This document shows, piece after piece, positions 1 to 64,000 of a stretch of 64,000 nucleotides of DNA. The position numbers were made by a program, and so were the translations under genes. The notes beneath the pieces are model-generated. The model searched no databases. It worked only from the letters and a program-made list of their open reading frames with translations, and was not told the DNA's origin. The first letter of the stretch is position 1, and the number at the start of each line of letters is the position of its first letter. Origin of the DNA: a virus; the IMG/VR virus record IMGVR_UViG_3300008952_000003, positions 129,158 to 193,157 of that record. The stretch is one strand, 5' to 3'.

Positions 1-281
1 TGTGGGGAGGCGACAGGGTTGCCATCCAGGATGATGAGTCTTTGTTCGAGGCCATAAAGGGATCCGACAACATCCTCCAGTCCGGAGCGTGGTTCACCAT
101 GGTTCACGAAGATGGATCAATGGAGAAATTCCAAGCCTCAAAGTGGGTTGAGAAGATGGAAGGTGATAAATTCCGACAGAGAGTTTATCAAATAATGGAC
201 GAAGAAGTTATCATGAAATTCGATACCCGTGAAGGAAAAGCGGAAGATTTTTATGAAACCGAAGAGATTATAGAAATTTAA
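1..281 (+). CDS. C-terminal part of a protein, possibly RecA/UvsX-like recombinase (partial)
   Basis: Frame open from window edge (WGGDRVAIQDDESLFEAIK...QSGAWFT); SGAWF resembles the RecA C-terminal GAWY motif; the next genes are replication genes. Confidence 0.4.
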   Translation, partial: WGGDRVAIQDDESLFEAIKGSDNILQSGAWFTMVHEDGSMEKFQASKWVEKMEGDKFRQRVYQIMDEEVIMKFDTREGKAEDFYETEEIIEI

Positions 282-306
282 CAGAATTGAAAAGTAGGAG
301 GAAGAG

Positions 307-612
307 ATGAAACAATTATTTAAAATCGCACTGCTGGCAATGGCAATCGTGATCCCGCTCGATGATGCAGAGGCATGTGAAAGGTGTGAATCAACTAAGG
401 TGTGGGTAGACGCTTATCGCGATAGCCATGGCCATTATCACGAGAGTCACTGGAGGATCGTTGAATTGTGCCGACAACCCCCGCCACCACGCCCTCGGGT
501 GATTATCCGAGTCCCAACAGTGACATTGCGTCCTGGACATGTTCATCATCGCCATCACACGGCGACACGACGTACACACTCGGTCCATTATCGCGGTCAT
601 CATCATCGATAG
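307..612 (+). CDS. secreted His/Arg-rich small protein
   Basis: SD upstream (AGGAGG); hydrophobic signal peptide ending AEA; VWVDAY..HGHYHESHW segment, poly-Pro linker, His-rich tail. Confidence 0.65.
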   Translation: MKQLFKIALLAMAIVIPLDDAEACERCESTKVWVDAYRDSHGHYHESHWRIVELCRQPPPPRPRVIIRVPTVTLRPGHVHHRHHTATRRTHSVHYRGHHHR

Positions 613-667
613 TCTGCGCGTGTAACCTCTTTTTGTCTATTGGGGGGCCAACTTACTATATTATAGT

Positions 668-1318
668 ATGCCAGCCCACAAAGACAAACTGAGGAATCAT
701 AAATTATTATTCGAATTGAAATTTCTCTACGCAGACCTAGAGTACCACAGGGTAGCTGTGGACGAAGCAGGAAGAGATTTTCAGAAAGAATTAGTAAAGA
801 AATATGAAGGCGATGGCGGATTGAATGCGACCCCGCAGGCCGAACCTCACTCCGAGGAGTCCGGTGTTCAGGAAGCTGTATCAGAAGGTATTAGCGATAT
901 ATACCAGATAGATAAAAAAGATATCGATAAAGAAGTCAAAGATTTGTACAAAAAGATAGTCACAATAACTCATCCCGACAAGCTAACCTCACTTTCCAAG
1001 TCGGAGAGGGAGCACAAGAGGGGGTTGTTCTTGAAGGCATCCGAAGCTGCAGAAGAAAACCGACTTTTTGCTTTGCAACAAATAGCTCTAGACCTTGGTA
1101 TCGACATCGGCGACCTGAGTGATGATCAGGTGAGGATACTCAAACTAGAGTCGAAAAAGATAAAAAAAGAAATTGATAAAATGACGAATTCTTATGCTTG
1201 GGTTTGGTATAATGAGGACTCTGAAGAGATAAAAGACGAACTGATAACAAGATATGGCGAAATCATAAAGTCGCTATCGAAAGAGACTGAAAGCGAAAAT
1301 TCGGAGAAAGAAGAGTGA
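668..1318 (+). CDS. J-domain (DnaJ-like) co-chaperone
   Basis: LYKKIVTITHPDK: helix II plus HPD motif. Confidence 0.75.
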   Translation: MPAHKDKLRNHKLLFELKFLYADLEYHRVAVDEAGRDFQKELVKKYEGDGGLNATPQAEPHSEESGVQEAVSEGISDIYQIDKKDIDKEVKDLYKKIVTITHPDKLTSLSKSEREHKRGLFLKASEAAEENRLFALQQIALDLGIDIGDLSDDQVRILKLESKKIKKEIDKMTNSYAWVWYNEDSEEIKDELITRYGEIIKSLSKETESENSEKEE

Positions 1319-2271
1319 AAAGATTATTAGTCATTGATGCACTCAATGCATATTTCAGGGCCTATATCGTAGACCCGAGCTTATCTGCCAATGGTCAGCC
1401 AATTGGTGGATATAAGGGCTTCATCAAGATTTTACAAAAACTATGCCGAGAAATGAAGCCTGATGAAATTATCATAGCTTGGGATGGTGCAGGCGGATCC
1501 CAGAGAAGGAAGGCTGTTAACAAGAATTATAAAGAGGGCCGCAAGCCAATTCGCCTGAATAGGGACATTCGAAACTTAACCGAAGACGAAGAAATGAAAA
1601 ATAAGGTCTGGCAACAGCACAGGCTCATGGAGATACTCAACGAGATGCCCGTTATCCAGTTGATGAATGATGGCGTCGAAGCAGATGATATTATCTCTTA
1701 CGTTGTTCAACTTCCGCACTACGAGGGGTGGCAAAAGATTATTGTTTCTAGTGATAAGGACTTTTTCCAACTTTGCGATGACGAGACTATCCTCTATAGG
1801 CCAATCCAAAAAAAGTTTGTCAATAAGCCAAGAATCCTAGAAGAGTACTCAATACACCCAGACAACTTTGCGCTAGCTAGAGCAATCGCAGGCGACAAGT
1901 CCGACAATCTGCCTGGGGCAAAGGGTGTAGGCCTCGCTACCATTTCAAAGAGGTTTCCCTTTTTCGCAGAAGAGTCAGGCGCAAATTTTGAAAAACTATT
2001 TGAATTTTGTGAAAATGACAATACGAACTTGAGAGTTTTCTCTTCTATTCTCGATAATAGGGAGATCATTGTAGAGAATTATAAGATCATGCAATTGTAT
2101 TCTCCATCAATATCTATCGACGGAAAAAACAGGATAAAGCATATCGTTGATAATTATGAACCTCAGTTCAACAAAACCGAGGTGATAAAGAGGATGGCCA
2201 CCGATGGCTTCGGGGAGTGGAATACATCATCACTATTCGCTACTTTTAAAAGAATCACAAGTAATGTTTGA
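1315..2271 (+). CDS. 5'-3' exonuclease / RNase H (FEN/PolI N-terminal family)
   Basis: LVID, AWDG, EADD, SSDKDF, GDKSDNLPG motifs. Confidence 0.93.
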   Translation: MKRLLVIDALNAYFRAYIVDPSLSANGQPIGGYKGFIKILQKLCREMKPDEIIIAWDGAGGSQRRKAVNKNYKEGRKPIRLNRDIRNLTEDEEMKNKVWQQHRLMEILNEMPVIQLMNDGVEADDIISYVVQLPHYEGWQKIIVSSDKDFFQLCDDETILYRPIQKKFVNKPRILEEYSIHPDNFALARAIAGDKSDNLPGAKGVGLATISKRFPFFAEESGANFEKLFEFCENDNTNLRVFSSILDNREIIVENYKIMQLYSPSISIDGKNRIKHIVDNYEPQFNKTEVIKRMATDGFGEWNTSSLFATFKRITSNV

Positions 2272-2296
2272 CAAATGCGATATTTGATGTTATATT
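2268..2296 (+). promoter_or_regulatory. sigma70-type promoter
   Basis: TTGACA-17-TATATT upstream of helicase. Confidence 0.8.
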
Positions 2297-2316
2297 AACA
2301 TTAGATAGGGGGGCGA

Positions 2317-3672
2317 ATGTCCAAAGAAGATTTTAGTCAATATGGTAAAGATTTTCAAGAAATGCTATGCCATTTGATTTTGATCGATAGGCCATTCGCC
2401 GATCAGATGTTTGAGGTCATAGATGTAAATTTCCTAGAGTTAAAATATCTTCAGGAGTTTATAAATCTGATCTCCTCTTATCGAGATAAATTTTCAGTAC
2501 ACCCAACTGAAAAAATAATGACCTCGATTTTGAGGACAGAGATAGGAAATTTAAATGAATCCGTCCAGCAACAAGTCAGGAATTTTTTTGCTAGAATATC
2601 CAAGTTGGACATCCACGATGCTACATACATTAAAGAGACTTCTTTGGATTTTTGTCGCAAGCAAAAGCTCAAAGAAGCTATGCTTAGGTCTGTTAAGCTT
2701 TTACGGAAATCTTCGTTTGATGAAATTGCGGAAGTCATCAATGAGGCCCTCCGCTTAGGGTCGGATTCAAATTTCGGACATGATTATCTGAAGGATTTCG
2801 AACAAAGATTCATCCTTAAGGCCCGCAATCCAGTCCCGACGGGTTGGGACGAGATTGATAGCATAACCCACCAAGGTCTCGGCGCCGGCGAGCTAGGAGT
2901 CGTCATCGCTCCGACCGGAGCAGGCAAATCTATGGCCCTTGTTCACATTGGGTCGCAAGCTCTCATCGCCGGAAAGAATGTGATTTATTATACCCTGGAG
3001 CTTTCAGACACAGTAGTGGGCTCCAGATTTGATTCTTGTATAACCAAGGTTCCGTTGGGGAGCCTCCACTCTTTTAAAGAAGAGATATATGAAAAGATTC
3101 AAGATTTAGAGGGAAAACTAATTGTCAAGGAATACCCAACGAAATCTTCAAGCGTCAATACCTTGAAGCACCATTTAGAAAAATTAAAAAATCGTGGATT
3201 TGTTCCCGACGTCATAATCGTGGATTATGCGGATCTTTTAAGGCCTGCATCAAATTTAAGAGAGAAAAGGCATGAACTGGAGACTATTTATGAGCAGTTG
3301 AGAGCTTTGGCACAAGTACACAAATGTTGCGTATGGACTGCCTCGCAAACAAACCGATCTGGATTGAATGCTGAAGTGATCACGATGGAATCTATATCAG
3401 AGGCTTTTAATAAATGTTTTGTTGCAGATTTTATATTTTCAATCTCTCGAACTGCCGAGGACAAATTGAATAACGAAGGCCGCGTGTTTATCGCAAAGAA
3501 TAGGAATGGGGTCGACGGAGTGGTGTATCCAATTTATATGAATACTTCAAATATCACGATTAAGATTCATCCAAGTACTGGCGAGACGATAGGAGAGGTC
3601 AAGCTCGAAGCCAAGAAAAGGCAAGAAAAGAAAATGAAAGAGAAATATGCCAAATGGAAGGGGAAAAAATAA
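2317..3672 (+). CDS. dnaB: replicative DNA helicase (DnaB / T4 gp41-like)
   Basis: Walker A APTGAGKS, IIVDYADLL, ASQTNR. Confidence 0.92.
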   Translation: MSKEDFSQYGKDFQEMLCHLILIDRPFADQMFEVIDVNFLELKYLQEFINLISSYRDKFSVHPTEKIMTSILRTEIGNLNESVQQQVRNFFARISKLDIHDATYIKETSLDFCRKQKLKEAMLRSVKLLRKSSFDEIAEVINEALRLGSDSNFGHDYLKDFEQRFILKARNPVPTGWDEIDSITHQGLGAGELGVVIAPTGAGKSMALVHIGSQALIAGKNVIYYTLELSDTVVGSRFDSCITKVPLGSLHSFKEEIYEKIQDLEGKLIVKEYPTKSSSVNTLKHHLEKLKNRGFVPDVIIVDYADLLRPASNLREKRHELETIYEQLRALAQVHKCCVWTASQTNRSGLNAEVITMESISEAFNKCFVADFIFSISRTAEDKLNNEGRVFIAKNRNGVDGVVYPIYMNTSNITIKIHPSTGETIGEVKLEAKKRQEKKMKEKYAKWKGKK

Positions 3673-5910
3673 GTGTCGATAAATATGCTCCAAGAATATA
3701 CAAGAATAGCGAAATATGCCAAATATTTGTCCGAAGAGAACCGAAGGGAAACCTGGAAAGAACAGGTCTCGCGAGTCTTTGACATGCACAGGGAAGTATT
3801 CGACGACTTCCCAGACGTCATTCCATATGTAGATGAAGCTGAGGGGGCAGTTCTCAGGAAGGAGATCCTCGGGTCGCAAAGAATCCTACAGTTTGGGGGT
3901 ACTCCAATCATAAAACATAATGCTAGGGTCTATAACTGTGCATTTGGGCATATAAGCCGGACAGCGACCTTTTCCGAACTGATGTACCTCTTATTGTGTG
4001 GCTGCGGGGTAGGTTTTTCGGTTCAAAGGCATCACGTAGCGCAGCTACCACCGATCGCAAGACCAAACAAGAATCACAAAAAGATATTCGTAATTCCGGA
4101 CTCAATTGAGGGCTGGGCGGATGCTATCGCCGTCCTCATGAGTAGTTATTTCGGATCTGACAAGAGATTCGATGAATATATCGGCACAAATGTTGAATTT
4201 GATTATAGCCAGATCCGCCCACAGGGGTCTAAACTAAGTTCTGGAGCAAAAGCCCCAGGCCCCGCCGGGCTCAGGCGATCAATCGGGAAAATTCGAGAAG
4301 TTTTTGAAAATAGGCTTGGGAATTGTAATCGAGTCACCGTTAGGCCTATTGACGTATATGATGTCATAATGCACTCTGCAGATGCAGTCATCTCAGGAGG
4401 AGTCCGCCGCTCAGCAACAATCGCCCTGTTCTCTCCAGATGATGAGGACATGGCGAAAGCTAAGACAGGTAACTGGTTTTTGGAAAATCCCCAAAGAGGA
4501 CGATCGAACAATAGCGCGCTCTTGATTAGGAACGAGACTTCGAAGTCTGATTTTAAGAGATTAATTAACTGGGTGAAGGAATTTGGAGAGCCAGGATTTG
4601 TATGGGCCGACAACAAGGAGATGGGATTCAATCCGTGCGTCGAAATCGGACTATACCCCATCGATGAGTCTACGGGAGAATCAGGGTGGCAATTTTGTAA
4701 TTTGGCAGAGATTAATGGAAAAAAGGCATCGACTCCTGAAAAATTTTATGATGCATGTCGCGCTGCAGCAATCATAGGCACACTCCAAGCTGCCTATACC
4801 CAGTTCCCATATCTCAGCGAAGCTACCGAAAGAATAACCAGGAGAGAGGCACTTCTTGGGGTTTCTGTTACGGGAATGATGGATAACCCAGACGTACTTT
4901 TCGACCCACAAATCCAGCGCAATGGCGCGAAAATCGTCAAAGAAATCAATAAAACCGTTGCAGACATAATTGGCATTAATGCTGCAGCAAGGACCACCTG
5001 TGTGAAACCAGCCGGCTCCACTTCTTGTATATTAGGGACTGCATCTGGCATACACCCCCACCATGCAAAGAGATATTTTCGCAGAGTACAGGCAAACGTG
5101 CAAGAAAATCCAGTTCGACACTTTAAACAATTTAATCCACGAGCAGTAGAAAAGTCAGTGTGGGATCCAAATGGGGTGACCGAAGTTATTACTTTTCTCT
5201 GCGAGGTTCCAGTTGGGGCAAAGACGAAGAATCAAATTGATGCATCAAGGTTGCTAGAGAGCGTCAAGCTGACTCAGCAGAATTGGGTTAGGTATGGTAC
5301 GAACAGGGAACTATGCGTAAAGCCCTGGCTCTCTCACAATGTTTCCAACACTATTCACGTTAGAGAGGATGAGTGGGACGACATCACGGACTATATTTAT
5401 AAAAACAGAAAATACTTTGCAGGAATCTCTCTGATCCCAAGCTCAGGAGATAAAGATTATCCACAGGCGCCCTTTTGTGCGGTTCCATACCCTTCTGACA
5501 TCTTGAGAATCTACGGTCCAGGTTCTTTTTTTGCTTCTGGCATCATTGAGGGCGCCCTTTATGCTTTTGATGATGATTTGTGGGCCGCAAGTGATTGTAT
5601 TTTGGGGGTCGGCATGCCACTGCACGAGGTCGACCTTGTGAAAAGGGACTGGGCTCAGTCTGCCATTAAATTCGCAGATAGTCATTTTTCTGGCGATGTC
5701 AGGAAGATGACATATTGCCTAAAAGACATTTATAATCTCAAACTTTGGGAGAAATTATCCCAAGAATATCGCGATGTCGACTGGACTCTCATGAGAGAGG
5801 ACCGTGATAACGTAGATTTTCAACAAGATTCTGCTTGTGCTGGTGGATCATGTGAGATGCCAGCCGAGTATTTAGAAGCCATAAGAATTCACACAAATAC
5901 AGGAGAGTAA
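3673..5910 (+). CDS. nrdJ: ribonucleotide reductase, class II (B12-dependent) type
   Basis: GGVRRSA, NPCVEI, CNLAE, TCVKPAGS, GTASGIHP, C-terminal CAGGSC; no beta subunit gene in window; GTG start. Confidence 0.82.
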   Translation: MSINMLQEYTRIAKYAKYLSEENRRETWKEQVSRVFDMHREVFDDFPDVIPYVDEAEGAVLRKEILGSQRILQFGGTPIIKHNARVYNCAFGHISRTATFSELMYLLLCGCGVGFSVQRHHVAQLPPIARPNKNHKKIFVIPDSIEGWADAIAVLMSSYFGSDKRFDEYIGTNVEFDYSQIRPQGSKLSSGAKAPGPAGLRRSIGKIREVFENRLGNCNRVTVRPIDVYDVIMHSADAVISGGVRRSATIALFSPDDEDMAKAKTGNWFLENPQRGRSNNSALLIRNETSKSDFKRLINWVKEFGEPGFVWADNKEMGFNPCVEIGLYPIDESTGESGWQFCNLAEINGKKASTPEKFYDACRAAAIIGTLQAAYTQFPYLSEATERITRREALLGVSVTGMMDNPDVLFDPQIQRNGAKIVKEINKTVADIIGINAAARTTCVKPAGSTSCILGTASGIHPHHAKRYFRRVQANVQENPVRHFKQFNPRAVEKSVWDPNGVTEVITFLCEVPVGAKTKNQIDASRLLESVKLTQQNWVRYGTNRELCVKPWLSHNVSNTIHVREDEWDDITDYIYKNRKYFAGISLIPSSGDKDYPQAPFCAVPYPSDILRIYGPGSFFASGIIEGALYAFDDDLWAASDCILGVGMPLHEVDLVKRDWAQSAIKFADSHFSGDVRKMTYCLKDIYNLKLWEKLSQEYRDVDWTLMREDRDNVDFQQDSACAGGSCEMPAEYLEAIRIHTNTGE

Positions 5911-5913
5911 AAA

Positions 5914-6183
5914 ATGTTCCAGCCATGTAATCGTTATCTGATGATAGAGAGAGAAAGCAAGCAAGAGAGTGAAAATTTAATAACACTTCCGGAGGGCGTC
6001 TTTAAGACGGAGATCTCCCATGAAAAAGTAAGAGTTAAGGCCATTTCAGCCGACGTTCGCCCTCCACTTTCAGCCGATCAGGAAGTGGTAGTTTTGAGCC
6101 AGATGATAGAAGAAGTGGAATTTGACAATAAAACTATCTATTTAGTATTAGAAAATTATGTATTGGGTATCGTTGGAGGATAA
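5914..6183 (+). CDS. groES: GroES-like co-chaperonin
   Basis: 89 aa, FQPCNRYLMIER...ITLPE...YLVLENYVLGIV matches cpn10 layout. Confidence 0.7.
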   Translation: MFQPCNRYLMIERESKQESENLITLPEGVFKTEISHEKVRVKAISADVRPPLSADQEVVVLSQMIEEVEFDNKTIYLVLENYVLGIVGG

Positions 6184-6189
6184 TACGAA

Positions 6190-6351
6190 ATGACTATAAG
6201 TAATAAGAGTTTTCTTATTTTGATCAAAGATCTTATTAAGGAAGAAATGGAAAAGAAGCAGACTTTATTGGAGGCCCCATACTCCAAGAAGATGGATGAA
6301 GTTTTGGTTGAAAAGCTAAACCTCATTTTTAATAAGAATAAAAATAAATAA
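6190..6351 (+). CDS. small hypothetical protein (53 aa)
   Basis: ATG..TAA filling intergenic gap; contains LIKDLIKEE. Confidence 0.55.
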   Translation: MTISNKSFLILIKDLIKEEMEKKQTLLEAPYSKKMDEVLVEKLNLIFNKNKNK

Positions 6352-6426
6352 TTTTGAAACACAGGTGTCAATATCACCGTTGAGTTATCATCCAGAATAG
6401 ACAAGCACATTTACCACCACGACAAG

Positions 6427-7281
6427 ATGGTCGTCGGCGGTGGGCTAAACGCACTGCTGTATTCTTTTTTTAGCGGGTACCCGTGTATCTACGCCAAGGA
6501 AGCTCCTCCCTTTAGATTTGATTTCGATACGAAGCTAAGAGACTCGGAATTTTTCCAAACCAAAACAGGCAATCTTCGCGAAGTTTGGGAGAGGCTGATT
6601 ATGATTCTATCCCTCGGCGGGCAGCTTCCGATGGGAGATAAGACATATTCAATAAATATTCACGACAATCTCATCAAGGCATACACTCACGGCTCAAGGC
6701 TTGGAAGATTTAAGTTTGAAAAGTTAATAATATTCGACGACCATCGCATGTTCGGTTTACCACCAGTCAAAAAGCAAGACATAGGAAAGTCGAGGGTTTT
6801 GGATTGGTATGATGTCAGGACTGGCATGGAGCATGAGCATGATATTTTCCACACCCCGGATGATTTCGTAAATAAAGTATATTTTTACCCTTCCGATAGA
6901 TTTGGAAATCAAAAATCTGGTCGCGTTAGGAAGGATCTAGTCGCAGTATCTTATCTTACCGAGGATCAAATAGGAGATTTTGAATTCTCAGATACGATGG
7001 CAAAATTTAAAATTTTGAAACTTATGAAAGAAAACGGAATTAGGGGAGCCAGAAACGGCCGAGACATGAATAATCCAAACATATATCGGTATTATTCTCC
7101 AAAGATAGAATCAGTCCAGCGCCAAGTGATTTCAAATATAAGAAGTCATTATGAGAAAGATGAAAGATTCGAGTTTCGTTATGACACCCCGGCAGAGATT
7201 CTCGCAGCCTTCGAGAATCCTCCAGATACATATTCTTTTAAAATAAGTGAGTTTTCTATTGACAAATATATAAATTCGTGA
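6427..7281 (+). CDS. hypothetical protein with N-terminal Rossmann-like glycine motif
   Basis: VVGGGLNALL resembles a dinucleotide-binding loop; start may lie further upstream. Confidence 0.6.
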   Translation: MVVGGGLNALLYSFFSGYPCIYAKEAPPFRFDFDTKLRDSEFFQTKTGNLREVWERLIMILSLGGQLPMGDKTYSINIHDNLIKAYTHGSRLGRFKFEKLIIFDDHRMFGLPPVKKQDIGKSRVLDWYDVRTGMEHEHDIFHTPDDFVNKVYFYPSDRFGNQKSGRVRKDLVAVSYLTEDQIGDFEFSDTMAKFKILKLMKENGIRGARNGRDMNNPNIYRYYSPKIESVQRQVISNIRSHYEKDERFEFRYDTPAEILAAFENPPDTYSFKISEFSIDKYINS

Positions 7282-7287
7282 TATGAT
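7259..7287 (+). promoter_or_regulatory. sigma70-type promoter
   Basis: TTGACA-17-TATGAT with TGn extension. Confidence 0.7.
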
Positions 7288-7303
7288 TTATTTATAGCTG
7301 GAG

Positions 7304-7804
7304 GTGAGTTTGAGAAAGTTTGGAAATTTTATAAGTAATATATTTGCTTTTCGATCCGCTAAGAAAACTGATATTTTGTTGTCCATATTTCTGGCCCTGA
7401 TAGTCGGAACAGTATCTACAAAGTTAGTTAATTTCTTGATTCGCCAAATGCCAGACAAGGTTCCAGAGGGACTTGAGTTAACGAACGAAATATTGAGAAG
7501 CGCAGATGGGTATTTGTTATTGTCGTTTTTATTCGGGGTTTGTATCTTCGCCCCGGTTGTAGAAGAGGTGATCTTTAGAGGTATCCTGTGGTGGCCAATT
7601 GAGAAGCTTTTCTCAAGCAATGTTGCACTGATTGTGACTTCCGTATTATTTTCGTTGGCTCATGCAGACCTCTTGCATATAATCGCAGTGTTCCCATTGG
7701 GAGTTCTTTTTGGTATCTTAAGGAAGAGGACAGGGAGTATTTGGCCTTCGATAATCGCCCACGCCGCGAATAATACGATGGCCTCTATAAGTTTAATTTT
7801 TTAA
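7304..7804 (+). CDS. CPBP (Abi/CAAX-type) intramembrane glutamic protease
   Basis: PVVEEVIFRG, FSLAH, AHAANN motifs; several TM helices. Confidence 0.9.
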   Translation: MSLRKFGNFISNIFAFRSAKKTDILLSIFLALIVGTVSTKLVNFLIRQMPDKVPEGLELTNEILRSADGYLLLSFLFGVCIFAPVVEEVIFRGILWWPIEKLFSSNVALIVTSVLFSLAHADLLHIIAVFPLGVLFGILRKRTGSIWPSIIAHAANNTMASISLIF

Positions 7805-7814
7805 ATGAAAAGGT

Positions 7815-7822
7815 ACTATTTA
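7815..7822 (+). promoter_or_regulatory. putative late promoter (leaderless type)
   Basis: ACTATTTA, 5 nt before GTG start 7828. Confidence 0.6.
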
Positions 7823-7827
7823 GTAAT

Positions 7828-8028
7828 GTGGGACACCTTAAAGACATCAATGAAACATATCTTGAGCACTTTCGCCATGCGTTTGAGATCGGGTCTGTTT
7901 TGCTTTTATCTTCTTTCTCCCAGCTTTTTCATTCTATTATTCCTGATTTTCATCCTCCTTATGGATCTGATGTTGAGTCATTGATCAGGTTTCTGGAGTC
8001 GAAAAAGGCAGGAAACCGCCATGATTAA
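7828..8028 (+). CDS. small hypothetical protein (DUF6356-like)
   Basis: HLKDINETYLEHFRHAF motif recalled from this small family. Confidence 0.55.
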   Translation: MGHLKDINETYLEHFRHAFEIGSVLLLSSFSQLFHSIIPDFHPPYGSDVESLIRFLESKKAGNRHD

Positions 8029-8368
8029 AAAACCAATTATAGTAAGAAATAGCAAAATCCCAGCTTTATTGAGTTGGGTAATCAAAATATATGCAATCAC
8101 ATTATTTCCATTTGTTTTTATTCGAGACCACGGAGACGAGGTTACGATTACTCACGAAACAATCCACCATCATCAGTACTTGGAAACTCTCATTATAGGT
8201 TTCCCGATCATTTATCTTGCCGATTGGCTCGTTGGCCTCATAAAGTACCGTGATTCAGAGAAAGCATATTGCCAGATTCGATTTGAACAAGAAGCGTACA
8301 ACAATGATCTTTACGAGGATTATCTAGAAAAAAGAAAGTTGTTTTCTTGGTTGAAATATAAAATTTAA
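8021..8368 (+). CDS. membrane-associated putative Zn-metalloprotease-like protein
   Basis: HETIH (HExxH) followed by FEQEAY; TM segments. Confidence 0.6.
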   Translation: MIKKPIIVRNSKIPALLSWVIKIYAITLFPFVFIRDHGDEVTITHETIHHHQYLETLIIGFPIIYLADWLVGLIKYRDSEKAYCQIRFEQEAYNNDLYEDYLEKRKLFSWLKYKI

Positions 8369-8387
8369 TTTACACAAGAGGTGAGAA

Positions 8388-8906
8388 ATGATTAAAAAGA
8401 CTTTAGCTTCCCTAGCGTTGCTGACTGTTTTAGTTAGTGATTCTAGTGCTGCGGACAAATCCCATTCTTTGGGTTTTGCTGCTGGATCAACATATGGGAT
8501 TGGATTATCTTATTCCCACGATTGGGACAAGAATGGGATACAAGTCACAGCGCTTCCATACTGGAATAACGACAAAGGAATGATTGCAAGTGGCATAAAC
8601 TTTAAGAGAAATTTTGATGAGAATGGAAAAATCGGTATCTATGGGAGTTTTGGCCTCGCTGCTTCCGTGCAAAAGGAAACCTACACCGAGTGCCGCTGGG
8701 ATGATGTCCTAGAGGAAGAAGTTTGCGAACCACCAGTTGTCGAAATAAGTCACAATTATGCAACTGGCCCAGGCGTAGGTATGCAGTTTTATTTTTGGCA
8801 AAATGGAGTTTTTCGATTCGAACTGCCAATCGCAGTTAGGTTTGGTACCAATGGCTTCGGAATCTTGCCAATTCCAAACGTGGCCCTGATGTATCGATGG
8901 CAGTAA
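8388..8906 (+). CDS. secreted / outer-membrane beta-strand-rich protein
   Basis: signal peptide, alternating G/aromatic beta strands, C-terminal aromatic residues. Confidence 0.6.
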   Translation: MIKKTLASLALLTVLVSDSSAADKSHSLGFAAGSTYGIGLSYSHDWDKNGIQVTALPYWNNDKGMIASGINFKRNFDENGKIGIYGSFGLAASVQKETYTECRWDDVLEEEVCEPPVVEISHNYATGPGVGMQFYFWQNGVFRFELPIAVRFGTNGFGILPIPNVALMYRWQ

Positions 8907-8907
8907 A

Positions 8908-9798
8908 TTGCCTTCTTACCACTTGTCTGGAATAGTTCCGGTTGCTGGCCAGCCATTAGATTTCAAGATGGACTGGCACGACTCTATGATGCCCATCGCT
9001 CCGGATTATTTAGCGGTCGAGCGCGCTGTATATGAGTGTGCTTGGGCAGGCTGCGAAACTATTTGGATTGTGTGCAATGATGACATGTCGCCCCTGATTC
9101 GTCACCGAATTGGAGAATGGGTGCAGGACCCTGTTTGGATTGGGAGAAGACTCGATCCTTATCCATCCCAAACAAGAAAACAAATTCCAATATTTTACGT
9201 GCCAGTCCGCGCAAAGGATATTGGAAAGAGAGACTGCTTGGCTTGGAGTATATTGCATGGCGCAGTCACGGCTTTTGAAATTTCTGCTCGATTGAGCAAG
9301 TGGGTGATACCAACAAGAAATTATGTTGCTTTCCCATACGGTGTCTACGACCCAGAGATCCTCCGAGAATACAGAAAAAACATCTCCAGCGCCAGACCAT
9401 TCATGTTAGCTCGTAATGGCAAGACCGTTCAGGATGGAGAATATCTTGGTTTTACCTTTGATAAGGACGATTTTGTGTCATCGCGCCGAAAGATTCGCGA
9501 GGGCACCGGGAAATATAATTCTAAAGTCCTAGAAGACGGTCTATATCCCAGGGAGAAGCTGCCAAAAGAAGAAAGATACTCTGCGCGCTATTTTTCCCTT
9601 GACAAAATTTTTAAATCTGTTATAATAGATATAGAAAACAAAGTAGAAGTCCCATGGTATTATAACATAGATTCTTGGGACGGATACTGTAGCTATTTGG
9701 GATCAGAAGAGCGAAAGCTGGTTGAAAGACCTCACCCAATCTTTATGAAATACCACGAATGGAATGAAATAGGAGTTGATGATGAAACTAATGAGTAA
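8908..9798 (+). CDS. nucleotidyltransferase-like (NTP_transferase N-terminus) hypothetical protein
   Basis: GIVPVAG N-terminal motif; TTG start. Confidence 0.5.
   Translation: MPSYHLSGIVPVAGQPLDFKMDWHDSMMPIAPDYLAVERAVYECAWAGCETIWIVCNDDMSPLIRHRIGEWVQDPVWIGRRLDPYPSQTRKQIPIFYVPVRAKDIGKRDCLAWSILHGAVTAFEISARLSKWVIPTRNYVAFPYGVYDPEILREYRKNISSARPFMLARNGKTVQDGEYLGFTFDKDDFVSSRRKIREGTGKYNSKVLEDGLYPREKLPKEERYSARYFSLDKIFKSVIIDIENKVEVPWYYNIDSWDGYCSYLGSEERKLVERPHPIFMKYHEWNEIGVDDETNE
9599..9626 (+). promoter_or_regulatory. intragenic sigma70-type promoter
   Basis: TTGACA-16-TATAAT with TGn, inside the 8908-9798 ORF, upstream of dnaE. Confidence 0.6.
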
Positions 9799-9967
9799 CA
9801 CAAAAAAGCAGTTAGTGATTTTGCTAGAGGGGCACCAACACAAGTTGTCTGTCATTCAGAGATCCGCAGGACGCTTGCGAAAGGAGATTTTTGATTTGAA
9901 TCTCGATGCAGAAACACGCAATAAGATTGTCGCCAAAATTGATAAACATATTGACAACCTTGTCTAG
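9776..9967 (+). CDS. small hypothetical protein
   Basis: ORF in operon context. Confidence 0.55.
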   Translation: MMMKLMSNTKKQLVILLEGHQHKLSVIQRSAGRLRKEIFDLNLDAETRNKIVAKIDKHIDNLV

Positions 9968-9976
9968 GGGACACAA

Positions 9977-12900
9977 ATGAAGAGAAAAAGTAGTAGCATC
10001 CCCTTTGTTGGGTTGCACGCTCATTCCGTCGCCGGAAGCATCTTTGATGCCCTTGGGTATCCACAAGAGCACATGGATTTCGCTTTCGAGAATGGTATGA
10101 GCGCCCTGGCCCTCACCGACCATGGGAACATGAATGGTCTCCCCCACCAGGTTCTCCACGCGAAGAAGATGAGAGAGGGTGGTAGGGAGTTTAAGCCCAT
10201 TTTTGGAATTGAGGCATATTTCATCCCCTCTTTAGACGAGTGGAGGGAGGATTACGACGCGGCCAAAGAAGATAAAAAGAGGCGCAAGACATTAAGTAAA
10301 GATGTAACAGCGACGACCGTCGAAGATGAAGACGCATCTAAAAAGGCCGTCAGAAACGTCTTGAATCGCCGACGACACCTTATCCTGCTCGCCCAGAATC
10401 AAGAGGGCTTGAATAACCTTTTCGCAATGATTTCAGAATCGTTTGGTCCGAACAATTATTATCGCTACCCGCGCGTTGATTATAAAACTCTAAAAAAGTA
10501 TTCTGAGGGCGTCATAGGCGCGTCTGCTTGCCTTGGTGGGGTATATGCCGGTAATTACTGGGAGAACCGCGAGAATGGGGAAGAATCGGTCCTGGAGGCC
10601 ATGCGTGAAACGACAAAACAAATGGTCGATATTTTCGGAGATCGGTGGTATGGAGAACTTCAGTGGAATAATATTGAAGAGCAGCACGTACTGAATAAGT
10701 ATATTATCAAAATGCACGAAGAGTTTGGAATTAAATTGATTTCCACTTCCGATTCGCACTACCCAAATCCGAAGGCATGGAAAGATCGCGAGCTTTATCG
10801 AAAGCTCGGTTGGCTGGGAAAGCCACGACCAGGATATGAGTCTGCCGAACTTCCGGCTGGAGTAGAAGAGATCGGATATGAACTTTATCCACGGAATGGG
10901 GATCAGATGTGGGAAGCATACAAGAAATACTCCGAGGAGTGCGGAGTGGAGTATGATGATGACCTGATTCTAAAATCGATAACTGAAACTCACGATATCG
11001 CTCATCAGCGCATCGAAGATTTTATGCCAGATAATACCGTGCGTCTTCCTGACTTTGTTATCCCACCTGGCGAAACAGCAGATTCTGCATTGCAGAAGTT
11101 TTGCTTTGAGGGGCTCCGAAGCCTCGGCCTTCATACCAAGGAGGAATATACCGATCGATTACGCATGGAGCTTGGGGTCATTTCTGATCGAGGCTTCTCT
11201 AAGTATTTTCTGACAATGAACCAGATTAGTCAAAAGGCTAATGAGGTAATGCTCACCGGCCCTGGTCGCGGTTCGGCTGCTGGATCTCTCGTTGCGTATG
11301 TGTTGAATATCACACAAGTCGATCCTCTAAAATATGGGCTGCAGTTTTCCCGCTTTATGCGAGCAGACGCAACCGACTATCCAGATATTGACTATGATGT
11401 AGCTGATAGCATGGGCCTGAAAGAGATGTTAATCAATGATTGGGGGGAGGATAAGGTGGCTCCAATTTCAAACTGGAACACACTGCAGCTTAAAAGCCTC
11501 ATTAAGGACATTTCAAAATTCTATGGCATACCCTTTAAAGAGGTCAATGACGTCACTTCTGTTATGATGGTGGAGGCTATTGGCCCCGCTAAACTGAAGC
11601 ACGGAATCAAGACGGGAATTTATAATCCCACTTTTGAAGAAGTCATGGAATTTAGCGAGACTCTTAGGGGATTCTTGGCTCGCTATCCGCATGTCAAGAC
11701 ACACGTTGAAGTTCTTTATGGTCAGGTCCGATCGTGTTCCCGGCATGCCGGCGGAGTCGTCGTAGGGGAAGACCTAAACTCCAGAATGCCACTTATCAAT
11801 TCTGGAGGAGTTCGTCAAACTCCCTGGTCTGAAGGTCAAAACGTCCGACATCTTGAGCCGATGGGATTTATCAAGTTTGATGTTCTTGGGCTCTCAACTC
11901 TCAAGATGATTGATGGCGCTATCTATCACATTCTTCGAAGGCATCACGGAATCGAAAATCCAACATTCGAGGACATCAAAGATTTTTATAATAAAAACCT
12001 CCATCCAGATGTAATCGACTTTGATGATCAGGAGGTTTACAAGAATATATTTCATGCTGGAAAGTGGGCGGGAGTATTTCAATTTACTGAAGTGGGAGCC
12101 CAGAGATTCTGCCAACAGGCGAAACCAGCAAATCTGATCGACCTAGCGGCAATAACCTCCATTTATCGACCAGGCCCACTAGGAGCTAATGTACACAATG
12201 ATTATGTGGAGGCCAGAGAGAACGCTCATCGACTCAAGTTTATTAATGACGAACATCGAGAAGTTACAGAAGAAACGTTCGGGTTTCTAATCTTTCAGGA
12301 GCAGATTGCTGAGCTTGCTCATAGGTTGGGGAAAGGTCTCTCTCTAGATGAGGGCAATGCATTGCGAAAAGTCTTGACCAAGAAGGGCACAGGCAAGGAA
12401 GCGAAAGTAAAAAAAGCTCTTCACTCAAAATTTGTAAATGGCTGTACGGAAAAGGGGATCCAAAGGGCAACTGCGGAAAGGCTATGGGAGACTTTCGAGT
12501 ATTTCTCCGGATACGGCTTCAATAAGTCTCACGCAGTTTCATATTGCATTTTGTCTTTCCAGTGTGCGTGGCTATTGAACTATTATCAAGTTGAGTGGCT
12601 CGCAGCATTCCTGGACAAGGAGCCGGAAACTAGAAAAGAGCGCGCCATTAATGTAGCAAAATCTTTCGGCCTCGGCATTAAGAGTTTAGATGTAAATTCT
12701 TCTGGTCGAGTTTGGGAGATTTCTGAAGATGGCAAAATGCTAATTCAGCCACTATCTTCGATCAAGGGCTTGGGAGACGCAGCAATAGATCAAATTGTTG
12801 GAAATAGGCCATTCGAAAATATCGAAGCTTTCTTGTTCAATGAAAAGATCATTTATTCAAAACTTAATAAAAAGAGCCTGGATGTTCTTTGCAGGAGCGG

Positions 12901-13408
12901 AGCCCTGCAGGGACTAGCTGATGAACGCTTCACTGGTGGAAAACACTTCTGGACCGCCATATGTATTGATCGACCACGAAAGGAAAAACACCTAGCTGAG
13001 AATATAAAAGAGTACGCTCCAGAGGGAGATTTTTCTGACGAGGAGAAGATCGGGTATCTAGTTGAGCTAACTGGGGTATTTCCTTTCAACAAGGTCATGA
13101 AACCAGAAATATATAAACAATTAAATGAAGCATTTATTCCGCCCATCGCGAATTACGATCCAGAGCTTTGCGAAGTGGTGTGGTTTATTCCCCGAACAGT
13201 GACAACGAAGAGGACAAAAAATGGAAAGCCGTATTGGATTCTTGAAGTTGTCGATGATACGAACACCCTAACTCGCATTCGATGTTGGGGAGTACAGCAG
13301 TATGATAGGATCCACATCAATAAGCCATACATGGCAAAATTAGAGTATAACGAGAAGTGGGGATTTTCAACCAGAAGTCTCCGAAGAAATTTTAGGATTT
13401 TAGCTTGA
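9977..13408 (+). CDS. dnaE: DNA polymerase III alpha subunit (family C)
   Basis: PHP domain (LHAHS, TDHGNM), GRGSAAGSLVAY, PDIDYD, KFDVLGL, FSGYGFNKSHA, C-terminal OB fold. Confidence 0.97.
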   Translation: MKRKSSSIPFVGLHAHSVAGSIFDALGYPQEHMDFAFENGMSALALTDHGNMNGLPHQVLHAKKMREGGREFKPIFGIEAYFIPSLDEWREDYDAAKEDKKRRKTLSKDVTATTVEDEDASKKAVRNVLNRRRHLILLAQNQEGLNNLFAMISESFGPNNYYRYPRVDYKTLKKYSEGVIGASACLGGVYAGNYWENRENGEESVLEAMRETTKQMVDIFGDRWYGELQWNNIEEQHVLNKYIIKMHEEFGIKLISTSDSHYPNPKAWKDRELYRKLGWLGKPRPGYESAELPAGVEEIGYELYPRNGDQMWEAYKKYSEECGVEYDDDLILKSITETHDIAHQRIEDFMPDNTVRLPDFVIPPGETADSALQKFCFEGLRSLGLHTKEEYTDRLRMELGVISDRGFSKYFLTMNQISQKANEVMLTGPGRGSAAGSLVAYVLNITQVDPLKYGLQFSRFMRADATDYPDIDYDVADSMGLKEMLINDWGEDKVAPISNWNTLQLKSLIKDISKFYGIPFKEVNDVTSVMMVEAIGPAKLKHGIKTGIYNPTFEEVMEFSETLRGFLARYPHVKTHVEVLYGQVRSCSRHAGGVVVGEDLNSRMPLINSGGVRQTPWSEGQNVRHLEPMGFIKFDVLGLSTLKMIDGAIYHILRRHHGIENPTFEDIKDFYNKNLHPDVIDFDDQEVYKNIFHAGKWAGVFQFTEVGAQRFCQQAKPANLIDLAAITSIYRPGPLGANVHNDYVEARENAHRLKFINDEHREVTEETFGFLIFQEQIAELAHRLGKGLSLDEGNALRKVLTKKGTGKEAKVKKALHSKFVNGCTEKGIQRATAERLWETFEYFSGYGFNKSHAVSYCILSFQCAWLLNYYQVEWLAAFLDKEPETRKERAINVAKSFGLGIKSLDVNSSGRVWEISEDGKMLIQPLSSIKGLGDAAIDQIVGNRPFENIEAFLFNEKIIYSKLNKKSLDVLCRSGALQGLADERFTGGKHFWTAICIDRPRKEKHLAENIKEYAPEGDFSDEEKIGYLVELTGVFPFNKVMKPEIYKQLNEAFIPPIANYDPELCEVVWFIPRTVTTKRTKNGKPYWILEVVDDTNTLTRIRCWGVQQYDRIHINKPYMAKLEYNEKWGFSTRSLRRNFRILA

Positions 13409-13433
13409 CACGAGAAGGAATGTGTGCTATATT
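13405..13433 (+). promoter_or_regulatory. sigma70-type promoter
   Basis: TTGACA-17-TATATT. Confidence 0.8.
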
Positions 13434-13458
13434 GATAGAGTAGGCAGAGGAGAATACT

Positions 13459-13644
13459 ATGAAGTTTACGAATGTAATTACTAAGATTGAATTTAGCAAA
13501 GAGGATATCCGCACCGCGCTAGCTGACTATGTTGATTTAAATCATCATCGACCTGGCTTGGCAGATAGCATTCGCAAGAACAATTTCAAAGTCACGACAT
13601 CCCCCAATGGAAACTTCAGTATCAAGGTGCTCTCTGTAAAATAA
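13459..13644 (+). CDS. small hypothetical protein
   Basis: SD GAGGAG, behind promoter. Confidence 0.6.
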   Translation: MKFTNVITKIEFSKEDIRTALADYVDLNHHRPGLADSIRKNNFKVTTSPNGNFSIKVLSVK

Positions 13645-13663
13645 GTTTTAATTTGGAGATTGA

Positions 13664-14665
13664 ATGTTACAAGTTGATATTATTCTGGGAGTGCAGCACG
13701 GCGATGAGGGAAAGGGAAAAGTTACCCATCACTTATTGAGAGAGGGAGACTACACCCACTGTCTTCGCTATAACGGCGGCTGCAATGCGGGGCATACAAT
13801 TTATCATAACGGACAAAAGTTCGTCACACACCACATCCCAGCCGGTGTCTTCTTTGGGGTGAAGAGTATCATCGGCCCAGGGTGTATTGTTGACATTGAT
13901 AAATTCTTCGAAGAGATCCAGATGCTGAGGGATGGAGGAATCGACGTCGATAGCAAAATATTTATTGCTAAAAATGCACACGTCATACAGAGAAAGCACA
14001 CCGACGCCGACGCAAATGAGATTCGCTTAGGCACCACCAGGACTGGTAATGGTCCGTGCTATAGCGACAAATATGCCAGGGTTGGCTCTCGTGCAGAATC
14101 GTTTGCTCGCCTTGTGCCATACCTCGTCGATATGTACGAGGAATTTTATATTGCGAACAGTAGCGCCACAGTCTTGTGCGAAGGAGCCCAAGGCTTCGCC
14201 CTGGACGTTGACTGGGGAGACTACCCGCATGTCACCAGCAGCCACTGCACCACTGCTGGCGCCATGTTGAACGGCTTTCCTCCTAAATCAATACGAAATG
14301 TTTATGGTGTTGCAAAGGTATACGAAACGTATGTCGGCTCAAAGAAATTCCAACCTACCGGCGAGGTTTTTGAAAAAATCCAAGAAGCTGGGCAAGAGTA
14401 TGGGGCCACCACCGGCCGCAAGCGCCAATGCAACTGGATGAATTTAAGTTCCTTAAACCGAGCCTTGAAGATAAACGGAGTAGATCACCTAATAATCAAT
14501 AAGGTCGATGTACTGGAAGAGGTTGGAGAGTGGTCCGTGGAAATCGGATATCCAGAAAACAGTTCTATGTTATCTTTCTGCAATAAAGACCAGTTCTGTG
14601 ATTACATTACCCGATATTTTGACGGAGTGGATATCACATTTTCCTCAAGTCCCGAGCAGATCTGA
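13664..14665 (+). CDS. purA: adenylosuccinate synthetase
   Basis: QHGDEGKGK, NAGHT, EGAQG, GATTGRKR. Confidence 0.96.
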   Translation: MLQVDIILGVQHGDEGKGKVTHHLLREGDYTHCLRYNGGCNAGHTIYHNGQKFVTHHIPAGVFFGVKSIIGPGCIVDIDKFFEEIQMLRDGGIDVDSKIFIAKNAHVIQRKHTDADANEIRLGTTRTGNGPCYSDKYARVGSRAESFARLVPYLVDMYEEFYIANSSATVLCEGAQGFALDVDWGDYPHVTSSHCTTAGAMLNGFPPKSIRNVYGVAKVYETYVGSKKFQPTGEVFEKIQEAGQEYGATTGRKRQCNWMNLSSLNRALKINGVDHLIINKVDVLEEVGEWSVEIGYPENSSMLSFCNKDQFCDYITRYFDGVDITFSSSPEQI

Positions 14666-14905
14666 GTGAAAGTAAAATATCCGATACTCGATCTCCATGG
14701 TGAGGAACACGACCGCGCAGACTTCTTAATTGAAAAGTTCATCACAGACAATATTGATGAACTTCCGCTGAAGGTCATCACTGGGTATTCTGAGTTTTTT
14801 ATCGATAAGACAAAAGAAATTGTCAAGAAGCTAAATCTTTTCTGCTACAAAGAGAACTATACAAATGATGGTTGCTGGATTATTCTTCGCAGTCCGTGGT
14901 TTTGA
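14666..14905 (+). CDS. Smr/MutS2-domain small protein
   Basis: LDLHG...KVITG motif. Confidence 0.75.
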   Translation: MKVKYPILDLHGEEHDRADFLIEKFITDNIDELPLKVITGYSEFFIDKTKEIVKKLNLFCYKENYTNDGCWIILRSPWF

Positions 14906-14915
14906 GAGAAAGTGC

Positions 14916-14944
14916 TTGACAAATGTTAGCAATCATGCTATATT
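14916..14944 (+). promoter_or_regulatory. sigma70-type promoter
   Basis: TTGACA-17-TATATT upstream of nuclease/MTase pair. Confidence 0.8.
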
Positions 14945-14967
14945 AATATTATAACTTAGGAGGAAAC

Positions 14968-15474
14968 ATGGCAGGAGGCATTCAGCCGGGAACATCAGCC
15001 ACTACAACGGAATCAGTGTTGTCGGAACAAAAACATATTGATCTTGTTTTATACGCAATTTCTTTGCGTCCGAATCTTTCGCTTAAAAAATCTGTATTGA
15101 TTGAGGACATTGCTGATCATCCGGCAGAGTATTCTAGGTGCGCCAATGGTAAATCTCAACGATGGGATGCTGATGGCGGCTTTATCACAACAAACGACGG
15201 TCAGGTTATCGGTGTTTGTGAAAACAAATATCAGGGTACCCGACAAAACGCGTGCGAGAGGGTTTGTAAATATCTAACATTTCTAGACGCCCACCAGATG
15301 TTTGTTTCTTGCGATGGTCCGGGTTTCGAAAAGAAGAATGGCGAAGGATCTACTGGTCCACTCGTTGATATGCTTAAGCATGCTGGTGCAGTCGTACTAG
15401 AAAACGAAACCCATGAAAAGTTCTTGGAAGCCATCAATGGCTGGCTCGATTCATTAGAGGCAAGATATTTATGA
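14968..15474 (+). CDS. EcoRI/MunI-like type II restriction endonuclease (putative)
   Basis: DADGG...CENKYQG...NACER matches EcoRI PDGG...EAKHQG...NAIER; overlaps the MTase start. Confidence 0.65.
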   Translation: MAGGIQPGTSATTTESVLSEQKHIDLVLYAISLRPNLSLKKSVLIEDIADHPAEYSRCANGKSQRWDADGGFITTNDGQVIGVCENKYQGTRQNACERVCKYLTFLDAHQMFVSCDGPGFEKKNGEGSTGPLVDMLKHAGAVVLENETHEKFLEAINGWLDSLEARYL

Positions 15475-16517
15475 AGCCACTGTTTATGTGGGCTGGAGGC
15501 AAGAAAAAGCTTCTCAAGAAATACGAACCACACTTGCCTGACAATTTTGAATCTTATCACGAACCTTTCTTTGGTGGTGGTGCGATGTTTGTCTGGGCAT
15601 ACGAAAAGAATCCTAATGCAAACTTCTACATCAATGACATCAATAAACATATTATTGGTATCTATAAGGCCGTTCGAGACGATGTGGAAACGTTCTGCGC
15701 GCATTTAGACGAGCTTCAAAGGGAGTATCTTGAACTGCCTGGCCCAAAAGAGCAGGGCGGAGAGACGAACAAGACCCTGCAGAAAAAGTACGCTCGCCCA
15801 GATAAGGGACGAGGCCGTAGAGACTGGGAGTCAATTTACAGAGAGCAAAAGTCTCGAAGGCATTATTATTTCAAAGTTCGAGACGAGTATGCTTGGGATC
15901 ACAAGAAATTAACTCCAGTCAATGAAGCTGCCATGCTGTATTTTCTAATGAAGACTGGGTTTAACGGCGTCTGGCAACTGAACAAGAACACTAACGGCAG
16001 ATTCGGCACACCTTGTGGCCTAATGAAGCATACTGATAAAGTGTACGACAAAGAGAATGTCATGGAGTGGCACAGAGCCCTCCAGAATTGTGAAATAACT
16101 TCTGGCGACTACAAGCAAACTTTAAGAGATGTTGGTCCCGGCTCTTATATCTTCTTGGATCCTCCTTATCGTGGGGGCTTTGCGGACTATGGAACAGAAA
16201 AAGACGATAACTTCCAGCAAGAAGTCGTAAATTATCTTAACGCTGCTGCAGCCAGAAAGGCATACTGTATGCTATCCAATCGTGACATGGGTGACGGATT
16301 CTTCGAGGATCGAAAAGGAAACAATCAAATTGAATATTTTGATGTAACTTACACGGTTGGGCGAAGAAAGAAAGTAGGCGTGGATGAGAATGGAAAAGAT
16401 ATATTCGAGGCTGTAAAGGCAAAAGAAATTTTAATGATTGGACTTGACAAAGAAAGTCAAACGTGCTATATTAATAATACAAACAAACTAGGAGTGTTAA
16501 ATGGGAACTGGATTTGA
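15471..16517 (+). CDS. dam: DNA adenine methyltransferase (Dam/D12 family)
   Basis: WAGGKKKL, EPFFGGG, INDIN, LDPPY. Confidence 0.93.
   Translation: MKPLFMWAGGKKKLLKKYEPHLPDNFESYHEPFFGGGAMFVWAYEKNPNANFYINDINKHIIGIYKAVRDDVETFCAHLDELQREYLELPGPKEQGGETNKTLQKKYARPDKGRGRRDWESIYREQKSRRHYYFKVRDEYAWDHKKLTPVNEAAMLYFLMKTGFNGVWQLNKNTNGRFGTPCGLMKHTDKVYDKENVMEWHRALQNCEITSGDYKQTLRDVGPGSYIFLDPPYRGGFADYGTEKDDNFQQEVVNYLNAAAARKAYCMLSNRDMGDGFFEDRKGNNQIEYFDVTYTVGRRKKVGVDENGKDIFEAVKAKEILMIGLDKESQTCYINNTNKLGVLNGNWI
16444..16472 (+). promoter_or_regulatory. sigma70-type promoter
   Basis: TTGACA-17-TATATT in the 3' end of the MTase gene. Confidence 0.8.
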
Positions 16518-16812
16518 AATTTTTGAAAACGTAGTGGAGATTCATCAAGAAGTTGAGGATGTCGATATGTCAACAAAAGAAGAAAAGATGTTGGAGTATG
16601 TTCAAGAACTTCAGAAGATTGAAGATCAGATGGAGCCACTGAAAGAGATGAAGCGCCAACTTAAAGCAGACTTTAAAGAAGCTGATTGGCTCACTGGAGA
16701 CGAGATCTCCATGACAGTCAAGGCTTATCGAATGCTCAAGACAAAAGACTTTGACTTCGATGAGTTTAGCAACGTTTATGAATCACTTGCGAAGATTGCT
16801 GGGAAGGTATGA
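16501..16812 (+). CDS. GapR / T4 DsbA-like small DNA-binding protein (putative)
   Basis: coiled coil EYVQELQKIEDQ...KRQLKADFK then ISMTVKAYRM, layout like DUF2312/DsbA. Confidence 0.45.
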   Translation: MGTGFEIFENVVEIHQEVEDVDMSTKEEKMLEYVQELQKIEDQMEPLKEMKRQLKADFKEADWLTGDEISMTVKAYRMLKTKDFDFDEFSNVYESLAKIAGKV

Positions 16813-17936
16813 TGGGAAATATAATACGAAACAAATTCACAGGGACTGATAAAAACAATAAATTAGACCTTCGACAGTTTCCGTCAAAGAAGATGTATTG
16901 CCCAGTCGCTCAATCAGAAAAGGCATGCTATTATGTTCCTTTGAGTATGGTTGATTCTTTGGGTCACAACCCAGGTAGAATAAAGGGGACTCAAAACGAT
17001 AATGTTCAGCGCATTGCAGAATCATTTCGCACAAATCCAGATGGACAAGAAGAGCCGGTTTGTCTTAGATGGTCGGGCATCCATGCAAACTTCGAGAGGG
17101 TTTACGGAGTTCATCGATGCGAAGCGGCCAATATTGTTCAAAATGAGGACAATATGACAATCGCCAATCATCCACCAAATACTGAACCCGGCATCTGGGC
17201 TTGGGTTTTTACTGGAACTGACGCCGAAAAAACACTAGTTCAAATGAAGGAGAATGGAAATAAGAAGCCTCAAAGTCCTGCCACCAAAGAAGAAATCGCC
17301 GGAATGTTAAAAAAGTGTATTGATCAGGGGGGCCTAGATTATTCTGAAGGAGGAAGATTTGCATCCCTTAGTGATGAAGACAAACGCAAGCGTGCAAAGG
17401 ACTTGCTGCTCAAGGAAGTTCCCCAATGGGGCGGAAGAAAGTTCCAAGGAGTGTGGAATGTTATCCTTGGTAGTGATGCACACTCATCGTATTCTAGTTT
17501 AAAAACTTGGACCAAAGAAAGAATTAGGGAATATTTTGCATATCACAATAAATATAATTTACCTATAGACGAAGTATTAAATACAAAGAAGAAGTCGCCG
17601 ATCATCGACGCGGGTGGAGTAAGATATAATATCAGATTTGTGGCAGATGTCCAAGAAATCACCGGAGCGCTCCCGACTCATGCAGCAAAGGCAAGGGAGA
17701 AAAAGAAAATAGATAAGACTATAGTTGTCGCTGGACTTGGAAGAACTACAGTAAAAAAGATTGAAACCGACAGAAAGCGTCTTATCAAGGAAGCAAAATA
17801 TTGGAACGAAAATATTTATTATTCTTTTGATGAATTATTATTTGTTCCCCAGACAACAGAAGAAACGGACAAGCATCTCCATAAGGGTGAATATGCTCTC
17901 GAAGTTGATCTTACAGAAAGCCAAGAAGAGGAATAA
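16809..17936 (+). CDS. ParB-like N-terminal domain protein
   Basis: NPGR...VQRIAESF...EPV...YGVHRCEA; paralog of 37587-38729. Confidence 0.6.
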   Translation: MMGNIIRNKFTGTDKNNKLDLRQFPSKKMYCPVAQSEKACYYVPLSMVDSLGHNPGRIKGTQNDNVQRIAESFRTNPDGQEEPVCLRWSGIHANFERVYGVHRCEAANIVQNEDNMTIANHPPNTEPGIWAWVFTGTDAEKTLVQMKENGNKKPQSPATKEEIAGMLKKCIDQGGLDYSEGGRFASLSDEDKRKRAKDLLLKEVPQWGGRKFQGVWNVILGSDAHSSYSSLKTWTKERIREYFAYHNKYNLPIDEVLNTKKKSPIIDAGGVRYNIRFVADVQEITGALPTHAAKAREKKKIDKTIVVAGLGRTTVKKIETDRKRLIKEAKYWNENIYYSFDELLFVPQTTEETDKHLHKGEYALEVDLTESQEEE

Positions 17937-18470
17937 ATGATTTTAGAGTATTACCGCACACGACCGAATGCTATTCCTCCAACCCGCGCAAATCCATCAG
18001 ACGCGGGATTGGATGTGTATTATAATCCAGAACACCCCCAGGAATTGGGGTTGAATCTGCGCCCAGGCGAGAGTAAGTTGTTTCCCACTGGTCTTAAATT
18101 CGGAGTGCCTCACGGCTATATGCTGGAGGTAAAGAATCGCAGTGGAAATGCATCGAAACGAAGTTTACTTGTTGGTGCCTGTGTTATAGATTCTGGATAT
18201 GATGGCGAGGTTTTTGTGAATCTCCATAATGTGGGGACGGAGACTCAATTTGTGAAAAGAGGAACGAAGGTTGCTCAAATCGTAATGGTACCGGTTGTAC
18301 ACTTCCGAGCGCTTGAGACAAATCGAGACAATCTATACGATTGGTATCCGATTACGATGAGTGGTCGCGGCGATGGTGCCCTTGGCTCAACGGATAATGA
18401 GAGCCCCCCACAAAACTCAATCGATTCTCGTGACACCCCCGGAAGCTGGGAACTTGGAGATCCTACATGA
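17937..18470 (+). CDS. dut: dUTP diphosphatase
   Basis: DAGLD, NRSG, GACVIDSGYDGE, RGDGALGST. Confidence 0.96.
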   Translation: MILEYYRTRPNAIPPTRANPSDAGLDVYYNPEHPQELGLNLRPGESKLFPTGLKFGVPHGYMLEVKNRSGNASKRSLLVGACVIDSGYDGEVFVNLHNVGTETQFVKRGTKVAQIVMVPVVHFRALETNRDNLYDWYPITMSGRGDGALGSTDNESPPQNSIDSRDTPGSWELGDPT

Positions 18471-19507
18471 AGATGAGAAAATGCTTATCATACGATGACG
18501 TGTTGCTCGTGCCTCAGTATTCTGATATAGTGTCACGATCCGAGGTAGACATTACAACGAGCCTATCTCCTGATTTAATCTTTGAATTTCCGGTGATCTC
18601 TTCGCCTATGGATACGATCACAGAAGATGATATGGCGGCTACCATGTCATCATTGGGAGGCCTGGGAGTTATCCATCGATATAACACGATAGAAGCCCAG
18701 TGTGATTTGGTGAGATCGGTAAAAGTCTCCTCCCCTGGCGCCACCGTATCCGCAGCTATTGGGGTGACTGGAGACTATATGGAGAGGGCCCAGTCGCTCG
18801 TCCGTGCTGGAGCAAGCATTCTTTGTTTGGATGTTGCTCACGGTCACCACATTCTTATGAAAGATGCACTTACGAGCGTTAGATCAATCTTTAATGAGCG
18901 CCTGCACATAATGGCTGGAAATGTCGCGACCAGGAAGGCCGCCGAGGATCTAGCAAAGTGGGGAGCAGATTCGATTAGGTGCAATATAGGTGGCGGTTCA
19001 ATTTGTTCCACGCGAGTTCAGACTGGTCACGGCCTTCCCGGATTTCAAACAATCGTAGATTGCTTTGATGCTACCTTTAATCGCGATATCAAAATTATCG
19101 CTGATGGGGGAATTCGAAATAGTGGGGATATTGTAAAGGCCCTCGCCGCTGGCGCCGACTTTGTGATGGTCGGGTCTCTGTTTTCTGGCACGTCGGAGAC
19201 CCCAGGGAAAATAATCAGAGATAAGGAAGGAAATAGCTTTAAGGCATATCGCGGAATGGCATCCTCAGAGGCACAAAGAAACTGGCGAGGACACACCAGT
19301 TCTCTGGAGGGTGTCTCCGCATTGGTTCCGTTTCGTGGCTCCGTCGAGAACATAGTAGATGAACTAAAGGTCGGAATCCGCAGTGGCCTCTCCTATTCTG
19401 GAGCTAGGAATATCGACGAATTGCAGTCAACCGCCGAGTTCGTTGTGCAGACATCTTCCGGCTTGGTGGAGAGTGGCACCCACATTAATGGCAGGTTCAG
19501 TGGCTGA
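18467..19507 (+). CDS. guaB: IMP dehydrogenase / GMP reductase family (no CBS domains)
   Basis: SSPMDT, GGGSICSTR, ADGGI, YRGMAS. Confidence 0.9.
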   Translation: MKMRKCLSYDDVLLVPQYSDIVSRSEVDITTSLSPDLIFEFPVISSPMDTITEDDMAATMSSLGGLGVIHRYNTIEAQCDLVRSVKVSSPGATVSAAIGVTGDYMERAQSLVRAGASILCLDVAHGHHILMKDALTSVRSIFNERLHIMAGNVATRKAAEDLAKWGADSIRCNIGGGSICSTRVQTGHGLPGFQTIVDCFDATFNRDIKIIADGGIRNSGDIVKALAAGADFVMVGSLFSGTSETPGKIIRDKEGNSFKAYRGMASSEAQRNWRGHTSSLEGVSALVPFRGSVENIVDELKVGIRSGLSYSGARNIDELQSTAEFVVQTSSGLVESGTHINGRFSG

Positions 19508-19829
19508 TTACGGAAAAAGGGAGAAGCGAATAAGTTTCATGGATACGGATAAACGAAATGCAGATTTGCTTATTAGGTTAAAGAATGATGGACTGACAAA
19601 GACAAAGTTTTTTCGAGCAATCCTTTCTGGGTATTTAGAGAGGGATCACGCCATTGTTGAGTTTGTGGAGAGGTTCAAGCTATCAGCGGGCCACCAAAGC
19701 CGCTCCAAAGCCGCAGTTGTTAAAGATTTAGAGGGAAAAGGAAAAAAGAATAAGGCAAAATATGGTCTTGAGGATAGAGAGATACAAAATATTTTCGATA
19801 TCCTTGAAAAAGAACATCCCGAATTATAA
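19500..19829 (+). CDS. small putative DNA-binding protein (RHH-like)
   Basis: GTG start overlapping upstream stop; RISF strand followed by two helices. Confidence 0.5.
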   Translation: MADYGKREKRISFMDTDKRNADLLIRLKNDGLTKTKFFRAILSGYLERDHAIVEFVERFKLSAGHQSRSKAAVVKDLEGKGKKNKAKYGLEDREIQNIFDILEKEHPEL

Positions 19830-19856
19830 ACTTTTGGGTTTTTTAAAAAACAAAAT

Positions 19857-19864
19857 ACTATTTA
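19857..19864 (+). promoter_or_regulatory. putative late promoter
   Basis: ACTATTTA upstream of 19913. Confidence 0.6.
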
Positions 19865-19912
19865 TTAATGATTATAATATACTGCTCTTGGTATATCTAA
19901 GGAGATCTTAAA

Positions 19913-20593
19913 ATGAGCAAAAAACTTTTGAACGAGTCAACTATTCGTCGCTTCGGCCAGTTGGCCAACATGAATTCTTCTCTCGTTTCCAATTTCATTC
20001 AGGAAATGGTGGAAGAAGAGACACCTCCCTATATTGGGGAAGAAGAGGAAGAAGACGGTGATCTAGGCCTCGATGGCGAAGTTGATATGGAGCTTCCCCC
20101 GGAAGAGCCAGTCATGGACTATCCCGAAGATGAGGCCCTGGGCGAAGAACCAGCAGATCTTGCATCGAAAGTGATTCAAGCTGTTGCCGACGCACTAGAT
20201 ATCCAGGTTGACATTGTGGGTGGCGCCGCAGACGATCTTGGACTTGAAGACGATCTCGCCGCAGACGATCTTGGACTTGAAGACGATCTCGCCGCAGACG
20301 ATCTTGGACTTGAAGATGATTTGGAGGAGAGTGATGTCGGACAGAAATCTTTCGACGCTCTCGTCGCAGCAGTTCTCCAGGAAATAGAGAATGTCAAGAG
20401 TACAGACGAGACTGAAATCACTGAAGCCGAAGAGGCAGACGAGACTGAAATCACTGAAGCCGAAGAGGCAGACGAGACTGAAATCACTGAAGCCGACGAA
20501 GCTGATAAAGCCGAAATTGACGAAGAGGTGGTTCAGGAAGTTTTGCGTAGAGTCAAGAGTCGCATTGCAAGCCTTCGCAATAAAAAATCTTAA
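19913..20593 (+). CDS. acidic repeat-containing protein, candidate prohead core/internal virion protein
   Basis: very acidic, LNE/LEE/ITE motifs, two 11-aa tandem arrays, late motif upstream. Confidence 0.55.
   Translation: MSKKLLNESTIRRFGQLANMNSSLVSNFIQEMVEEETPPYIGEEEEEDGDLGLDGEVDMELPPEEPVMDYPEDEALGEEPADLASKVIQAVADALDIQVDIVGGAADDLGLEDDLAADDLGLEDDLAADDLGLEDDLEESDVGQKSFDALVAAVLQEIENVKSTDETEITEAEEADETEITEAEEADETEITEADEADKAEIDEEVVQEVLRRVKSRIASLRNKKS
20225..20323 (+). repeat. 3 x 33-bp tandem repeat (AADDLGLEDDL)
   Basis: gccgcagacgatcttggacttgaagacgatctc x2 exact plus 1 variant. Confidence 0.95.
20405..20503 (+). repeat. 3 x 33-bp tandem repeat (DETEITEAEEA)
   Basis: gacgagactgaaatcactgaagccgaagaggca x2 exact plus 1 variant. 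Confidence 0.95.
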
Positions 20594-20611
20594 AACACTT
20601 TAGTGTGCCCT

Positions 20612-20654
20612 AAATGCCATGATCCTTATTTTTCTTAAATAAGCCATGGCATTT
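20612..20654 (+). terminator. hairpin, probable terminator
   Basis: AAATGCCATG/CATGGCATTT outer stem with CTTATTT/AAATAAG inner stem after ORF stop. Confidence 0.55.
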
Positions 20655-20673
20655 TATATTTGAGAGTGGATAA

Positions 20674-21066
20674 ATGGAAAATATTTTAATATTTGCCTTT
20701 GGGTTGGTGGCTGGAGCCATCTTTTATCGAGCAGCAGCAATTCTGCGAGTGGCGTGGATAAACCTTTTAATGTTCCGTATGGTAGAGTTACAATGCCTTC
20801 AGATGCTGGCAATGTCTCTTGAGGACGCCGCGTTCATGAAGGAAGCGCGCCGACAAATGATGCAAAAGGTCCGTATATATGACAAGAACCAGATAAGAAT
20901 AATAGAGAATGAAGATCAATACAACCTTCAGAATTGGAAGGACAACTCAATCGATCGTTTAATTAATCGATACCCAAAGAATTACAAGAAGACTTTAAAG
21001 TATCATGATTGGGGGACTGCAATGAAATATCTAAATGCTCATGTGGAGAAAGTGCTTGACAGATAA
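20674..21066 (+). CDS. hypothetical protein with N-terminal TM helix
   Basis: ORF, hydrophobic N-terminus. Confidence 0.65.
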   Translation: MENILIFAFGLVAGAIFYRAAAILRVAWINLLMFRMVELQCLQMLAMSLEDAAFMKEARRQMMQKVRIYDKNQIRIIENEDQYNLQNWKDNSIDRLINRYPKNYKKTLKYHDWGTAMKYLNAHVEKVLDR

Positions 21067-21084
21067 ATTGTTTTGTGTTATACT
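21056..21084 (+). promoter_or_regulatory. sigma70-type promoter
   Basis: TTGACA-17-TATACT. Confidence 0.8.
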
Positions 21085-21112
21085 TATTTATAGATAGAGG
21101 AGAAAAGGTCTC

Positions 21113-21436
21113 ATGGAAGCAGTTGCATGGAAACACTTTAGAAGCGGTAATAATTATTACTATGTGATTCAACTAAATAATATAAGGGGTATACGCCAAA
21201 AGAGAGAAATTGAAAAACACCTTAGAGATTGGAAATTTCACGGAGAAGGGTTTGATCCCAAAAACAAAGAAATGACACTGTTGTTTAGGAGGAGTTTCGA
21301 TAGCGACGAGAGTTGGAAATCCTGGGCTCAGTTATTTCCATACGTCTTGATTGAAGTAGGAAAGAGCGGAAAGAATAAGCCATACAAACTGGGATTAGAT
21401 TACATGAATTCCCCCAGGAGAAAAAAGAATGCCTGA
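21113..21436 (+). CDS. hypothetical protein
   Basis: SD GAGGAG behind promoter. Confidence 0.7.
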   Translation: MEAVAWKHFRSGNNYYYVIQLNNIRGIRQKREIEKHLRDWKFHGEGFDPKNKEMTLLFRRSFDSDESWKSWAQLFPYVLIEVGKSGKNKPYKLGLDYMNSPRRKKNA

Positions 21437-22019
21437 TGAAGATAGTCCTCTGAATGAGGACACAGACACAGACACAGACGCGGAAGCGGAAGAGGTACCA
21501 CAACCACCACCAGAGCTTCGCGTTATTGGGCTCTTTGGTGAAGTGTCGGAGAAAAAAGCCGAAGAAATAATCTATGGACTAATGCTGTTAGCGCACGAGG
21601 CGCCTGAAGACATCGATTTGTGCATCTCCTCCACTGGAGGCGCCGCAATTGATATGTTCGCCATATATGATGTAATGAGGGTGCTGAGAGAGGGTGTAGA
21701 TATCAGTACGATCGGCCTGGGAAAGATAATGTCTGCTGCAGTTCTATTGTTGGCCGCCGGCACCAAGGGAAAGAGGAAGATAGGCAGATATTGTCGAGTC
21801 ATGATTCACTCTGTAATTTCTGGGACACACGGAAGCCTCCATGATTTAAATAATGAAATGAGAGAGATAGAATATACTCAGGATCAATATATCGAAGTTC
21901 TGTGCAAGGAAACCAACCTCACCGAAGAGAAAATTAGAGAGATGTTTTCTAAGAATGTTAATATATATCTTACGGCTGAAGAGGCAGTTGAGTATGGAAT
22001 TGCCGATGAGATAATTTAA
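21429..22019 (+). CDS. clpP: ClpP-like protease subunit
   Basis: ISSTGG, STIGLG..MSAAVLLLAAG, RVMIH, YLTAEEAVEYGIAD; triad Asp position reads Asn. Confidence 0.9.
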   Translation: MPDEDSPLNEDTDTDTDAEAEEVPQPPPELRVIGLFGEVSEKKAEEIIYGLMLLAHEAPEDIDLCISSTGGAAIDMFAIYDVMRVLREGVDISTIGLGKIMSAAVLLLAAGTKGKRKIGRYCRVMIHSVISGTHGSLHDLNNEMREIEYTQDQYIEVLCKETNLTEEKIREMFSKNVNIYLTAEEAVEYGIADEII

Positions 22020-22029
22020 GGAGAACAGA

Positions 22030-22671
22030 ATGTCCACCATCAAGGGCTTGCATGCCAAAATAATTGCCGAGAACATAAAAGGGATTATGAAGAAAAAAGG
22101 ATATGCCTTCTTTGAAAAGGGGTCTTACAACGTTAATATTGTTGGCGTAAGATCAAAAGAGAGAAAATCAAATAATTTTGATGATACGATCCTCTTAGTT
22201 TATAAAAATAAGAAAGAACAGTGGGAGGTAATATCTTCTGTAGCTACCACCGATCCTGGAAAATACTACCTTGTTGATAGCCCAGTAAATGATCGCGGTA
22301 CTGCGATATTGGTCCCGAATCAATATAGGGGGATTTATCGCGTAGATATCCATGCAGCAAGTAATAAAAACTTTGCTCACGAGGCTCTGTGCCAGAGAGG
22401 CGGCGTGCTATCTGTGTGGCGTGATAATAATTTTGATGACATCTTGGATCACGACCCGGAGTCGATTGAGGAAGGTTGGTTTGGTGTGAATATTCATCGC
22501 AGCAAGTCTTCTGGTGCGGCAAATTATGTGGGCGCCTACTCCGCAGGATGCCAGGTTTTTAAAAATAGTACAAATTTTGATAACTTCATGAGTGTTGTTA
22601 ATAAATCTAAAGATAAATATGGCAACAGTTTTACTTACACTCTTTTGGAAGAAGAGGATTTTGAGGACTAA
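22030..22671 (+). CDS. YkuD/L,D-transpeptidase-like putative cell-wall enzyme
   Basis: GVNIH...YSAGCQV resembles the H-x(n)-SxGC catalytic motif. Confidence 0.45.
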   Translation: MSTIKGLHAKIIAENIKGIMKKKGYAFFEKGSYNVNIVGVRSKERKSNNFDDTILLVYKNKKEQWEVISSVATTDPGKYYLVDSPVNDRGTAILVPNQYRGIYRVDIHAASNKNFAHEALCQRGGVLSVWRDNNFDDILDHDPESIEEGWFGVNIHRSKSSGAANYVGAYSAGCQVFKNSTNFDNFMSVVNKSKDKYGNSFTYTLLEEEDFED

Positions 22672-22674
22672 TTA
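22667..22674 (+). promoter_or_regulatory. putative late promoter (leaderless type)
   Basis: ACTAATTA, 5 nt before ATG 22680. Confidence 0.55.
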
Positions 22675-22679
22675 GTAGT

Positions 22680-23996
22680 ATGGACGAACTAGATCTATTA
22701 ATCAAGAAAAGATATAAAAAACAAGACAGAATGGGTTCAGAAGAATTTGTTAAGTTTGTCGAAGAGACACTTGATAAATTCTATGATAGCTTGCCTCGCG
22801 CCACTATTCTGGCGGAAGGCGCCATCAATGAGGAATTCGAGAAGGGAAAAGAATTTCTATTGACTCTTCCAAAATTCGCACCCAATGAAAATTGGGGAAA
22901 GCCAGGGTCTGCCGACCGAGAGGCAGTCAATCGAATCTTTAATGCTATCGGTGGTGACGCCACCCTCGAAGCAAAGTTGAATTTTTTAGCAACTATCGGA
23001 AAAGAAGAGTCGGGAATAACATCTCCACGTCGAATAATATCGAGCCTGATAATCCTAGAGTCTCTATCGTCTATATTGACAAGTTTCCAGCCATCACCAG
23101 CCGGCTTTGTATTTGAGGCTTTCCTGGCAGCACTTCTGAGAGGAGCACAAATCCCAGCAGCCAACGCCGACACGATCGCCGACTTGGAGGCATTCACTCA
23201 TATCCCTTCTTCGGGCAATGCTCCAGCAAAAGTGCGAAAAGGATTGTCGATAAGCCTTAAGTTGCTTGCTCCTGGGACGGCAATCGAGGGAAGCTACACT
23301 GACCTCATAGACTCCCTGAATAAAGCGGGCTCAATGACGTATGTGATCGCGAGGAAGGTAGGGGGAGTTCTTAAAATTGAATCTTTCGTATTCACTAGGG
23401 ATAATTTCCTTAAAGCCATCAGCACGATGCAGAAGGGCACTAAACTTAAGTCAACTGCTGGGCTCTTTACTCTTCCTGGAAAAACTGGCAAAGAATCTCT
23501 CGAATATCTTAACAGTCTGGACTGGCCCGAGAAGTACAGGGAGCTTCAAAAAACACCAGGTTACCGTGGCAAAGTTACCCCAACAGAGGAGAAGCCAGAT
23601 AGAGATCCCGCGATCGAACCAACAGACAATCCCGACACTCAGTCTGTCACTACAGAGTCGCAAGAGCTTTTAGCCGAGTCATTGACCCAGTGGAGCGTTA
23701 CCGGTGGTCAGCTTGACACGCTGGGCAAAGCCGTGGTCTATGGACACCTGGCCGACCTGCCATATGCGCCAGAAAAGATTTATAAAATTGCTGAAATGAG
23801 AATGAAGGCTCTCGATGCTACATTGTTGGATCTCTTTTCCGCAACAAAAAGCTTGTCCGATAATGTAAATTTGTATTTCTCCGAAGAGCATCGCAATAAT
23901 GCGATCAGTGCTGGACAGTCTGCTATATCGGACACTACCAGAATTGCTGAGAACTTGAAATCTGGAATTGCAAAAGATAAAAAAGAAGTAAATTAG
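22680..23996 (+). CDS. hypothetical late protein, possible PD-(D/E)xK-like domain
   Basis: GFVFEAFL...IAD...SISLK pattern; late motif upstream. Confidence 0.5.
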   Translation: MDELDLLIKKRYKKQDRMGSEEFVKFVEETLDKFYDSLPRATILAEGAINEEFEKGKEFLLTLPKFAPNENWGKPGSADREAVNRIFNAIGGDATLEAKLNFLATIGKEESGITSPRRIISSLIILESLSSILTSFQPSPAGFVFEAFLAALLRGAQIPAANADTIADLEAFTHIPSSGNAPAKVRKGLSISLKLLAPGTAIEGSYTDLIDSLNKAGSMTYVIARKVGGVLKIESFVFTRDNFLKAISTMQKGTKLKSTAGLFTLPGKTGKESLEYLNSLDWPEKYRELQKTPGYRGKVTPTEEKPDRDPAIEPTDNPDTQSVTTESQELLAESLTQWSVTGGQLDTLGKAVVYGHLADLPYAPEKIYKIAEMRMKALDATLLDLFSATKSLSDNVNLYFSEEHRNNAISAGQSAISDTTRIAENLKSGIAKDKKEVN

Positions 23997-23999
23997 TCC

Positions 24000-24028
24000 T
24001 TGACATTTAGTTCAAATGTGTTTATAAT
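24000..24028 (+). promoter_or_regulatory. sigma70-type promoter
   Basis: TTGACA-17-TATAAT upstream of groEL. Confidence 0.85.
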
Positions 24029-24058
24029 ATAGTATACAAGACTTTTACGAGGTGTGAT

Positions 24059-25627
24059 TTGAAAAAACATTATGATTCTGGTTCCGAGATGAGTCAGCGT
24101 ATCTTGGCTGGCGTCAATAAGCTAGCAGATAACGTGGCTTCCACTCTGGGCCCAAGAGGCAGAAACGTCATATTGCAAGAAAAGAATAAGCGCCCCATTA
24201 TCACAAAAGATGGCGTTACGGTCGCAGGCTTTGTTGACCTTGAAGATCCTATCGAGAATGTGGGCGCCCAGATAATCAAGCAGGCAGCAGAACAAACCAA
24301 CTCTGATGCTGGTGACGGAACTACTACTGCCACGGTTCTTTCGAGAGCAATATTGAACGGGGCACAAAAGTATATATCATCTGGAGTACCTCCCATCGAG
24401 CTTCAGAGAGGAATAGAGAGGGCTGTACAGTCGATGGTGGAAAACCTCGACGCCGCCAGCCGCCCGATTATGTCCGAGGATGATATTGCCCACGTGGCCA
24501 CGATATCTGCAAATAACGATAAGCAAATTGGAAAACTCATAGCCCAGGCTGTATCTGCCGCTGGTAAGGACGGTGCGATAACTGTCGAAGAGGCCAGATC
24601 GTTTCAGACTAGTTTGGATTTGGTCGAGGGATTCAGGATGGATGCTGGCTATGCAGCCAGTGCCTTCATTACTGATGAGCGCCGCCGCGCAGTCCTATAC
24701 GAGGATCCAATGATCCTGGTTACAGATGAAAAAATTGATAATGTACATGATATTCTTCCCATTTTGGAACTCGCCGCACGCGAAGCTCGTCCTCTAATCT
24801 TTGTTGCTAGCGAGGTAGAGGGGCAAGCTCTCGCCGCGATGATCGTTAATGCCCTCAAGGGCACACTAAAGGTCGCCGCGATAAAGGCCCCAAGATACGG
24901 AGAGGAACGCAAGAATATCTTAAGTGATCTGGCGCTCTCTACGGGAGCAACCTTGATCACACGGTCAAGCGGGAAAAGATTAAAAGATGCTAAACTAGTG
25001 GACTTTGGAAGTGCATCGAGAGTGGACATCACCAGGGCGCAAACGACGATCGTCGGCGGAAATGGTGATCCAACTATGACTGAGATTAGAATTAATAGCC
25101 TTAAGGAAGAGTTGGTTGGTGAAGATAATCTGCATGAGTGCGAGAAGATACAGGACCGGATTTCACGTTTGGCCAGTGGTATCGCTATAATAAGAGTTGG
25201 TGCGTCTACGGAGATTGAAATGGTTGAGAAGAAGCACCGCATCGAAGATGCTCTTGAGGCAGTTCGCTCGGCCCAGATGGAGGGGATCGTAGAGGGTGGC
25301 GGCATCGCACTTCTCCGCGCCTCCACTGCGTTGAATGTGGAGGTCGAGAACCCGGACCAGGCGCTCGGTATTGAGATTATTAAGCAAGCTTCGCAGGCCC
25401 CGCTTCGGCAGATGGCAACTAATGCAGGCAGATCACCCGACATCATTTGTCAACTTGTTTTGGAGTCGAACATCGGCGACGGCTACGATTTTATAACTGA
25501 CTCCATCGTACATATGATTGATTCTGGAATAATAGATCCAGTGAGGGTTACTAAGAAAGCCCTTCAGAACGCGGCATCTGTATCTGGAACCCTGATAACA
25601 ACAAATTGTGCTGTGATTGAGGAGTGA
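24059..25627 (+). CDS. groEL: chaperonin GroEL (phage type, no GGM tail)
   Basis: TLGPRGRNV, ITKDGVTVA, AGDGTTTAT, KAPRYG, EGGG, IIDP. Confidence 0.96.
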   Translation: MKKHYDSGSEMSQRILAGVNKLADNVASTLGPRGRNVILQEKNKRPIITKDGVTVAGFVDLEDPIENVGAQIIKQAAEQTNSDAGDGTTTATVLSRAILNGAQKYISSGVPPIELQRGIERAVQSMVENLDAASRPIMSEDDIAHVATISANNDKQIGKLIAQAVSAAGKDGAITVEEARSFQTSLDLVEGFRMDAGYAASAFITDERRRAVLYEDPMILVTDEKIDNVHDILPILELAAREARPLIFVASEVEGQALAAMIVNALKGTLKVAAIKAPRYGEERKNILSDLALSTGATLITRSSGKRLKDAKLVDFGSASRVDITRAQTTIVGGNGDPTMTEIRINSLKEELVGEDNLHECEKIQDRISRLASGIAIIRVGASTEIEMVEKKHRIEDALEAVRSAQMEGIVEGGGIALLRASTALNVEVENPDQALGIEIIKQASQAPLRQMATNAGRSPDIICQLVLESNIGDGYDFITDSIVHMIDSGIIDPVRVTKKALQNAASVSGTLITTNCAVIEE

Positions 25628-25630
25628 GCC

Positions 25631-25638
25631 GCTAGTTA
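25631..25638 (+). promoter_or_regulatory. putative late promoter variant
   Basis: GCTAGTTA upstream of 25664. Confidence 0.4.
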
Positions 25639-25663
25639 ATACAATCAAGCGGAGGAACGCAGA

Positions 25664-25936
25664 ATGTCAGAAGAAGAAATTAAAATAGATATTGTTGAGC
25701 TAGGCGGAAAGATAGATAGAATGATAGATAACTTGCACGCCGTTCGCGAAAGGTGTGACGAGATAGCAGTGTGTGTGAACAAGGTAAAGAAAGCGGTATA
25801 CGAGCCAGATCAGGGATTGTATGCCAGACTAAGAGAGTTAGAGCAGTGGAAAGACCAGGCATCTAGGTTCCTCTGGGTCATCACGACATCTTTGATTGGT
25901 TTGATTACCGCGACAGTTTATAAAGCACTTTTTTAG
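25664..25936 (+). CDS. coiled-coil protein with C-terminal TM anchor
   Basis: heptad region then FLWVITTSLIGLITATVY. Confidence 0.65.
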   Translation: MSEEEIKIDIVELGGKIDRMIDNLHAVRERCDEIAVCVNKVKKAVYEPDQGLYARLRELEQWKDQASRFLWVITTSLIGLITATVYKALF

Positions 25937-25953
25937 GATACAAATGAGAGGTA

Positions 25954-26256
25954 GTGATGAGGGTTAATATAACTTATTCTGTAGATTTGGAGGACATTCC
26001 AATCGAAATAGATAAATTATTGCAAGAGAATAGGGAATTGTTAAATAAAATAATTGAGGATTTAGAATCTGTTTCTGGAAAGAATCCTCTTGAAATCATA
26101 GAACTAATTAATACTTCGCGAGAATCCCTTGCGGTAGTTGACGTAAGATTGTCGGAGTGCAATAACATCTTGTCGGGATTTATAGACATTCGAGCAAGGG
26201 GAGTTAACCAACAATTTATAGAAGTCGAGGAGGGCTCCCCAGATGGCCCCATTTAA
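25954..26256 (+). CDS. hypothetical protein
   Basis: ORF in operon. Confidence 0.65.
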   Translation: MMRVNITYSVDLEDIPIEIDKLLQENRELLNKIIEDLESVSGKNPLEIIELINTSRESLAVVDVRLSECNNILSGFIDIRARGVNQQFIEVEEGSPDGPI

Positions 26257-26485
26257 AGAAGGGGAGTATGTTCACATCCCTGCAGGAGTGGTGGCTTACA
26301 ATTTAGACGACACTGGCGATGTTGTGTCCTATTTTAAATCACAAGAGCCGCTCGTGTTGATGTATCTGGGCCACCGCCTCGATCCGAAATTCACGGGCTC
26401 CGAAATGTGTGATGTTTTTTACGAGGGGAAGGTTTACTCTGTTATAGAGGAAAATGTCTATGAAGTGAGGGGGGAAAGTGAGTAA
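26243..26485 (+). CDS. small SH3/KOW-like protein
   Basis: FKEGEYVHI N-terminus like the 39-49 kb array. Confidence 0.55.
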   Translation: MAPFKEGEYVHIPAGVVAYNLDDTGDVVSYFKSQEPLVLMYLGHRLDPKFTGSEMCDVFYEGKVYSVIEENVYEVRGESE

Positions 26486-26777
26486 TACTGTTAAATTTAT
26501 TGAAATTTATAATCGATCGGGCGGAGGCACAATCCGAGATTATAGTCTGAGAACAATTTATATTAATCCTGATCACGTGATCTCCCTAGTGGAGGACAGT
26601 AGGACTGCTAGGCTACTCCACGAGGGCGCCCTCCCCGACGATCTTGATCAAAGGCAGCAATTTACTAATATATCTTTGAATGTTGGGGTCAGCGGGCAAT
26701 CCATTGTAGTCGTAGGGCCTATTAGTGAGATCCACCATAAACTTTATGAAAGCAATAAAACACTACTGAAAGGATAA
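26478..26777 (+). CDS. FlbD-like small protein
   Basis: IYINPDHVISL...TNISL..G..IVV pattern. Confidence 0.5.
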   Translation: MSNTVKFIEIYNRSGGGTIRDYSLRTIYINPDHVISLVEDSRTARLLHEGALPDDLDQRQQFTNISLNVGVSGQSIVVVGPISEIHHKLYESNKTLLKG

Positions 26778-26780
26778 AAA

Positions 26781-27203
26781 ATGGAAATCCCTTGTAAGTT
26801 CGAGTCGGTCACTCAATGGCATGGCACCTCGTTGGGCGGCGAAACAAAACTAGGTCGATATGACGGAACAAACCTGAATATCAAAGGCCTTGGGTATGAG
26901 AAGTGGGCCTTGGTTGCCAATATCTTAATGGACAAGCCAATCCAGGAATATTTAGAGCGTGGCTTGACCGAAAAACAAGTCGTCGATGGATGCTTGGAGT
27001 TCTTGAACAAGCCTCCCACAAAGCGAGCCCGCAAGCCAAAGTATGGCAGGTTGGATTGTCGCTATTTTAAGGTCTTGAGTGACAAGATAACCATGTCACT
27101 GACGACAACAGAAAGAAATAGCAAATACTTCTGGGGTCGCGGCTCTAAGTCCCAAGAACCCAGGAAGATGTCTAAGCGCGGCCGACCAAGGAATCGCAAG
27201 TGA
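26781..27203 (+). CDS. basic hypothetical protein
   Basis: ORF with SD. Confidence 0.65.
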   Translation: MEIPCKFESVTQWHGTSLGGETKLGRYDGTNLNIKGLGYEKWALVANILMDKPIQEYLERGLTEKQVVDGCLEFLNKPPTKRARKPKYGRLDCRYFKVLSDKITMSLTTTERNSKYFWGRGSKSQEPRKMSKRGRPRNRK

Positions 27204-27649
27204 GCAATAGTAAAATGGTGCGATCACACTTGAGGCAGCTTGAGTGGTATTTGCTAGACAGATATGACGTTCACGTATCATTCGAGAAGGACGGAACGGA
27301 TGAGTATTGGTACGATCCAGAAAATCTTGAAGAAGACAAGGGGGTGATATCCATAAATTCATCAAAGACTCTGATGCACCAGCTTTATGTTTTACTCCAC
27401 GAGTCGGGTCATGTAATTTTGAGAGCAGATCCGACCGCCTTCAAGGAGGAGTTCCCTGATTCCTGTAGGAACACGCTTCCGGGCCGTCTGGAGATATTGA
27501 GAGAGGAAGTTCTTGCTTGGGACAAGGCAGGGGAAGTTGCCGAGCGGTTGGATATAAAGATCAATCAATGCACCTGGAAGGAGAACTACCGGGATGCTTT
27601 AGAGAAGTATGTTAGATGGGTATTGGATGGAGATGATGATGAGAAATAG
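27200..27649 (+). CDS. HExxH Zn-metallopeptidase-like (ImmA/IrrE-like) protein
   Basis: LLHESGH...EEVLAW. Confidence 0.6.
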   Translation: MSNSKMVRSHLRQLEWYLLDRYDVHVSFEKDGTDEYWYDPENLEEDKGVISINSSKTLMHQLYVLLHESGHVILRADPTAFKEEFPDSCRNTLPGRLEILREEVLAWDKAGEVAERLDIKINQCTWKENYRDALEKYVRWVLDGDDDEK

Positions 27650-30302
27650 ATTTGTTGAGTTGTTTATGTTGCTAGCCTTGGTGCTAAGCTCGGCCTGTAG
27701 CGAATATGAAATAGAGGTAATAGAGACAGAGGTTATCCCTGGTCCGCCACATTTCACAGACCCGCCAGATGGCAAGTGGTTACCCCCTCAGAAGGATTTT
27801 GAAATCCCAGATGGGCCCCTGGAGCTTGGAGACCCACTGCTCCCCGATATTGACCTGAGCTTCATTCAGTATGATTTTGGCACACACGAGTTATCGGACC
27901 CCCCAGTCTCAATCGGTCTTGAAATTAGGAACCTCGGGGACTATCCCTTGCGGATAGGCAGTATCGATCAGACATCTATTTCAAAATCTTTCACTCTTTC
28001 ATCGCTATTGAATAATGAGATACAACCTGGCGCCATGGAGGTTCTCGACATCACATATGATGGAGAAAAGCATGGCCCCGACGGTGATATGATAAAGATA
28101 GAATCAAACGATCCAGATGAGCCCTCCGTGGTTGTCCTGGTCGCAGCTAACGGTGCAACTCCTATTTTAGAGATTGATCCATTAGCGTTTGATTTTGGCC
28201 CAGTAGACCCCCTCAATTCTCCCGTCACGACATTCATAGACTTGACAAATGTCGGCGACGGCGTTTTGGAAATATCAAAGATAGAGGAGTTAAAGTCAAA
28301 TTTGGACATCAGTATCACTTCCTATCCATCCACTAAACTATCCCCAGGCCAAGCCACATCCATGCAGGTGTCATATTATCCTATCGACTCTGGAAAGGAT
28401 ATTGAAAAGATAAAAATTACAAGCAATGATCCGAACGATCCTGTTCAAAAAATCACACTCAAAGGCGAATCAGCCGACCCAGATATCGATGCCCCCTCTC
28501 AGGTAGATTTTGGAACCCTGGAGTTGTCGAACTCCCTGGTAAAGACGGTCGATATTAAAAATGTCGGAGCAGGGATACTTCGTGTCACCGGAATTTCTTT
28601 TCCGCAAAGTACCGCAGCCTTCTCCATTATAAAGGGTTTTTCTGGTGATATCCTCCCAGGAAATTCCGAACCGATAGAGGTTCAATACTCACCAGATGAT
28701 TATCTTTCTGATGCGTCCAGTTTGCAGATCTCTTCCAATGACCCGGCGACACCAGCGCATTCGATATCTCTGATTGGGTCTGTAGGCGTACCGGAAATAG
28801 AAATTGACCCATTCAGTATCGATTTTGGCAATGTAAACGTCTATGGGGTTCCCCCGACAGAGAAAATTAAAATATCCAATGTCGGAACTGGAAATTTATC
28901 ACTGGCACCAGTGTCGCTGAAGGGTGGCCTCCCATTTTCGTGGACGCTAATAAGCAATTCTCTAGCCCCTGGAATGTCTGTTGACTTGGAGGTGACGTAT
29001 AGTCCATCATCTTATTCTCCGTCCTCGGACGAATTGTTGATAGGCTCCAATGACCCCACCCAACCTCTAACAACTGTCCCTTTGATCGGCTGGGGCTCTG
29101 CTCCACAGTTGGAGATATATCCAGACCCGTATGATTTTGGATCCTCATATCTTGAGTGTGGCATTGAGAAAGTCATAGATTTAAAGAACGTGGGTGATGC
29201 AGACTTAGAGATCTCAAAGGTAGAATACTTCACGTCGTTCCCTAGCCACTTTACTATTGATTATGATTACGCAGCAAACGGCCAGTTTCCATGGGTTGTC
29301 TCTCCTGGGTCATTCTATTCTGTGTATATTGAGTATCTACCAATGGCTGCAGCAACGACCGATTCTTCTTTCGTAAAAGTTCACTCCAACGATCCCCAGA
29401 ATCCACAAATGCTCTCTTATCAATATGGGGTGGGAGATTATTATTCTTCTGTGATGGACACCTACACCCAGGACACAGTTATGATGTCTGATATTCTATT
29501 TATAATAGATAATTCCTGTTCTATGTCAACGTGGCAGACACATGTGGCTACAAATTTTGATTCTTTTATAACTGTGTTTAAAAATTCTGGAGTTGATTAT
29601 CATATAGCCATCATAACTACTGATGATCCCTCTTTCACAGGGCCCATCATCGACAACTCCACGATTGATCCGATCGCAGAGTTTAAAACCCAGGCACAAG
29701 TGGGGACATATGGCTCCGGTCACGAGCGCGGCCTCGATATGGCTTATGGCGCCTTACAACCCGGAGGTGACGCCGCACCCGGCTCTTCTTTCGAACGCAC
29801 CGATGCGAAGATGTCGCTTATCTTTGTTTCCGATGAGCCGGATTACTCTTATGAACTTTCCACGCCCCTTGATTATTCATCCTATTTTACAGGAGTAAAG
29901 CTCAACTCTTCGAAGATCGTGTCCCATGCTGTGAGTGGGGACTGTCCAAGCGGCTGCTCGATGCCCTATACTTCTTCGACTGGGTACACGTACAATAAAT
30001 ATGCATCCTGTAATTACGATTATATTGATGTTGTCAGTGATATGGGGGGCACACAACTATCATTGTGTGATACAGACTGGGGCCTGAAGATGGAGACGTT
30101 GGCAAAAGACTCCATCATTAAATCCTCTTTTGAATTATCGGATATCCCTATTGCGACCACTATTGAGGTATTGGTCGACGGCTCACTCACGGGAAACTGG
30201 ACATACGACCCGCTCATCAACAGCGTCATATTTGATCCAGGAAGTATTCCAGTTGCAGGAAGCATCATTGATATTAGTTACAATATTTTAGGAGGTTGTT
30301 GA
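27639..30302 (+). CDS. lipoprotein with about 5 tandem Ig-like (ASH/choice-of-anchor D-like) domains and C-terminal vWA-like domain
   Basis: lipobox LSSAC; repeated P..IDFG...I.NVG...L.I...I.SNDP units; DILFIIDNSCSM MIDAS motif. Confidence 0.8.
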   Translation: MRNRFVELFMLLALVLSSACSEYEIEVIETEVIPGPPHFTDPPDGKWLPPQKDFEIPDGPLELGDPLLPDIDLSFIQYDFGTHELSDPPVSIGLEIRNLGDYPLRIGSIDQTSISKSFTLSSLLNNEIQPGAMEVLDITYDGEKHGPDGDMIKIESNDPDEPSVVVLVAANGATPILEIDPLAFDFGPVDPLNSPVTTFIDLTNVGDGVLEISKIEELKSNLDISITSYPSTKLSPGQATSMQVSYYPIDSGKDIEKIKITSNDPNDPVQKITLKGESADPDIDAPSQVDFGTLELSNSLVKTVDIKNVGAGILRVTGISFPQSTAAFSIIKGFSGDILPGNSEPIEVQYSPDDYLSDASSLQISSNDPATPAHSISLIGSVGVPEIEIDPFSIDFGNVNVYGVPPTEKIKISNVGTGNLSLAPVSLKGGLPFSWTLISNSLAPGMSVDLEVTYSPSSYSPSSDELLIGSNDPTQPLTTVPLIGWGSAPQLEIYPDPYDFGSSYLECGIEKVIDLKNVGDADLEISKVEYFTSFPSHFTIDYDYAANGQFPWVVSPGSFYSVYIEYLPMAAATTDSSFVKVHSNDPQNPQMLSYQYGVGDYYSSVMDTYTQDTVMMSDILFIIDNSCSMSTWQTHVATNFDSFITVFKNSGVDYHIAIITTDDPSFTGPIIDNSTIDPIAEFKTQAQVGTYGSGHERGLDMAYGALQPGGDAAPGSSFERTDAKMSLIFVSDEPDYSYELSTPLDYSSYFTGVKLNSSKIVSHAVSGDCPSGCSMPYTSSTGYTYNKYASCNYDYIDVVSDMGGTQLSLCDTDWGLKMETLAKDSIIKSSFELSDIPIATTIEVLVDGSLTGNWTYDPLINSVIFDPGSIPVAGSIIDISYNILGGC

Positions 30303-30304
30303 TA

Positions 30305-30640
30305 ATGGAGAAAATAGAAAAACCATGGGGATTTGAAATAATCTGGGCCAAGACTGATAGTTATGTTGGAAAATTGCTACACATAACTTCCGGCTCACGA
30401 CTGTCCAGGCAGTACCATGTCGAGAAGGAAGAGACGATTTACGTTTTGACGGGAGTTTTGTATAATTACGATAGAGACGGAAACGTCCAAAGAATACTTC
30501 CAGGGGAATCGTTTCACGTTCGCCCACGACAAATTCATAGATTCGCCGCAATGGAAGAATCGAACGTAGAGTTGATTGAGGTCAGCACGAATCATCTCGA
30601 TGATGTGGTCCGACTCGCCGATGATTACAAGAGGGTCTAG
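30305..30640 (+). CDS. cupin-domain protein (mannose-6-P isomerase-like)
   Basis: KPWGFE, LSRQYH..KEET, IHRF. Confidence 0.8.
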   Translation: MEKIEKPWGFEIIWAKTDSYVGKLLHITSGSRLSRQYHVEKEETIYVLTGVLYNYDRDGNVQRILPGESFHVRPRQIHRFAAMEESNVELIEVSTNHLDDVVRLADDYKRV

Positions 30641-30987
30641 TGACCTATAAGCTTCTGTTTGCGTGTCTATTGATCCTAATGGGTCACACAGTATCTTGGT
30701 ATGCGACATACTCACAATTCATATGGGATTGGTGCAAGAATAATGTGATTTTGCTGCCATTGATTTTCTCAATTCCAACAGGGTACTTGTTCACTTATGG
30801 TATGAGGTTCGCAGTCCAGGAGATGGGCGAAGCCTGGGGCCCCCGACTTCTTGGATTCGGCATATCCTATCTGGTGTTTCCGATGTTAACTTATTATTAT
30901 TTTAATGAAAGCATGTTCACACCGAAAACCCTATTATGTATATTGTTGTCGCTTGTCATTGTGGCAATTCAGGTATTTTGGCGCTAA
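30640..30987 (+). CDS. small 4-TM membrane protein (DMT/SMR-like)
   Basis: four hydrophobic helices in 115 aa. Confidence 0.65.
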   Translation: MTYKLLFACLLILMGHTVSWYATYSQFIWDWCKNNVILLPLIFSIPTGYLFTYGMRFAVQEMGEAWGPRLLGFGISYLVFPMLTYYYFNESMFTPKTLLCILLSLVIVAIQVFWR

Positions 30988-30992
30988 AATAA

Positions 30993-31000
30993 ACTATTTA
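30993..31000 (+). promoter_or_regulatory. putative late promoter
   Basis: ACTATTTA upstream of 31018. Confidence 0.6.
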
Positions 31001-31017
31001 TTGATTAGGAGACTAAC

Positions 31018-31374
31018 ATGGCTTTAATTGATGACGTAATAAATGAAAATTTACAGAGACTAAGAGAAGAAAAATACAGATTAAGGACTTTTCAGGTGGT
31101 GATGGACCTTAAGATCGATTCCGAATATGGAGTCGAGGAAACCCTGCAGGCCATCCGAGCAATCCGGGGCGTCACCGTCGTAACTGCGATCGATTCAACG
31201 TACCAGAAGCAGCAATCCGAATATATAAGCACAGTAAGGGTGAAATTTCACCCAGCCAGAGAAACAATGACTCCGATAAAATATGTCAATACGGAATTAC
31301 TCCCATCCATTAGGGATCGCTCCATTCCAGGTGTATCTCTTGTCCGCGTCGGCTCCCCATCCCAGATTGGCTAA
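31018..31374 (+). CDS. hypothetical late protein
   Basis: INENLQRLREE N-terminus, SD AGGAG. Confidence 0.65.
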   Translation: MALIDDVINENLQRLREEKYRLRTFQVVMDLKIDSEYGVEETLQAIRAIRGVTVVTAIDSTYQKQQSEYISTVRVKFHPARETMTPIKYVNTELLPSIRDRSIPGVSLVRVGSPSQIG

Positions 31375-31439
31375 TCTCATAAATATTGTCAAAAAAATAG
31401 TAAAACATAAGAAATAGATCTTCTTTTATATTTTATCTT

Positions 31440-31447
31440 CATAGTTA
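31440..31447 (+). promoter_or_regulatory. putative late promoter variant
   Basis: CATAGTTA upstream of 31483. Confidence 0.4.
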
Positions 31448-31482
31448 TCTATGAGGGTGAGAACCCGCGGGGGGGAATATGT

Positions 31483-32304
31483 ATGATTATCGGAAGGTGG
31501 CTTTCTAAGGTAGTAGTAGCATCATTAATGGGGATTATTCTAGTTTTTACTGGATGTCAACCATGGCAAGCTTGGGAAGTTGACTTGTCTGATCACGGAA
31601 CGAACCTGGGGTCGGTATACGCTTCCAATAGCAATTTTACTGATTATCTATATCATGATATTGCGCGCTACGAATATGAGACATATGTTCATCGCCTCTC
31701 TCGCAACGCCGCTGTCAGGGTTCAGATAGAATATCCCTTTGGAACCATACAGGGAACTGGAACCTATTTTAAGTGGAAGGGTCACACAATGGTTGTTACT
31801 GCTGCTCACTTATTCGCCTTCGGAGGAGCCTATGCAATGTCATCCGAGGCCCTCGTAACAACTCCGAGCGAGCGGGTACTCGGAAGATTGGTTTACGTTG
31901 ACAACTATGTCGACATCGCTGTTTTTGCAGTGCCTACCCTGGACTCTCGCCGGCCAGCAAGATTTAACCGTGCAACAGACTTCCCAATAGGGGAAGACGT
32001 GGTATATTCAGGGTTTCCTGGCGCCAATAGCTTGTTGACTTTTGAGGGCACTCTTACTGGCGACGGCTTTGATACTGACATCGCGATGCAATCTTTTGCA
32101 TGGGGAGGGTCATCGGGTTCTGGCGTTTTTAATGCAAGGGGAGAGTTCGTCGGCGTGCTGGTATCCATAATGGTGGGCCCAGGCTTTCAGGGTCCACAAC
32201 TTGTCGGTTCCGTCGTCTACATAGCTCCATCAACTTTGATTGATTCTGCACTACTTAGGCACAGGCTCGACAAACTATCGAGGATGAAGAATAATGGCTT
32301 TTAA
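31483..32304 (+). CDS. lipoprotein trypsin-like serine protease
   Basis: lipobox VFTGC; VTAAH, DIA, GSSGSGV catalytic motifs. Confidence 0.85.
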   Translation: MIIGRWLSKVVVASLMGIILVFTGCQPWQAWEVDLSDHGTNLGSVYASNSNFTDYLYHDIARYEYETYVHRLSRNAAVRVQIEYPFGTIQGTGTYFKWKGHTMVVTAAHLFAFGGAYAMSSEALVTTPSERVLGRLVYVDNYVDIAVFAVPTLDSRRPARFNRATDFPIGEDVVYSGFPGANSLLTFEGTLTGDGFDTDIAMQSFAWGGSSGSGVFNARGEFVGVLVSIMVGPGFQGPQLVGSVVYIAPSTLIDSALLRHRLDKLSRMKNNGF

Positions 32305-33256
32305 TAAGCTTTCGTTGATCATCTTTTTCTTTTTGGCGCTCATATCCTGCACTACAAATTTGGACTACACTCTTGGAACTTCGACAGTTCCAGATGAATT
32401 AGAGACTGATATTTGGGTCGATTCTTTCGTTCAGGTTGGATCATATGAGAACATAGATATCCTTTGGGTTATTGACAGATCGTGTTCCATGAATGATAAC
32501 GACACGGAGTTATTATCAGGAATAGAATCTATGATGAATCTTCTCTCTTCGGATGTAAACTGGAGACTAAAGATAATTACAGCAGGAGATTGGGGAATTC
32601 CTCAATCAAATTCGTTCCCGCTAACACAGGGCGCAACTTATAAGGATGCCTTGTCCATGTTAAGCACATTGCCAGACGACGGAGGTGAGGCTGGTTTCGC
32701 TGCGCTCTATGATTATATTATGTACGATTCCTACGCGCAAACATGGCTTCGTTCCGACGCCGCTCTGTTGGTGGTATTCGTGTCAGACGAAGAAGAACAA
32801 AGCAGTATGCTCGTGAGCGAGTTTACTTCTTGGTACGAAGATCTCAGAGATAGTGTGTATGTATCGTCTATAGTGAACGTAGACCCGGCAGAATCAGTAT
32901 GTTCTTATGTTCCTCACGGCTCAAATATTGGCTACCGATATGTCGAGGCGACTGATTACTTCAATGGAAATGTGATAGATATATGTTCACAGGATTGGTC
33001 TTCGGGTGTAGCAGAGGCTACCTCGCGAATAGAGCCACATGAATTTTATACTCTCAGTCATTTTCCCTACGAGGATACTATAGTGGTATTTCAAAATGGC
33101 TCTCCATTTAATGCATGGTATTATGAACCGCTAGATAATACGGTATATTTTGATGAAACTCCAGCCGAAGGAGTACTGATGGAAATAGGATATTCGATTA
33201 AAGAGTATGCCACATCGGATACAGAATCTGTTGGCTTGGTAGCCCCAAATAAATAA
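32294..33256 (+). CDS. lipoprotein with vWA-like domain (paralog of the C-terminus of 27639-30302)
   Basis: lipobox LISC; DILWVIDRSCSM; VFVSDEE; shared C-terminal WYY..N.V.F domain. Confidence 0.8.
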   Translation: MAFNKLSLIIFFFLALISCTTNLDYTLGTSTVPDELETDIWVDSFVQVGSYENIDILWVIDRSCSMNDNDTELLSGIESMMNLLSSDVNWRLKIITAGDWGIPQSNSFPLTQGATYKDALSMLSTLPDDGGEAGFAALYDYIMYDSYAQTWLRSDAALLVVFVSDEEEQSSMLVSEFTSWYEDLRDSVYVSSIVNVDPAESVCSYVPHGSNIGYRYVEATDYFNGNVIDICSQDWSSGVAEATSRIEPHEFYTLSHFPYEDTIVVFQNGSPFNAWYYEPLDNTVYFDETPAEGVLMEIGYSIKEYATSDTESVGLVAPNK

Positions 33257-33266
33257 GATAAAATGC

Positions 33267-33295
33267 TTGACATTCCCATAATAAGTTGCTATAAT
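33267..33295 (+). promoter_or_regulatory. sigma70-type promoter
   Basis: TTGACA-17-TATAAT; ACTAATTA motif follows at 33306-33313. Confidence 0.85.
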
Positions 33296-33333
33296 GTATA
33301 AGTAAACTAATTACTTTTAGTTGGGGGTGTGTT

Positions 33334-33621
33334 GTGATTAAACGGTGGTTATACTATATTTTGAGGTTGTTTGGGCTAGCCCCAATTTCCGAATCAAGAA
33401 GATTAGTAAGCGAGATAATAAGACTTGAGGCGCGAAATGACGAATTGGGCGTGCTTGCGCTAGCGCTTGAGGATGAGAATAAGTCATTGTGGCTGATGTT
33501 GGATGAGAATAAGCAGTCTTCAAAATTGGACAGACAAACTGTTGATGACTTTATTGAGGAGGTGAGGGAAACCCTCATGGAAGAGATGCTTAAAGATTTT
33601 GATCCCGTTGGGGAGGCATAG
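33334..33621 (+). CDS. hypothetical coiled-coil protein
   Basis: ORF behind promoter. Confidence 0.65.
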   Translation: MIKRWLYYILRLFGLAPISESRRLVSEIIRLEARNDELGVLALALEDENKSLWLMLDENKQSSKLDRQTVDDFIEEVRETLMEEMLKDFDPVGEA

Positions 33622-33623
33622 CG

Positions 33624-34349
33624 ATGTCAAGCTTGTTTCTTTTTGACGTCGACGGAACACTCACTCTCCCTCGAAAAAGAATGTCTACCCGGTTTGCAGA
33701 ACTATTTGATTCTCTCGTAGATAGAGAGAGGGTATACTTGGTATCAGGAAGCGACATTGGTAAAATTAGAGAACAAGTCCCGCATAGTATTTTGGAAAGA
33801 TGTGCTGGAATATTCGCTAGCTCCGCTAATGAATATTGGATCGGATCGATGCTGCAGCACGAGAACGTTTACGTCCCCTCCAATGCGGTACTTCACCTTT
33901 TGAACGCTGCCATCGAGCAATCGGACTATGAAACGAAAACAGGAAAACACATAGAGCATCGACCCGGAATGATAAACTTTAGCATCGTAGGTCGAAACGC
34001 CACCGATGAGCAGAGAAAGGAGTACAATAGTTGGGACAAGAAAACACAAGAGAGAAAAAGGTTGTCTGAACAACTGCTAAACAAACATCCCGAATTGGAT
34101 GTAAAAGTCGGGGGAGAAATATCGATTGATATATACCCGATGGGCTTGGATAAATCACAAGCCGTCCAATATTTGCGAGAAGAATACGGCAACTGTCAGA
34201 TCGTATTTTTTGGAGACAGAACGGATGAAGATGGGAACGATTACAGTGTTGTTCGAGAAATGTCACCGACAGATATCGTTCATGCTGTTGAGAGTTGTGA
34301 AGATACTTATCAAATTTTAAAAAACTACTTAGGTTATGAAGATGAATAA
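33624..34349 (+). CDS. HAD-IIB hydrolase, phosphomannomutase-like
   Basis: FDVDGTLT, SGSD, GGEISID, FFGD....GND. Confidence 0.85.
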   Translation: MSSLFLFDVDGTLTLPRKRMSTRFAELFDSLVDRERVYLVSGSDIGKIREQVPHSILERCAGIFASSANEYWIGSMLQHENVYVPSNAVLHLLNAAIEQSDYETKTGKHIEHRPGMINFSIVGRNATDEQRKEYNSWDKKTQERKRLSEQLLNKHPELDVKVGGEISIDIYPMGLDKSQAVQYLREEYGNCQIVFFGDRTDEDGNDYSVVREMSPTDIVHAVESCEDTYQILKNYLGYEDE

Positions 34350-34695
34350 TGAAGATAATGAGCAGGATGAAGATAATAAGCTTTCGATCGAGGAAGTGGA
34401 GGCCGAAGATCTCAAGCCAAAGCCAAGACCAAAGCTAGCTCCTCGCGGAATCGAAACATTTACAGTGTGTCGTCAGCACGACGAAACTGGAGTTTCGGGA
34501 GAGGGTGTGATAATAGAGGGTGTCGTTCTTGGGACGGGCCAATGTATTGTTCACTGGCTTTATCCCCCACCAAGGGGTGGTATCGCTATCTTCGATTCGA
34601 TGACAGACTTTATCAAAGTCCACATAGAACCACACCCAGGAAATAAAACAATTATTACCTACCAAGAAGGGGAACAAGAGGTTTATGGTGACTAA
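34336..34695 (+). CDS. hypothetical phage protein
   Basis: DETGVSGEGVIIEGV motif. Confidence 0.65.
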   Translation: MKMNNEDNEQDEDNKLSIEEVEAEDLKPKPRPKLAPRGIETFTVCRQHDETGVSGEGVIIEGVVLGTGQCIVHWLYPPPRGGIAIFDSMTDFIKVHIEPHPGNKTIITYQEGEQEVYGD

Positions 34696-34698
34696 TTA
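34691..34698 (+). promoter_or_regulatory. putative late promoter
   Basis: ACTAATTA upstream of 34716. Confidence 0.55.
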
Positions 34699-34715
34699 CA
34701 GCAGGAGAGAAAACT

Positions 34716-35048
34716 ATGAAAATCACAAAATCAAGACTTATTGAGATGATCAAGGAAGAGGCAGCGTCATACGACGACGCGACCCACGTTGAAGAGGGAA
34801 TTCTTGATCTCTTCAAGCAAAAATCTGCAGAAGCTCCGGCAAAGGGTGAGCCCGAACTTAAGGATCTTATAGTAAAGGCTATACGCCAGAGTCATGGGGA
34901 ATCCATGGGTGCGATCGAGAGGATGACTCACAAATTCAACGAAAGAATCGCAGCAATCGAAAAAGAACTTAAGATTCGAACCCCTGCAGCGCCAGAAGTC
35001 TCCCCGACAGTCACCCAAACCGCCCCTGGACTTAAAAAAGATGACTAA
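34716..35048 (+). CDS. MKITK-motif protein, candidate internal virion protein
   Basis: MKITKSRLIEMIKEE N-terminus shared with 54236 and 56517. Confidence 0.65.
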   Translation: MKITKSRLIEMIKEEAASYDDATHVEEGILDLFKQKSAEAPAKGEPELKDLIVKAIRQSHGESMGAIERMTHKFNERIAAIEKELKIRTPAAPEVSPTVTQTAPGLKKDD

Positions 35049-35943
35049 AGAGTGGAACGAATACCTTGAAATCCTGTCAGAGATGAAGACTACGAAACAC
35101 GTGCAAAATACTTACAGGAAGCTCGGTGATGATTTCATGAAAGCCATGTTGGGTGGGGAGCAGCCAAATACGGCCCCATACACTCGACCACGCCCCCCAA
35201 GAGGAAAATCGGGCCTTGGACCACTCGAAGAGGATGTACCGCTCGTTCCAGAGATTAAAGAAGACTTAAATCGAGATATTTGGGATGAGAATGATAAACT
35301 CAAGCCAGAGATTGCCAAAAAGCTATTGAAGATTGCACGAGATTTTTATGAAGGATTAGATTTAGTAGCCCCAATCTTGGATATCACCATAACCGGGTCC
35401 ATTGCAAACTATAACTGGACTGAAAAATCAGATATAGACTTGCACATCCTCATAGATTACGCAGCAGTGAATGAGGATACGGAATTGGTTAAGAAGTTTT
35501 TGTCCCAGGCAAAAACAAATTGGAACAAGAATCATGAGATAATGATTAAGGACCATGAAGTCGAGACTTATGTCCAAGATAATAACGAACCCCATCATTC
35601 GACCGGAGTATACTCTGTTTTGGGCGACGACTGGATTATCAAGCCAGAGCCAGCAGAATTTCAAGTTAGTGAAGACGATATCAAAAAGAAGAATAAATAC
35701 TTTGTTGATGTTATAGACTCAATAGAGAAGATAAAAGAGGAAGGAAAATACGAAGAGGCATACGGAGATTCAGATAGGCTCACAGATAAACTTAGGAATT
35801 ATCGCCAATCGGGCCTTGAGACTGGTGGCGAATTTTCTGTTGAGAATTTGGTTTTTAAAAGCTTGAGAAATTCTGATTATCTTGGAAAATTATATGACCT
35901 CAAGAGAGCCGCCTATGATGCCATCATGTCAGTGAGTCAATAA
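35041..35943 (+). CDS. Pol beta-superfamily nucleotidyltransferase
   Basis: ITGSIANY...SDIDLH (GS...DxD) motif. Confidence 0.8.
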   Translation: MTKEWNEYLEILSEMKTTKHVQNTYRKLGDDFMKAMLGGEQPNTAPYTRPRPPRGKSGLGPLEEDVPLVPEIKEDLNRDIWDENDKLKPEIAKKLLKIARDFYEGLDLVAPILDITITGSIANYNWTEKSDIDLHILIDYAAVNEDTELVKKFLSQAKTNWNKNHEIMIKDHEVETYVQDNNEPHHSTGVYSVLGDDWIIKPEPAEFQVSEDDIKKKNKYFVDVIDSIEKIKEEGKYEEAYGDSDRLTDKLRNYRQSGLETGGEFSVENLVFKSLRNSDYLGKLYDLKRAAYDAIMSVSQ

Positions 35944-35960
35944 CAAGGAATCCACAATGA

Positions 35961-36266
35961 ATGAGTCGCTTATCTTTTGAGCTTGGAGACATAGTGAGAT
36001 GGCGCCCCCTGTTTATGGTAGCCGGCAAGGCATTAGAAGAATTTTATGGCATGGTTATAAAGGACACAGAGACACTGCGCGGCGGTAAATATTCCTATGG
36101 ATCATCTGAATCTTCGACTGGCGATATAAATATGACCTATATAGAGCCGATGTCTGCTGTGACGGTCTTTTCGTTCAAGGATCAAAAAGTGGTAGTCTTA
36201 TACCAAAATCCAGATGACATCCCCTTGAGTATAGAGAAAGTTTGTTTTAATAATAAAAACTCTTGA
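35961..36266 (+). CDS. small SH3/KOW-like protein
   Basis: FELGDIVRW N-terminus. Confidence 0.55.
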   Translation: MSRLSFELGDIVRWRPLFMVAGKALEEFYGMVIKDTETLRGGKYSYGSSESSTGDINMTYIEPMSAVTVFSFKDQKVVVLYQNPDDIPLSIEKVCFNNKNS

Positions 36267-36291
36267 CAAACTGCCTTTATTGATATATAAT
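36263..36291 (+). promoter_or_regulatory. sigma70-type promoter
   Basis: TTGACA-17-TATAAT. Confidence 0.85.
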
Positions 36292-36313
36292 GTAGGTAGG
36301 ATATGGAGAGAAC

Positions 36314-36730
36314 ATGTCAAAACTTGAACTTGATTTTGAACCCACCGAGCTAGAAATAGAGCACTGTATAGAGATGTTGGTCCCCAAGTTACAGAGGAAA
36401 GTCAACGACCACTACGATGCGATTTACAAAAGAGGCACCCATTCCGCGATAGTTGGGAAGTCATATCTTTCAGAATCGAAGCCTCCACTTTTAACAAAAA
36501 AGAAAGGAAGAGTTTACTGGAAATTGATTCTGGAAAATAGAAATGATTTTGGAGGATCCTCCAGCACAGTGTATGGATTTGTGCGAAGAGCAGACGGCGC
36601 AGTCTTTAGGGCCGCAGACTGGAAGAAGCCAGAGACCAGAACCAAAAGAGCGATTCGGGGATATGTGACAGATGAATTCCCAGAAGATTATTTTACTGCC
36701 TATGGCGTGGTATATGATATGGAATCCTGA
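36314..36730 (+). CDS. conserved phage hypothetical protein
   Basis: VYGFVRRADGAVFRAADWKKP motif common in phage early genes. Confidence 0.7.
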   Translation: MSKLELDFEPTELEIEHCIEMLVPKLQRKVNDHYDAIYKRGTHSAIVGKSYLSESKPPLLTKKKGRVYWKLILENRNDFGGSSSTVYGFVRRADGAVFRAADWKKPETRTKRAIRGYVTDEFPEDYFTAYGVVYDMES

Positions 36731-36882
36731 TGCAATATAATACTTATAAGTTGATCATCGAACTTTTAAATCAAGAGCTTAAAAAAGCAGATAGAATTCC
36801 CACGCTTCTTTATCACGAAGAGATTGAAGAGGCAAAAAAAGATTTCATAAATCATATAAAAGAACAAAACAAGAGGGGCTGA
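36730..36882 (+). CDS. small hypothetical protein (50 aa)
   Basis: ATG overlapping upstream TGA. Confidence 0.55.
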   Translation: MQYNTYKLIIELLNQELKKADRIPTLLYHEEIEEAKKDFINHIKEQNKRG

Positions 36883-36883
36883 T

Positions 36884-37081
36884 GTGACTTATAATACACT
36901 TGGCGAAGGCAATATGATATGGACAGTCATCTTTAAGACTCTCTGTGAGAAACCAGATAGTTGTGTGACTCTCGGGCCACCGTCAAGAACGAGATGCTGG
37001 AACCTTGCAAACCAAAAATATAACAAATTGATCGCAATCATACCAGGAAATCACGAAGTTTATATTAAAAATAACTCTTGA
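36884..37081 (+). CDS. small hypothetical protein
   Basis: ORF in operon. Confidence 0.5.
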   Translation: MTYNTLGEGNMIWTVIFKTLCEKPDSCVTLGPPSRTRCWNLANQKYNKLIAIIPGNHEVYIKNNS

Positions 37082-37132
37082 CATACTCTTGACAATTTAA
37101 CACTAGACAAAATCAGAAATAGCGTGTATAAT
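37076..37132 (+). promoter_or_regulatory. 57-bp early promoter module, copy 1
   Basis: TCTTGACA-TAC-TCTTGACA..TAGACA-17-TATAAT; drives tRNA. Confidence 0.85.
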
Positions 37133-37145
37133 GTATATACATAAT

Positions 37146-37221
37146 ACGCTAGTAGCTCAGGGGTGAGAGCAGTCGTCTTATATGCGATTGGTCGGTGGTT
37201 CAAATCCACCCTAGCGTACCA
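37146..37221 (+). tRNA. tRNA-Ile, anticodon UAU
   Basis: ACGCTAG/CTAGCGT acceptor, GCTC/GAGC D arm, loop CT-TAT-AT, GGTGG-TTCAAAT-CCACC T arm, A73, CCA; 76 nt. Confidence 0.93.
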
Positions 37222-37248
37222 TTTAACCCACAACCATAAAGGTAAATC

Positions 37249-37503
37249 ATGATTAAAACTTGTAAACACTGTGAAATAGAATTCAATGTCAACTCGCGCC
37301 AAAAGCGCCTCGTCGGAGGATACATTAATGAGTGTCCAGATTGCGTCGAGGAGCGAGGTGGTGATAACTCGGAGCCCAAACACTTCGGAGTGACCGGTTC
37401 ACTCGGTGACGATGTTTCGGTAGTTCGCTTTGATAGTCAAAAGAAGCGAGATCAATTCCAGAAAGAGTATGGAGAAATTAAAACCCTCAAAGACTTTTTC
37501 TAG
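37249..37503 (+). CDS. small Zn-ribbon protein
   Basis: CKHC...ECPDC. Confidence 0.7.
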   Translation: MIKTCKHCEIEFNVNSRQKRLVGGYINECPDCVEERGGDNSEPKHFGVTGSLGDDVSVVRFDSQKKRDQFQKEYGEIKTLKDFF

Positions 37504-37560
37504 TCTTGACATTCTCTTGACAATTTAACCATTGACTTAACCTTGAAAATCATGTATAAT
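37504..37560 (+). promoter_or_regulatory. 57-bp early promoter module, copy 2
   Basis: TCTTGACATTCTCTTGACAA..TTGACT-17-TATAAT. Confidence 0.9.
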
Positions 37561-37586
37561 TATTAGAAATCACACAGGAGCCTAAA

Positions 37587-38729
37587 GTGCTAAAATCAAA
37601 CCTATCTGTAGTACCCTCCGTCATCCCACCACTTCCACAGCAGTCCGCTATCCAGTGGGATACTTATCTTAAATCGTGCCCCACCCGACCAGCTCGGTGT
37701 CCGGTACGCGAACACGCCGGGATCAATGGCGGTATCGCAAAAGAATATTTAATAGATATTCACTTAATCGTAAAAGACCCTTACTATCAAAATCGCCTTC
37801 TCGGTGCCCTTGCGAACAAGATTAGTGAGTTAGCTAACCAACTCCACACTTGTCCAGAAGGGCTGAAAGTTGGTATCTGTGTGGCTCTTGGGCCCAACGG
37901 CGACCTTCTATTACGTTGGGGTAACCACCGACTTCGCGCAACTAAGCAAAACAATGGAAATAACTTAGCTATCCCTAACATGCCCGTAGGAAAAATCTGG
38001 GCTTCAATTTATGACTTTCCAACGTCACAGGTTCGCAAGTGGCAAGCTGTAGAAAATAACATACACGATGTCTCTAGTCCTGCTACAAAAGACGATAATG
38101 TACTTTCTTTGAAGGAAATGGTTGCCGCTGGCGAATTGGATACTTCTGCTTCCAAGTTTGTCGATTGCGACGACGAAGAAAAGGATAAGCGTTTAAAGAA
38201 GATTATTAAAGAAACGATGCCAAGTTGGTCGACCAAAATTAAACGTTTGATTAAGGAGTTTCGTCGCCAAAATACCAATGTTTATCGAGTGGAATCGTAT
38301 ACAGCCCGCGAAATGAAAACTTACTTTAAGAAAAACTGTCCACTTCACGGAGAACTTGATTTTAGCTCCTATTCGGAGAGTAATAAGAATATTATTAAGT
38401 CCACATTGCCAGATGGTTCAGTTCGTTCGAGCAAGATTGTATTTACTCATGCTGCCAGCGCAGACCTTGGCGGCGCAATCTTTCAAACTGCCATGCAAAA
38501 CAAATTTGTTGACGTAGACTGCGACGAAGTTGTCTTAGTAAGTTGTCATAGCGGCAAGGCTGAAGCTGGTTTGAACTCGACTCGAAAGGACCGAGAAACA
38601 TTAGTCCGAACTTGGAATTCGGCACTACCAGGCGGTTCTCATACAAGGTTGATTGATAGGATCTTCGTACTTCCGCAGACAACAGCGGAAAAGAAAGGTT
38701 CTAAGTTTATTTCTAAGAAGCCTCTATAG
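37587..38729 (+). CDS. ParB-like N-terminal domain protein (paralog of 16809-17936)
   Basis: WGNHRLRA, EN...SPATK shared with paralog. Confidence 0.6.
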   Translation: MLKSNLSVVPSVIPPLPQQSAIQWDTYLKSCPTRPARCPVREHAGINGGIAKEYLIDIHLIVKDPYYQNRLLGALANKISELANQLHTCPEGLKVGICVALGPNGDLLLRWGNHRLRATKQNNGNNLAIPNMPVGKIWASIYDFPTSQVRKWQAVENNIHDVSSPATKDDNVLSLKEMVAAGELDTSASKFVDCDDEEKDKRLKKIIKETMPSWSTKIKRLIKEFRRQNTNVYRVESYTAREMKTYFKKNCPLHGELDFSSYSESNKNIIKSTLPDGSVRSSKIVFTHAASADLGGAIFQTAMQNKFVDVDCDEVVLVSCHSGKAEAGLNSTRKDRETLVRTWNSALPGGSHTRLIDRIFVLPQTTAEKKGSKFISKKPL

Positions 38730-38780
38730 ACTACACTAGTACCAAGGGGCTGACTCCCCCTAACACCTTTCCATAAGGAC

Positions 38781-38837
38781 TCTTGACATTCTCTTGACAA
38801 TTTAACCATTGACTTTAACTTAAATAACGTGTATAAT
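38781..38837 (+). promoter_or_regulatory. 57-bp early promoter module, copy 3
   Basis: TCTTGACATTCTCTTGACAA..TTGACT-17-TATAAT. Confidence 0.9.
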
Positions 38838-38861
38838 GTATGTATAAATAGGGAGAGAGGC

Positions 38862-38886
38862 GCGGGTTCAAATCCTGTCACGACCA
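38862..38886 (+). pseudogene. tRNA 3'-half remnant
   Basis: GCGGG-TTCAAAT-CCTGT T arm then CACGACCA; no 5' half. Confidence 0.5.
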
Positions 38887-38965
38887 AGGGACCAGTTGTG
38901 AAGTGTTGCTAGGTGGCACGCTCGCCCTATTTATATCACCAATCAATTCAAACCAGGAGCCCAAA

Positions 38966-39130
38966 ATGCTGAACGACCCATCACTTCAAGACCTCATTCA
39001 AGAAACCATCGAAGAATATTATAAAGAAGAATATAATTACGGTTTAGATTATGACGAAATGCCAGAAGATTTAGAGGGCGAATGCCCCGAGTGGATTAAG
39101 GAACAACTTGATGACGACATCCCATTTTAA
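38966..39130 (+). CDS. small acidic hypothetical protein
   Basis: SD AGGAG before ATG 38966. Confidence 0.55.
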   Translation: MLNDPSLQDLIQETIEEYYKEEYNYGLDYDEMPEDLEGECPEWIKEQLDDDIPF

Positions 39131-39356
39131 ACAAGGAACACAAACAACACTGAAGCCCAATAAAGGGGCATCACAGCGGACCCGAAATCGTATTCGCGAA
39201 AAGGGTCCGTCTTTTATTGTCGAGCTTGAGGCGACAATGTTAACCAACACAGCCTCTTCAATTGATGGGAAAATTTGTGTTTGCTTTCGACAAATCGATG
39301 GTGATTGGTCGGGTTGGCTCCCCGTCGACGAGATTCACGCAATAACTTCACTATGA
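39108..39356 (+). CDS. small hypothetical protein
   Basis: overlapping operon ORF. Confidence 0.6.
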   Translation: MMTTSHFKQGTQTTLKPNKGASQRTRNRIREKGPSFIVELEATMLTNTASSIDGKICVCFRQIDGDWSGWLPVDEIHAITSL

Positions 39357-39367
39357 GAGAGAGCAGC

Positions 39368-39592
39368 ATGAAAAGACAATACTTCGAGCCAGGGCAAATT
39401 GTTCAGCTAGACCGCCCAGAATTGGGCGAGCGCGATACGTGGAGATTTATTGTTCTATCTTCGGGTCACAGTCGGTCGCGTCCACCTGGCCGATATTCTC
39501 TTTATTGCATTCGCGCCCCATCTTATCGTAAAGCAGACCTCAATACCATTCAGTATGTATCTGGTTGCAGCCTGCGAATAACGGAGGACTAA
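39368..39592 (+). CDS. small SH3/KOW-like array protein
   Basis: YFEPGQIVQL. Confidence 0.6.
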   Translation: MKRQYFEPGQIVQLDRPELGERDTWRFIVLSSGHSRSRPPGRYSLYCIRAPSYRKADLNTIQYVSGCSLRITED

Positions 39593-39595
39593 TAA

Positions 39596-39817
39596 GTGAA
39601 GTTTAAATCATCAGATTTTAGCAAGGGTCAATTTTATAAGTTGAAGACCCAATCCTTTATTATCTTGGATAAGGAATCAATAAGTGGGTGGTTCGACCGC
39701 ATCTCTGTGTACTTTGTCACGTGCAGAAACAAGCAGTTAAGAGGAAAGAAAAAAGAATTTACCAGTGGTGGTTTTGAAATTTACTTAAACAAGCTTTGCT
39801 CCAGCGAACATAAATAA
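39596..39817 (+). CDS. small SH3/KOW-like array protein
   Basis: DFSKGQFYKL. Confidence 0.55.
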   Translation: MKFKSSDFSKGQFYKLKTQSFIILDKESISGWFDRISVYFVTCRNKQLRGKKKEFTSGGFEIYLNKLCSSEHK

Positions 39818-40042
39818 AATGACCGAGGAGGTTACATAACTTGAAAGCGTAGCCCGTTGCTATATAGGGCTACCTCTTGATTCTAAGGGTTGGCGACAGC
39901 GCTGCTTCAGGCGCGGCGCATTATGAGCCTTCTATCTCCATTATCAAGGGGGCGCGCGCGAAGCGTCAACAAACAATTTATGTAGATAGGAAGCCGGATA
40001 TCCGAGCAAAACGGCATCGACCTCCTCGGTCATTTTATTTAT
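39810..40042. ncRNA. putative structured ncRNA closed by a 23-bp perfect inverted repeat
   Basis: 39810-39832 is the exact reverse complement of 40020-40042; nested stems inside; no ORF. Confidence 0.6.
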
Positions 40043-40047
40043 AATTC

Positions 40048-40104
40048 TCTTGACATTCTCTTGACAATTTAGTTCTTTACTTTCTCTCTAAAAGCGCGTA
40101 TAAT
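40048..40104 (+). promoter_or_regulatory. 57-bp early promoter module, copy 4
   Basis: TCTTGACATTCTCTTGACAA..TTTACT-17-TATAAT. Confidence 0.9.
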
Positions 40105-40130
40105 GTAAGTATACAAAAGAGAGTTGTGCC

Positions 40131-40379
40131 ATGCTAGACATCAATAACTTAAAGTCAGGGCAAATGGTGAGATACTCCTCAAAGATCTTTGATTCTGAGA
40201 AATCGGTAGAGTCTTTGTGGATATTGCTAGAGGAAGAACTCGGAGCCCATCCGCTGGGCCGCGCGTTCAAACTGTATCAAATATATGATAGTCAAAACTA
40301 TGTCGACCCCCAGTACATAACAGTTACTTACATTTTTAACTCACTCAACGCTAAAGATTTCACGCTGGAGGTGCCATGA
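40131..40379 (+). CDS. small SH3/KOW-like array protein (tandem paralog A)
   Basis: LKSGQMVRYS...VESLWILL. Confidence 0.65.
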   Translation: MLDINNLKSGQMVRYSSKIFDSEKSVESLWILLEEELGAHPLGRAFKLYQIYDSQNYVDPQYITVTYIFNSLNAKDFTLEVP

Positions 40380-40636
40380 TAGATATCAATAGCTTAAAGT
40401 CAGGGCAAATGTTAAGATATTCCGTAAAATTGTATGCATCGCAGGAACACGTTGAATCTTTGTGGATATTGCTGGGGGAAAGTAAAGCGCATGCGTTCTG
40501 CCGCCCCGGAGAAAGATTGTTCAAAATGTATCAAATATATGATAGCCACAATGACCTTTTCATCTTGCGTAATCGACCAACCGATTACATTTTTAACTCA
40601 AGTACCATTAAGAATTTTGTATTGGAGCCGGCATGA
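40376..40636 (+). CDS. small SH3/KOW-like array protein (tandem paralog B)
   Basis: LKSGQMLRYS...VESLWILL; clearly similar to 40131. Confidence 0.65.
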   Translation: MIDINSLKSGQMLRYSVKLYASQEHVESLWILLGESKAHAFCRPGERLFKMYQIYDSHNDLFILRNRPTDYIFNSSTIKNFVLEPA

Positions 40637-40845
40637 AAGATGAGCTTAAAGCAGGACAATTAAGAACTGTTCCACGTGGTGGGCTTGAGGGCGCAGTGGT
40701 TATTCTTTTGGATATACAGGAACACGCAAGAGTGTTGACCCCCAAGAATCAGATTTGGAACTCGATTATCGTCTTTTCACCCAGTCCATACTGGGAGCCT
40801 GGCGAGAAAATAGGTCTTCGTGGCATAGATTTGATGAACTGGTGA
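40633..40845 (+). CDS. small SH3/KOW-like array protein
   Basis: ELKAGQLRT. Confidence 0.55.
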   Translation: MKDELKAGQLRTVPRGGLEGAVVILLDIQEHARVLTPKNQIWNSIIVFSPSPYWEPGEKIGLRGIDLMNW

Positions 40846-40848
40846 GTT

Positions 40849-41082
40849 ATGGATTTCGAACCCGGCCAAGTCCTGAATCTATATAGTGGCTACGAGCAGA
40901 GCGCTGAAGAGGAGCTATTGTCATCCAGTATAATCGTGGAAGTTCGAGAGCACTCCCTGCTTCTGTTTAAATTTTATACTAGATTTCCAGACCCAACAGA
41001 GGGCGCCCTCGTACTTCAAGCTAAAGAATATATAGAAGAAGAGTGGGATAATAAATATTTCTATTGGAGAATAGAAAGTTAA
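40849..41082 (+). CDS. small SH3/KOW-like array protein
   Basis: DFEPGQVLNL. Confidence 0.55.
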   Translation: MDFEPGQVLNLYSGYEQSAEEELLSSSIIVEVREHSLLLFKFYTRFPDPTEGALVLQAKEYIEEEWDNKYFYWRIES

Positions 41083-41086
41083 TTCT

Positions 41087-41143
41087 TCTTGACATTCTCT
41101 TGACAATTTAGTTCTTTACTTTCTCTTCGAAAGCGTGTATAAT
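41087..41143 (+). promoter_or_regulatory. 57-bp early promoter module, copy 5
   Basis: TCTTGACATTCTCTTGACAA..TTTACT-17-TATAAT. Confidence 0.9.
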
Positions 41144-41168
41144 GTATATATAGAATGGAGTTTACCCT

Positions 41169-41771
41169 ATGTCAGAACAAGCCAAAAGACTAGATGCCTT
41201 CCTGAACAACAACAGTATTTCTGCCTCTGAACGCTCTTTTGGGGCCTCCCTAAAAAAGAGTGTTACAAACTACGGAAAGATGACAGAGCGCCAGTGGAGT
41301 GCTTTTCAGCGCATGGAGGCGCGCCATAGCCCCGAAGTCAAGGCCGCTCGAAAACAATGGGAGCAAGACTGGACCGAGGAGAAGGCCAAGAATCTCCGAA
41401 CCGCCGCCGAATACTATCTATGTAATCCTCCATACTTCGGAGAGGCAGCCCGAACAATTATCGCAGACCCCACCTACATTCCAAGTCAAAAATTGTATCA
41501 TAAGATGGTAGAGAATAAGTATGTTCAGAAGGTTTTAACGACACTCGCCACAGAGCCGCTCTATCCAGTTGGCAGTCTTGTCCAGGTCAGAAAGACCGCC
41601 AGAGAATATGCGTACAAGCTCCGCGACCGCCAGGCGCTAGTTGTAATGAATGACGGCGTAGTCAAGTCAGCCGCCAAGGGCGCCCGAACTTACACAATTC
41701 TTCCATTCGGAGAATCAGGCACCATCACCATCGAAGAACGCTGGCTCAAGAGAGCCCCGAGGGCTAAATGA
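41169..41771 (+). CDS. hypothetical early protein with C-terminal SH3-like segment
   Basis: YPVGSLVQVRK near C-terminus. Confidence 0.7.
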   Translation: MSEQAKRLDAFLNNNSISASERSFGASLKKSVTNYGKMTERQWSAFQRMEARHSPEVKAARKQWEQDWTEEKAKNLRTAAEYYLCNPPYFGEAARTIIADPTYIPSQKLYHKMVENKYVQKVLTTLATEPLYPVGSLVQVRKTAREYAYKLRDRQALVVMNDGVVKSAAKGARTYTILPFGESGTITIEERWLKRAPRAK

Positions 41772-42025
41772 GCACCCATCTATCCCCGAATCCGGGAGAT
41801 ATCCTTGAGGAGAACTGCCCCAGAAGTGATTTCAGGGCAAGATATATTGTTTTATCTATTATCCAAGATAAGCATGCCCCTACTCATGGAAATTCTTACA
41901 AGTTGTACACCTTGTTTGTCGAGTCTCCGTGCCCATCGGATAGGGATTTGCAGGGTACAATCGACACCGTATACAATCTGGAAATAAACAACACCGACCA
42001 CGACGAATGGCGTATCATCTCTTGA
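41768..42025 (+). CDS. small SH3/KOW-like array protein
   Basis: PNPGDILEE...RYIVL. Confidence 0.55.
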   Translation: MSTHLSPNPGDILEENCPRSDFRARYIVLSIIQDKHAPTHGNSYKLYTLFVESPCPSDRDLQGTIDTVYNLEINNTDHDEWRIIS

Positions 42026-42076
42026 CATTCTCTTGACAACTTTTCTCTTTACTTTCTCTTGAAAAGCGTGTATAAT
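42020..42076 (+). promoter_or_regulatory. 57-bp early promoter module, copy 6
   Basis: TCTTGACATTCTCTTGACAA..TTTACT-17-TATAAT. Confidence 0.9.
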
Positions 42077-42124
42077 GTATATGTAAGTTAGAGATTCGCC
42101 TACAAACTTTTTGGAGCTATCACA

Positions 42125-42919
42125 ATGGCATACACAAGAAACTACAAAAGAACCGTCCGATGCTCATACTGCGGAGATTCCGGTCACAACCGCTCATCAT
42201 GCTCAAACCTGAAAGAGCATATTGAAAAACTACGCGCCGAACACGGCGACGAGCATTATACCGTTCGAGTCCATGACCGCAAGAAAGCAAAACGGAAGGC
42301 CAGCGGAAAGAGTCGCAAGTGTTCATACTGCGACGAAGGCGGCCACAACCGCGCAACCTGTTCGCACTTGAAAGAGCACATGGCTGAAACCAGAGCTAAA
42401 AACTCTGAATTCAGGAAGGCTGTTTATAGGCACCTGTGCCGCCTGGGAATAGGCGTTGGGGCCATAGTTTCGAGCGACACCCACCAGAATCGTATCGATC
42501 CAGACAACTTTGAGAGTGCGCGCTACCGAGTTCCGCAGATTGTAACAGATATAAATTGGCTCGGAATCAACGTATGGAACCGCGAAGTTTGGTATTTTGA
42601 CAGTTCCTCCTCGGGCCACACTGGCGACCGCCCAGCACCTCTTTTCGTCGTTCCTATGGGGAACCTCGGCGCCTACAACTGGAAGAATGTAATGGGCTAC
42701 CCGTTCGATGAGGAGCTTTTAAAGCTGTTTTTGAACGAGCGTCTTTTGGGAGAGCTAAAGGACGGCTCTCACTGGCGTGCTAATGAGAAGGAAAACCACT
42801 TCTTAACTATTGAATCACCCGTTCCGCCCACTGCCCCACCTAAAGGCTGGTTTAGTTCCAAGGACAAGAAAATTAAAGAGATTTACAAGCGCCGAAAGAG
42901 TTGGCAAGGGGCTTTATAA
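42125..42919 (+). CDS. protein with two CCHC zinc knuckles
   Basis: CSYCGDSGHNRSSC and CSYCDEGGHNRATC (CX2CX4HX4C). Confidence 0.85.
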   Translation: MAYTRNYKRTVRCSYCGDSGHNRSSCSNLKEHIEKLRAEHGDEHYTVRVHDRKKAKRKASGKSRKCSYCDEGGHNRATCSHLKEHMAETRAKNSEFRKAVYRHLCRLGIGVGAIVSSDTHQNRIDPDNFESARYRVPQIVTDINWLGINVWNREVWYFDSSSSGHTGDRPAPLFVVPMGNLGAYNWKNVMGYPFDEELLKLFLNERLLGELKDGSHWRANEKENHFLTIESPVPPTAPPKGWFSSKDKKIKEIYKRRKSWQGAL

Positions 42920-42925
42920 GCCCTT
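42906..42925 (+). terminator. hairpin, possible terminator
   Basis: AAGGGGCT-TTATA-AGCCCTT at the ORF end. Confidence 0.45.
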
Positions 42926-42931
42926 TATCAC

Positions 42932-42988
42932 TCTTGACATTCTCTTTACAATTAAAGTATTGATTTATGTTCTAAAAGCGTGTATAAT
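42932..42988 (+). promoter_or_regulatory. 57-bp early promoter module, copy 7
   Basis: TCTTGACATTCTCTTTACAA..TTGATT-17-TATAAT. Confidence 0.85.
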
Positions 42989-43033
42989 GTATATATAAGT
43001 TAGAGAAACAACACAACAACCTGGAGACTTAAT

Positions 43034-44188
43034 ATGTCTATTGCTATCACATTCGCAAACCTCAATTCCATGATTCCAACACTCCTTTCGGGAGACGAAA
43101 AAGACCTTTATTCAGTTCTTATTCGCGGCCGCCACGGCATCGGGAAATCATGGGTTGCTTATCAAACTGCTGCCGGCCTCACTTGGGACGCCTCGGAAAA
43201 CAAGACGCGTCCGCTAAGAGGGAGCGAAAAAGCCCTCCCAGTGGTTGAGATTCGCGCCTCCCAAATGACCGAGGGCGACCTTCTCGGCCTCCCTTCTCCT
43301 CATGAAGTCGACATTAACGGAGAAAAAGCAGCTTCGTTGCGTCCTTTCGCGTGGCTTGTTAAAGCCTGTACCGAGCCCGTTGTCCTTTTCCTTGATGAAG
43401 TTGACCGAGCCACAACGGAGGTTCGCCAGGGCTTCTTTCAGCTTGGTGATAGTCGTCAAATTAACGGCTGGAAACTTCATCCTGGCACTGTTGTTTTTGG
43501 CGCGGTAAATGGAGGAGTTCATGCTGCACAATATCAGGTAGCTGATATGGACCCCGCAGAGCTTGACCGCTGGGTTACGTTTGACGTCGAGCCATCTATC
43601 GAAGATTGGCTCGCTTGGGGCAAATCCGAAGTTCATTCTATTATCTGGGATTTTGTCAATCAAAACCATGATCATCTTGAGCACAAGGGGGAATTCGAGC
43701 CGGGCACCGTGTACCCTTCGCGCCGCTCGTGGCATCGCTTGAGCAATACTCTTGCAAAAGTTGATATGCTCGACGAAGAGAGTCCAAATCTGGGGCTGCT
43801 ATTCAATCTCTCTCATGGGTTCGTCGGCTTTGAGGCCGCCGTAGCCCTCCGTGATTTTGTTGAGAATTACGAGCGCCAAGTCACTGTTGAGGACATCTTG
43901 GTCCATGGCAGAATAGATAAAACCAAGGACTTCGGACTTGTCGACCACGTGGCCCTCATCGAAAAGATTGACGCAAGTGGGGTTTTCGCCGCAGCAATTG
44001 AGAATTCGAAAATGATCAACTTGGTCGATTACTTCGATGCACTCCCAGCAGAGGCCCGCATGAAACTGTTTACAACCCTGACCGCAGCTAACAGCCAGGT
44101 ATCCGCCGAGAATGGAGCGAACTTCCACCGCGAACTGGCCAAGCAAGGCAAAGTGGAAGCATTTATCAAGCTTCTTGGTGGAAAATAA
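43034..44188 (+). CDS. MoxR-like AAA+ ATPase
   Basis: Walker A GRHGIGKS, Walker B LFLDEVDR, GAVN, DPAELDRW, SRRSW. Confidence 0.88.
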   Translation: MSIAITFANLNSMIPTLLSGDEKDLYSVLIRGRHGIGKSWVAYQTAAGLTWDASENKTRPLRGSEKALPVVEIRASQMTEGDLLGLPSPHEVDINGEKAASLRPFAWLVKACTEPVVLFLDEVDRATTEVRQGFFQLGDSRQINGWKLHPGTVVFGAVNGGVHAAQYQVADMDPAELDRWVTFDVEPSIEDWLAWGKSEVHSIIWDFVNQNHDHLEHKGEFEPGTVYPSRRSWHRLSNTLAKVDMLDEESPNLGLLFNLSHGFVGFEAAVALRDFVENYERQVTVEDILVHGRIDKTKDFGLVDHVALIEKIDASGVFAAAIENSKMINLVDYFDALPAEARMKLFTTLTAANSQVSAENGANFHRELAKQGKVEAFIKLLGGK

Positions 44189-44211
44189 GAGAGTGTGATA
44201 GCAAAGGTTGC

Positions 44212-44250
44212 AGCGCTGGCGTCGGTTGGTTGTTATCCGACGCTAGCGCT
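44212..44250 (+). terminator. 14-bp hairpin, probable terminator
   Basis: AGCGCTGGCGTCGG / CCGACGCTAGCGCT followed by a pyrimidine tract. Confidence 0.65.
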
Positions 44251-44257
44251 CCCTTTC

Positions 44258-44314
44258 TCTTGACATTCTCTTGACAATTTAATCCTTTACTTTTGCGCTA
44301 AAAGCGTGTATAAT
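44258..44314 (+). promoter_or_regulatory. 57-bp early promoter module, copy 8
   Basis: TCTTGACATTCTCTTGACAA..TTTACT-17-TATAAT; leader to ATG identical to copy 5. Confidence 0.9.
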
Positions 44315-44339
44315 GTATATATAGAATGGAGTTTACCCT

Positions 44340-45674
44340 ATGACACCGACACCCTTTAATCTTGACGAACATATTGTTGGCCTTCTCCGAGACGAGCCCT
44401 TCTTCGCCGCCCTCTCGCGCCGCATGGAAAAGGTGGCATCGAGGTCAGTTCCTACGGCTGGAGTAGCTTTTAATGAGGAGCGCGCCCGGTTTGAGCTATA
44501 CTATAATCCCGAATTCATGGCAGACATGCTCTCGCAAGATAAGAAATATGTTAAGGGCATTCTTTTACACGAGTTCTATCATATCATGCTTTTACACGTA
44601 ACTTCTCGCATGCCCGAAGGCAAGATGACGAGAAAGTGGAATATCGCTACTGACCTCGCCATTAACAGCGAGCTATCTGTGTTTGCGGCTAACAGCGAAA
44701 CTCCAACTGGGTACGCCGTTGAAAGCTCGCTCTTGCCGCTCGATAAAGCGCTAATTCCCACTGTTGGGCCATTTTCCGAACTGAAGCCACATCTTTCGGC
44801 TGAAGAGTATATGGTTTTATTACCAGAATCCCCAGAGCAAGATAATAATCCAGCCGACGGCCCCGGCGAGCCCGGTGACGATTCTGACTCCGATGGTCCC
44901 GGCAACCCAAGCGACGGCGATGGTGGTTCGTCACCAAGCGACCAGGAAGGCGACGAACAAGGAGGAGAGGGAAGTGGAGACGGCAACGGCTTCGATGATC
45001 ATTCTGATTGGGGTTCTTCCGATGGTTCCGACGAGAATCGAAAAATAGCCGAAGAGAGACTAAAAGAAGCCATCAAGGAGGCATATGTCGAGGCCCAGTC
45101 TCGCGGTTTTGGTTCGGTTTCTGCTAGCATGAGGCGCACAATTAAGGATGTTATAACTCCCAAGGTAAACTGGCGCTCAATCCTGCGCTCTTTCGTCAAG
45201 GCTTCGCAGAGAGCAGATAGAACCTCAACTATCAAGCGCCTGAATCGCCGATACGCTTACATTCATCCAGGCCGCAAGGCAAAGCGTCAAGCTAAAATCG
45301 CGGTTTCAATTGACCAATCTGGCAGTGTTTCCGATGGCATGCTCGTTGCATTTTATGCAGAGCTTGAAAAGCTGGCAACCATCGCTGATTTTACGATTGT
45401 CCCCTTTGATACCGAGGTTGCAGAAGAGCACATCCATGTTTGGAAGAAGGGCGCCCGCCACGAAAAGACTCGCTATAAGCATGGTGGAACCTGCTTCAAC
45501 GCTCCAACCAGGTGGGTCAACGAGAATAACTTTGATGGTCACATTGTCCTGACTGATATGGAGGCTCCAAAGCCCATTCCTAGCAAGTGTCAGCGTATGT
45601 GGATGACAACCAAGGCGCATGCAGAACGCCCTTACTTCCAGACCAATGAGCGAGTGATAGCAATCAATGACTGA
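44340..45674 (+). CDS. DUF2201-like metallopeptidase plus vWA-like domain protein
   Basis: LLHEFYH, NIATDLAIN, acidic G/D/S linker, SIDQSGS MIDAS, GGTCF, LTD. Confidence 0.85.
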   Translation: MTPTPFNLDEHIVGLLRDEPFFAALSRRMEKVASRSVPTAGVAFNEERARFELYYNPEFMADMLSQDKKYVKGILLHEFYHIMLLHVTSRMPEGKMTRKWNIATDLAINSELSVFAANSETPTGYAVESSLLPLDKALIPTVGPFSELKPHLSAEEYMVLLPESPEQDNNPADGPGEPGDDSDSDGPGNPSDGDGGSSPSDQEGDEQGGEGSGDGNGFDDHSDWGSSDGSDENRKIAEERLKEAIKEAYVEAQSRGFGSVSASMRRTIKDVITPKVNWRSILRSFVKASQRADRTSTIKRLNRRYAYIHPGRKAKRQAKIAVSIDQSGSVSDGMLVAFYAELEKLATIADFTIVPFDTEVAEEHIHVWKKGARHEKTRYKHGGTCFNAPTRWVNENNFDGHIVLTDMEAPKPIPSKCQRMWMTTKAHAERPYFQTNERVIAIND

Positions 45675-45903
45675 TAGATACCTTAAAATCAGCAATATCG
45701 AATCTTTAAAAGCTGGAGATATTCTCTGTCTTCCTATGAAGGGAGAGCTAGGTGAGTGGTCGAGGCTTGTTGTATACGAGGTTACGAAAAGGTTGTTGAA
45801 AACTTATGTATTGCTTGACCAAGCTGGTGGCTGGGCTCCAGGAGATATGTATAGTTTCCAGTTAATTGGCTTCGACCCTGCGAATTGGAGGCTACTAGCA
45901 TGA
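45667..45903 (+). CDS. small SH3/KOW-like array protein
   Basis: SLKAGDILCL. Confidence 0.55.
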   Translation: MTDRYLKISNIESLKAGDILCLPMKGELGEWSRLVVYEVTKRLLKTYVLLDQAGGWAPGDMYSFQLIGFDPANWRLLA

Positions 45904-46127
45904 TTCTTGAGTCTGGAACTATAATCGAGGAAATCTCGGATGGTCAAGTCGATATCCGGTGCCTGGTGTTGGAGTACGAAAAACATCCAACGGTTCGAGA
46001 CTTGGGAACGTATGTTTTATATGTGATATATTCAGGCAATACATACGCGCTCCCCGGCGAGACGATGGTGGTCAGGAGTACCCTTGTTGAATCTACGCAT
46101 GCAAATTATCACTGGAGGATAATCTAA
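45900..46127 (+). CDS. small SH3/KOW-like array protein
   Basis: ILESGTIIEE. Confidence 0.55.
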   Translation: MILESGTIIEEISDGQVDIRCLVLEYEKHPTVRDLGTYVLYVIYSGNTYALPGETMVVRSTLVESTHANYHWRII

Positions 46128-46378
46128 TGAAGTTTAAACCTGGAAATTTATTGAAGCACGAGAGGTCTTCCGGGCTCTGGATTGTCGTTGAGGCGCTCCC
46201 AATAAATAAGAAGGGCTCGCCTCACCGCCCGACCGTCTTTAGGCTCCAGATGACTGCCACTTGTGTCCAGCCCGGTACTTCAAACCTCCACTATCCTGGG
46301 AGCAGCGATACCTGGCTTTTCAAGGAGAAAGATGGAAGCGACCATAACGATATGTGGAAGGTGATAAATGAAATTTAA
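46127..46378 (+). CDS. small SH3/KOW-like array protein
   Basis: MKFKPGNLLKH. Confidence 0.6.
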   Translation: MKFKPGNLLKHERSSGLWIVVEALPINKKGSPHRPTVFRLQMTATCVQPGTSNLHYPGSSDTWLFKEKDGSDHNDMWKVINEI

Positions 46379-46613
46379 AGTCGGAGATTTAATAACTCAC
46401 AAGCCTTTGGGTGGTAATACCGCCGTTGATGCGATTATCTTGAAGCACTGGCAAACTGAAACACCAGGAATGGGCGCCCAACAAAAGACGCAGCGCGTTG
46501 ATAACGTGCATTTATTCATAACTTTCGACGAGGCTGACCCGACTGCAGTTGGCGATATTGACGTGATGTGCGGTTTCCGAGAGCAGCATTGGAGCTTAAA
46601 AAATGGAGTTTAA
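46368..46613 (+). CDS. small SH3/KOW-like array protein
   Basis: MKFKVGDLITH; similar to 46603 (KHW, DNV.LF.T.D). Confidence 0.6.
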   Translation: MKFKVGDLITHKPLGGNTAVDAIILKHWQTETPGMGAQQKTQRVDNVHLFITFDEADPTAVGDIDVMCGFREQHWSLKNGV

Positions 46614-46824
46614 AGCTGGAGATATTGTAGTTTATAAACAGGACGGCAAATCGTCAATTGAGGGCATTGTCGTCAAGCACTGGAAAGGGCCAAACCCGTG
46701 GGTAGCGGGAACCATTGATAATGTAGATTTATTCGTAACTTTGGATACGACCTGGCCTTCTAAGCTTCATAAAATTGAGACGTTTAGAAATTTTAGTACC
46801 CAGATTTGGGAGGTGAAAACATGA
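46603..46824 (+). CDS. small SH3/KOW-like array protein
   Basis: MEFKAGDIVVY. Confidence 0.6.
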   Translation: MEFKAGDIVVYKQDGKSSIEGIVVKHWKGPNPWVAGTIDNVDLFVTLDTTWPSKLHKIETFRNFSTQIWEVKT

Positions 46825-47048
46825 AAAAGGGCGACCTAATTCAGCTTCGAACCTCGGTTGCCGCGCGCCGCTGCAGGGGGATTGTATTGGAAGACGCCCC
46901 AAAAGATGCCAATTTTAGAACGAGAATCGCGGTGTATATGTTTTACGTTCCATCCTGGAACAACCTTAAATCAGGGGAAATTTGGGACATCCCCCTGAAC
47001 AAGCTAGGCAAGCAATATGAGATTTTGGGTAAAATCGAAACTATCTAA
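46821..47048 (+). CDS. small SH3/KOW-like array protein
   Basis: MKKGDLIQL. Confidence 0.6.
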   Translation: MKKGDLIQLRTSVAARRCRGIVLEDAPKDANFRTRIAVYMFYVPSWNNLKSGEIWDIPLNKLGKQYEILGKIETI

Positions 47049-47051
47049 GGT

Positions 47052-47321
47052 GTGAAAAAGAGATATCTCCCAGGTCAAATAGTGAGTTTTATGAGGACTG
47101 GGGCTATATATTTGTTAATTGAGGAAGTGGAGATATCAATGCTTTCACCTCATTTTTTTAAAGGAACTGGTCAGGGGTTTAGAGCTAGAATTCTCTATAC
47201 AGGAAGAACCTGGTCGAAACCAGGCGAAGAAAGGGAGATATTCATCCTGCACGCATCATCTTATTACGAGATTTTATCGGACGTCGCCCCAGCCGCGCCC
47301 GCCCAGATAGTTGGTGATTAG
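47052..47321 (+). CDS. small SH3/KOW-like array protein
   Basis: YLPGQIVSF. Confidence 0.6.
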   Translation: MKKRYLPGQIVSFMRTGAIYLLIEEVEISMLSPHFFKGTGQGFRARILYTGRTWSKPGEEREIFILHASSYYEILSDVAPAAPAQIVGD

Positions 47322-47359
47322 CGCGTTTCGCGCGATTTTTTTCCGCTAAATTTTTTTTT
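47321..47359 (-). repeat. A-tract/CGCG intergenic motif, copy 1 (inverted relative to 56436)
   Basis: minus strand reads A9-TTTAGCGG-A7-TCGCGCGAAACGCGC. Confidence 0.55.
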
Positions 47360-47374
47360 CAACAGGATCACATT

Positions 47375-47632
47375 GTGAAGTTTAAACCAGGAAATATCAT
47401 CGAACATTGCCCCACCAAAACAAGATGGATTGTGCTCTCTGCAGAGAATGTCGAGAAAAGAACAGGAATAAACAGCGCTTATAAGCTAGAAGTCGAAGCT
47501 TATTGCGTCTATTTGGGAAAACACAAGAGGGCAATTAAATATTGGGAAGTTAATCAGCGTGATACCTTTGTTTTGACACAGCAAGATTTAAATCCGAGTG
47601 ACTTTGTATGGGAGGTTAGGAATGAAGTTTAA
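47375..47632 (+). CDS. small SH3/KOW-like array protein
   Basis: MKFKPGNIIEH; similar to 46127. Confidence 0.6.
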   Translation: MKFKPGNIIEHCPTKTRWIVLSAENVEKRTGINSAYKLEVEAYCVYLGKHKRAIKYWEVNQRDTFVLTQQDLNPSDFVWEVRNEV

Positions 47633-47813
47633 ACCAGGACAATTGGTGAGAAAGAAAGCGAGAAAAGGAGATCCAGACGCAATCTATTATGTATTGGACA
47701 CGAACTATCCTAAAATGCTGATTCATTGTGTTGAATCACTCTTTGATTTTATACAGGGGGAAGCCTATGAAGTCTGTGTTGGTGAGTGTGAATTGTTGAT
47801 GGATTACCGATGA
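47622..47813 (+). CDS. small SH3/KOW-like array protein
   Basis: MKFKPGQLVRK. Confidence 0.6.
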   Translation: MKFKPGQLVRKKARKGDPDAIYYVLDTNYPKMLIHCVESLFDFIQGEAYEVCVGECELLMDYR

Positions 47814-48055
47814 CCTCGAAACCCGCGAAGATTAGGCTTGAAGCGGGGGATATCGTAACTCTCGATTATGCCCGCGACAAGCCAAAGGGAGACGCGCCAT
47901 TATTCATAACGCTAGATGATCCGCCCTCGGTACACTATTCGGTGAATGTTTACTGCTTTTATAGCCCAGATCCAGGGTATGGGTACACGAATGCTGCTTG
48001 GCTTCATACAATTTTTGACATTTCCCAGAGCAGGTTAATAAAAGTTAATTATTGA
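47810..48055 (+). CDS. small SH3/KOW-like array protein
   Basis: RLEAGDIVTL. Confidence 0.55.
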   Translation: MTSKPAKIRLEAGDIVTLDYARDKPKGDAPLFITLDDPPSVHYSVNVYCFYSPDPGYGYTNAAWLHTIFDISQSRLIKVNY

Positions 48056-48076
48056 AAAAGTTTTTCTATTTACAAT

Positions 48077-48343
48077 GTGAGCGACTTCTTTCCAGGTGAT
48101 TTCATAGAGGAAACCATCGATAATAGAATAGTTGGCTATTATATAGTATTAACCAGGCATTATTTAAACGGTTGCAAAGAGGATGGCATGATTTTGGGAT
48201 ATTACACTTTAATAGTATATAGTACAGGACACGCATTGCCAACTCATTCTCCAGGATCAAACTGGTTTATCAAGCACTCTGATTTACAAAAATCCGATTT
48301 CAGAGTGGTATCCAGTGGCAAATTGTTGTGTCAAAGTCAATAA
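48077..48343 (+). CDS. small SH3/KOW-like array protein
   Basis: FFPGDFIEE...YYIVL. Confidence 0.55.
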   Translation: MSDFFPGDFIEETIDNRIVGYYIVLTRHYLNGCKEDGMILGYYTLIVYSTGHALPTHSPGSNWFIKHSDLQKSDFRVVSSGKLLCQSQ

Positions 48344-48642
48344 TAGAAATCAATCCGGGTGACATTGTGGCGGAGATACTTGGCGGAGAAGAGACGGGCC
48401 GATATATTGTCACGAGCAGAAGATTCGTGCGAGACCACACATTAAGAGAATATGTCATGTATGAGGCGATTATTATATATATAACTGATGAATGGACAGA
48501 CTTTCATAAGCCGGGTGATAAGTGGTCATTCGAATTGTATTCAGACGGGCACAGTATACAGGACGTTAGTTTCGGATCTTACACCTACAAAGTCCTGTTT
48601 AGAAGCTCGTTAACGTGGAAAGACATAGAAGTCATGGAATAA
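48328..48642 (+). CDS. small SH3/KOW-like array protein
   Basis: INPGDIVAE...RYIV...LTWKD. Confidence 0.6.
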   Translation: MSKSIIEINPGDIVAEILGGEETGRYIVTSRRFVRDHTLREYVMYEAIIIYITDEWTDFHKPGDKWSFELYSDGHSIQDVSFGSYTYKVLFRSSLTWKDIEVME

Positions 48643-48650
48643 ACACGCTA

Positions 48651-48989
48651 ATGACATTTGACGCAAAAACATTTAAAAAGAGCATCAGAAGGGGTGATAT
48701 CCTCGTTGAAAAGTACAAACTAACAAAGCACGGACATCGAGAAGTGGTTAGCATATATCTAGTATTAAACAGGCATATGGAGAGTGAACCCATGGTCGAT
48801 GGATACGAGAGAACACTTTTTTATAAAACCTATTTAATGTACGTTAATACTCGACAATGGTCATCAGGAGAGAAAAATCTGGTTGGAACGATATACTATT
48901 TATCAGAGCATGAAATCAGTGACCATCACAATTGGGAAAAACTGTTTGAATCTGGTTTATCATGGAATGATTCTTATCCGAGGACATAA
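48651..48989 (+). CDS. small SH3/KOW-like array protein
   Basis: IRRGDILVEK...ESGLSWND. Confidence 0.6.
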   Translation: MTFDAKTFKKSIRRGDILVEKYKLTKHGHREVVSIYLVLNRHMESEPMVDGYERTLFYKTYLMYVNTRQWSSGEKNLVGTIYYLSEHEISDHHNWEKLFESGLSWNDSYPRT

Positions 48990-48997
48990 AAAAGAAA

Positions 48998-49276
48998 ATG
49001 AAAATTGATGAGTTATCTCCAGGGGATATAGTAAGAGAGAAGGACGGCGATGAAGAAATAGCTCGTTATATAGTAATAAACAGGCATATCCAGCACCCAG
49101 GCGCACAATATTATTATGTCGAATATGATTGTATAATATTGTACTATAATGGTAAGTTATACCAGAGACCTGAAAAGGTAGGAACATGGTGGATAATTGA
49201 TTCAATCAATCTTAATAGTCCCAGAGAGAACTGGGAAATTGTGGTAGAAAGTGGGTTATCGTGGGATGATGATTAA
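48998..49276 (+). CDS. small SH3/KOW-like array protein
   Basis: LSPGDIVRE...RYIV...ESGLSWDD. Confidence 0.6.
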   Translation: MKIDELSPGDIVREKDGDEEIARYIVINRHIQHPGAQYYYVEYDCIILYYNGKLYQRPEKVGTWWIIDSINLNSPRENWEIVVESGLSWDDD

Positions 49277-49522
49277 TATCACAAAACGTAGATTAAAATA
49301 AGGGAATAATAGAATCACAATAGGCATGGAAGAAATAGGGGAATCACGGTGAGGATCTAGTACGTTGTAACTAGAATGTCAAGCGCCATTATTGTGAAGA
49401 TTCTGTCAATTCTTCATATATTTACTTGACAAATGTAAACACGCTTATATACCCCCTTATCGCAATCACAGTACTCATATCGAGTGATTAATCATATGCC
49501 ACCATCAAACACACTAATCGCG

Positions 49523-49556
49523 TGTCAAGTATTTAATTGTCAAAAGAATGTCAAGT
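49523..49556 (-). promoter_or_regulatory. minus-strand copy of the three-box module without a recognisable -10
   Basis: TGTCAA at 49523, 49538, 49549 (15 and 11 bp spacing). Confidence 0.7.
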
Positions 49557-49576
49557 GAAGATAAACAAGATTCCCC

Positions 49577-49606
49577 TTGACATTTCCCCCAATATCATGG
49601 TATACT
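49577..49606 (+). promoter_or_regulatory. sigma70-type promoter
   Basis: TTGACA-18-TATACT with TGn. Confidence 0.65.
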
Positions 49607-49622
49607 AGTATTATAGGAGAGA

Positions 49623-49763
49623 ATGATGGAAGCACTATTACGCAATATACTCCTGCTTTTTGGAGTGTTGTTCATAATTGACTTTGTAACTGAATATCCA
49701 AAGACATTCGATAATGTCGATGAAACCGTTGAAAACATTAAAGCCAAATTTGGCAGTAAATAA
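49623..49763 (+). CDS. small membrane protein (46 aa)
   Basis: SD AGGAG; one TM helix. Confidence 0.6.
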   Translation: MMEALLRNILLLFGVLFIIDFVTEYPKTFDNVDETVENIKAKFGSK

Positions 49764-49773
49764 GGAGATTATC

Positions 49774-49860
49774 ATGCCATCACGATTTACCGACATTGTA
49801 ATAGTGATATCACTCGCGTATCTTGTGGGTTTTGCATTGTATGCTTACATACTAGCTTAA
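49774..49860 (+). CDS. membrane micro-peptide (28 aa)
   Basis: SD AAGGAG; hydrophobic. Confidence 0.55.
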   Translation: MPSRFTDIVIVISLAYLVGFALYAYILA

Positions 49861-49966
49861 TCACAAAACACGTCAAACGCACAAATCTGACAGAAAATTC
49901 GGAGAGCCTATAAGAATATAAATATTATGTCCTCGGTCATATAGAGGGTTATAACACGAATATCAC

Positions 49967-50023
49967 TCTTGACATTCTCTTTACAATTAAGTGATAGACT
50001 TCAAACGCTATCGGGTGTATAAT
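49967..50023 (+). promoter_or_regulatory. 57-bp early promoter module, copy 9
   Basis: TCTTGACATTCTCTTTACAA..TAGACT-17-TATAAT. Confidence 0.85.
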
Positions 50024-50051
50024 TGTATTATAAGTCAGAGGAGCGACCCAC

Positions 50052-50243
50052 ATGAATAAAAAACGCCGTTCATATCGTCCACGCAAGCCGGCCCGCACGC
50101 CTTGGATTGTCTGTTGGACTCACAACACAACAGGATTCGCAGACGCGTCGACTGTGTACGCGAAAGACGAGGAACAAGCTAAGCTTTTGGCGTCTAACGG
50201 TTACACCTCGAACATCACAATTACCAGCGTTTATCGCGCTTAA
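50052..50243 (+). CDS. small hypothetical early protein
   Basis: SD GAGGAG. Confidence 0.65.
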   Translation: MNKKRRSYRPRKPARTPWIVCWTHNTTGFADASTVYAKDEEQAKLLASNGYTSNITITSVYRA

Positions 50244-50266
50244 TCACCCCAGTATAGGATAATAAT

Positions 50267-50662
50267 ATGAAAGATATCAGATTAATGATTGCAGAAAAAA
50301 TGGACGATATGCTTGACGAGCTTTTGTCAGACCTCGCGTACGACTTAGACCTGGATGATGCCGATTTGGATTACGACGTTAAACAGGATGTAAGTGATGA
50401 ATGGGGCACCATGGTCGATAAAATCACTGAAGCTGTTGAGAATCACGTTCAGGCAGTTGTCGAGGTTAAAACAGAGCAATTGCTTGAAGAGTGGAAAGGG
50501 TGGTCATTGCCTATTATCAAGAAAGAATGCGAACAAGATGGCGTCATGGACGGGCCAGCGCGCCGAGAGGATTGGTGCAATTTCGTCGACGCAAAGCAGA
50601 AAAACGGTGAAATCTCCGATTTTGTCGCTGAACTCGTGGATGCTGACGTTGAGAGTGTATAA
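50267..50662 (+). CDS. acidic hypothetical protein
   Basis: D/E-rich; REDWCNFVDA C-terminal motif. Confidence 0.65.
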   Translation: MKDIRLMIAEKMDDMLDELLSDLAYDLDLDDADLDYDVKQDVSDEWGTMVDKITEAVENHVQAVVEVKTEQLLEEWKGWSLPIIKKECEQDGVMDGPARREDWCNFVDAKQKNGEISDFVAELVDADVESV

Positions 50663-50754
50663 TGAATGACTCAATATTGGACTTTCTTGGCCTATTATCA
50701 ATCTTCGCAACCTGTTATTTCCTGCTAATCGCATCACAACTCATCGGAGCATAA
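50662..50754 (+). CDS. membrane micro-peptide (30 aa)
   Basis: ATG overlaps upstream TAA; hydrophobic. Confidence 0.5.
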   Translation: MNDSILDFLGLLSIFATCYFLLIASQLIGA

Positions 50755-50756
50755 TT

Positions 50757-51026
50757 ATGTTTGACCCACACGCAATCGGACCTTTTGCAGAATCCCAAAC
50801 CAAGGCTTTAAGCTTCATTACGAGCCTTATCGTTAATACTGCAGTCACCGAGACTCTTAAAGTCATGGATGATATGCAGTTAGAAGGCAAACAATTGCTT
50901 AAAGAACTTCGAAGTTCCGAGGGCAATAAAAAAGAAGAAGTAAAAGCAGCTTTGAAACTGCACATTAAAGACTCTAAACTCTTGCTTGAAACCATTATGA
51001 TGAACCCAATCGAAAAGGATGCTTAA
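50757..51026 (+). CDS. small hypothetical protein
   Basis: operon ORF. Confidence 0.6.
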   Translation: MFDPHAIGPFAESQTKALSFITSLIVNTAVTETLKVMDDMQLEGKQLLKELRSSEGNKKEEVKAALKLHIKDSKLLLETIMMNPIEKDA

Positions 51027-51029
51027 ACC

Positions 51030-51299
51030 ATGCGTATTGAAAACTATAAATCAAATCAAACTATCGTTCACACTAACACTTATACCGCTCTCTTGAGCTA
51101 TGGAGTCCCTCAAGTTGTTGTTTGTAACCCAGATATGCCATCGCTTGGTAATACTGTGCTTGTGAATAATAAGAAATACTCAAACACTACTTCGAAGCAC
51201 CGCAATGCTTATTTGCGTCAATTGTGTGATCGTTCATATACTATCATCGAAGCAACCCCCGCAGAGATTCAAGAAGTCACCGGCCTAGAAACCCGATAA
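51030..51299 (+). CDS. conserved small phage protein
   Basis: LLSYG...KYSNTTSKHRN motif typical of phage early ORFs. Confidence 0.65.
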   Translation: MRIENYKSNQTIVHTNTYTALLSYGVPQVVVCNPDMPSLGNTVLVNNKKYSNTTSKHRNAYLRQLCDRSYTIIEATPAEIQEVTGLETR

Positions 51300-51310
51300 T
51301 GGAGGACACT

Positions 51311-51457
51311 ATGAATATCGAGTTAACACCTGAAGAATTGGACGTTCTACGTCACGCACTCAAAGTCGAGATATCCTCCTTTAAAGGCGAGGAATTGGAA
51401 GACCCCGATCTTCAAGCTCTCTTCTCCCTCGTTCGCAAGTTAGAAGGTGCAGAATGA
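51311..51457 (+). CDS. small hypothetical protein (48 aa)
   Basis: SD GGAGG. Confidence 0.6.
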   Translation: MNIELTPEELDVLRHALKVEISSFKGEELEDPDLQALFSLVRKLEGAE

Positions 51458-51546
51458 CAAACACACGAAAGGTACTTATAATCGCACATATCGCTGACTG
51501 TGCATGCTGGGCGTCATTGGGCTTTCTAATAGGACAATTGATTTAG
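51454..51546 (+). CDS. membrane micro-peptide (30 aa)
   Basis: ATGA overlap with upstream gene; hydrophobic. Confidence 0.45.
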   Translation: MTNTRKVLIIAHIADCACWASLGFLIGQLI

Positions 51547-51583
51547 CCGAGGGCCTAACAAATAAATAAACCCATATCAGAAT

Positions 51584-51612
51584 AAGCCAGGTAACCCCTG
51601 GCTTTTCTTTTG
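51584..51612 (+). terminator. intrinsic terminator
   Basis: AAGCCAGG-TAACC-CCTGGCTT followed by TTCTTTT. Confidence 0.8.
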
Positions 51613-51808
51613 TCAAGTATTATTATCAGGCTTTACATTCTCTTGACAATTAAATGCTTGACACTCTATAGAGCAGTAACAAACTTATATAATACGAATT
51701 GACACAATCTTTACATATGACATAGTAATAAAAGAGTTTACAAGTATTTGACATATCACAATAACAAAGGAACAAACTGATTTGTCACAGCAAGCAAACG
51801 ATTTGTCA
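51611..51808. repeat. AT-rich array of TTGACA/TTTACA/TGTCA boxes
   Basis: boxes at 51611, 51632, 51643, 51658, 51699, 51710, 51737, 51748, 51783, 51804; many 11 bp apart. Confidence 0.7.
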
Positions 51809-51825
51809 GGATAAAACACGCTAAT

Positions 51826-51840
51826 GGGGGGTACCCCCCC
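51826..51840. other. G6-TA-C7 palindrome
   Basis: GGGGGGTACCCCCCC followed by more C tracts. Confidence 0.85.
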
Positions 51841-51941
51841 TCCCCCTCACACTCCCCGGAAAGTAGCCTCTAACCTGGGATATCGGCCGATCGGGCGAGG
51901 TACATTCGCGATATACACCCAGAAAATTCCCCAGAATAAAA

Positions 51942-51970
51942 TTGACAGAAACCGGTTTCTGTGGTATACT
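51942..51970 (+). promoter_or_regulatory. sigma70-type promoter with an 18-bp perfect palindrome over the spacer
   Basis: TTGACA-17-TATACT; ACAGAAACCGGTTTCTGT at 51945-51962. Confidence 0.85.
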
Positions 51971-51996
51971 ACGAGTATAACAAGAGGAGTAGGTAC

Positions 51997-52683
51997 ATGT
52001 ATTTTGGTAAAGAACAAGAAAAGCAAGTATTGAGATATCTGCAGACAAGAGATGAAAACCTGTACCACAAGGAAGTTCATAAATTGCTTAAGAATATAGC
52101 ATATGGAGTGGCAGCAAAAATGAAAATGAAGCCAGCTAGTCTATACCAATCAAAGGCCGTCAAAGACGGGTGCATCTCTCTCATGTGGGAAAAGCTTACT
52201 TCAACCTGGAATCCAAACAAAGGTCGCGCATACTCCTATTTAACAGCAATTGCACAAAATTATTATTGCAGCGTATGGAGGACATATCACAAAAAGACCA
52301 AAACTCTCTACAAAACTGGCCAAGAGATCGATCGGATCTATCATGCCGCTCATAATCCAAGCTTAAACTCAAATGTGCGAGGCCAAATTGGGTCAATTGA
52401 GGAGTTTAGAATCAAAGAAGAAATCGAAAAGGAGCGGTTCGATTTAGCACTTCAAGTAACTGAGGAAACAAAAGCCCGACAAAAGGAGGCCTCCGTTGCT
52501 GAGGCGGTGATGATCATCCTCGAAAACGCAGACGACGTCGCAGTCTTTAATAAAAAAGCTATTTACCTATATATTAGAGAAATTACCGGCTTAAGCACAA
52601 AGCAGATTGTACGTGTACTAACTAAAATGAGAAAAAGGTACGGTAACCGGAAAATTTCCCAGAATAATTTTCCCATTTTTTAA
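51997..52683 (+). CDS. phage sigma-factor-like protein
   Basis: WNPNKGRAYSYLTAIAQNYY resembles sigma region 2 (FDPxKG..FSTYA); C-terminal IREITGLSTKQI HTH; SD GAGGAG before ATG 51997. Confidence 0.65.
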   Translation: MYFGKEQEKQVLRYLQTRDENLYHKEVHKLLKNIAYGVAAKMKMKPASLYQSKAVKDGCISLMWEKLTSTWNPNKGRAYSYLTAIAQNYYCSVWRTYHKKTKTLYKTGQEIDRIYHAAHNPSLNSNVRGQIGSIEEFRIKEEIEKERFDLALQVTEETKARQKEASVAEAVMIILENADDVAVFNKKAIYLYIREITGLSTKQIVRVLTKMRKRYGNRKISQNNFPIF

Positions 52684-52692
52684 AAAACAGAT

Positions 52693-52700
52693 ACTAATTA
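52693..52700 (+). promoter_or_regulatory. putative late promoter
   Basis: ACTAATTA. Confidence 0.5.
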
Positions 52701-52729
52701 CAGGAGTAGAAACACAAGGTATTATTTTC

Positions 52730-52931
52730 ATGAAAAACCAAACTAACAGTAGTAATCAGAGAGAACAAGAGCAGTGAACAGTTGGACGAGCTTCTGCCCG
52801 GCCCGGCCATCATAACGCATGCATACAAGTGGCTAGCCCCATTGCACGATATGGTGAATATGGCAGATCCCCGCATAATTCAAAGTGAGGTAGAAGTCTG
52901 GCTTGATAATCGGCACTACGACGCGCTTTAA
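52730..52931 (+). pseudogene. small ORF interrupted by a +1 frameshift in an A5 run
   Basis: ATG-AAAAA-CC; removing one A gives a 66-aa ORF MKTKLTVVIRE...; 202 nt = 3n+1. Confidence 0.5.
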
Positions 52932-52947
52932 TAAAACACAAAACCCC

Positions 52948-52976
52948 TTGACACGCACGTAGCCCCGTGTTATAAT
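52948..52976 (+). promoter_or_regulatory. sigma70-type promoter
   Basis: TTGACA-17-TATAAT. Confidence 0.85.
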
Positions 52977-52997
52977 AATACTATATAAGAGGTCAGA

Positions 52998-53468
52998 ATG
53001 GCATTTAGGCATCGATATATTGCAGGACCATTAACTATGGCCCTATTCTTTGTAGCACTAATGATCGCGCTATTTACAGCAGGCTGCGTGTCATATGACC
53101 CATATAACCCCTACGCCCCTAGAGATATATCTGATCCCGTCAAAACCCCCATATTCGAGGATGCCAAGGCGTCATGTTACTTTGAGCCGGCTATCAATGA
53201 TCACGTATGGCACTTTGAAGCTTGGATTCACTATCCTAGACACGACTTTAAACAATTGAAGAGAGCCTATGTTGAGGTGTATGATGGAGAATATCTTGTT
53301 GATTGGTTCGAACTTTATCGCGATAGTGGAAAGTATTGGGATACAAAACGCATCGAATCATATCAAACTGCTTTATATTGCGAGTATTTTGATGATTATG
53401 AAGCAGATTTCTTCGCTTTTGATCATAAAAATGAATCCGACATAATTACAGTACAGGACTTTAATTGA
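52998..53468 (+). CDS. lipoprotein (paralog of 55418-55846)
   Basis: lipobox FTAGC; W.F.AW...F.LY.D.G..W...LYC shared. Confidence 0.75.
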   Translation: MAFRHRYIAGPLTMALFFVALMIALFTAGCVSYDPYNPYAPRDISDPVKTPIFEDAKASCYFEPAINDHVWHFEAWIHYPRHDFKQLKRAYVEVYDGEYLVDWFELYRDSGKYWDTKRIESYQTALYCEYFDDYEADFFAFDHKNESDIITVQDFN

Positions 53469-53470
53469 AC

Positions 53471-53587
53471 ATGACCACTAAACACAAGCAAAAACCAGCG
53501 ATATACCGTATAATAACAAGAACTTTAACCAAACCAATGGTTAAATCACTCATAAAGCCACTGTATAAGTCAAAGGATGAGCAATGA
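53471..53587 (+). CDS. small basic hypothetical protein (38 aa)
   Basis: fills gap, overlaps next start. Confidence 0.4.
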   Translation: MTTKHKQKPAIYRIITRTLTKPMVKSLIKPLYKSKDEQ

Positions 53588-53904
53588 TCATCAATTTGGC
53601 ACAATCATACCTTCATGACCTATTCAAAGGAGAGCTTGAGCTATATTTGATGTCACAATATCCCGGCTTTAAGCTCAATAATATTCCAAATAAGCGAGTT
53701 GTGAAGGTTAAAGGCATCAAAATACCCAAAAATACCCCAAATGTGATTGACCGCATACTCGAATATTGCAAAAAGAAGGATAATGCACTCATGAGTTTAA
53801 GGAAATTCCTCCCAAGCTATAAAAGAAATGAAGAATTGATAATCAGAAAGATGAGACGCAAGGGCTTGAACCAATGGTACCTGACCGAGGATATAAAAAA
53901 ATAA
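53584..53904 (+). CDS. basic hypothetical protein
   Basis: operon ORF. Confidence 0.6.
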   Translation: MIINLAQSYLHDLFKGELELYLMSQYPGFKLNNIPNKRVVKVKGIKIPKNTPNVIDRILEYCKKKDNALMSLRKFLPSYKRNEELIIRKMRRKGLNQWYLTEDIKK

Positions 53905-54182
53905 TGGCATCAATACAGAAGAAAAAGAACGGTGAAAAAATTATCGCTTTAAATAGGGGTGAGAGTGCGATTGTGTTTACAGACGAAGGAATACACCAAA
54001 TCCTTTCGCAAACCTTCAAAAGCACCCTTTTAGAGGCACAGAGGACCCAAGGAAAGTCAATAATGGAAAGATTCGAGAAGTGCGCAGACAAAGATGCTAC
54101 GTCTGTTATAAATGATTTCGTATTGATCCAAGTTGTGAATCTGTTGGCAGAGATTGTTGATAATTTAAAGTCAAAAAAATAA
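53904..54182 (+). CDS. hypothetical protein
   Basis: ATG overlaps upstream TAA. Confidence 0.6.
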   Translation: MASIQKKKNGEKIIALNRGESAIVFTDEGIHQILSQTFKSTLLEAQRTQGKSIMERFEKCADKDATSVINDFVLIQVVNLLAEIVDNLKSKK

Positions 54183-54200
54183 AGCTTTGTTTTTTAAAAA

Positions 54201-54208
54201 ACTATTTA
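54201..54208 (+). promoter_or_regulatory. putative late promoter
   Basis: ACTATTTA upstream of 54236. Confidence 0.6.
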
Positions 54209-54235
54209 TAATACAAAGCATGGGAGACTTTCATC

Positions 54236-55195
54236 ATGAAAATCACGAAAACAAGACTTAGAGAGATAATTGCACAAGAAATAGTGGGAATCCGCGAGTA
54301 TCGTGATCTACCGGATGATCCTGAATATGCATACTGGATCCAGGATCCGGAATTGTGGAATAAATTTCTTGAGAAAGCCAAAACCCCCACGGTATCACCA
54401 GAAGACTTTAAGACGTTGAGGGCCGCGAAGGAGAAAGTCGACACAGATCAACCCATTGGAATCCATCACGCGCTGGAGGTAGGAAATCGAGAACTGTATG
54501 ACTTCGCCGTGGCCGCGCGAGCCGCCATGGATAAGCACGATCCCAGATTGTCGAATAGCGAAGGCGCCAAGATAAGCGAATCAACAAAAATCACGAAAAC
54601 GAGGCTTAGAGAGATAATTGCACAAGAAATGAGCAATACTGCTTATGACCGCGATGATGGGGGTGAAACCAAGACCATCGATAGTCTCATCGACGATCTT
54701 GGAAACGCAGCAGAGCAGTTAAATCATGTCTTAAAGATGGCGGACAAGAAAGTGGAACCGGACGTGGGCGCGCTTAAAACAGCGCTTCAAGGCCTTGAGC
54801 GCTTTCGGGATGAAAAAGATGAAGAATATGGCGAACTCCTGGATCAGGCGGACAATGCTATAGATCAAGCTAATTTAAACGACCTTTCTGGTATCCTCAC
54901 CGACCTTCAAAAATATAGACTAACATCATGGATTGAGGAATATGTCGTAGCGGACGATAATAAAGCTTGGATCGATCTTGCAACGAAGATGCTCAGCAAA
55001 GGTCGCTGGACGGAAGATACCTTTAAGGCACTAACTAGACTCAAGGGTGAGATCAGATTGGGAAAGGACTATCCCAACCTCACAGACGAAGAACGAGACC
55101 TTCTTGATCTTAGCGATCCAGACAAAAATGCAAGTCGGGCCCCGATGACCGAACAAGATCTTCTTAAAATTATCCGCGATGTTTTGGCAGAGTGA
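54236..55195 (+). CDS. MKITK-motif protein with internally duplicated motif, candidate internal virion protein
   Basis: KITKTRLREIIAQE twice (DNA 54239-54282 and 54587-54630). Confidence 0.7.
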   Translation: MKITKTRLREIIAQEIVGIREYRDLPDDPEYAYWIQDPELWNKFLEKAKTPTVSPEDFKTLRAAKEKVDTDQPIGIHHALEVGNRELYDFAVAARAAMDKHDPRLSNSEGAKISESTKITKTRLREIIAQEMSNTAYDRDDGGETKTIDSLIDDLGNAAEQLNHVLKMADKKVEPDVGALKTALQGLERFRDEKDEEYGELLDQADNAIDQANLNDLSGILTDLQKYRLTSWIEEYVVADDNKAWIDLATKMLSKGRWTEDTFKALTRLKGEIRLGKDYPNLTDEERDLLDLSDPDKNASRAPMTEQDLLKIIRDVLAE

Positions 55196-55347
55196 TATTA
55201 AATATTGCAGGCATAATATTCATACTTGCATACATGTTTTTTGTTGCTTATATATGCATTAAGCTTATGTATGCAATATCATGGATCCTAGAGCCAATGA
55301 TCGAGGGCCTAATAGGAACTATCATATACCTCCTCCAGAGAAAATAA
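55192..55347 (+). CDS. small membrane protein (51 aa)
   Basis: GTG overlapping upstream TGA; hydrophobic. Confidence 0.5.
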   Translation: MILNIAGIIFILAYMFFVAYICIKLMYAISWILEPMIEGLIGTIIYLLQRK

Positions 55348-55359
55348 TATTAATTTCTC

Positions 55360-55388
55360 TTGACAGAGATCACATATGGTGCTATAAT
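55360..55388 (+). promoter_or_regulatory. sigma70-type promoter
   Basis: TTGACA-17-TATAAT. Confidence 0.85.
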
Positions 55389-55417
55389 GTAAGTACAATA
55401 TAACAAAGAGGTGTCTC

Positions 55418-55846
55418 ATGTACATTAAATACATTATTTCGTCGTTAATCCTATTGTTAACCGTCACAGGGTGTGATATCGTCATTGATACCCCACGTCC
55501 GCAGGGCCCGGTGGTGATCGTTGATCACGATTATCCAATCCTTCACGATGCAAACGTTGTTTGTAGGTGGGATAACTACTATTATGATTATGTATGGGAG
55601 TTTGACGCATGGGTTGATCACACTTATGGTCCCCGCGAAATTGCCGAGGTTTGGGTAGATGTGTGGCATGGACCGCATTTGGTAAACTCTTTTCCACTAT
55701 ATCCCGATATTGGCAGTCACTGGGATTCTGATTGGATCGAATGGAGTGAGACCAATCTATATTGCGGTGATTACTATGAGTTCGAATTCGTTGCGTATGA
55801 TTGGCATGGTGCTGAAGACTATTTGCTGATTGTACCCACTTATTAG
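55418..55846 (+). CDS. lipoprotein (paralog of 52998-53468)
   Basis: lipobox TVTGC; aromatic-rich beta domain. Confidence 0.75.
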   Translation: MYIKYIISSLILLLTVTGCDIVIDTPRPQGPVVIVDHDYPILHDANVVCRWDNYYYDYVWEFDAWVDHTYGPREIAEVWVDVWHGPHLVNSFPLYPDIGSHWDSDWIEWSETNLYCGDYYEFEFVAYDWHGAEDYLLIVPTY

Positions 55847-55855
55847 GGGACAGCT

Positions 55856-56437
55856 ATGGATAGTTTAGAAGCAAATATGGAGATTGAATATAAGTTTTGG
55901 GCTGGGAATGTCACAAAACAAGATTTTCACTCTCTTTTGGAGACTGCCATAGGTCGTCAATATGAACCACTGTACGTGTGTTCATGTGATGACTATTATG
56001 TCAATCAAGATCATGATTCCTTTTTAAGATATCGCAAAGGAGGGATGGTCACGGAACTCACACTCAAGCAAAAGCGCGAAGGAAATGTCGTTAGAAAGGA
56101 GATTAATCTTGATATGACAAGCAATGATGACTCTTCTGTTGTCGAATTCTTGCTTTTGAGTGGTTATGAAAAGACATTTTCTGTGTTCAAAGAGGCTTGG
56201 ATTTGGGAATTCGAGGATTGTGATGTTTCTTATTACATTTTATCGGATGGAAGGGCTGTTGTGGAGCTAGAAGCCACAATATATGATACACAAGAGCAAG
56301 GAATAGCGATCATTGACGAGTGGTCAAGCAAATTGAAGTGTAATAAACTGATGAGAGAATCACGCTCATTGTTTGAGATATTCACACAAGAGGCAGAATC
56401 ACGCGAGTTGTGTGATGTTGGTGGGTGTGTTAAATAA
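55856..56437 (+). CDS. CYTH (triphosphate tunnel metalloenzyme) domain protein
   Basis: EIEYKF (ExExK), DDYY, LRYR, ELTLK, RKEIN, VELE. Confidence 0.85.
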   Translation: MDSLEANMEIEYKFWAGNVTKQDFHSLLETAIGRQYEPLYVCSCDDYYVNQDHDSFLRYRKGGMVTELTLKQKREGNVVRKEINLDMTSNDDSSVVEFLLLSGYEKTFSVFKEAWIWEFEDCDVSYYILSDGRAVVELEATIYDTQEQGIAIIDEWSSKLKCNKLMRESRSLFEIFTQEAESRELCDVGGCVK

Positions 56438-56480
56438 AAATTTAGCGAAAAAATAAAAAAAATTTGCGGCGCGAAAACGG
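56436..56480 (+). repeat. A-tract/CGCG intergenic motif, copy 2
   Basis: AAAAATTTAGCGAAAAAATAAAAAAAATTTGCGGCGCGAAAACGG. Confidence 0.55.
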
Positions 56481-56485
56481 TGCGT

Positions 56486-56493
56486 ACTATTTA
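56486..56493 (+). promoter_or_regulatory. putative late promoter
   Basis: ACTATTTA upstream of 56517. Confidence 0.6.
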
Positions 56494-56516
56494 CGTTACT
56501 GAGGAGATTTTTTAGA

Positions 56517-56870
56517 ATGAAACTTACAAGGAACAGATTGAAGCGGATAATTTCCGAAGAAATGGAGCGGCTAACCGAAGTCGACAATAGTCGGGTGCAA
56601 ATCGCAACTGCACAATCTATGATGGATGATGTTAATCAGACGGGAGATCCGAAACTTATTGATGAGGTCTGTGTCCTTTTGGACCAAATCATAACTGTCA
56701 CCTCTAATTTATCTGACGGATCTATGCAGGGCGCCATCATCACCCATATTCAAAGCCTCAAGAGTCTCATCGATGAGATCAAGGAAGACGCAAACAGCAG
56801 GGCAGAACCAGAAGTTGATATGCCCGATCAAAATATGGGCGGCGTTGAGGTCGATACGCCCGAAATATAA
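56517..56870 (+). CDS. MKITK-like-motif protein, candidate internal virion protein
   Basis: MKLTRNRLKRIISEE...LTE. Confidence 0.65.
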   Translation: MKLTRNRLKRIISEEMERLTEVDNSRVQIATAQSMMDDVNQTGDPKLIDEVCVLLDQIITVTSNLSDGSMQGAIITHIQSLKSLIDEIKEDANSRAEPEVDMPDQNMGGVEVDTPEI

Positions 56871-56901
56871 TTTAAAAAAGCATTTTTTTATATTTCTAGC
56901 C

Positions 56902-56909
56902 CATAGTTA
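56902..56909 (+). promoter_or_regulatory. putative late promoter variant (leaderless type)
   Basis: CATAGTTA, 5 nt before GTG 56915. Confidence 0.5.
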
Positions 56910-56914
56910 CTAGT

Positions 56915-57364
56915 GTGAAAGCATTTCTATTATCGCTATTCTTTATCACTAGTTGCTCCTCTGAGCCTCGCCTGACCGGATATAAATACGGCGGTGGCTG
57001 GGATGGGAATAAAATAAGGACTTGTAACGAGAGCGACATTATGCAAAAATGGTGGCACTTCGAAACAAAAAACGCAATTGTCAGCACGCTAGTTCCTGGT
57101 TTTGAGGATCTGTGTGCTTTTCCAAAAGAAGATGGTGTTCTTTTCTGGAATGAGGCTGAAGGCTGGGGCGCTTGGCAAGATCAATGGGATTGGTCATGCT
57201 CGGACATTGATACGATGAAGGTTCTTGATACAGACAATAATGATGTCTATTACGTTCAGATCTTCGGAAAAGATCCAGATGGATGCTATGATATCGAAGT
57301 TTCCGATAGTGGAATCACAGTAAGGGGCGAAATGTGCCCCTGTGATGACCCATTCGAAGAATAG
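56915..57364 (+). CDS. Cys/Trp-rich lipoprotein
   Basis: lipobox FITSC; six further Cys. Confidence 0.7.
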   Translation: MKAFLLSLFFITSCSSEPRLTGYKYGGGWDGNKIRTCNESDIMQKWWHFETKNAIVSTLVPGFEDLCAFPKEDGVLFWNEAEGWGAWQDQWDWSCSDIDTMKVLDTDNNDVYYVQIFGKDPDGCYDIEVSDSGITVRGEMCPCDDPFEE

Positions 57365-57383
57365 GATTTTAACCTTATAAGTA

Positions 57384-57391
57384 ACTATTTA
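57384..57391 (+). promoter_or_regulatory. putative late promoter
   Basis: ACTATTTA upstream of 57420. Confidence 0.6.
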
Positions 57392-57419
57392 TATTATAAT
57401 AATATAGGAGACCTTTACC

Positions 57420-58604
57420 ATGAAGGCTATTAAGAACAAGAAAAGATTTGATGCTCGCAGATTTCTCAGCGAGAGGAAAGAAGAAACTAAAGAGAATATT
57501 GAAGAAATTAAAGTGAGTTTTAATGATTTCTCGTTCGATAATTGGCTTGAAGAGGAGTCTGTTAAAGAATTTCAAGTTGGCGACGGCGCGCGTGATCCCT
57601 ATGCTCAGAGTGAAGTTCCACCGCCAACAAAAGAAAATCCAAAGCGAAAAAGTGACGAAGAGCTTGCTAAGGAACTAGCCGATCGCGAGCCTGGTAAAAT
57701 GGTTAAGAACACCTATGAAGAAGGCTGCGGCGAGCCAGAGATGGGTCCAGAAGAAGACGAGCTAGCAGTTACTGATCTTTCCCCGGATGAAGCATTTGGC
57801 GCAGGTTATACGGCTGCTGTGGAAGAAATTATGGCTTCAATTCAAGGCCTCTTGGAAGATCCAATAGAGATGGGTACTGCTCCTGGAGAGGAGGAGAAAG
57901 GAGCCGTTGACATCTCCGCTATATTCGAAGATGATGATGAAATGGTTGGCCAACTTCCAAAAGCAACAGAGTATAGCCCTGATGATCCCGTTTATATGAT
58001 CACTACTAATGACGGAAAAAACCCCGAGCACAAGTCGCAGAGCGCCAATGAAATCGGAGACTGGTACGATAAATTCAGTGAGGAGGGTTATTCAGATGAA
58101 CAAATAATAGTAACAAAAAACCGTGATCCACTTAACGATATATTCGACGAGCCTGGATACGACGTTAACGGCGACGAGCGACCGGAGTGGGAAGACGAAG
58201 CCGCCGAGCTGGATAGGGGGCTCCAAGGAAAAACGTCTGGACGTGTTGATTATGGGATCGGTACCCCGCGACTCAAAAGTGGATCACGTATCCCGCGAGC
58301 GGGTCGGCGAGGTGTTAGTGAATCCCTGCGTGTTCAAGAAGATTCAGACCAAGAAGAAAGGGATACAGCAGTTCAAAAATTGGATGATATAGTCAACAAA
58401 GACTGGAAAGAAAAACATTACTATGTCATAAAGCGTGGGGAAATGAGAAGTGTCAGAAAACCGGGAACCCTCGGCCCCAAGGGTCATGAAGTTGTACGCC
58501 AAAGAACCGAAGACGGACTTAGATCTTTCGCGAGTAGATTGAAGGCTGGGGGAGAGCCATATGCTACCAATTTACCTGACGAGCTAGACCTAGAAGAATC
58601 CTGA
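57420..58604 (+). CDS. acidic low-complexity late protein, candidate internal virion protein
   Basis: E/D-rich, LSE/LEE/VSE motifs, late motif upstream. Confidence 0.6.
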   Translation: MKAIKNKKRFDARRFLSERKEETKENIEEIKVSFNDFSFDNWLEEESVKEFQVGDGARDPYAQSEVPPPTKENPKRKSDEELAKELADREPGKMVKNTYEEGCGEPEMGPEEDELAVTDLSPDEAFGAGYTAAVEEIMASIQGLLEDPIEMGTAPGEEEKGAVDISAIFEDDDEMVGQLPKATEYSPDDPVYMITTNDGKNPEHKSQSANEIGDWYDKFSEEGYSDEQIIVTKNRDPLNDIFDEPGYDVNGDERPEWEDEAAELDRGLQGKTSGRVDYGIGTPRLKSGSRIPRAGRRGVSESLRVQEDSDQEERDTAVQKLDDIVNKDWKEKHYYVIKRGEMRSVRKPGTLGPKGHEVVRQRTEDGLRSFASRLKAGGEPYATNLPDELDLEES

Positions 58605-58672
58605 ACAGAAGAAAACGATCAGGGTGATCAAGATGATATCTAAAATAGTTTTAATATTTTTTATTTTATGTA

Positions 58673-58701
58673 TTGCATCTTTCATATGTTCGTGGTATAA
58701 T
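58673..58701 (+). promoter_or_regulatory. sigma70-type promoter (for 58707 and tmRNA)
   Basis: TTGCAT-17-TATAAT with TGn. Confidence 0.65.
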
Positions 58702-58706
58702 ATGAC

Positions 58707-58979
58707 ATGGATTGGTTGAGCAAAGAAGTAATTGAGGAACTCAGATTGATCATCAAGCGTCAAACTTCCGTTCTCAAACAAGTTCAAGTTAGAAAAGAGG
58801 ATGCTCTAGTCGAGTACGAGTTAAACAAAAAAATAGAAGATGAAATGATGCAAGAAGAGTGGATGATGCGCAGAGCTATCGCTCTTTTAAAAGATGCATA
58901 CGAAAACGTATATCATACTGAGCCGAATTTAAAAGGGATTAATAAAGAAGAACCTATATTTACAGGTGATGAAAAATAG
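58707..58979 (+). CDS. small coiled-coil hypothetical protein
   Basis: ORF behind promoter. Confidence 0.55.
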   Translation: MDWLSKEVIEELRLIIKRQTSVLKQVQVRKEDALVEYELNKKIEDEMMQEEWMMRRAIALLKDAYENVYHTEPNLKGINKEEPIFTGDEK

Positions 58980-59085
58980 AATTCCAAAAGAAGATTATAT
59001 TACTGTTGCTTTTAGTTCATTGATGGCCATTGCTTTTTTCTTTCTACTATTGTGGATGGCATTATCTGCAAATGGCTGTTTATAA
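58969..59085 (+). CDS. small membrane protein (38 aa)
   Basis: one TM helix, overlaps upstream stop. Confidence 0.5.
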   Translation: MKNRIPKEDYITVAFSSLMAIAFFFLLLWMALSANGCL

Positions 59086-59098
59086 AAAAACATTTAAC

Positions 59099-59438
59099 GG
59101 GGGTGCCCTGGCTTCGACGTGGTAATAGAAATGGATAGTGCAGGTGGTCTACTTCAATAAATGACCTTAAACTTATTGAACTCATGATAATTGCCAATAA
59201 CAATAATCATTTTCAAGCTGTAGCCCTCGCGGCTTAGTTTGCTGGGTTTTCGTTGACCTTGTTACCCAATAGCGAATAAGCAGGTGATTCTGCCGACAGC
59301 AAAACATCCGAGTTGTTAATGCTTGTAAAGCAGCGGGAATTTAACAAGCCATTTGATTGTTTAAGAAAATAATCTAAACCTGTGAACGACTTGAACTGGA
59401 CATTATTGCGGACGCGGGTTCGATTCCCGCCACCTCCA
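59099..59438 (+). ncRNA. ssrA: tmRNA
   Basis: GGGGGTG/CACCTCC acceptor with G3.U70, TTCGAC 5' motif, T arm GCGGG-TTCGATT-CCCGC, tag ORF 59193-59237 = ANNNNHFQAVALAA*. Confidence 0.95.
59422..59438 (+). repeat. 17-bp direct repeat, left copy (tmRNA 3' end)
   Basis: GATTCCCGCCACCTCCA, followed by ACT (no CCA). Confidence 0.95.
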
Positions 59439-60045
59439 ACTCCACCTAAAAAACAGGGCATTTCCACCTTCTTGTGACTATTTATTCATAGGAGGGCGGA
59501 AATGTCCAAAATTGAAATTGAATGTTTTTACTGTAATACAAAATTTAAAAAAAGAAAAGCAGAACATAATAGAAGTTTAAAACTTGGAAGAAAATCATTT
59601 TGTTCTAGAAGATGTGCTGGAAAAATTAATGCTTCTAACCTAAAAGAGTTTCGAGGAATTGGCATGCCGGAAAACTTTGTAAGCGATAATAGACGAGACG
59701 AATACTCTGAATTCAAATGGTTTATGAGGTGTATACGCCGAAGAAAGAAACAATATAATGTTGATTTAAAATTCTTAAAGCAAATTTGGTTAGAACAAAA
59801 AGGTATTTGCCCGATTACTGGTTGGGAATTGGCATTACCAAAACATTCTTCTGACTGGGGATCAAAACAGGATAAAATGTTCCGTGCTTCTCTAGACAGG
59901 ATAGACAATCAACTTGGGTATGTAAAGGGAAATGTAAGATTTATAGCGGTAATAGCAAATTACTGTAAAAACGAATTTAGTGATGATGATTTGATGTTAT
60001 TTTGTGAGGCAGTTACATCAAATAAGTAGATTCCCGCCACCTCCA
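59439..60045 (+). mobile_element. HNH endonuclease cassette inserted at the tmRNA 3' end
   Basis: single AT-rich ORF with own late motif (59477-59484) between 17-bp direct repeats. Confidence 0.75.
59502..60029 (+). CDS. HNH / His-Me finger endonuclease with N-terminal Zn finger
   Basis: CFYC...FCSRRC; CPITG...ASLDRID..GYVKGNV...AN.CK. Confidence 0.8.
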   Translation: MSKIEIECFYCNTKFKKRKAEHNRSLKLGRKSFCSRRCAGKINASNLKEFRGIGMPENFVSDNRRDEYSEFKWFMRCIRRRKKQYNVDLKFLKQIWLEQKGICPITGWELALPKHSSDWGSKQDKMFRASLDRIDNQLGYVKGNVRFIAVIANYCKNEFSDDDLMLFCEAVTSNK

Positions 60046-60048
60046 CCA
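60029..60048 (+). repeat. 17-bp direct repeat, right copy plus CCA (displaced tmRNA 3' end)
   Basis: GATTCCCGCCACCTCCA-CCA. Confidence 0.95.
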
Positions 60049-60072
60049 TTTTATTTTAACATGAGGATAAAA

Positions 60073-60201
60073 ATGCAAGAAGAAGAAAAAGAAGAAGAAA
60101 GGCCACACTTAGATAACGCCCTTGAGGAATGCGGAGATGCATGCTCGGCTGAATTTGAAGATGTGTGGAATATTTGGGATTGGCATAAAGGGTGGGGTTG
60201 A
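60073..60201 (+). CDS. small acidic hypothetical protein
   Basis: SD GAGGA before ATG 60073. Confidence 0.45.
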   Translation: MQEEEKEEERPHLDNALEECGDACSAEFEDVWNIWDWHKGWG

Positions 60202-60204
60202 AAA

Positions 60205-60471
60205 ATGAGACCTTTAAAAATTGAACCAAAAGAAGTCGATATAATTGTCGCGTCGTTGGGTAACTCCCTTGATATTTGGGGAAAACGAATTGATAATAGA
60301 GACTTACCAGAAGATTTTGACGATGGCATTGCCGAAAGTCTATTTCTTGATATGTTGGCAACATATGATAAGTTTTTAGAATTTCAATTTCAAATGTCAG
60401 AAGATTTAGAGAATGAGGCCGAGGAAGCCCCAGAGAACGTAATCCCATTCCGGATTCCCGATGGGCCCTGA
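60205..60471 (+). CDS. small acidic hypothetical protein
   Basis: C-terminal NVIPF motif. Confidence 0.6.
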   Translation: MRPLKIEPKEVDIIVASLGNSLDIWGKRIDNRDLPEDFDDGIAESLFLDMLATYDKFLEFQFQMSEDLENEAEEAPENVIPFRIPDGP

Positions 60472-60637
60472 TGAAGAGGGTAAAGAATTAACACTCGAAG
60501 AGTTGGAGTTTGTTCGTGGCGGATTTGATTATTCTGGCTTCTATAAATACCGTGCGGAAATTCTAAATAATTTCAAACTAAAAGATAAATCTAGCAACTA
60601 TTTATTGGTAAAAGAGGAGTACCCATCAAATGACTAG
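60461..60637 (+). CDS. 58-aa peptide with double-glycine (bacteriocin-type) leader motif
   Basis: MGPDEEGKELTLEELEFVRGG-FDYSGFY...; overlaps both neighbours as in an operon. Confidence 0.6.
   Translation: MGPDEEGKELTLEELEFVRGGFDYSGFYKYRAEILNNFKLKDKSSNYLLVKEEYPSND
60597..60604 (+). promoter_or_regulatory. putative late promoter
   Basis: ACTATTTA upstream of 60630. Confidence 0.6.
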
Positions 60638-61274
60638 ATCTACAATTCACGGGAGCCAAATCAGAGACGAAACCGTAACTGATTCTGATATCGCCGAAAA
60701 TGCCATCGGAGCGAGTGAAATAGGGAGCGGCTCAATTTGTGATCAAGTTGAGGTCACCGATATAAATGCTGATGATTGTATTTTAATCAGCAAAACAGAT
60801 GATTCTGGAAATCTCAAGAAAGTAAAGATTATGAATCTCGCGGGGGCAGCTTCATTTGATAGCTCTCCTTCTCAAACTTTCTTGCAATCTACGGAGCATG
60901 GATATGATAAGAGTGACAATAAATTAATTTTTATCCCATGGTATGAAAAGACAGAAAAAACATCTCCAGATTATTTAGATCAGCATATTGCACCCTTTGA
61001 CGGGAGACTTTTAAAAGTTTATGTAAGAAGCTCTCAAAATAACATGGACTCTACCATCGTTGGGATTCATCTAAACGATGCTGGCGAGTCTGAAGTTTCT
61101 ACCAGCCCGCTTGAAACAGTCACTTCAACCATCGCAGATGACGCTGTTGGAGTTTTTGAATTTTCTTCTGCTTCTCATTTTTCAGCTGGCGATATTGTTG
61201 GAATAAGTATCAATCCCACGGGTGATCATAAAAAAGTTAATGTTACCTGTGTTTGGGAATATACATTATCGTAG
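60630..61274 (+). CDS. probable virion structural / tail-associated protein
   Basis: HGSQIRDETVTDSDIAENAI repeats typical of fibre-associated proteins; beta-rich C-domain. Confidence 0.55.
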   Translation: MTRSTIHGSQIRDETVTDSDIAENAIGASEIGSGSICDQVEVTDINADDCILISKTDDSGNLKKVKIMNLAGAASFDSSPSQTFLQSTEHGYDKSDNKLIFIPWYEKTEKTSPDYLDQHIAPFDGRLLKVYVRSSQNNMDSTIVGIHLNDAGESEVSTSPLETVTSTIADDAVGVFEFSSASHFSAGDIVGISINPTGDHKKVNVTCVWEYTLS

Positions 61275-61287
61275 AATTTTAAATTGT

Positions 61288-61295
61288 ACTATTTA
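61288..61295 (+). promoter_or_regulatory. putative late promoter (leaderless type)
   Basis: ACTATTTA, 5 nt before GTG 61301. Confidence 0.6.
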
Positions 61296-61300
61296 TAGGC

Positions 61301-61639
61301 GTGTATGAATATCAAGCAAGATTGTTGAGAGTTGTTGATGGAGATACTATCGATGCCACGATTGACCTCGGTTTCGACGTGTGGGTTAAGAAAAGGGTGC
61401 GATTATACGGCATAGACGCTCCGGAAAGCCGCACTAGGGACCTCGAAGAGAAGAAGAGGGGTCTCGAAGCGAAGGAAAAGCTAATAGATCTCCTCGAAGC
61501 CTGTAACGGCGAATTTGTGATTAAGTCACACGGGGTGGGAAAATATGGTAGATGCCTCGGCGTGATAATCGTCGATGGCGAAAACATCAATGAATCTCTC
61601 ATAAAAGAAGGCTATGCCAAGGAATATTTAAAAAAATGA
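61301..61639 (+). CDS. thermonuclease (SNase-like)
   Basis: RVVDGDT, VRLYGIDAPES, GKYGRCLG, GYA. Confidence 0.92.
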   Translation: MYEYQARLLRVVDGDTIDATIDLGFDVWVKKRVRLYGIDAPESRTRDLEEKKRGLEAKEKLIDLLEACNGEFVIKSHGVGKYGRCLGVIIVDGENINESLIKEGYAKEYLKK

Positions 61640-62529
61640 TTAAAAAAGGTGATAAAGGTACTCAAGTTGCGCATTGTCAGCGACTTTTAAACGAAAAAGG
61701 CTATGAAACAGCCGTTGATGCCGACTTCGGGCCATCAACGGATATTAAGGTTAGGGAATTTCAGAGGGATAATGGGCTTCAAGATGATGGCATCGTAGGT
61801 CAAAAAACGTGGGAACCGCTGCTTAAACTCCCCAATTTTTGTAGTGACACCCCGAAATACATCGTTCACAATGGAAAAAAGCACCCAATTAGGTGGGATC
61901 GCGTTGTTTTATGGGACGAACCGGGCGGTTTAGTATCAAAACCGGGTAGATATTACGATTATTCGAGTAAAAGTGAGAGAAAACCTAATATGTTTGTCAA
62001 TCACTGGGACGTTTGCTTGTCTGCTGAGTCTTGCGCGGACGTTTTGAACGATCGAGGAGTGTCAGTTCACTTCTGTTTAGACGCGGATGGCACCATTTAT
62101 CAGATTTTAGACACCCAACATGGCGCGTGGCACGCAGGGTTGAAGAAAGTAAATCAAAATAGCATCGGTGTTGAGATAAATAATGCATATTATCTCAAAT
62201 ATCAGAAAGATTCCGTTAAAAGAGGTCTCGGAGAGAGACCGTTGCAGGAAAACGGTATCGTCCATGGCCGAACTTTGAGCAAATTTACTTGGTTTTACGA
62301 CGCACAGATCCAAGCCTTGAAGGCACTTTGGGTCGCCATCAGCGAAGCACACGATATTCCGATGGTTTTTCCGCAAAACGAAGACGGTTCTCCGTGTACA
62401 ACGGTTCATAATGATTGTAAATCCGGAACTTTTGAGGGATTTTGTAACCACTTCAACATGACGGAAAGGAAAATTGATTGTGCTGGTCTTGATTTGGAAG
62501 TTCTGCTAAAAGAAGCGAAGCCTTTCTAA
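61636..62529 (+). CDS. endolysin: PG-binding domain plus N-acetylmuramoyl-L-alanine amidase (Amidase_2)
   Basis: V..FQRDNGL.DDGIVG..TW; VNHWD, SVHF, WHAG, SIGVEI, C-terminal H...D. Confidence 0.88.
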   Translation: MIKKGDKGTQVAHCQRLLNEKGYETAVDADFGPSTDIKVREFQRDNGLQDDGIVGQKTWEPLLKLPNFCSDTPKYIVHNGKKHPIRWDRVVLWDEPGGLVSKPGRYYDYSSKSERKPNMFVNHWDVCLSAESCADVLNDRGVSVHFCLDADGTIYQILDTQHGAWHAGLKKVNQNSIGVEINNAYYLKYQKDSVKRGLGERPLQENGIVHGRTLSKFTWFYDAQIQALKALWVAISEAHDIPMVFPQNEDGSPCTTVHNDCKSGTFEGFCNHFNMTERKIDCAGLDLEVLLKEAKPF

Positions 62530-62538
62530 GTCAAAAGA

Positions 62539-62546
62539 ACTATTTA
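62539..62546 (+). promoter_or_regulatory. putative late promoter
   Basis: ACTATTTA upstream of 62564. Confidence 0.6.
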
Positions 62547-62563
62547 TTAGAAAGGATTTAAGA

Positions 62564-62920
62564 ATGCCCACGAAAAAATCGATAAAACTGTCCCATGATG
62601 ATATCAGAGGTATCATAGACAGGCAAGCAGCGGAAGCAAGAGAGGCCGCAATTGAGCAAAAAAGAGTCAATCTCGGGAAAGATCCCAAAAAAGCACAACA
62701 AATTAGCAGAAAACCCATTGCGGTTTTGAAAAAGACTTTTGAAACAGAAAAACAAATTGTTAGAGACAGAAGAAGAAAAGGAGTTACTATGATTAGTATT
62801 GTCAAAGAAACGTTGGAACTCACGAAAGAGTTCGCAACACTAAAATCTCCAGTTGAAGTTTATATCTTCGTTGCTGGAGTTTGGCTAACTGGTGTAGGCA
62901 TCGGCGCGATTTTAGGCTAG
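62564..62920 (+). CDS. hypothetical protein with C-terminal TM helix
   Basis: charged N-terminus, hydrophobic tail. Confidence 0.6.
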   Translation: MPTKKSIKLSHDDIRGIIDRQAAEAREAAIEQKRVNLGKDPKKAQQISRKPIAVLKKTFETEKQIVRDRRRKGVTMISIVKETLELTKEFATLKSPVEVYIFVAGVWLTGVGIGAILG

Positions 62921-62929
62921 GTAGTCTAG

Positions 62930-63841
62930 ATGGCAAAGATTCCATACAACATCTGTGATGAATCTCTTCTGGAGAAAGAGGCTAAAAGTGCTCGTCTTCT
63001 GGAGGGGATTTATCACAGAGGTCAAATAAAGATCTGGGATGGCAATAAGATCCTCGATGATCTCATAGGTAAACACGGAGTTATAGAGATCAAGGACGAG
63101 GACGCAGTCGCCTTAAGGAATATATTCTCGATTATCCTCTGGGGTGAATTGGTTGCCTGGAAGGTTTCTCTCCAACTCGGTGCAGAAATCGATGACTTCT
63201 CTGCAAAGTTGGCCGCAACTTCACAGGCACATGATGAAGCAAGACACTTTTATGTAATGAAAGATTATCTTGATTTGCTTGGTTATGAACCGGCCCCCTT
63301 AACGCCTTCTGTCGCTCGTGTTCTCAATGAGGTTTTACAAACAAAGAACTTAGCAAAAAAGCTCCTTGGCATGCAGCTAATGATAGAGCCGATTGCTTTA
63401 ACAATTTTTAGATTTACGAGACAATTAAATATAGAACCCATTCTAACAGATCTTCTTTCTTATTATGAAATAGATGAAGCAAGACACGTTGCTCTGGGAA
63501 TCCAGTACCTTCCGAGGCTGATGAAAAGGATGAACAAGTTTCAATTAGCATCTCTTATCATGTGGCAAGCTAAAATAATAAATGCTGAAATGATTGGTCT
63601 AAAGGAAATAGAAGGGGACATTATCTCCCTTGGGCTAAATCCATTAGAAGTTTTCGAATACGCTGAAAAGAAACAGATGGAGTGTCTCGAACTGGCTCTT
63701 TCGGAGTTGGGGATAAAGGACGCATTGTGGCCTCCGTTGCGGAAGGTCGTTCAATTTAGAAAAAATCTTACGTTTTATCCGAATAAGAGCCATGGCTCTA
63801 TAAAAAAGATTATAAATTCTTTTCTAAATCTTTTCCACTAA
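62930..63841 (+). CDS. ferritin-like diiron-carboxylate domain protein
   Basis: WGE...DEARH...IE...DEARH duplicated ExxH motifs. Confidence 0.85.
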   Translation: MAKIPYNICDESLLEKEAKSARLLEGIYHRGQIKIWDGNKILDDLIGKHGVIEIKDEDAVALRNIFSIILWGELVAWKVSLQLGAEIDDFSAKLAATSQAHDEARHFYVMKDYLDLLGYEPAPLTPSVARVLNEVLQTKNLAKKLLGMQLMIEPIALTIFRFTRQLNIEPILTDLLSYYEIDEARHVALGIQYLPRLMKRMNKFQLASLIMWQAKIINAEMIGLKEIEGDIISLGLNPLEVFEYAEKKQMECLELALSELGIKDALWPPLRKVVQFRKNLTFYPNKSHGSIKKIINSFLNLFH

Positions 63842-63941
63842 ATTTTATTCGTCATCACAATCGCAATTTGTTTTCTCGATAGCACTTATTGATTTAGAAA
63901 CTATTTGATTTGTATTGTATTGTACAAAAGAAAATAAACCA

Positions 63942-64000
63942 ATGGCTAATATTAGTGAAGTGATTATTAATAAAAATTTGTTTGGCGCCTTCATTTCTCT
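63942..64000 (+). CDS. start of a protein (partial)
   Basis: ATG after ACTATTTG (63900), open to window end. Confidence 0.45.
   Translation, partial: MANISEVIINKNLFGAFIS

Follow-up and report, generated by a model that had tools for sequence, protein, structure and literature searches.

By predicted structure, the described enzymes closest to the nuclease analyzed here are EcoRI (G^AATTC; PDB 2oxv, 1eri and 1ckq; PF02963), BstEII (G^GTNACC; PDB 9ibq) and MunI (C^AATTG; PDB 1d02; PF11407). MunI carries the element GNAxER, by which AATT is read. Among viruses, the chloroviruses encode frequent-cutting restriction-modification (R-M) pairs that degrade host DNA. EcoRI, MunI and MluCI have been grouped as possibly mosaic relatives (review PMC4081073), and in EcoRI-like operons the restriction gene is followed by the methylase gene on one transcript (PMC5896346). 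The same gene order is found in the cassette described here, i.e., a nuclease gene followed by the gene of a Dam-like methylase. This pair is probably an active phage-borne type IIP R-M cassette that would be expressed early and cut unmethylated DNA, most likely at a site with an AATT core.

The cassette is part of the 193-kb genome of an uncultured marine phage; the window is the whole stretch of 64,000 nucleotides that was analyzed. Its surroundings consist of replication and nucleotide-metabolism modules. A PurA-like neighbour gene scores 272 bits against PurA and 122 bits against PurZ (cut-off 300), and thus a PurZ (2-aminoadenine) genome is not supported. The features of the locus are the following:

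14916-14944, + strand: predicted sigma-70-like promoter (TTGACA at 14916-21, 17 nt, TATATT at 14939-44)
14958-14963, + strand: putative ribosome-binding site AGGAGG, 4 nt before the nuclease ATG, as read from the sequence
14968-15474, + strand: nuclease gene, 168 aa, ATG start (confirmed by the conserved N-terminus M-x-GGIQPGT)
15172-80, + strand: D69-G70-G71 of the nuclease (D69 at 15172-74)
15220-37, + strand: E85-N-K87-Y-Q89-G90 of the nuclease (E85 at 15220-22, K87 at 15226-28)
15247-61, + strand: N94-A-C-E-R98 of the nuclease
15471-15474, + strand: ATGA overlap (nuclease stop TGA at 15472-15474, methylase start ATG at 15471-15473)
15471-16517, + strand: methylase gene, 348 aa, D12/Dam-family N6-adenine DNA methyltransferase
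16443-16472, + strand: next predicted promoter of the same family, an exact match, inside the methylase ORF near its 3' end

The preliminary description had placed a 4-nt overlap between the 168-aa ORF and the methylase start and had given the cassette a promoter of its own; both are found again, at the positions listed. The overlap indicates a translational coupling of the two genes. The candidate promoter has 11 of the 12 consensus matches and an extended -10 (TG before the -10, TGC-TATATT), and would drive the nuclease-methylase cassette. It belongs to a promoter family, CTTGACA-N14-TGCTATATT, of which the window contains 8 copies, all on the + strand, vs. 0.02 expected. The copy at 16443-16472 delimits the cassette on its downstream side. 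Since the cassette appears to be read from a host-type promoter, its expression is probably early.

Taken alone, the nuclease protein gives only noise (E 0.03 or worse) against Pfam, PHROGs, NCBIfam and PADLOC, with no Pfam match to PF02963, PF11407 or PF04556 (DpnII) at E up to 1, nothing in the PDB by single-sequence phmmer at E up to 10, and no tblastn match among cultured phages and plasmids. Phmmer, applied to 1.84 billion proteins with no length restriction so as to reveal fused or split forms, gives 39 matches, whose lengths are 67-209 aa except for one protein of 1206 aa. It must be noticed that the latter has weak repeated matches (E 9e-4).

The profile built on 37 homologues has EcoRI as its sole match among 177,635 PDB sequences (HMMER, E 1.7e-4). 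In that alignment D69/E85/K87/Q89 correspond to EcoRI D91/E111/K113/Q115, and N94-A-x-E-R98 corresponds to N141-R145. The residues are the same as those pointed out in the preliminary description, which had read D-GG, E-x-K-x-QG and NA-x-ER in the order of EcoRI D91, E111, K113 and NAIER. Only E20, D69, K87, Q89, N94 and R98 are invariant across the 37-sequence alignment, and five of these six align to EcoRI residues (D91, K113, Q115, N141 and R145). E85 is kept in at least 90 % of the 37 members, A95 is nearly invariant, and in a few members E85 is replaced by S or D and DGG is altered. In the alignment with cyanophage members added, D69, E85, K87, Q89, N94, A95 and R98 are invariant. The D69/E85/K87 and NAxER motifs are, judged by these alignments, more than chance.

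As regards Pfam, 2 of the 37 members touch PF02963, weakly (best E 0.011), and none matches PF11407 or PF04556 at E up to 10. As no match to PF02963 or PF11407 is above the gathering score, the nuclease is a remote relative of EcoRI and MunI and not a member of their Pfam families. The nearest named language-model cluster, a lead only, is a 174-aa MunI-domain family. The nuclease family has no name in Pfam or PHROGs, and most of its copies are therefore annotated as hypothetical proteins. Among 185,579 prokaryote species genomes, scanned by a method that reaches close relatives only, the nuclease has no relative, and the family is so far known only from phages. In phage T2, dam is preceded by a 181-aa ORF, for which the comparison with the family, made with a single sequence, does not demonstrate homology (hhalign probability of 1 %, E 0.056, over 24 columns only, around ExKxQ).

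Two independent AlphaFold (AF2) models of the nuclease (pLDDT 85 and 93.5) support an EcoRI-like (alpha-branch) PD-(D/E)xK fold. The kinship with EcoRI and MunI advanced in the preliminary description holds in these models: among 48,161 chains, EcoRI is the best match of both (VIA-align; Z 10.3 / 11.2, rmsd 2.6 / 2.5 Å, 144 / 143 of 168 residues), followed by BstEII (Z 9.5-9.6), then by MunI (Z 7.5 / 8.1, 132-135 residues aligned). With Foldseek, the top eight matches are BstEII, EcoRI and MunI; BstEII is the first (E 1.6e-4 and 9e-4) and MunI has a probability of 0.98-0.99. BstEII nevertheless differs from the nuclease by the lack of any sequence-profile match and by an rmsd of 6.2 Å with the better model. 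BstEII, whose site is GGTNACC, comes very near to EcoRI in its structural similarity to the nuclease, so that an AATT site cannot be deduced from the fold alone.

The ORF 15471-16517 matches PF02086 at 4.5e-33 and reaches 160.2 bits with the TIGR00571 family model (cut-off 114.85); the E. coli Dam equivalog model NF008152 gives 58 bits, below its cut-off of 441. Its FxGxG (FFGGGAMF, near 15567-15590) and DPPY (16158-16169) motifs are intact and are invariant among the partner methylases. Its closest PDB relative is DpnM. In the 193-kb genome it is the only MTase of the PF02086, PF01555 or PF00145 class. In E. coli Dam (EcoDam), R124 and K9 read the outer G:C pairs of GATC (PMC4417163). On alignment to 2g1p, these two positions are Q169 and M6 in the methylase, and Y119/N120/L122/P134 are F164, N165, V167 and P181, i.e., kept or conservatively replaced. 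The methylase thus appears to be devoid of the GATC-reading residues, which suggests that its specificity is not GATC. The methylases of S-H34 and Mydo belong to the same subfamily, have Q at the EcoDam R124 position and have no detectable nuclease gene nearby. It follows that the methylase can stand alone and that Q is not pair-specific; its use as a marker of nuclease-partnered methylases was rejected.

A homologous D12 methylase lies directly downstream of the nuclease in the related marine phages L001-L005 and L008 and in S-RIM2, and the ATGA-type 4-nt overlap is also present in L004, L005, L008 and some S-RIM2 isolates. The identities of nuclease and methylase to those of the window drop in step: 62 % and 60 % (L001), 61 % and 58 % (L004), 37 % and 50 % (L008), 28 % and 45 % (S-RIM2), respectively. 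The pair is retained together across 26-62 % nuclease identity. In L001 and L004 it is upstream of RecA, exonuclease and DnaB, and in the window it is about 11 kb downstream of the same genes; the pair moves as a unit. The proposal of the preliminary description, an EcoRI/MunI-like nuclease that shares an operon with a methylase of the Dam family, is supported by the sequence profile, by the predicted fold and by the linkage of the genes. Looser arrangements are also found: (i) in L007 (nuclease identity of 41 %) there is no methylase within 3.8 kb downstream, on a contig of only 5 kb; (ii) most S-RIM2 isolates have one 351-aa ORF between nuclease and methylase; (iii) S-CREM2 has two genes between them, the pair being within 1 kb.

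The nuclease of the cultured cyanophage S-RIM2, a 178-aa ORF upstream of a "DNA adenine methylase", and gp11 of the cultured Synechococcus phage S-CREM2 belong to the same nuclease family: they are 26-28 % identical to the window nuclease, are matched to the family by hhalign with a probability of 98.4 % (E 7e-15) and carry GNAIER. In GenBank, S-CREM2 gp11 already bears the name "restriction endonuclease EcoRI", so that the EcoRI-like identity is not wholly unrecognised; the gp11 gene is not discussed in the S-CREM2 paper.

These looser arrangements bear on the question whether the pair restricts DNA at all. An active nuclease could be site- or structure-specific and serve in phage recombination, repair or DNA processing, or be a selfish homing-type enzyme, the methylase being an independent anti-restriction orphan that shares the operon. 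Such a division of roles would agree with the same-subfamily methylases of S-H34 and Mydo, which have no nuclease gene nearby, with the L007 nuclease, which has no adjacent methylase, with the intervening genes in S-CREM2 and most S-RIM2 isolates, with the location of the cassette within replication and nucleotide-metabolism modules, and with the presence of I-Bth0305I, a PD-(D/E)xK homing endonuclease, among the weaker fold matches (Z 6.7-6.9). It is nevertheless unlikely: a structure-specific nuclease would not be expected to have an invariant base-reading NAxER, the two genes stay together over the whole range of nuclease identity and move jointly, and the closest folds are those of orthodox type IIP enzymes.

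The functional link of the nuclease with a Dam-family methylase also recalls MutH, to which the nuclease, a small PD-(D/E)xK protein, is similar in size. As a MutH-like methyl-directed nickase, it would act on hemimethylated sites marked by the Dam-like enzyme and nick their unmethylated strand, so that the strands could be discriminated in mismatch repair or replication of the phage. However, the structural matches are led by EcoRI, BstEII and MunI, neither MutH nor Sau3AI is in the top 50, and the GATC-reading residues are missing from the methylase, so that a nickase of this kind is scarcely to be expected. A non-catalytic derivative of the EcoRI scaffold, i.e., a sequence-specific DNA-binding protein acting as regulator or as specificity helper of the methylase, would fit the very small size, the absence of the EcoRI arms and the few members with S or D at E85 and an altered DGG. 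It is nonetheless very unlikely, given that D69 and K87 are invariant and that E85 is kept in at least nine tenths of 37 diverse members, to which E20, in the first helix, has to be added; this conservation of the catalytic residues argues for activity.

The R-M reading builds on what the analysis shows, namely the homology, the fold, the conserved residues, the linkage of the two genes and their movement as a unit. From these we infer that the nuclease is catalytically active, and also its dimer state, its AATT specificity, the timing of expression and the biological role, as follows. The nuclease would be a minimal EcoRI fold in which the residues for metal binding and catalysis (E20, D69, E85 and K87) are retained, together with the N-A-x-E-R element, which in EcoRI reads the inner AATT. 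It would most likely act as a homodimer and cut a palindrome that is unmethylated and has AATT as its core, perhaps AATT itself, with 4-nt 5' overhangs as the result. The Dam-like enzyme, coupled to the nuclease in translation, would put m6A in the site of the nuclease; packaged phage DNA, and replicating (hemimethylated) phage DNA, would thus be protected, and unmethylated host DNA or the DNA of co-infecting phages would be cut.

As regards the possibly new specificity considered in the preliminary description, the retained NAxER suggests an AATT core, a known specificity class. A minimal enzyme left with the AATT-reading element alone would be expected to behave like the four-base AATT cutters MluCI, Tsp509I and Sse9I. 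The usage of AATT in the phage genome (1359 observed vs. 1532 expected, ratio 0.89) is uninformative on specificity, as are the ratios for GATC (0.83) and for AATT- or GATC-containing hexamers (0.98-1.5). More tentatively, and with clearly less confidence than the R-M reading itself, the mini enzyme, as a frequent cutter (^AATT), and its Dam-like methylase, both expressed early from the host-type promoter, may serve the phage to discriminate self from non-self DNA without hypermodified bases, shredding the host chromosome for nucleotide recycling and destroying co-infecting phages. The pair would then be the counterpart, in viruses of bacteria, of chlorovirus R-M, carried as a mobile two-gene unit by marine phages including T4-like cyanophages.

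If active, the nuclease would rank among the smaller orthodox restriction enzymes and, as a natural "minimal EcoRI", would tell which parts of the scaffold are sufficient for reading and cutting a site. Abundant marine phages, among them cultured cyanophages such as S-RIM2, could then degrade host DNA or exclude competitors. Their "DNA adenine methylase" genes, usually annotated as orphan or anti-restriction, would also gain a new reading.

The comparison with the known systems can be summarized as follows. With EcoRI, the nuclease has in common D...ExKxQ(G) and (G)NAxER, and it is much shorter, as the preliminary description had noticed (168 aa vs. 277 aa). The inner arm of EcoRI (~20 residues, between KHQGK and GNAIER) is missing, as are other DNA-wrapping parts: G90-Q93 amounts to 4 residues vs. 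about 24 between Q115/G116 and N141 in EcoRI. The methylase, of the alpha-class Dam-like type, is unlike the M.EcoRI type that accompanies EcoRI. MunI is, like the nuclease, a small enzyme of the EcoRI branch (202 aa), structurally further off than EcoRI. BstEII differs both in length (286 aa) and in the kind of site. With the DpnII system (DpnM and R.DpnII) only the methylase shows a relationship, i.e., to DpnM, from which system it differs by the absence of GATC-reading residues; the nuclease is without PF04556. Degradation of host DNA, the role proposed for the window cassette, is that of the chlorovirus R-M systems. The cassette, small in form and restricted to phages, would represent a type of system that is already known.

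The virus record (193,157 bases) is judged complete; the window covers its bases 129158-193157, and all long ORFs run in the same direction. The cassette and its surroundings are organized as follows:

13664-14665: short PurA-like gene (333 aa), flanking the cassette
14916-14944, + strand: sigma-70-like predicted promoter with an extended -10 (TTGACA, 17 nt, TGC-TATATT; 11/12 matches)
14958-14963, + strand: AGGAGG ribosome site before ORF A
14968-15474, + strand: ORF A, putative nuclease gene (168 aa)
15471-16517, + strand: ORF B, D12/Dam-family methylase gene (348 aa)
17937-18470 and 18467-19507: dUTPase and GMP-reductase/IMPDH-like genes, flanking the cassette

The 3' end of ORF A and the start of ORF B overlap by 4 bases (ATGA), and the G+C content of the pair (0.43-0.44) is that of the window. 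The motif CTTGACA-N14-TGCTATATT is found in 8 copies in the window, 8/8 on the + strand, vs. 0.02 expected by chance; with its variants it is written CTTGACA-N14-TG(C/T)TATA(T/A/C)T (copies at 2267, 13404, 14915, 16443, 21055, 33266, 52947 and 55359, all +). These eight promoter-like sites probably split the region into transcription cassettes, the gene pair being bracketed by exact copies (13404, 14915 and 16443). These three copies are also alike in further flanking sequence. The ORF that immediately precedes the cassette promoter (79 aa, 14666-14905) has a very weak match to the Smr domain (E 0.12, 12.9 bits vs. a cut-off of 25.7). The PurA-like protein scores 272 bits with PurA (cut-off 402) and 122 bits with PurZ (cut-off 300); it is thus an atypical PurA and not a clear PurZ.

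As a single query, ORF A has no match in Pfam, PHROGs, NCBIfam, PADLOC or PDB. Sixteen close relatives were obtained from 5.8 billion protein clusters, and a search of 1.84 billion proteins with no length restriction gave 39 representatives, the great majority metagenomic, unnamed and 150-210 aa long. The sole long protein matched by the ORF A query (P0054, 1206 aa) has five weak stretches aligned with residues 9-70 (E 9e-4) and could be a repeat protein with the same N-terminal motif. In the diverse alignment of 37 members only E20, D69, K87, Q89, N94 and R98 are invariant; G8, S16, G71, A95 and G117 are nearly so, and E85 is kept in at least 90% of the close set. The only PDB matches of the 37-member profile are EcoRI chains (E 1.7e-4), DGG being aligned with D91-G-G, ExKxQ with E111-A-K113-H-Q115 and NAcER with N141-A-I-E-R145. 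According to a review of type II enzymes, the catalytic residues of EcoRI are D91, E111 and K113, while Asn141, Ala142 and Arg145 touch the inner A:T pairs, Ala142 being wedged between the central pairs (PMC4081073). The family lacks the ~20 residues (inner arm) that EcoRI has between the ExKxQ and NAxER blocks.

Two AlphaFold2 models of ORF A were compared with known structures (pLDDT 85 and pTM 0.83 from 14 aligned sequences; pLDDT 93.5 and pTM 0.87 from 37). With VIA-align, EcoRI ranks first of 48,161 chains for both models (first: Z 10.3, rmsd 2.6 A, 144 residues; second: Z 11.2, 2.5 A, 143 residues); the Z values are 9.6 and 9.5 for BstEII, and 7.5 and 8.1 for MunI. With Foldseek, BstEII and EcoRI lead for the first model (MunI at rank 17), and the top eight for the second are BstEII, EcoRI (five entries) and MunI (two chains). 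A language-model neighbour search, which is independent of the other searches and yields leads only, gives as nearest named neighbours MunI-domain and EcoRI-domain clusters (174-206 aa). Since the structural matches are led by EcoRI, BstEII and MunI, the predicted fold is of their type, i.e., PD-(D/E)xK, in agreement with the preliminary description, where the pair was read as an EcoRI/MunI-like nuclease with a Dam-family methylase. In many PD-(D/E)xK enzymes the first helix bears an additional acidic metal ligand; E20 sits on the first helix of the predicted model (H14-32) and may occupy this position.

Judging from its sequence, ORF B is a D12-class N6-adenine DNA methyltransferase (PF02086, E 4.5e-33; TIGR00571, dam family, 160 bits for a cut-off of 115), with the motifs FFGGGAMF and DPPY and with DpnM as closest solved relative. 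The whole phage genome has no other methylase of the PF02086, PF01555 or PF00145 classes. ORF B is no orthodox GATC Dam: its score with the equivalog model of E. coli Dam is 58 bits, under the cut-off of 441, and when it is aligned with E. coli Dam (2g1p), Q169 and M6 stand in place of R124 and K9, respectively. In the E. coli enzyme, the first base pair is read by K9 and the fourth by R124, the loss of which abolishes discrimination there, while Y119, N120, L122 and P134 act on the inner A-T pairs (PMC4417163). The latter four correspond to F164, N165, V167 and P181, i.e., they are kept or conservatively replaced. This pattern fits a site xATy other than GATC, as weak evidence, because related phage methylases that lack a nuclease partner also have Q at the R124 position. 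ORF B is ~60 aa longer than the 287-288-aa partner methylases of other phages. It has a basic, low-complexity insertion of ~35-40 residues after residue ~90. It also carries a C-terminal extension, whose codons lie in the next promoter and ribosome site (16443-16500) and which looks like the product of fortuitous read-through.

In the related loci L001-L005 (~60% identity), the start of a D12 methylase (287-288 aa) coincides with the nuclease stop or is no more than 4 bases from it; the same applies to L008 (35% identity). These partners are homologues of ORF B, and identity to the window drops in parallel for the nuclease (62, 61, 37 and 28% for L001, L004, L008 and S-RIM2, respectively) and the methylase (60, 58, 50 and 45%). 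The L001 and L004 phages are related to that of the window (RecA 46%, 5'-3' exonuclease 54%, DnaB 56%); in L001 and L004 RecA comes directly after the pair, while in the window the pair is ~11 kb downstream of DnaB, thus it has moved as a unit.

The nearest cultured relatives of ORF B (tblastn, 41% identity) are in the T4-like cyanophage S-RIM2. A 178-aa «hypothetical protein» is encoded immediately upstream, in some isolates with the same 4-nt overlap as in the window; it belongs to the ORF A family (hhalign probability 98.4%, E 7e-15; plain hmmsearch 1.5e-15) and carries GNAIER, identical to EcoRI. Phage records with this homologue number 65, and every one is from a Synechococcus phage. Nuclease and methylase are separated, in most S-RIM2 isolates, by an inserted ORF of 351 aa (weak match to DUF6551, E 2.7e-4; R1_1999, NC_020859.1 40451-41506, compared with KX349240.1); it is missing from a few isolates, where the 4-nt overlap is preserved. 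In S-CREM2, the methylase and the homologue gp11 are set apart by two genes, a small ORF and one for a pyrimidine-dimer glycosylase. No published characterization of the family was found and gp11 is not discussed in the S-CREM2 paper; the family is not wholly unrecognised, since gp11 is annotated «restriction endonuclease EcoRI». Just upstream of dam in phage T2 (AP018813.1 15995-16540, minus strand), a 181-aa ORF has I-E-I-K-H-Q and then T-A-I-D-S where the family has ExKxQ and NAxER; hhalign gives no significant match (1% probability, E 0.056). Its label, «head outer capsid protein», looks like a mis-annotation.

The EcoRI-fold nuclease, the strict conservation of catalytic and base-reading residues, and the tight, mobile linkage to the sole methylase of the genome make it probable that the cassette is an active type IIP restriction-modification pair. 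Beside this linkage, a nuclease with a non-restriction role next to an independent methylase is unlikely; an exception to the linkage is L007 (41% identity), in which no methylase is found within 3.8 kb downstream of the nuclease, on a contig of only 5 kb. With the catalytic residues so conserved, a non-catalytic DNA binder is very improbable, and a MutH-like nickase, beside an EcoRI-type fold, slightly more so. For the restriction-modification pair, the chances are about even that the site is built on an AATT core, perhaps AATT alone (^AATT, as for MluCI/Tsp509I), with m6A on the inner adenine: NAxER is kept without the arms and the outer-base contacts, and the pattern of the methylase is a non-GATC xATy. 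The site cannot be told from the fold alone, since BstEII is structurally close.

The cassette promoter looks like one read by the host RNA polymerase holoenzyme, thus the genes are likely to be expressed early. The phage DNA that enters the cell would carry methylation from the start, and DNA under replication would be hemimethylated, so that the 1359 AATT sites of the phage genome would escape cleavage and host DNA would not. The phage would probably gain in two ways: by breakdown of the host chromosome, in keeping with the PurA-like, dUTPase and GMP-reductase-like genes nearby, and by keeping out rival phages whose DNA is unmethylated.

Several six-base palindromes are missing or almost missing from the whole genome of 193,157 bases (observed/expected: CTCGAG 0/29.5, GAGCTC 0/19.3, TACGTA 0/9.8, CCTAGG 0/8.5, GTGCAC 0/8.1, CCCGGG 1/13, CAGCTG 1/12.9). 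The pattern suggests that restriction sites of the host are avoided, and may be a clue to the host's restriction-modification repertoire.

The cassette is solid, testable and useful for the annotation of marine phages. In its working principle it would be an orthodox type II system, and the principle is not new. The ORF A family shares with the EcoRI/MunI group the catalytic residues, the recognition motif and the predicted fold, but it falls under the Pfam thresholds and lacks the arms of EcoRI; among the relatives of EcoRI and MunI it is remote and unclassified.

Follow-up and report, generated by a model that had tools for sequence, protein, structure and literature searches.

Repeated promoter modules with paired upstream boxes in a gene-cassette region of a 193-kb phage genome

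Strong phage promoters are known in which A/T-rich UP elements are added to the core, and rrnB P1 also carries an UP element upstream of a strong promoter. The early promoters of T4 have phased A-tracts or UP elements in the same role (PMC2988021). Promoter-early stem-loop cassettes (PeSLs) are described for the T4-type phages RB49/phi1, T4/PST and KVP40/nt-1 (Arbiol et al. 2010, PMC2839356; Comeau et al. 2014, PMC4122927). The region described here resembles PeSLs in several respects: strong sigma70-type early promoters recur many times in near-identical form, small ORFans follow each of them after a ribosome site and a start codon, and the repeats delimit what has been inserted, deleted or replaced between relatives in a hyperplastic block. 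It differs from them in the stem-loop terminator and in the tract upstream of the -35 hexamer. The whole stretch of DNA analysed (64,000 nucleotides) is referred to below as the window.

Promoter modules and their cassettes

The nine modules, all on the + strand and all exactly 57 bp long, lie at the coordinates given for them in the first-pass annotation. Each is composed of TCTTGACA-(T/A)(T/A)C-TCTT(G/T)ACAA, 8 nt, a -35-like hexamer, 17 nt and TATAAT. The spacing of the three boxes agrees with that annotation; its numbering (+2, +13 and +28) does not, as the TTGACA hexamers begin at module positions 3, 14 and 29, the difference arising because the preceding C had been counted. The two upstream boxes span about -63 to -44 (the two 11-nt units that contain them about -63 to -42) and are followed by an 8–9-nt A/T-rich linker up to the -35. 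The -35 hexamers of the nine modules are TAGACA, TTGACT (two copies), TTTACT (four), TTGATT and TAGACT; the upstream boxes are indeed better conserved than the actual -35, as had been noted, and this holds here and across the relatives. Downstream of TATAAT there is a conserved initial transcribed stretch, and a start codon with ribosome site follows 26–66 nt from the core promoter, or a tRNA 13 nt from it. By this sequence arrangement (-35, 17-bp spacer, TATAAT, then ribosome site with start codon, or tRNA) the modules are sigma70-type promoters.

Such an arrangement is far above the chance level. Allowing up to 2 mismatches, the double box matches 12 times where 0.14 matches are expected; the genome contains 11 full three-box units, its shuffled versions 0–1 (20 shuffles); and hexamer pairs on the + strand number 14 at the 11-bp period against 0–5 at other periods. 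All module copies of the 193-kb genome are confined to 37.0–51.7 kb of the window.

One cassette stands behind each module, which bears out the earlier description of the modules as promoters dividing the region. Module 1 (37076..37132, +), with its boxes, a TAGACA -35 and TATAAT, is predicted to drive tRNA-Ile(UAU) (37146-37221) and an 84-aa ORF, and module 2 (37504..37560, +) a 380-aa ORF (37587-38729). Module 3 (38781..38837, +) is followed by a 66-nt leader with a tRNA T-arm-like stretch and then by small ORFs (38903-39817), and module 4 (40048..40104, +) would drive small paralogous ORFs (40131-41082). The conserved cassette c1 (200 aa, 41169-41771) and an 85-aa ORF belong to module 5 (41087..41143, +). 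Module 6 (42020..42076, +), in whose box 1 the preceding ORF ends at a TGA, precedes c2 (264 aa with two CCHC zinc knuckles, 42125-42919); module 7 (42932..42988, +) precedes c3, an AAA+ ATPase (43034-44188). Behind module 8 (44258..44314, +) lie c4, a metallopeptidase/VWA protein (44340-45674), and small ORFs up to 49276, and behind module 9 (49967..50023, +) the ORFs 50052-51457. The majority of the genes in the cassette region have no Pfam match. Copies 5 and 8, taken at first to be identical through to the ATG, match at 77 of 86 positions; only the final 42 nt, which begin where the spacer ends and include the ATG, are identical without a break.

A second promoter class without boxes is present as well. 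The example at 36263..36291 (+) combines an A/T-rich upstream stretch with a perfect TTGACA-17-TATAAT; the window has further ones at 49577, 51942 and 52948. Genome-wide, about 25 box-less sigma70 promoters with A/T-rich upstream sequence were counted. The best -35 of this class, cTTGACAa, is the same as the box.

Conservation of the boxes and A-tracts of the sister clade

Five other complete genomes contain 9–13 copies each, on a single strand and in a single block of 12–15 kb, and 23 of the 32 IMG/VR contigs that contain the 20-mer carry full modules. When early-region promoters were collected by a promoter scan blind to the boxes, about 55 of 66 had them. The geometry is rigid: in 242 of 259 pairs the boxes follow each other at 11 bp, and box 2 is 15 bp from the -35 in 211 cases and 14 bp in 28. 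Between genomes the boxes are about 88% identical and the remaining module 46–49%, which suggests that the upstream boxes behave as a selected protein-binding site, as the first reading of this DNA had proposed. Their conservation peaks on GACA and its flanks, a TTT or GTG start being tolerated. The -10 varies by lineage (TATAAT versus TATATT or GATAAT), the boxes remaining unchanged; one lineage has GTGACA-N4-GTGACA, i.e. GTGACA boxes at 10 bp. No published description of this triple-box promoter design was found.

The sister phages have a different filling at the same place. Among 80 loci sampled via the AAA+ protein c3, boxes not being a criterion, a 25-member clade (SH-aLRT 96) is without boxes. 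Twelve c3 promoters of this clade have phased A-tracts centred near -61, -52 and -42. The remaining clades of the sample have boxes at the A-tract position, and the tree needs one change of state. UP elements and phased A-tracts thus share with the boxes the location at about -40 to -63 and the periodicity of one turn, and orthologous promoters of the sister clade have A-tracts exactly where the boxes sit. UP elements are, however, A/T-rich, whereas the boxes (TCTTGACA) are not, and they are conserved base by base; such conservation does not fit minor-groove reading by the C-terminal domain of the alpha subunit. The -35 differs between the two promoter types, too: an A at its sixth base occurs in 10% of the box-type promoters (15 of 149) and in 78% of the A-tract-type ones (57 of 73). 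The module copies have a common origin and trade sequence with one another, so that counts such as 15/149 are not independent.

Cassette shuffling at the modules

Cassette order and content were compared among the relatives, and cassette boundaries coincide with the modules. The closest relative, L027, lacks the 1277-bp cassette 37504-38780, and both ends of the alignment fall inside a module. Between modules, some genomes have cassettes c58 and c42 and others do not, in genome G005 c1 is relocated to after c4, and a 233-nt element precedes different modules depending on the genome. Module 5 possesses the 3' part and the 5'UTR of module 8; its ortholog in L027 is without these. Modules of one genome resemble each other (paralogs, identity 0.58) more than they resemble their orthologs in other genomes (0.49). 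The indels, the translocations and the conversion tract all break inside modules, so that the earlier proposal of modules as recombination points holds, and the alignments support cassette shuffling at these sites.

What is shared with PeSLs is as follows: within 13 kb there are nine copies, behind each comes a ribosome site with ATG/GTG or a tRNA, and the elements bound the indels and replacements (L027, c58, c42, c1). PeSLs also give rise to mini-circles when flanking elements recombine. A PeSL has a stem-loop terminator, whereas here a clear hairpin precedes only two of the nine modules, namely module 7 (42906-42926, -16.5 kcal/mol) and module 8 (44212-44250, 14-bp stem, -27.7 kcal/mol). 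The other modules abut the previous ORF, and a terminator scan found none directly before any module. Since most modules abut or overlap the previous ORF, transcripts probably read through. A PeSL also has an AT-rich tract upstream of the -35; two TCTTGACA boxes stand here instead, and the sister clade retains the tract. The modules probably double as homology patches because they are near-identical direct repeats of 60–85 bp, mostly without intervening terminators. Recombination between them would delete, insert, move and convert cassettes as in the PeSLs of T4-type phages. The idea that repeated promoters are the joints of cassette shuffling may in this way be extended, in a terminator-free form, to a clade far from T4.

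Candidate readers of the boxes and units outside the promoters

Most probably (at about 0.6), the modules are early promoters of host RNA polymerase with a dedicated upstream activating protein site, which also act as recombination homology. The phage would be a virulent marine myovirus, and each of its nine early sigma70-type promoters, read by the host polymerase, would transcribe one short cassette of small genes or a tRNA. The core (TTGAC-t/c, 17 bp, TATAAT) is coupled to two 11-nt direct-repeat units, TCTTGACA plus 3 nt, and these would be dedicated to one protein, two copies of which would sit on them head to tail. The paired units would activate RNA polymerase from upstream, in the role that the A-tracts (UP elements) have in the sister clade; the candidate binder comes from the host, or else from the phage, which would inject it or make it early. 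The timing of transcription, the protein binding and the activation are what we infer here, and the region is called early by analogy. The copies in other genomes, the rigid spacing, the equivalence with A-tracts, the avoidance of the box's sixth base and the GTGACA lineage favour a dedicated upstream site that may bind a protein and is probably activating; these five features are new here. The conserved early proteins c1–c4 were found both in the box clade and in the A-tract clade, and because of this there is no box-specific candidate among them.

Early promoters decide whether the first minutes of infection are won or lost for a phage. One promoter slot has three fillings here, namely A-tracts, two strictly spaced -35-like boxes and the GTGACA variant. 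One early protein has 328 relatives, which represent hundreds of uncultured marine phage contigs, and variation of the slot amounts to a natural swap experiment; it suggests that marine phages and their hosts use an upstream reader not recognised so far. The module promoters are also compact, portable parts.

The protein in question could be a host response regulator of the OmpR/PhoB type (e.g. for phosphate), which would bind the two 11-nt units and gate the early programme by a stress or nutrient signal; this we consider unlikely. A PHO box consists of 11-nt direct-repeat units with 7–8 conserved and 3–4 less conserved bases and is bound head-to-tail, and the two 11-nt units (TCTTGACA plus 3 nt) fit this definition (PMC4415409). 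The likeness to PHO boxes and OmpR tandem sites thus includes the two direct repeats, the conserved core with looser linker and a geometry suiting a head-to-tail pair; on the complementary strand TGTCA-N6-TGTCA is the core of E. coli CTGTCAT. The location at about -63 to -42 is, as we assume, that of promoter-proximal OmpR sites, and the orientation of the boxes relative to transcription is opposite to that of the E. coli pho box, which we count for and against such a regulator, respectively. A PHO-box-type site replaces or abuts a poor -35 and so lets the regulator contact sigma. The phage boxes, in contrast, stand upstream of an intact and good -35 (TTGAC in most copies), ending 9 nt before it. 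The regulator would have to be a host protein because the phage encodes no recognisable OmpR-type domain; a profile search of the genome gave no match to Trans_reg_C (in six frames), Sigma70_r4 or AsiA. Against a host regulator, 185,579 prokaryote genomes contain the exact 20-mer no more often than chance allows (5 hits), and the sole hit with true modules is phage DNA inside a MAG. Besides, the core promoters look strong unaided, and a conditional regulator at every early promoter is risky for a lytic phage. It is rather improbable that a marine phage clade swapped the generic A-tract booster for a host signal-responsive tandem site, with the -10-less arrays relaying the signal. If it did, the state of the cell at infection (e.g. 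phosphate stress) would set the strength of the early programme, and promoter-less three-box arrays before a phage sigma gene would carry the signal to the next stage.

It is likewise rather improbable that the boxes are extra -35s read by region 4 of sigma70, as docking sites that raise the local polymerase or as polymerase-soaking decoys. The (TC)TTGACA(A/T) box is identical to the best -35 of the box-less promoters, three boxes on one strand look like a tandem duplication of the -35 region, and the three-box units that lack a -10 might do nothing but trap polymerase. If the factor were unrelated, it would be strange that its box and the phage's own best -35 have the same sequence, which keeps a reading intrinsic to RNA polymerase alive. 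However, no -10-like hexamer lies 16–18 bp after box 1 or box 2, although the hexamer match is perfect, and a polymerase docked on a box, with no -10 at the right distance, would cover the real promoter and obstruct it. The decoys suggested in the first-pass annotation are disfavoured by the real -35, made unlike the box at its sixth A where a sigma-read array predicts the opposite, by A-tracts rather than -35 copies in the sister phages, and by the GTGACA lineage. The boxes also tolerate a TTT or GTG start, whereas sigma region 4 relies chiefly on TTG.

Still less probable are operators of a phage-made repressor that closes the early class once its products accumulate. Direct or asymmetric sites for a phage protein are repeated within one genome for lambda CII (TTGC-N6-TTGC) and in the L5 'stoperators'. 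Repressors of P2-family phages bind two direct repeats (PMC1904268), and the likeness of all these operators to the boxes extends to many promoters per genome. The boxes are restricted to one promoter class in one block, the promoter-less arrays adjoin a sigma-like gene that probably drives the next stage, and the lineage variants (GTGACA, A-tracts) suit a co-evolving phage protein. An upstream site could equally suit a repressor blocking contacts of the alpha subunit. The P2, lambda and L5 sites, however, are those of temperate phages and are found across the core promoter or within transcripts, whereas the boxes lie upstream, in a phage that looks virulent. A site upstream of the core promoter is the typical position of an activator, the boxes occupy the place of activating A-tracts, and no DNA-binding candidate specific to box-bearing genomes was found.

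It is hardly credible that the boxes have no DNA-binding role and are kept only as recombination homology or built-in stop codons (TGA, two frames): in six genomes, an upstream ORF adjoins about 26 of the 64 modules and stops at a TGA in box 1 or box 2, and breakpoints do fall inside modules, but homology and stops need neither eight specific bases nor the exact 11/15-bp geometry, the boxes are conserved although the rest of the module diverged to <50% identity between genomes, and the sister phages shuffle similar cassettes using A-tract promoters.

Beyond the nine modules there are three decayed copies, at 49538 (minus), 51630 and 51697. The three-box unit at 51630..51760 (+), where TATAAT is 24 nt (not 17) past the -35 and two further 11-bp box pairs follow (51699, 51737), is situated between a terminator (51584-51604) and the sigma-like gene; at the equivalent place genome G001 has three three-box units without a -10. 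The inverted three-box unit at 49500..49556 (-), in a non-coding stretch of 340 bp, has a perfect third box and no usable -10. The third box is perfect in all five three-box units without a -10, which speaks for a reader other than sigma region 4. A degenerate box pair is also present near 49409 on the minus strand.

Promoter modules of the early block

The window forms the final 64 kb of a 193,157-bp IMG/VR virus record, which is rated complete. Nearly all genes of the phage are on one strand, and the genome codes for a contractile-tail sheath and a DnaE-type polymerase. A nucleotide search of GenBank phages with the early region gave no match and GenBank protein searches returned distant relatives only, so the phage has no cultured reference.

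Nine 57-bp copies of a promoter module had been read in the first-pass annotation, and all of them are present exactly there, on the + strand at 37076, 37504, 38781, 40048, 41087, 42020, 42932, 44258 and 49967 (modules 1–9). All nine are composed of TCTTGACA, 3 nt, TCTT(G/T)ACAA, 8 nt, a -35-like hexamer, 17 nt and TATAAT. The two TTGACA-type repeats upstream of the -35 are referred to as boxes 1 and 2, and the hexamer at the -35 position is counted as the third box of a three-box unit. When two mismatches are allowed, the double box has 12 matches against 0.14 expected, and complete three-box units occur 11 times genome-wide as compared to 0–1 in shuffles. TTGACA-like pairs are enriched at the 11-bp period only (14 on the + strand vs 0–5 at other periods). 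Three further copies, at 49538 (minus strand), 51630 and 51697, are decayed. Each module occupies a short gap, with the ribosome site and start codon 26–66 nt past TATAAT; at module 1, tRNA-Ile(UAU) starts 13 nt past TATAAT.

The box copies are confined to a single 15-kb block. Box-less promoters make up a second class in this genome, with ~25 copies that mostly precede replication-type genes. Their upstream DNA is A/T-rich, their (c)TTGACA(a) is perfect, and the -10 usually follows a TGn. The boxes are thus the mark of one promoter class and not of all host-type promoters in the phage.

Conservation of the boxes and their counterparts in relatives

A 20-mer with the double-box sequence was found exactly in 40 stretches on 32 IMG/VR contigs, 23 of which carry full modules. 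Five other complete genomes (167–205 kb) have 9–13 copies each, always on a single strand and within a single 12–15 kb block. When promoters of the six genomes were scanned without regard to the boxes, ~55 of the 66 in the early region proved to have them. Box identity between genomes is ~88%, as compared to 46–49% for the remainder of the module, and the -10 varies by lineage (TATAAT vs TATATT or GATAAT). Of 259 box pairs, 242 are spaced at 11 bp; from box 2 to the -35 the distance is 15 bp in 211 cases and 14 bp in 28. Such conservation and rigid geometry across relatives mean that the boxes are under purifying selection, for their exact sequence as well as for their position.

The clade was also sampled by protein instead of boxes. 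The protein chosen was the conserved AAA+ ATPase (c3), for which every genome has a separate module; 328 relatives were obtained and the best 80 loci retained. Promoters upstream of c3 in these best 80 of 328 loci are of two kinds, bearing either the double box or phased A-tracts with a ~10-bp period and centres near -61, -52 and -42. The A-tract centres coincide in position with the boxes, and both lie where a classical UP element would be. In the c3 tree of the same 80 loci the 25 box-less promoters group in one clade (SH-aLRT 96), and one switch between boxes and A-tracts accounts for the distribution. The remaining promoters of the A-tract genomes are likewise of the A-tract type, with a perfect TTGACA as -35. 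Judging from the A-tracts found at the same position in the box-less clade, the boxes take the place that an upstream activating element would have.

One more lineage, represented by G008 (L126; L153–L158), has 8 exact GGACA-N5-TGTCC palindromes and 2 with one mismatch distributed over 10 kb before early promoters. They were considered as an inverted-repeat variant of the operator, but several are followed by T-runs and are better explained as terminator hairpins of the type known from PeSLs, the promoter-early stem-loop cassettes of T4-type phages. With these T-runs, the lineage appears to carry true PeSL-like conserved stem-loops instead of boxes.

A probable protein reader of the boxes

With moderate confidence, the boxes can be regarded as a tandem site dedicated to the binding of a protein, probably one that activates transcription. 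The proposal of an OmpR/PhoB-type geometry survives in part. PHO-box-type sites are by definition 11-nt direct-repeat units bound head-to-tail (PMC4415409), and the two 11-nt direct-repeat units fit this definition; the placement, however, is unlike that of E. coli, as the boxes are located upstream of an intact -35. Neither the scan of prokaryote genomes with the 20-mer (5 matches, the chance level) nor domain searches of the phage link the boxes to any particular regulator: Trans_reg_C, Sigma70_r4 and AsiA have no match in the phage genome, and Pfam detects no DNA-binding domain in 19 early-region proteins. The conserved early proteins c1–c4 (a 200-aa protein, a zinc-knuckle protein, the AAA+ ATPase and a metallopeptidase/VWA protein) are found in both box and A-tract clades. 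Two CCHC zinc knuckles of the retrovirus type (C-X2-C-X4-H-X4-C) in the c2 protein (42125–42919) suggest that it more likely binds RNA or single-stranded DNA.

The other proposal, in which the boxes act as decoys for sigma region 4, is disfavoured by three results. Firstly, no -10 is located 16–18 bp past box 1 or box 2, which also rules out the boxes as the -35 of hidden promoters. Secondly, among promoters with a TTGAC -35, A follows as sixth base in 15 of 149 of the box type vs 57 of 73 of the A-tract type (promoter and box counts are not independent, the modules having shared ancestry and exchanged sequence), and within the boxes themselves this A hardly ever varies. The actual -35 is kept different from the box, as would be expected if the box-binding protein must not occupy the -35. 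Thirdly, four promoters of G007 (L097; L146–L149) contain a variant of the upstream element, GTGACA-N4-GTGACA, which repeats every 10 bp and is placed 15 bp ahead of the -35.

Five three-box units are without a usable -10, two in this genome and three in G001 (L061), the latter ahead of the sigma-like gene, where the non-coding DNA is conserved. The third box is perfect in 5 of 5, and these units look like pure binding arrays.

The sigma-like gene itself (51961–52683) encodes a 240-aa two-domain protein with a conserved region-4-like helix-turn-helix at the C-terminal end. Similarity of the N-terminal part to T4 gp55 is weak (profile E = 0.096), and the top matches of the fold search are nearly all sigma factors. 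More than 900 homologs of ~230 aa occur in marine metagenomes, and a paralog, P0136, is encoded elsewhere in the same genome, its homolog cluster being ~34% identical. No promoter logic tying this gp55-like sigma to the boxes was found.

A 340-nt non-coding stretch (51600–51940) separates the early block from this gene. It contains a terminator hairpin and several sets of TTGACA boxes, a pair of GATTTGTCA direct repeats 21 bp apart and, ahead of a C-rich run, a G6-TA-C7 palindrome. G001 keeps the layout and much of the sequence. The stretch is a candidate control region, non-coding RNA or origin.

Of the 5 matches to the 20-mer in prokaryote genomes, one alone, in a 'WOR-3' MAG, belongs to true modules. 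These were rejected as a host regulon, since the MAG carries scattered phage genes, including a sheath of 51% identity, and is better read as binned phage DNA. Its 2.8-Mb chromosome (CP070664.1) has two true modules, more box pairs and phage genes at distant coordinates. It looks as if phage contigs of the clade were binned or scaffolded into the MAG, and as a hint of the host it is at best weak.

Cassette exchange at the modules

The suggestion that the modules serve as points of cassette exchange is supported by a map drawn over eight genomes or fragments. Cassette order and content differ among the relatives, and the differences (indels, the translocation of c1 and a conversion) are bounded by modules. 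The conserved cassettes follow the order c1-c2-c3-c4 with one module apiece, and variable cassettes are located upstream. The 1277-bp cassette at 37504–38780 (module 2 and a 380-aa gene) is missing in the closest relative, L027, and both alignment ends fall within the module. A cassette for 174–186 aa is located between c2 and c3 in two genomes only and one for 118–121 aa in two others only; in G005, c1 is relocated behind c4. A 233-nt element with 23-bp inverted ends (39810–40047), in which Rfam finds nothing, precedes module 4 here, is not at this place in L027, and in L024 precedes the c2 module instead (86% identity). Given these different positions, it travels together with or beside modules.

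Module 5 bears the 3' part and the 5'UTR of module 8, and its L027 ortholog is without them, which indicates a recent conversion. The two copies had been described as identical through the ATG; this is correct for the last 42 nt, from the spacer end to the ATG, but overall 77 of 86 positions match. Paralogous modules within a genome are closer than orthologs between genomes (0.58 vs 0.49 identity). According to heuristic ORF calls, the upstream ORF stops at a TGA within box 1 or box 2 in ~26 of 64 modules.

Module-bounded exchange is the behaviour described for PeSLs (PMC2839356, PMC4122927). In contrast to PeSLs, where the hairpin and an AT-rich tract are defining parts, a clear hairpin precedes modules 7 and 8 only, and boxes take the place of the tract. 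The modules are a variation on the repeated early-promoter cassettes already known, with their upstream activating elements. Literature searches for the three-box promoter architecture found no published description. What is new here is the positional equivalence of boxes and sister-clade A-tracts, the avoidance of a box-like -35 in box-type promoters, the promoter-less box arrays and the mapped recombination breakpoints.

Several other elements were seen. The transcript start of module 3 (38859–38886) contains a tRNA T-arm-like stretch with a GGTTCAAATCC core and the end ...ACCA; it is kept after the orthologous module 3 in L024, L027 and G001 and is called by neither ARAGORN nor Rfam. An unrelated-looking 187-kb contig (IMGVR_UViG_3300030099_006944) has, at ~5500–5800, a double box followed by an array of AAAAACTTTACATAACT repeats, which looks like iterons. 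Double boxes in an inverted, palindromic layout with more TTGACA copies and no promoter context, at ~7270–7330 of a Kiritimatiellia MAG sequence (L059), may be due to chance or be a cellular operator. Finally, positions 59099–59441 of the window correspond to a tmRNA gene of the one-piece type, scored at 119 bits with Rfam; its tag peptide is ANNNNHFQAVALAA.

Follow-up and report, generated by a model that had tools for sequence, protein, structure and literature searches.

The arrays and their cassettes

The window analysed here, a 64,000-nt stretch (positions 129,158 to 193,157) of the IMG/VR virus record IMGVR_UViG_3300008952_000003, carries on its plus strand two arrays of small genes, seven in the first (A1-A7) and 14 in the second (B01-B14), with genes for a MoxR-type AAA+ ATPase and a metallopeptidase-VWA protein between them. 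All 21 ORFs listed by the earlier note are present and, with the most plausible starts, encode proteins of 63-112 aa; its statement that start and stop codons mostly overlap agrees with 10 of the 18 in-array junctions (overlaps of 1-16 nt), five more having gaps of 3-8 nt. The features, in window coordinates, are as follows.

38781..38868, +, promoter module of the cassette holding A1 and A2; repeat family D1/D2, sigma70-like hexamers matching at 11 of 12 positions
39368..39592, +, A1, assigned member, 74 aa; recruited in round 11 of the iterative HMM search, zero decoy hits
39596..39817, +, A2 (ORF 39596), a real small gene; superfamily membership unsupported (HHalign 2.5%)
40048..40135, +, promoter module before A3-A6; module repeat, sigma70-like consensus
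40131..40636, +, A3 (40131-40379) and A4 (40376-40636), recent tandem pair with ATGA overlap; HMM rounds 11-12
40633..40845, +, A5, assigned member, 70 aa; HHalign 90.7% (E 1.2e-6, 66 columns)
40849..41082, +, A6, assigned member, 77 aa; HHalign 90.6% (E 1.3e-6, 64 columns)
41087..41174, +, promoter module before a 200-aa gene and A7; module repeat, sigma70-like consensus
41768..42025, +, A7, assigned member, 85 aa; ATGA overlap with the 200-aa gene upstream
43034..44188, +, MoxR-type AAA+ ATPase (Pfam AAA_5), between the two arrays
44258..44345, +, promoter module before the VWA gene and the B array; module repeat, sigma70-like consensus
44340..45674, +, metallopeptidase-VWA protein (DUF2201_N, 7.8e-24; DUF2201, 4.1e-13), between the two arrays
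45667..45903, +, B01, assigned member, 78 aa; HHalign 95.3% (E 2.4e-8, 65 columns)
45900..47321, +, B02-B07 (45900, 46127, 46368, 46603, 46821, 47052), assigned by BLASTP, HMM recruitment, the HHalign matrix and profile scores
47321..47343, +, terminator-like hairpin (5-bp all-G-C stem, then a T-run; consensus match only) dividing the B array
47375..48055, +, B08-B10 (47375, 47622, 47810); B03/B08 linked by BLASTP, barrel in the AF2 model of B08, B10 the weakest (67%)
48077..49276, +, B11-B14 (48077, 48328, 48651, 48998); BLASTP 1e-10 to 1e-7, AF2 model of B14

In the 193-kb genome of this uncultured marine phage, the family occurs in a single 15-kb block and nowhere else, and copies of a sigma70-like promoter module divide that block into cassettes. 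All 16 family hits of a six-frame search of the genome fall within window positions 39353-49273, and the ten copies of the conserved module, all on the plus strand, occur only at 37076-51630, each having a GTGTATAAT -10 box and, upstream, two TTGACA boxes. The earlier note had placed the arrays under promoters, and modules with these consensus matches indeed precede them; judging from the consensus matches alone, the array genes would be transcribed early by the host RNA polymerase. A consensus scan found 15 terminator-like sites, against 13.8 expected in shuffles, and the sole convincing one, at 47321, adjoins no promoter module. At several of the junctions, the stretch encoding the conserved C-terminal Trp of one gene contains or adjoins a GGAG-type Shine-Dalgarno-like sequence for the following gene, and the array genes may be translationally coupled.

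The family is real and coding. In every ortholog pair with the closest relative (L005), dN/dS is 0.07-0.45, and on these values the genes are taken as coding; the neighbouring small accessory genes give 0.1-0.2. The A1 ortholog has 86% identity (dN/dS 0.16), A2 is kept at 82% identity (0.16), A5 gives 0.09 and A7 0.07; A6 has no ortholog in L005 or in another relative, L001. The junction overlaps and the repeated domains might be read as signs of a recoded polyprotein, one repeat protein whose pieces are joined by reading through stops or by frameshifting, and the ORFs could in principle have arisen by chance; we give next to no credence to either, and both were rejected. The overlaps of 1, 4, 11 and 16 nt shift the frame, every ORF has its own start (preceded, in 14 of 21, by a Shine-Dalgarno-like match that is either GGAG-like or weaker and purine-rich), whole units are gained and lost among relatives, and the AF2 models fold as complete single domains, all in addition to the ortholog ratios below 0.5. 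Hypermutation was likewise rejected: the orthologs are conserved.

Membership, relatives and turnover

Profile comparison placed 20 of the 21 ORFs in a single superfamily, one fewer than the earlier note had counted, because A2 is unsupported; a protein atlas search gave no lead for this gene. In the all-versus-all HHalign comparison that the note had proposed, 20.5% of the 210 candidate-candidate pairs reached a probability of at least 50%, against none of the 714 candidate-control pairs. The iterative HMM search, seeded with A7 (itself at 96-97% against B02, B13 and B14 in HHalign), recruited 15 candidates, with no hits among reversed (decoy) sequences or on the minus strand. Against a profile built without them, A5, A6, B01, B04 and B06 scored 87-95% and B10 67%, with controls at 2.2% or less. 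Membership was called from HMM rounds 10-13 together with these independent HHalign tests, because iteration past round 15 drifted to an abundant 50-70-aa type found in distant relatives and lost the members in the window; the link to this minimal type lies mostly in the N-terminal half. In the 200-aa gene at 41169, the C-terminal part has an SH3-like look on visual inspection, yet its profile score is at most 4%.

Two outliers had also been proposed. The one at 26243 is not supported as a member (HHalign 3.4%), and the one at 35961 has the N-terminal motif in common with the family, with no match beyond the first 14-19 profile columns. The motif itself, in the strict form that the note had given, fits a minority of the candidates (7 of 21, versus 3 of 354 other plus-strand ORFs of the genome); a looser form, fitted after the fact, matches 21 of 21 versus 7 of 354. 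The four proposed sub-families, attributed to stepwise duplication, were recovered by BLASTP: A3/A4 (40131/40376) at 6e-24 with 54% identity, B04/B05 (46368/46603) at 3e-15, B03/B08 (46127/47375) at 2e-11, and B12, B13 and B14 (48328/48651/48998) at about 1e-10, the last three with a common C-terminal SGLSW tail and joined by B11 (48077) at 1e-7. Copy differences in relatives fit the same account, A3/A4 corresponding to a single copy at this place in L005 and L001.

What is conserved is the hydrophobic core and one glycine, whereas the loops vary in length and sequence, as the earlier description of a constant scaffold with variable loops had it. Position G9 is invariant, hydrophobic columns recur in the five strands, and insertions concentrate in the inter-strand loops, although a single long insertion site falls within modelled strand 3.

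The superfamily extends to hundreds of copies in related uncultured marine phages: 80 related loci, found with the VWA gene as bait, hold about 818 assigned members. Copy number and order differ among close relatives, and at both of the two junctions examined the exchange breakpoints lie inside short motifs common to the copies, which points to unequal homologous recombination as the probable means by which copies are gained, lost and moved. Each retained copy, by contrast with the ongoing positive selection that the word "diversifying" in the earlier note had implied, is under purifying selection: the dN/dS values above, which are whole-gene values, lend no support to an arms race in any ortholog pair. 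The comparison of substitution rates and copy numbers that had been suggested traces the diversity to old paralogy and whole-gene gain and loss.

Searches for named relatives came back empty. Pfam and PHROGs gave nothing significant for any member, nor for the small ORFs of the relatives, and profile searches against PDB sequences gave nothing below E 0.29. No KOW-type Pfam profile hit any member in the window, and among 95 aligned members the sole KOW-type match is to EFP_N (E 0.004), below the curated cut-off, in 2 members. A phage collection, searched with nucleotide and protein sequences, yielded no closely related cultured phage and, beyond that, only distant homologs of VWA in jumbo phages, and the 52 hits of a profile search of 1.84 billion representatives are all marine metagenome proteins without names.

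Predicted fold and candidate functions

The arrays most likely encode paralogs of an orphan, single-domain family of SH3-like beta-barrels, of the KOW/Tudor/LSm structural class. AF2 models of B14 (48998; pLDDT 90.0, pTM 0.81) and B08 (47375; pLDDT 90.1) were built from independent alignments, and in both a single domain fills the chain. B14 is predicted to form a five-stranded SH3-like barrel, with strands at 11-16, 19-32, 40-50 and 64-68, a turn at 69-72 and a last strand at 78-83; B08 has the same strand order plus two loop helices. The five antiparallel strands, the closed and strongly bent barrel and the short 3-10 turn between strands 4 and 5 are those of the SH3-like small beta-barrel, which is a structural class and not a sequence family, and to which both models assign the proteins. 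B01, with three non-identical homologs among 5.8 billion sequences, has too few for an independent model.

Both models superpose on the same domains of 8s8u_B, 5wxk_B, 4l0j_A, 4l5g_A, 7egs_B and 5dma_A (Z 5.3-6.6; rmsd 2.2-3.2 over 52-64 residues). The solved domains matched by both include EF-P domain I, CarD RID, UvrD/PcrA Tudor and Spt5 KOW, at modest Z scores of 5-6.6, a range that the comparison tool itself describes as possibly just a common arrangement, the SH3-like fold being very common. The SH3/KOW-like fold proposed in the earlier note is thus what the two models predict, although of the AlphaFold and Foldseek comparison that it suggested only the first half was productive, Foldseek returning nothing at E <= 1e-3 from PDB or BFVD.

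We infer the function of the members from this fold and from the genomic context. The most likely reading, to which we assign a probability of roughly 0.6, is that the 20 paralogs are non-enzymatic binding modules made early in infection. They would lack catalytic residues and act as a set, with every module bound to a host or phage macromolecule of its own; the spread of their pI values, from 4.3 to 9.7, argues for varied ligands. Host takeover, counter-defence and RNA handling are possible uses of such modules.

A more specific role would tie the arrays to the machine encoded between them, as interchangeable adaptors, substrates or regulators that aim the AAA+/metallopeptidase-VWA pair at different targets. 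The arrays flank this pair here and in all 80 related loci; the start of B01 overlaps the end of the VWA gene, including its stop codon, by 8 nt, and its ortholog keeps the same place in four relatives (L001, L002, L005 and L044); B01-B07 lie under the VWA promoter, the first terminator-like site downstream being that at 47321; and one of the fold matches (Z 5.0) is 5ycq_A, an SH3-like Lon specificity factor. The association is biased, however, because the loci were collected with VWA as bait, and co-location is explained by a promoter block that holds unrelated genes as well; moreover, an HMM-detected member abuts VWA in only 5 of 79 loci, by an HMM that misses the B01 type. We consider such a role quite unlikely, and its strongest form, in which the arrays would be an exchangeable collection of SH3-like specificity adaptors (or decoys), very doubtful. 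If this form were true, the phage would possess one remodelling or proteolytic machine that could be directed to many host proteins, and unequal recombination at shared motifs would add and remove targets.

Binding to the host RNA polymerase, in the manner of the CarD/Mfd RID and UvrD/PcrA Tudor domains, with transcription redirected as a result, seems highly improbable. CarD RID and UvrD/PcrA Tudor are matched by both models (Z 5.0-6.6), and the N-terminal F-x-x-G-D-h-V strand of the members resembles those domains, but EF-P, eIF5A, TraI and Pelota domains score equally well. Pfam CarD_TRCF_RID (PF02559) matches the first 23 residues of B05 at E 0.038, with 14.5 bits against a cut-off of 23, and such a match appears in 1 of 95 members; twenty distinct RNA polymerase binders in one phage also seem unlikely.

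No pool of unexplained phage proteins is larger than that of the small early genes. In this phage, a single orphan family with a confidently predicted fold and hundreds of relatives in marine viromes makes up about two thirds of one putatively early cassette block, and its copy gain and loss can be read directly from sequence. The family is real and without named relatives, and does not yet reveal a new mechanism; it offers, nevertheless, a defined set of 20 small, presumably soluble proteins that can be screened for partners.

Comparison with known systems

[quoted passage not shown] The mutant GoF(D25Y) stabilises an mRNA, whereas wild-type GoF and MotB.1 had no RNA effect (PMC12152347). The array proteins are like them in the predicted barrel, in small size and in having several diverged paralogs per genome. 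They could, conceivably, adjust how stable phage or host mRNAs are, or how they are translated, during early infection, a reading with which the LSm/Sm and Edc3 LSm domains among the fold matches (Z 4.7-5.5) are consistent. We nonetheless regard it as unlikely: pI values of 4.3-6.7 make about half of the members acidic or neutral, wild-type GoF and MotB.1 themselves were without effect on RNA, and hhalign of a family alignment, at the limited sensitivity of a comparison with single sequences, gave 0.3% for GoF and 0.4% for MotB.1. The T4 proteins carry a linker and an additional C-terminal domain, whereas the array members are single-domain; T4 has three scattered genes and not arrays of seven and 14, and the host lineage differs.

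The predicted fold has parallels in the EF-P/eIF5A N-domain, the Spt5/NusG KOW, CarD/Mfd RID and UvrD/PcrA C-terminal Tudor domains and the TraI translocation-signal domain, which have the same strand order as the models, a short 3-10 turn before the last strand and a first strand opening with h-x-x-G-D-h-V (Z 5.0-6.6, rmsd 2.2-3.2 over 52-64 residues for both models). Unlike these domains, the array proteins are free-standing, with long loop insertions (and short helices in B08), and have no significant Pfam or PDB sequence match.

At the level of gene organisation, the block recalls the hyperplastic regions of T4-type phages with their promoter-early stem-loop (PeSL) cassettes (Arbiol et al. 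2010, PMC2839356). In both, repeats of a strong sigma70-like promoter element, present here between small genes in the ten plus-strand copies, partition small, non-essential-looking genes into cassettes, and gene insertion, deletion and replacement set close relatives apart. As to a stem-loop partner for each promoter, terminator-like sites are about as frequent here as in shuffles, and the convincing one lies away from the modules. In contrast to the PeSL regions, the examined exchange points are inside coding motifs common to the paralogs and not in promoter elements, and most of the genes in the block belong to one family.

An orphan family in two arrays

The two arrays are shown to hold a real orphan family of small proteins with an SH3-like fold, organized in promoter cassettes, kept under purifying selection and turned over by recombination. 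All 21 ORFs named in the earlier note were found, on the plus strand; they encode 63-112 aa, and of the 18 junctions inside the arrays, 10 are overlaps of 1-16 nt and 5 more are gaps of 3-8 nt. Between the arrays lie genes for a MoxR-type AAA+ ATPase and a metallopeptidase-VWA protein.

Array ORFs and neighbouring genes (window positions)
Starts 39368, 39596, 40131, 40376, 40633, 40849, 41768, plus strand: A1-A7
Starts 45667, 45900, 46127, 46368, 46603, 46821, 47052, plus strand: B01-B07
Starts 47375, 47622, 47810, 48077, 48328, 48651, 48998, plus strand: B08-B14
42125-42919: zinc-knuckle-like protein, 264 aa, two CCHC units (Pfam zf-C2H2_10 at 1.7e-8)
43034-44188: AAA+ gene
44340-45674: VWA gene

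Pfam and PHROGs searches with all candidate proteins returned no match. Each of the four sub-families singled out in the earlier note is recovered by plain BLASTP, by which B11 (48077) also joins the last-named of them (48328/48651/48998). With the neighbouring VWA protein as bait, 80 related loci were collected from IMG/VR, and all of their six-frame ORFs, together with reversed-sequence decoys, were searched with an iterative HMM seeded with A7, which by round 13 had picked up 15 of the 21 candidates, with zero reversed-sequence and zero minus-strand hits. All-vs-all HHalign comparison of shallow ortholog alignments, with 34 conserved small ORFs from the same window as controls, placed 20.5% of the 210 candidate-candidate pairs at a probability of at least 50% (maximum 100), against none of the 714 candidate-control pairs (maximum 44.6, for ORF 35961). 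When held-out candidates were compared by HHalign with a round-10 profile built without them, A5 (90.7%), A6 (90.6%), B01 (95.3%), B04 (94.5%), B06 (87.0%) and B10 (67.2%) matched, with every control at 2.2% or less.

Not all of the proposed members are retained. A2 (39596), at 2.5% against the round-10 profile, is unsupported; of the two suggested outliers, 26243 falls away at 3.4% in profile comparison, and 35961 matches across its first 14-19 residues but nowhere beyond them, so that the array of about 21 members becomes one of 20. The strict N-terminal motif is enriched (7/21 candidates vs 3/354 other plus-strand ORFs), but it does not define the family. A 200-aa protein (41169-41771), the last 70 residues of which look SH3-like by eye (PVGSLVQV strand), was rejected at 4% or less in profile comparison.

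Predicted fold and proposed mode of action

Two AlphaFold2 models were built from alignments of different clades, one of B14 (95 sequences, pLDDT 90.0, pTM 0.81) and one of B08 (16 sequences of the B03/B08/B04/B05 clade, pLDDT 90.1). Both have five strands and a short turn ahead of the last, with two additional helices in loops of B08, and both are of one barrel type rather than the unrelated folds that would have spoken against the SH3-like call of the earlier note. A scan of the full set of 48,161 PDB representatives gave identical leading matches for the two models, on the same chain ranges, namely, EF-P domain I/EfpL, eIF5A, the Pelota N-domain, the TraI translocation-signal domain, CarD RID and the UvrD/PcrA Tudor domain (Z 5.3-6.6, which is modest; rmsd 2.1-3.2 over 52-64 residues), followed by Spt5 KOW, LSm and Tudor domains. 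Because the Z scores are modest and Foldseek returned nothing significant with either model, the predicted fold is called an SH3-like small barrel, and no named family is assigned.

In the 95-sequence alignment, the single invariant residue is one glycine, the well-kept columns are hydrophobic and lie in the five strands, and insertions fall mostly in inter-strand loops, with one long site within modelled strand 3. The array proteins would act by non-enzymatic binding. Given that no polar residue is conserved except the Asp/Gln/Glu following the glycine, and that pI ranges from 4.3 to 9.7 across members, varied partners would seem to fit better than one common ligand.

Promoter cassettes and copy turnover

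The window is the final 64 kb of a 193,157-bp virus record, and when the profile was run against all six frames of the genome, 16 family hits came up, all within 39353-49273; in five whole relatives, all family hits are likewise near the VWA gene. The promoter module is built from a pair of TTGACA boxes separated by 11 nt, a weaker box resembling a -35 element and GTGTATAAT; it has ten plus-strand copies, all within window 37076-51630, and none elsewhere in the 193 kb. Modules head the cassettes A1-A2 (38781), A3-A6 (40048) and A7 (41087), and the one at 44258 precedes the VWA gene and the entire B array, with one terminator-like hairpin at 47321. Because the modules fit a sigma70-like consensus, we infer that transcription of the arrays is probably early. 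Two looser copies, at 49365 and 49537 on the minus strand (49365-49560), point leftwards in an AT-rich stretch (GC 0.36) just past the B array and face the plus-strand modules (49959-50023); downstream of these two copies, the minus strand shows no gene of any size.

Translational coupling between array genes appears likely from several of their junctions, where a GGAG-type Shine-Dalgarno-like sequence lies within codons of the upstream gene (TGG-GAG-GT or TGG-AGG) that encode a conserved C-terminal Trp-x-Val strand.

Shine-Dalgarno-like GGAG inside the upstream gene's Trp-x-Val codons (examples)
46113-46127: B02/B03
46350-46368: B03/B04
46590-46603: B04/B05
46806-46821: B05/B06
47605-47622: B08/B09

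Since the downstream gene's GGAG sits in the codons of this motif, Trp-x-Val may be under double constraint, at the protein level and from translation initiation.

The closest relative is L005, at 72-88% nucleotide identity. Between it and the window, orthologs have dN/dS values of 0.07-0.45 (median near 0.16), compared with 0.1-0.2 for neighbouring small genes and 0.04-0.05 for AAA+ and VWA; no gene comes near 1. The framework genes are syntenic in L001, L002, L005 and L044, and the intervening family members vary in number, identity and place: L005 has one copy for the A3/A4 pair, neither A6 nor B12, and two extra copies, and L001 and L044 have B03- and B08-like genes upstream of AAA+. Two junctions were read base by base between the window and L005. 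At B03/B04, the window tracks one L005 gene up to a shared 5' motif, ATGAA-TTTAAA--GGAGATTTAAT, and then another, the breakpoint bracketing one whole additional gene in L005. In B14, the main part of the gene agrees with one L005 copy, whereas its conserved end agrees with the following copy. Both junctions are consistent with unequal homologous recombination between paralogs at motifs that they share. The term "diversifying" in the earlier note holds for old paralog divergence and copy turnover but not in other senses, selection being purifying.

The non-coding stretch 39810-40042, which separates A2 from the promoter module that follows, resembles a movable element, because L005 lacks it at this place, whereas L001, L002 and L004/L044 have similar sequence (72-86% identical) downstream of their homolog of the 200-aa gene. 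The 264-aa zinc-knuckle-like gene has a promoter module of its own, and a 62-nt direct repeat (42161-42222, 42320-42381; 76% identical) encodes both of its CCHC units. The VWA protein carries a HEFYH motif and an acidic Gly/Asp/Ser-rich low-complexity insert of ~70 residues, for which close relatives give a poor alignment or none, in both nucleotide and protein comparisons.

Relatives and known systems

The 80 loci yield ~818 profile hits (median 9 per locus, maximum 32), on the coding strand throughout, with zero decoys scored. Most of the distant relatives have a minimal 50-70-aa form (consensus MKVGDLV start, IGIVVEV strand, LEVISE end), linked to the window members chiefly via the N-terminal half. 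Distant relatives also have a fused ~160-aa protein, with the small barrel C-terminal to an unrelated N-terminal domain.

L045:14406-14897: fused ~160-aa barrel protein (also in L077, L016, L022 and others)

Among 1.84 billion representative proteins, the profile matched only 52, all unnamed marine metagenome proteins. The array family is a new sequence family.

The window also encodes a class II ribonucleotide reductase and the following.

9977-13408: DnaE-type Pol III alpha subunit
2317-3672: DnaB helicase
24059-25627: GroEL-type chaperonin
13664-14665: adenylosuccinate synthetase

The replication set of T4 differs from that of this phage, with its DnaE-type Pol III alpha and DnaB. The T4 early proteins GoF/MotB.1/Frd.2 (PMC12152347) are LSm-like; GoF/MotB.1 have the fold class in common with the array proteins, but profile comparison gives no sequence relation and, unlike the array proteins, the T4 proteins have an additional C-terminal domain. 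The cassette layout is similar to that seen in PeSL hyperplastic regions, which occur in T4-type phages (PMC2839356).
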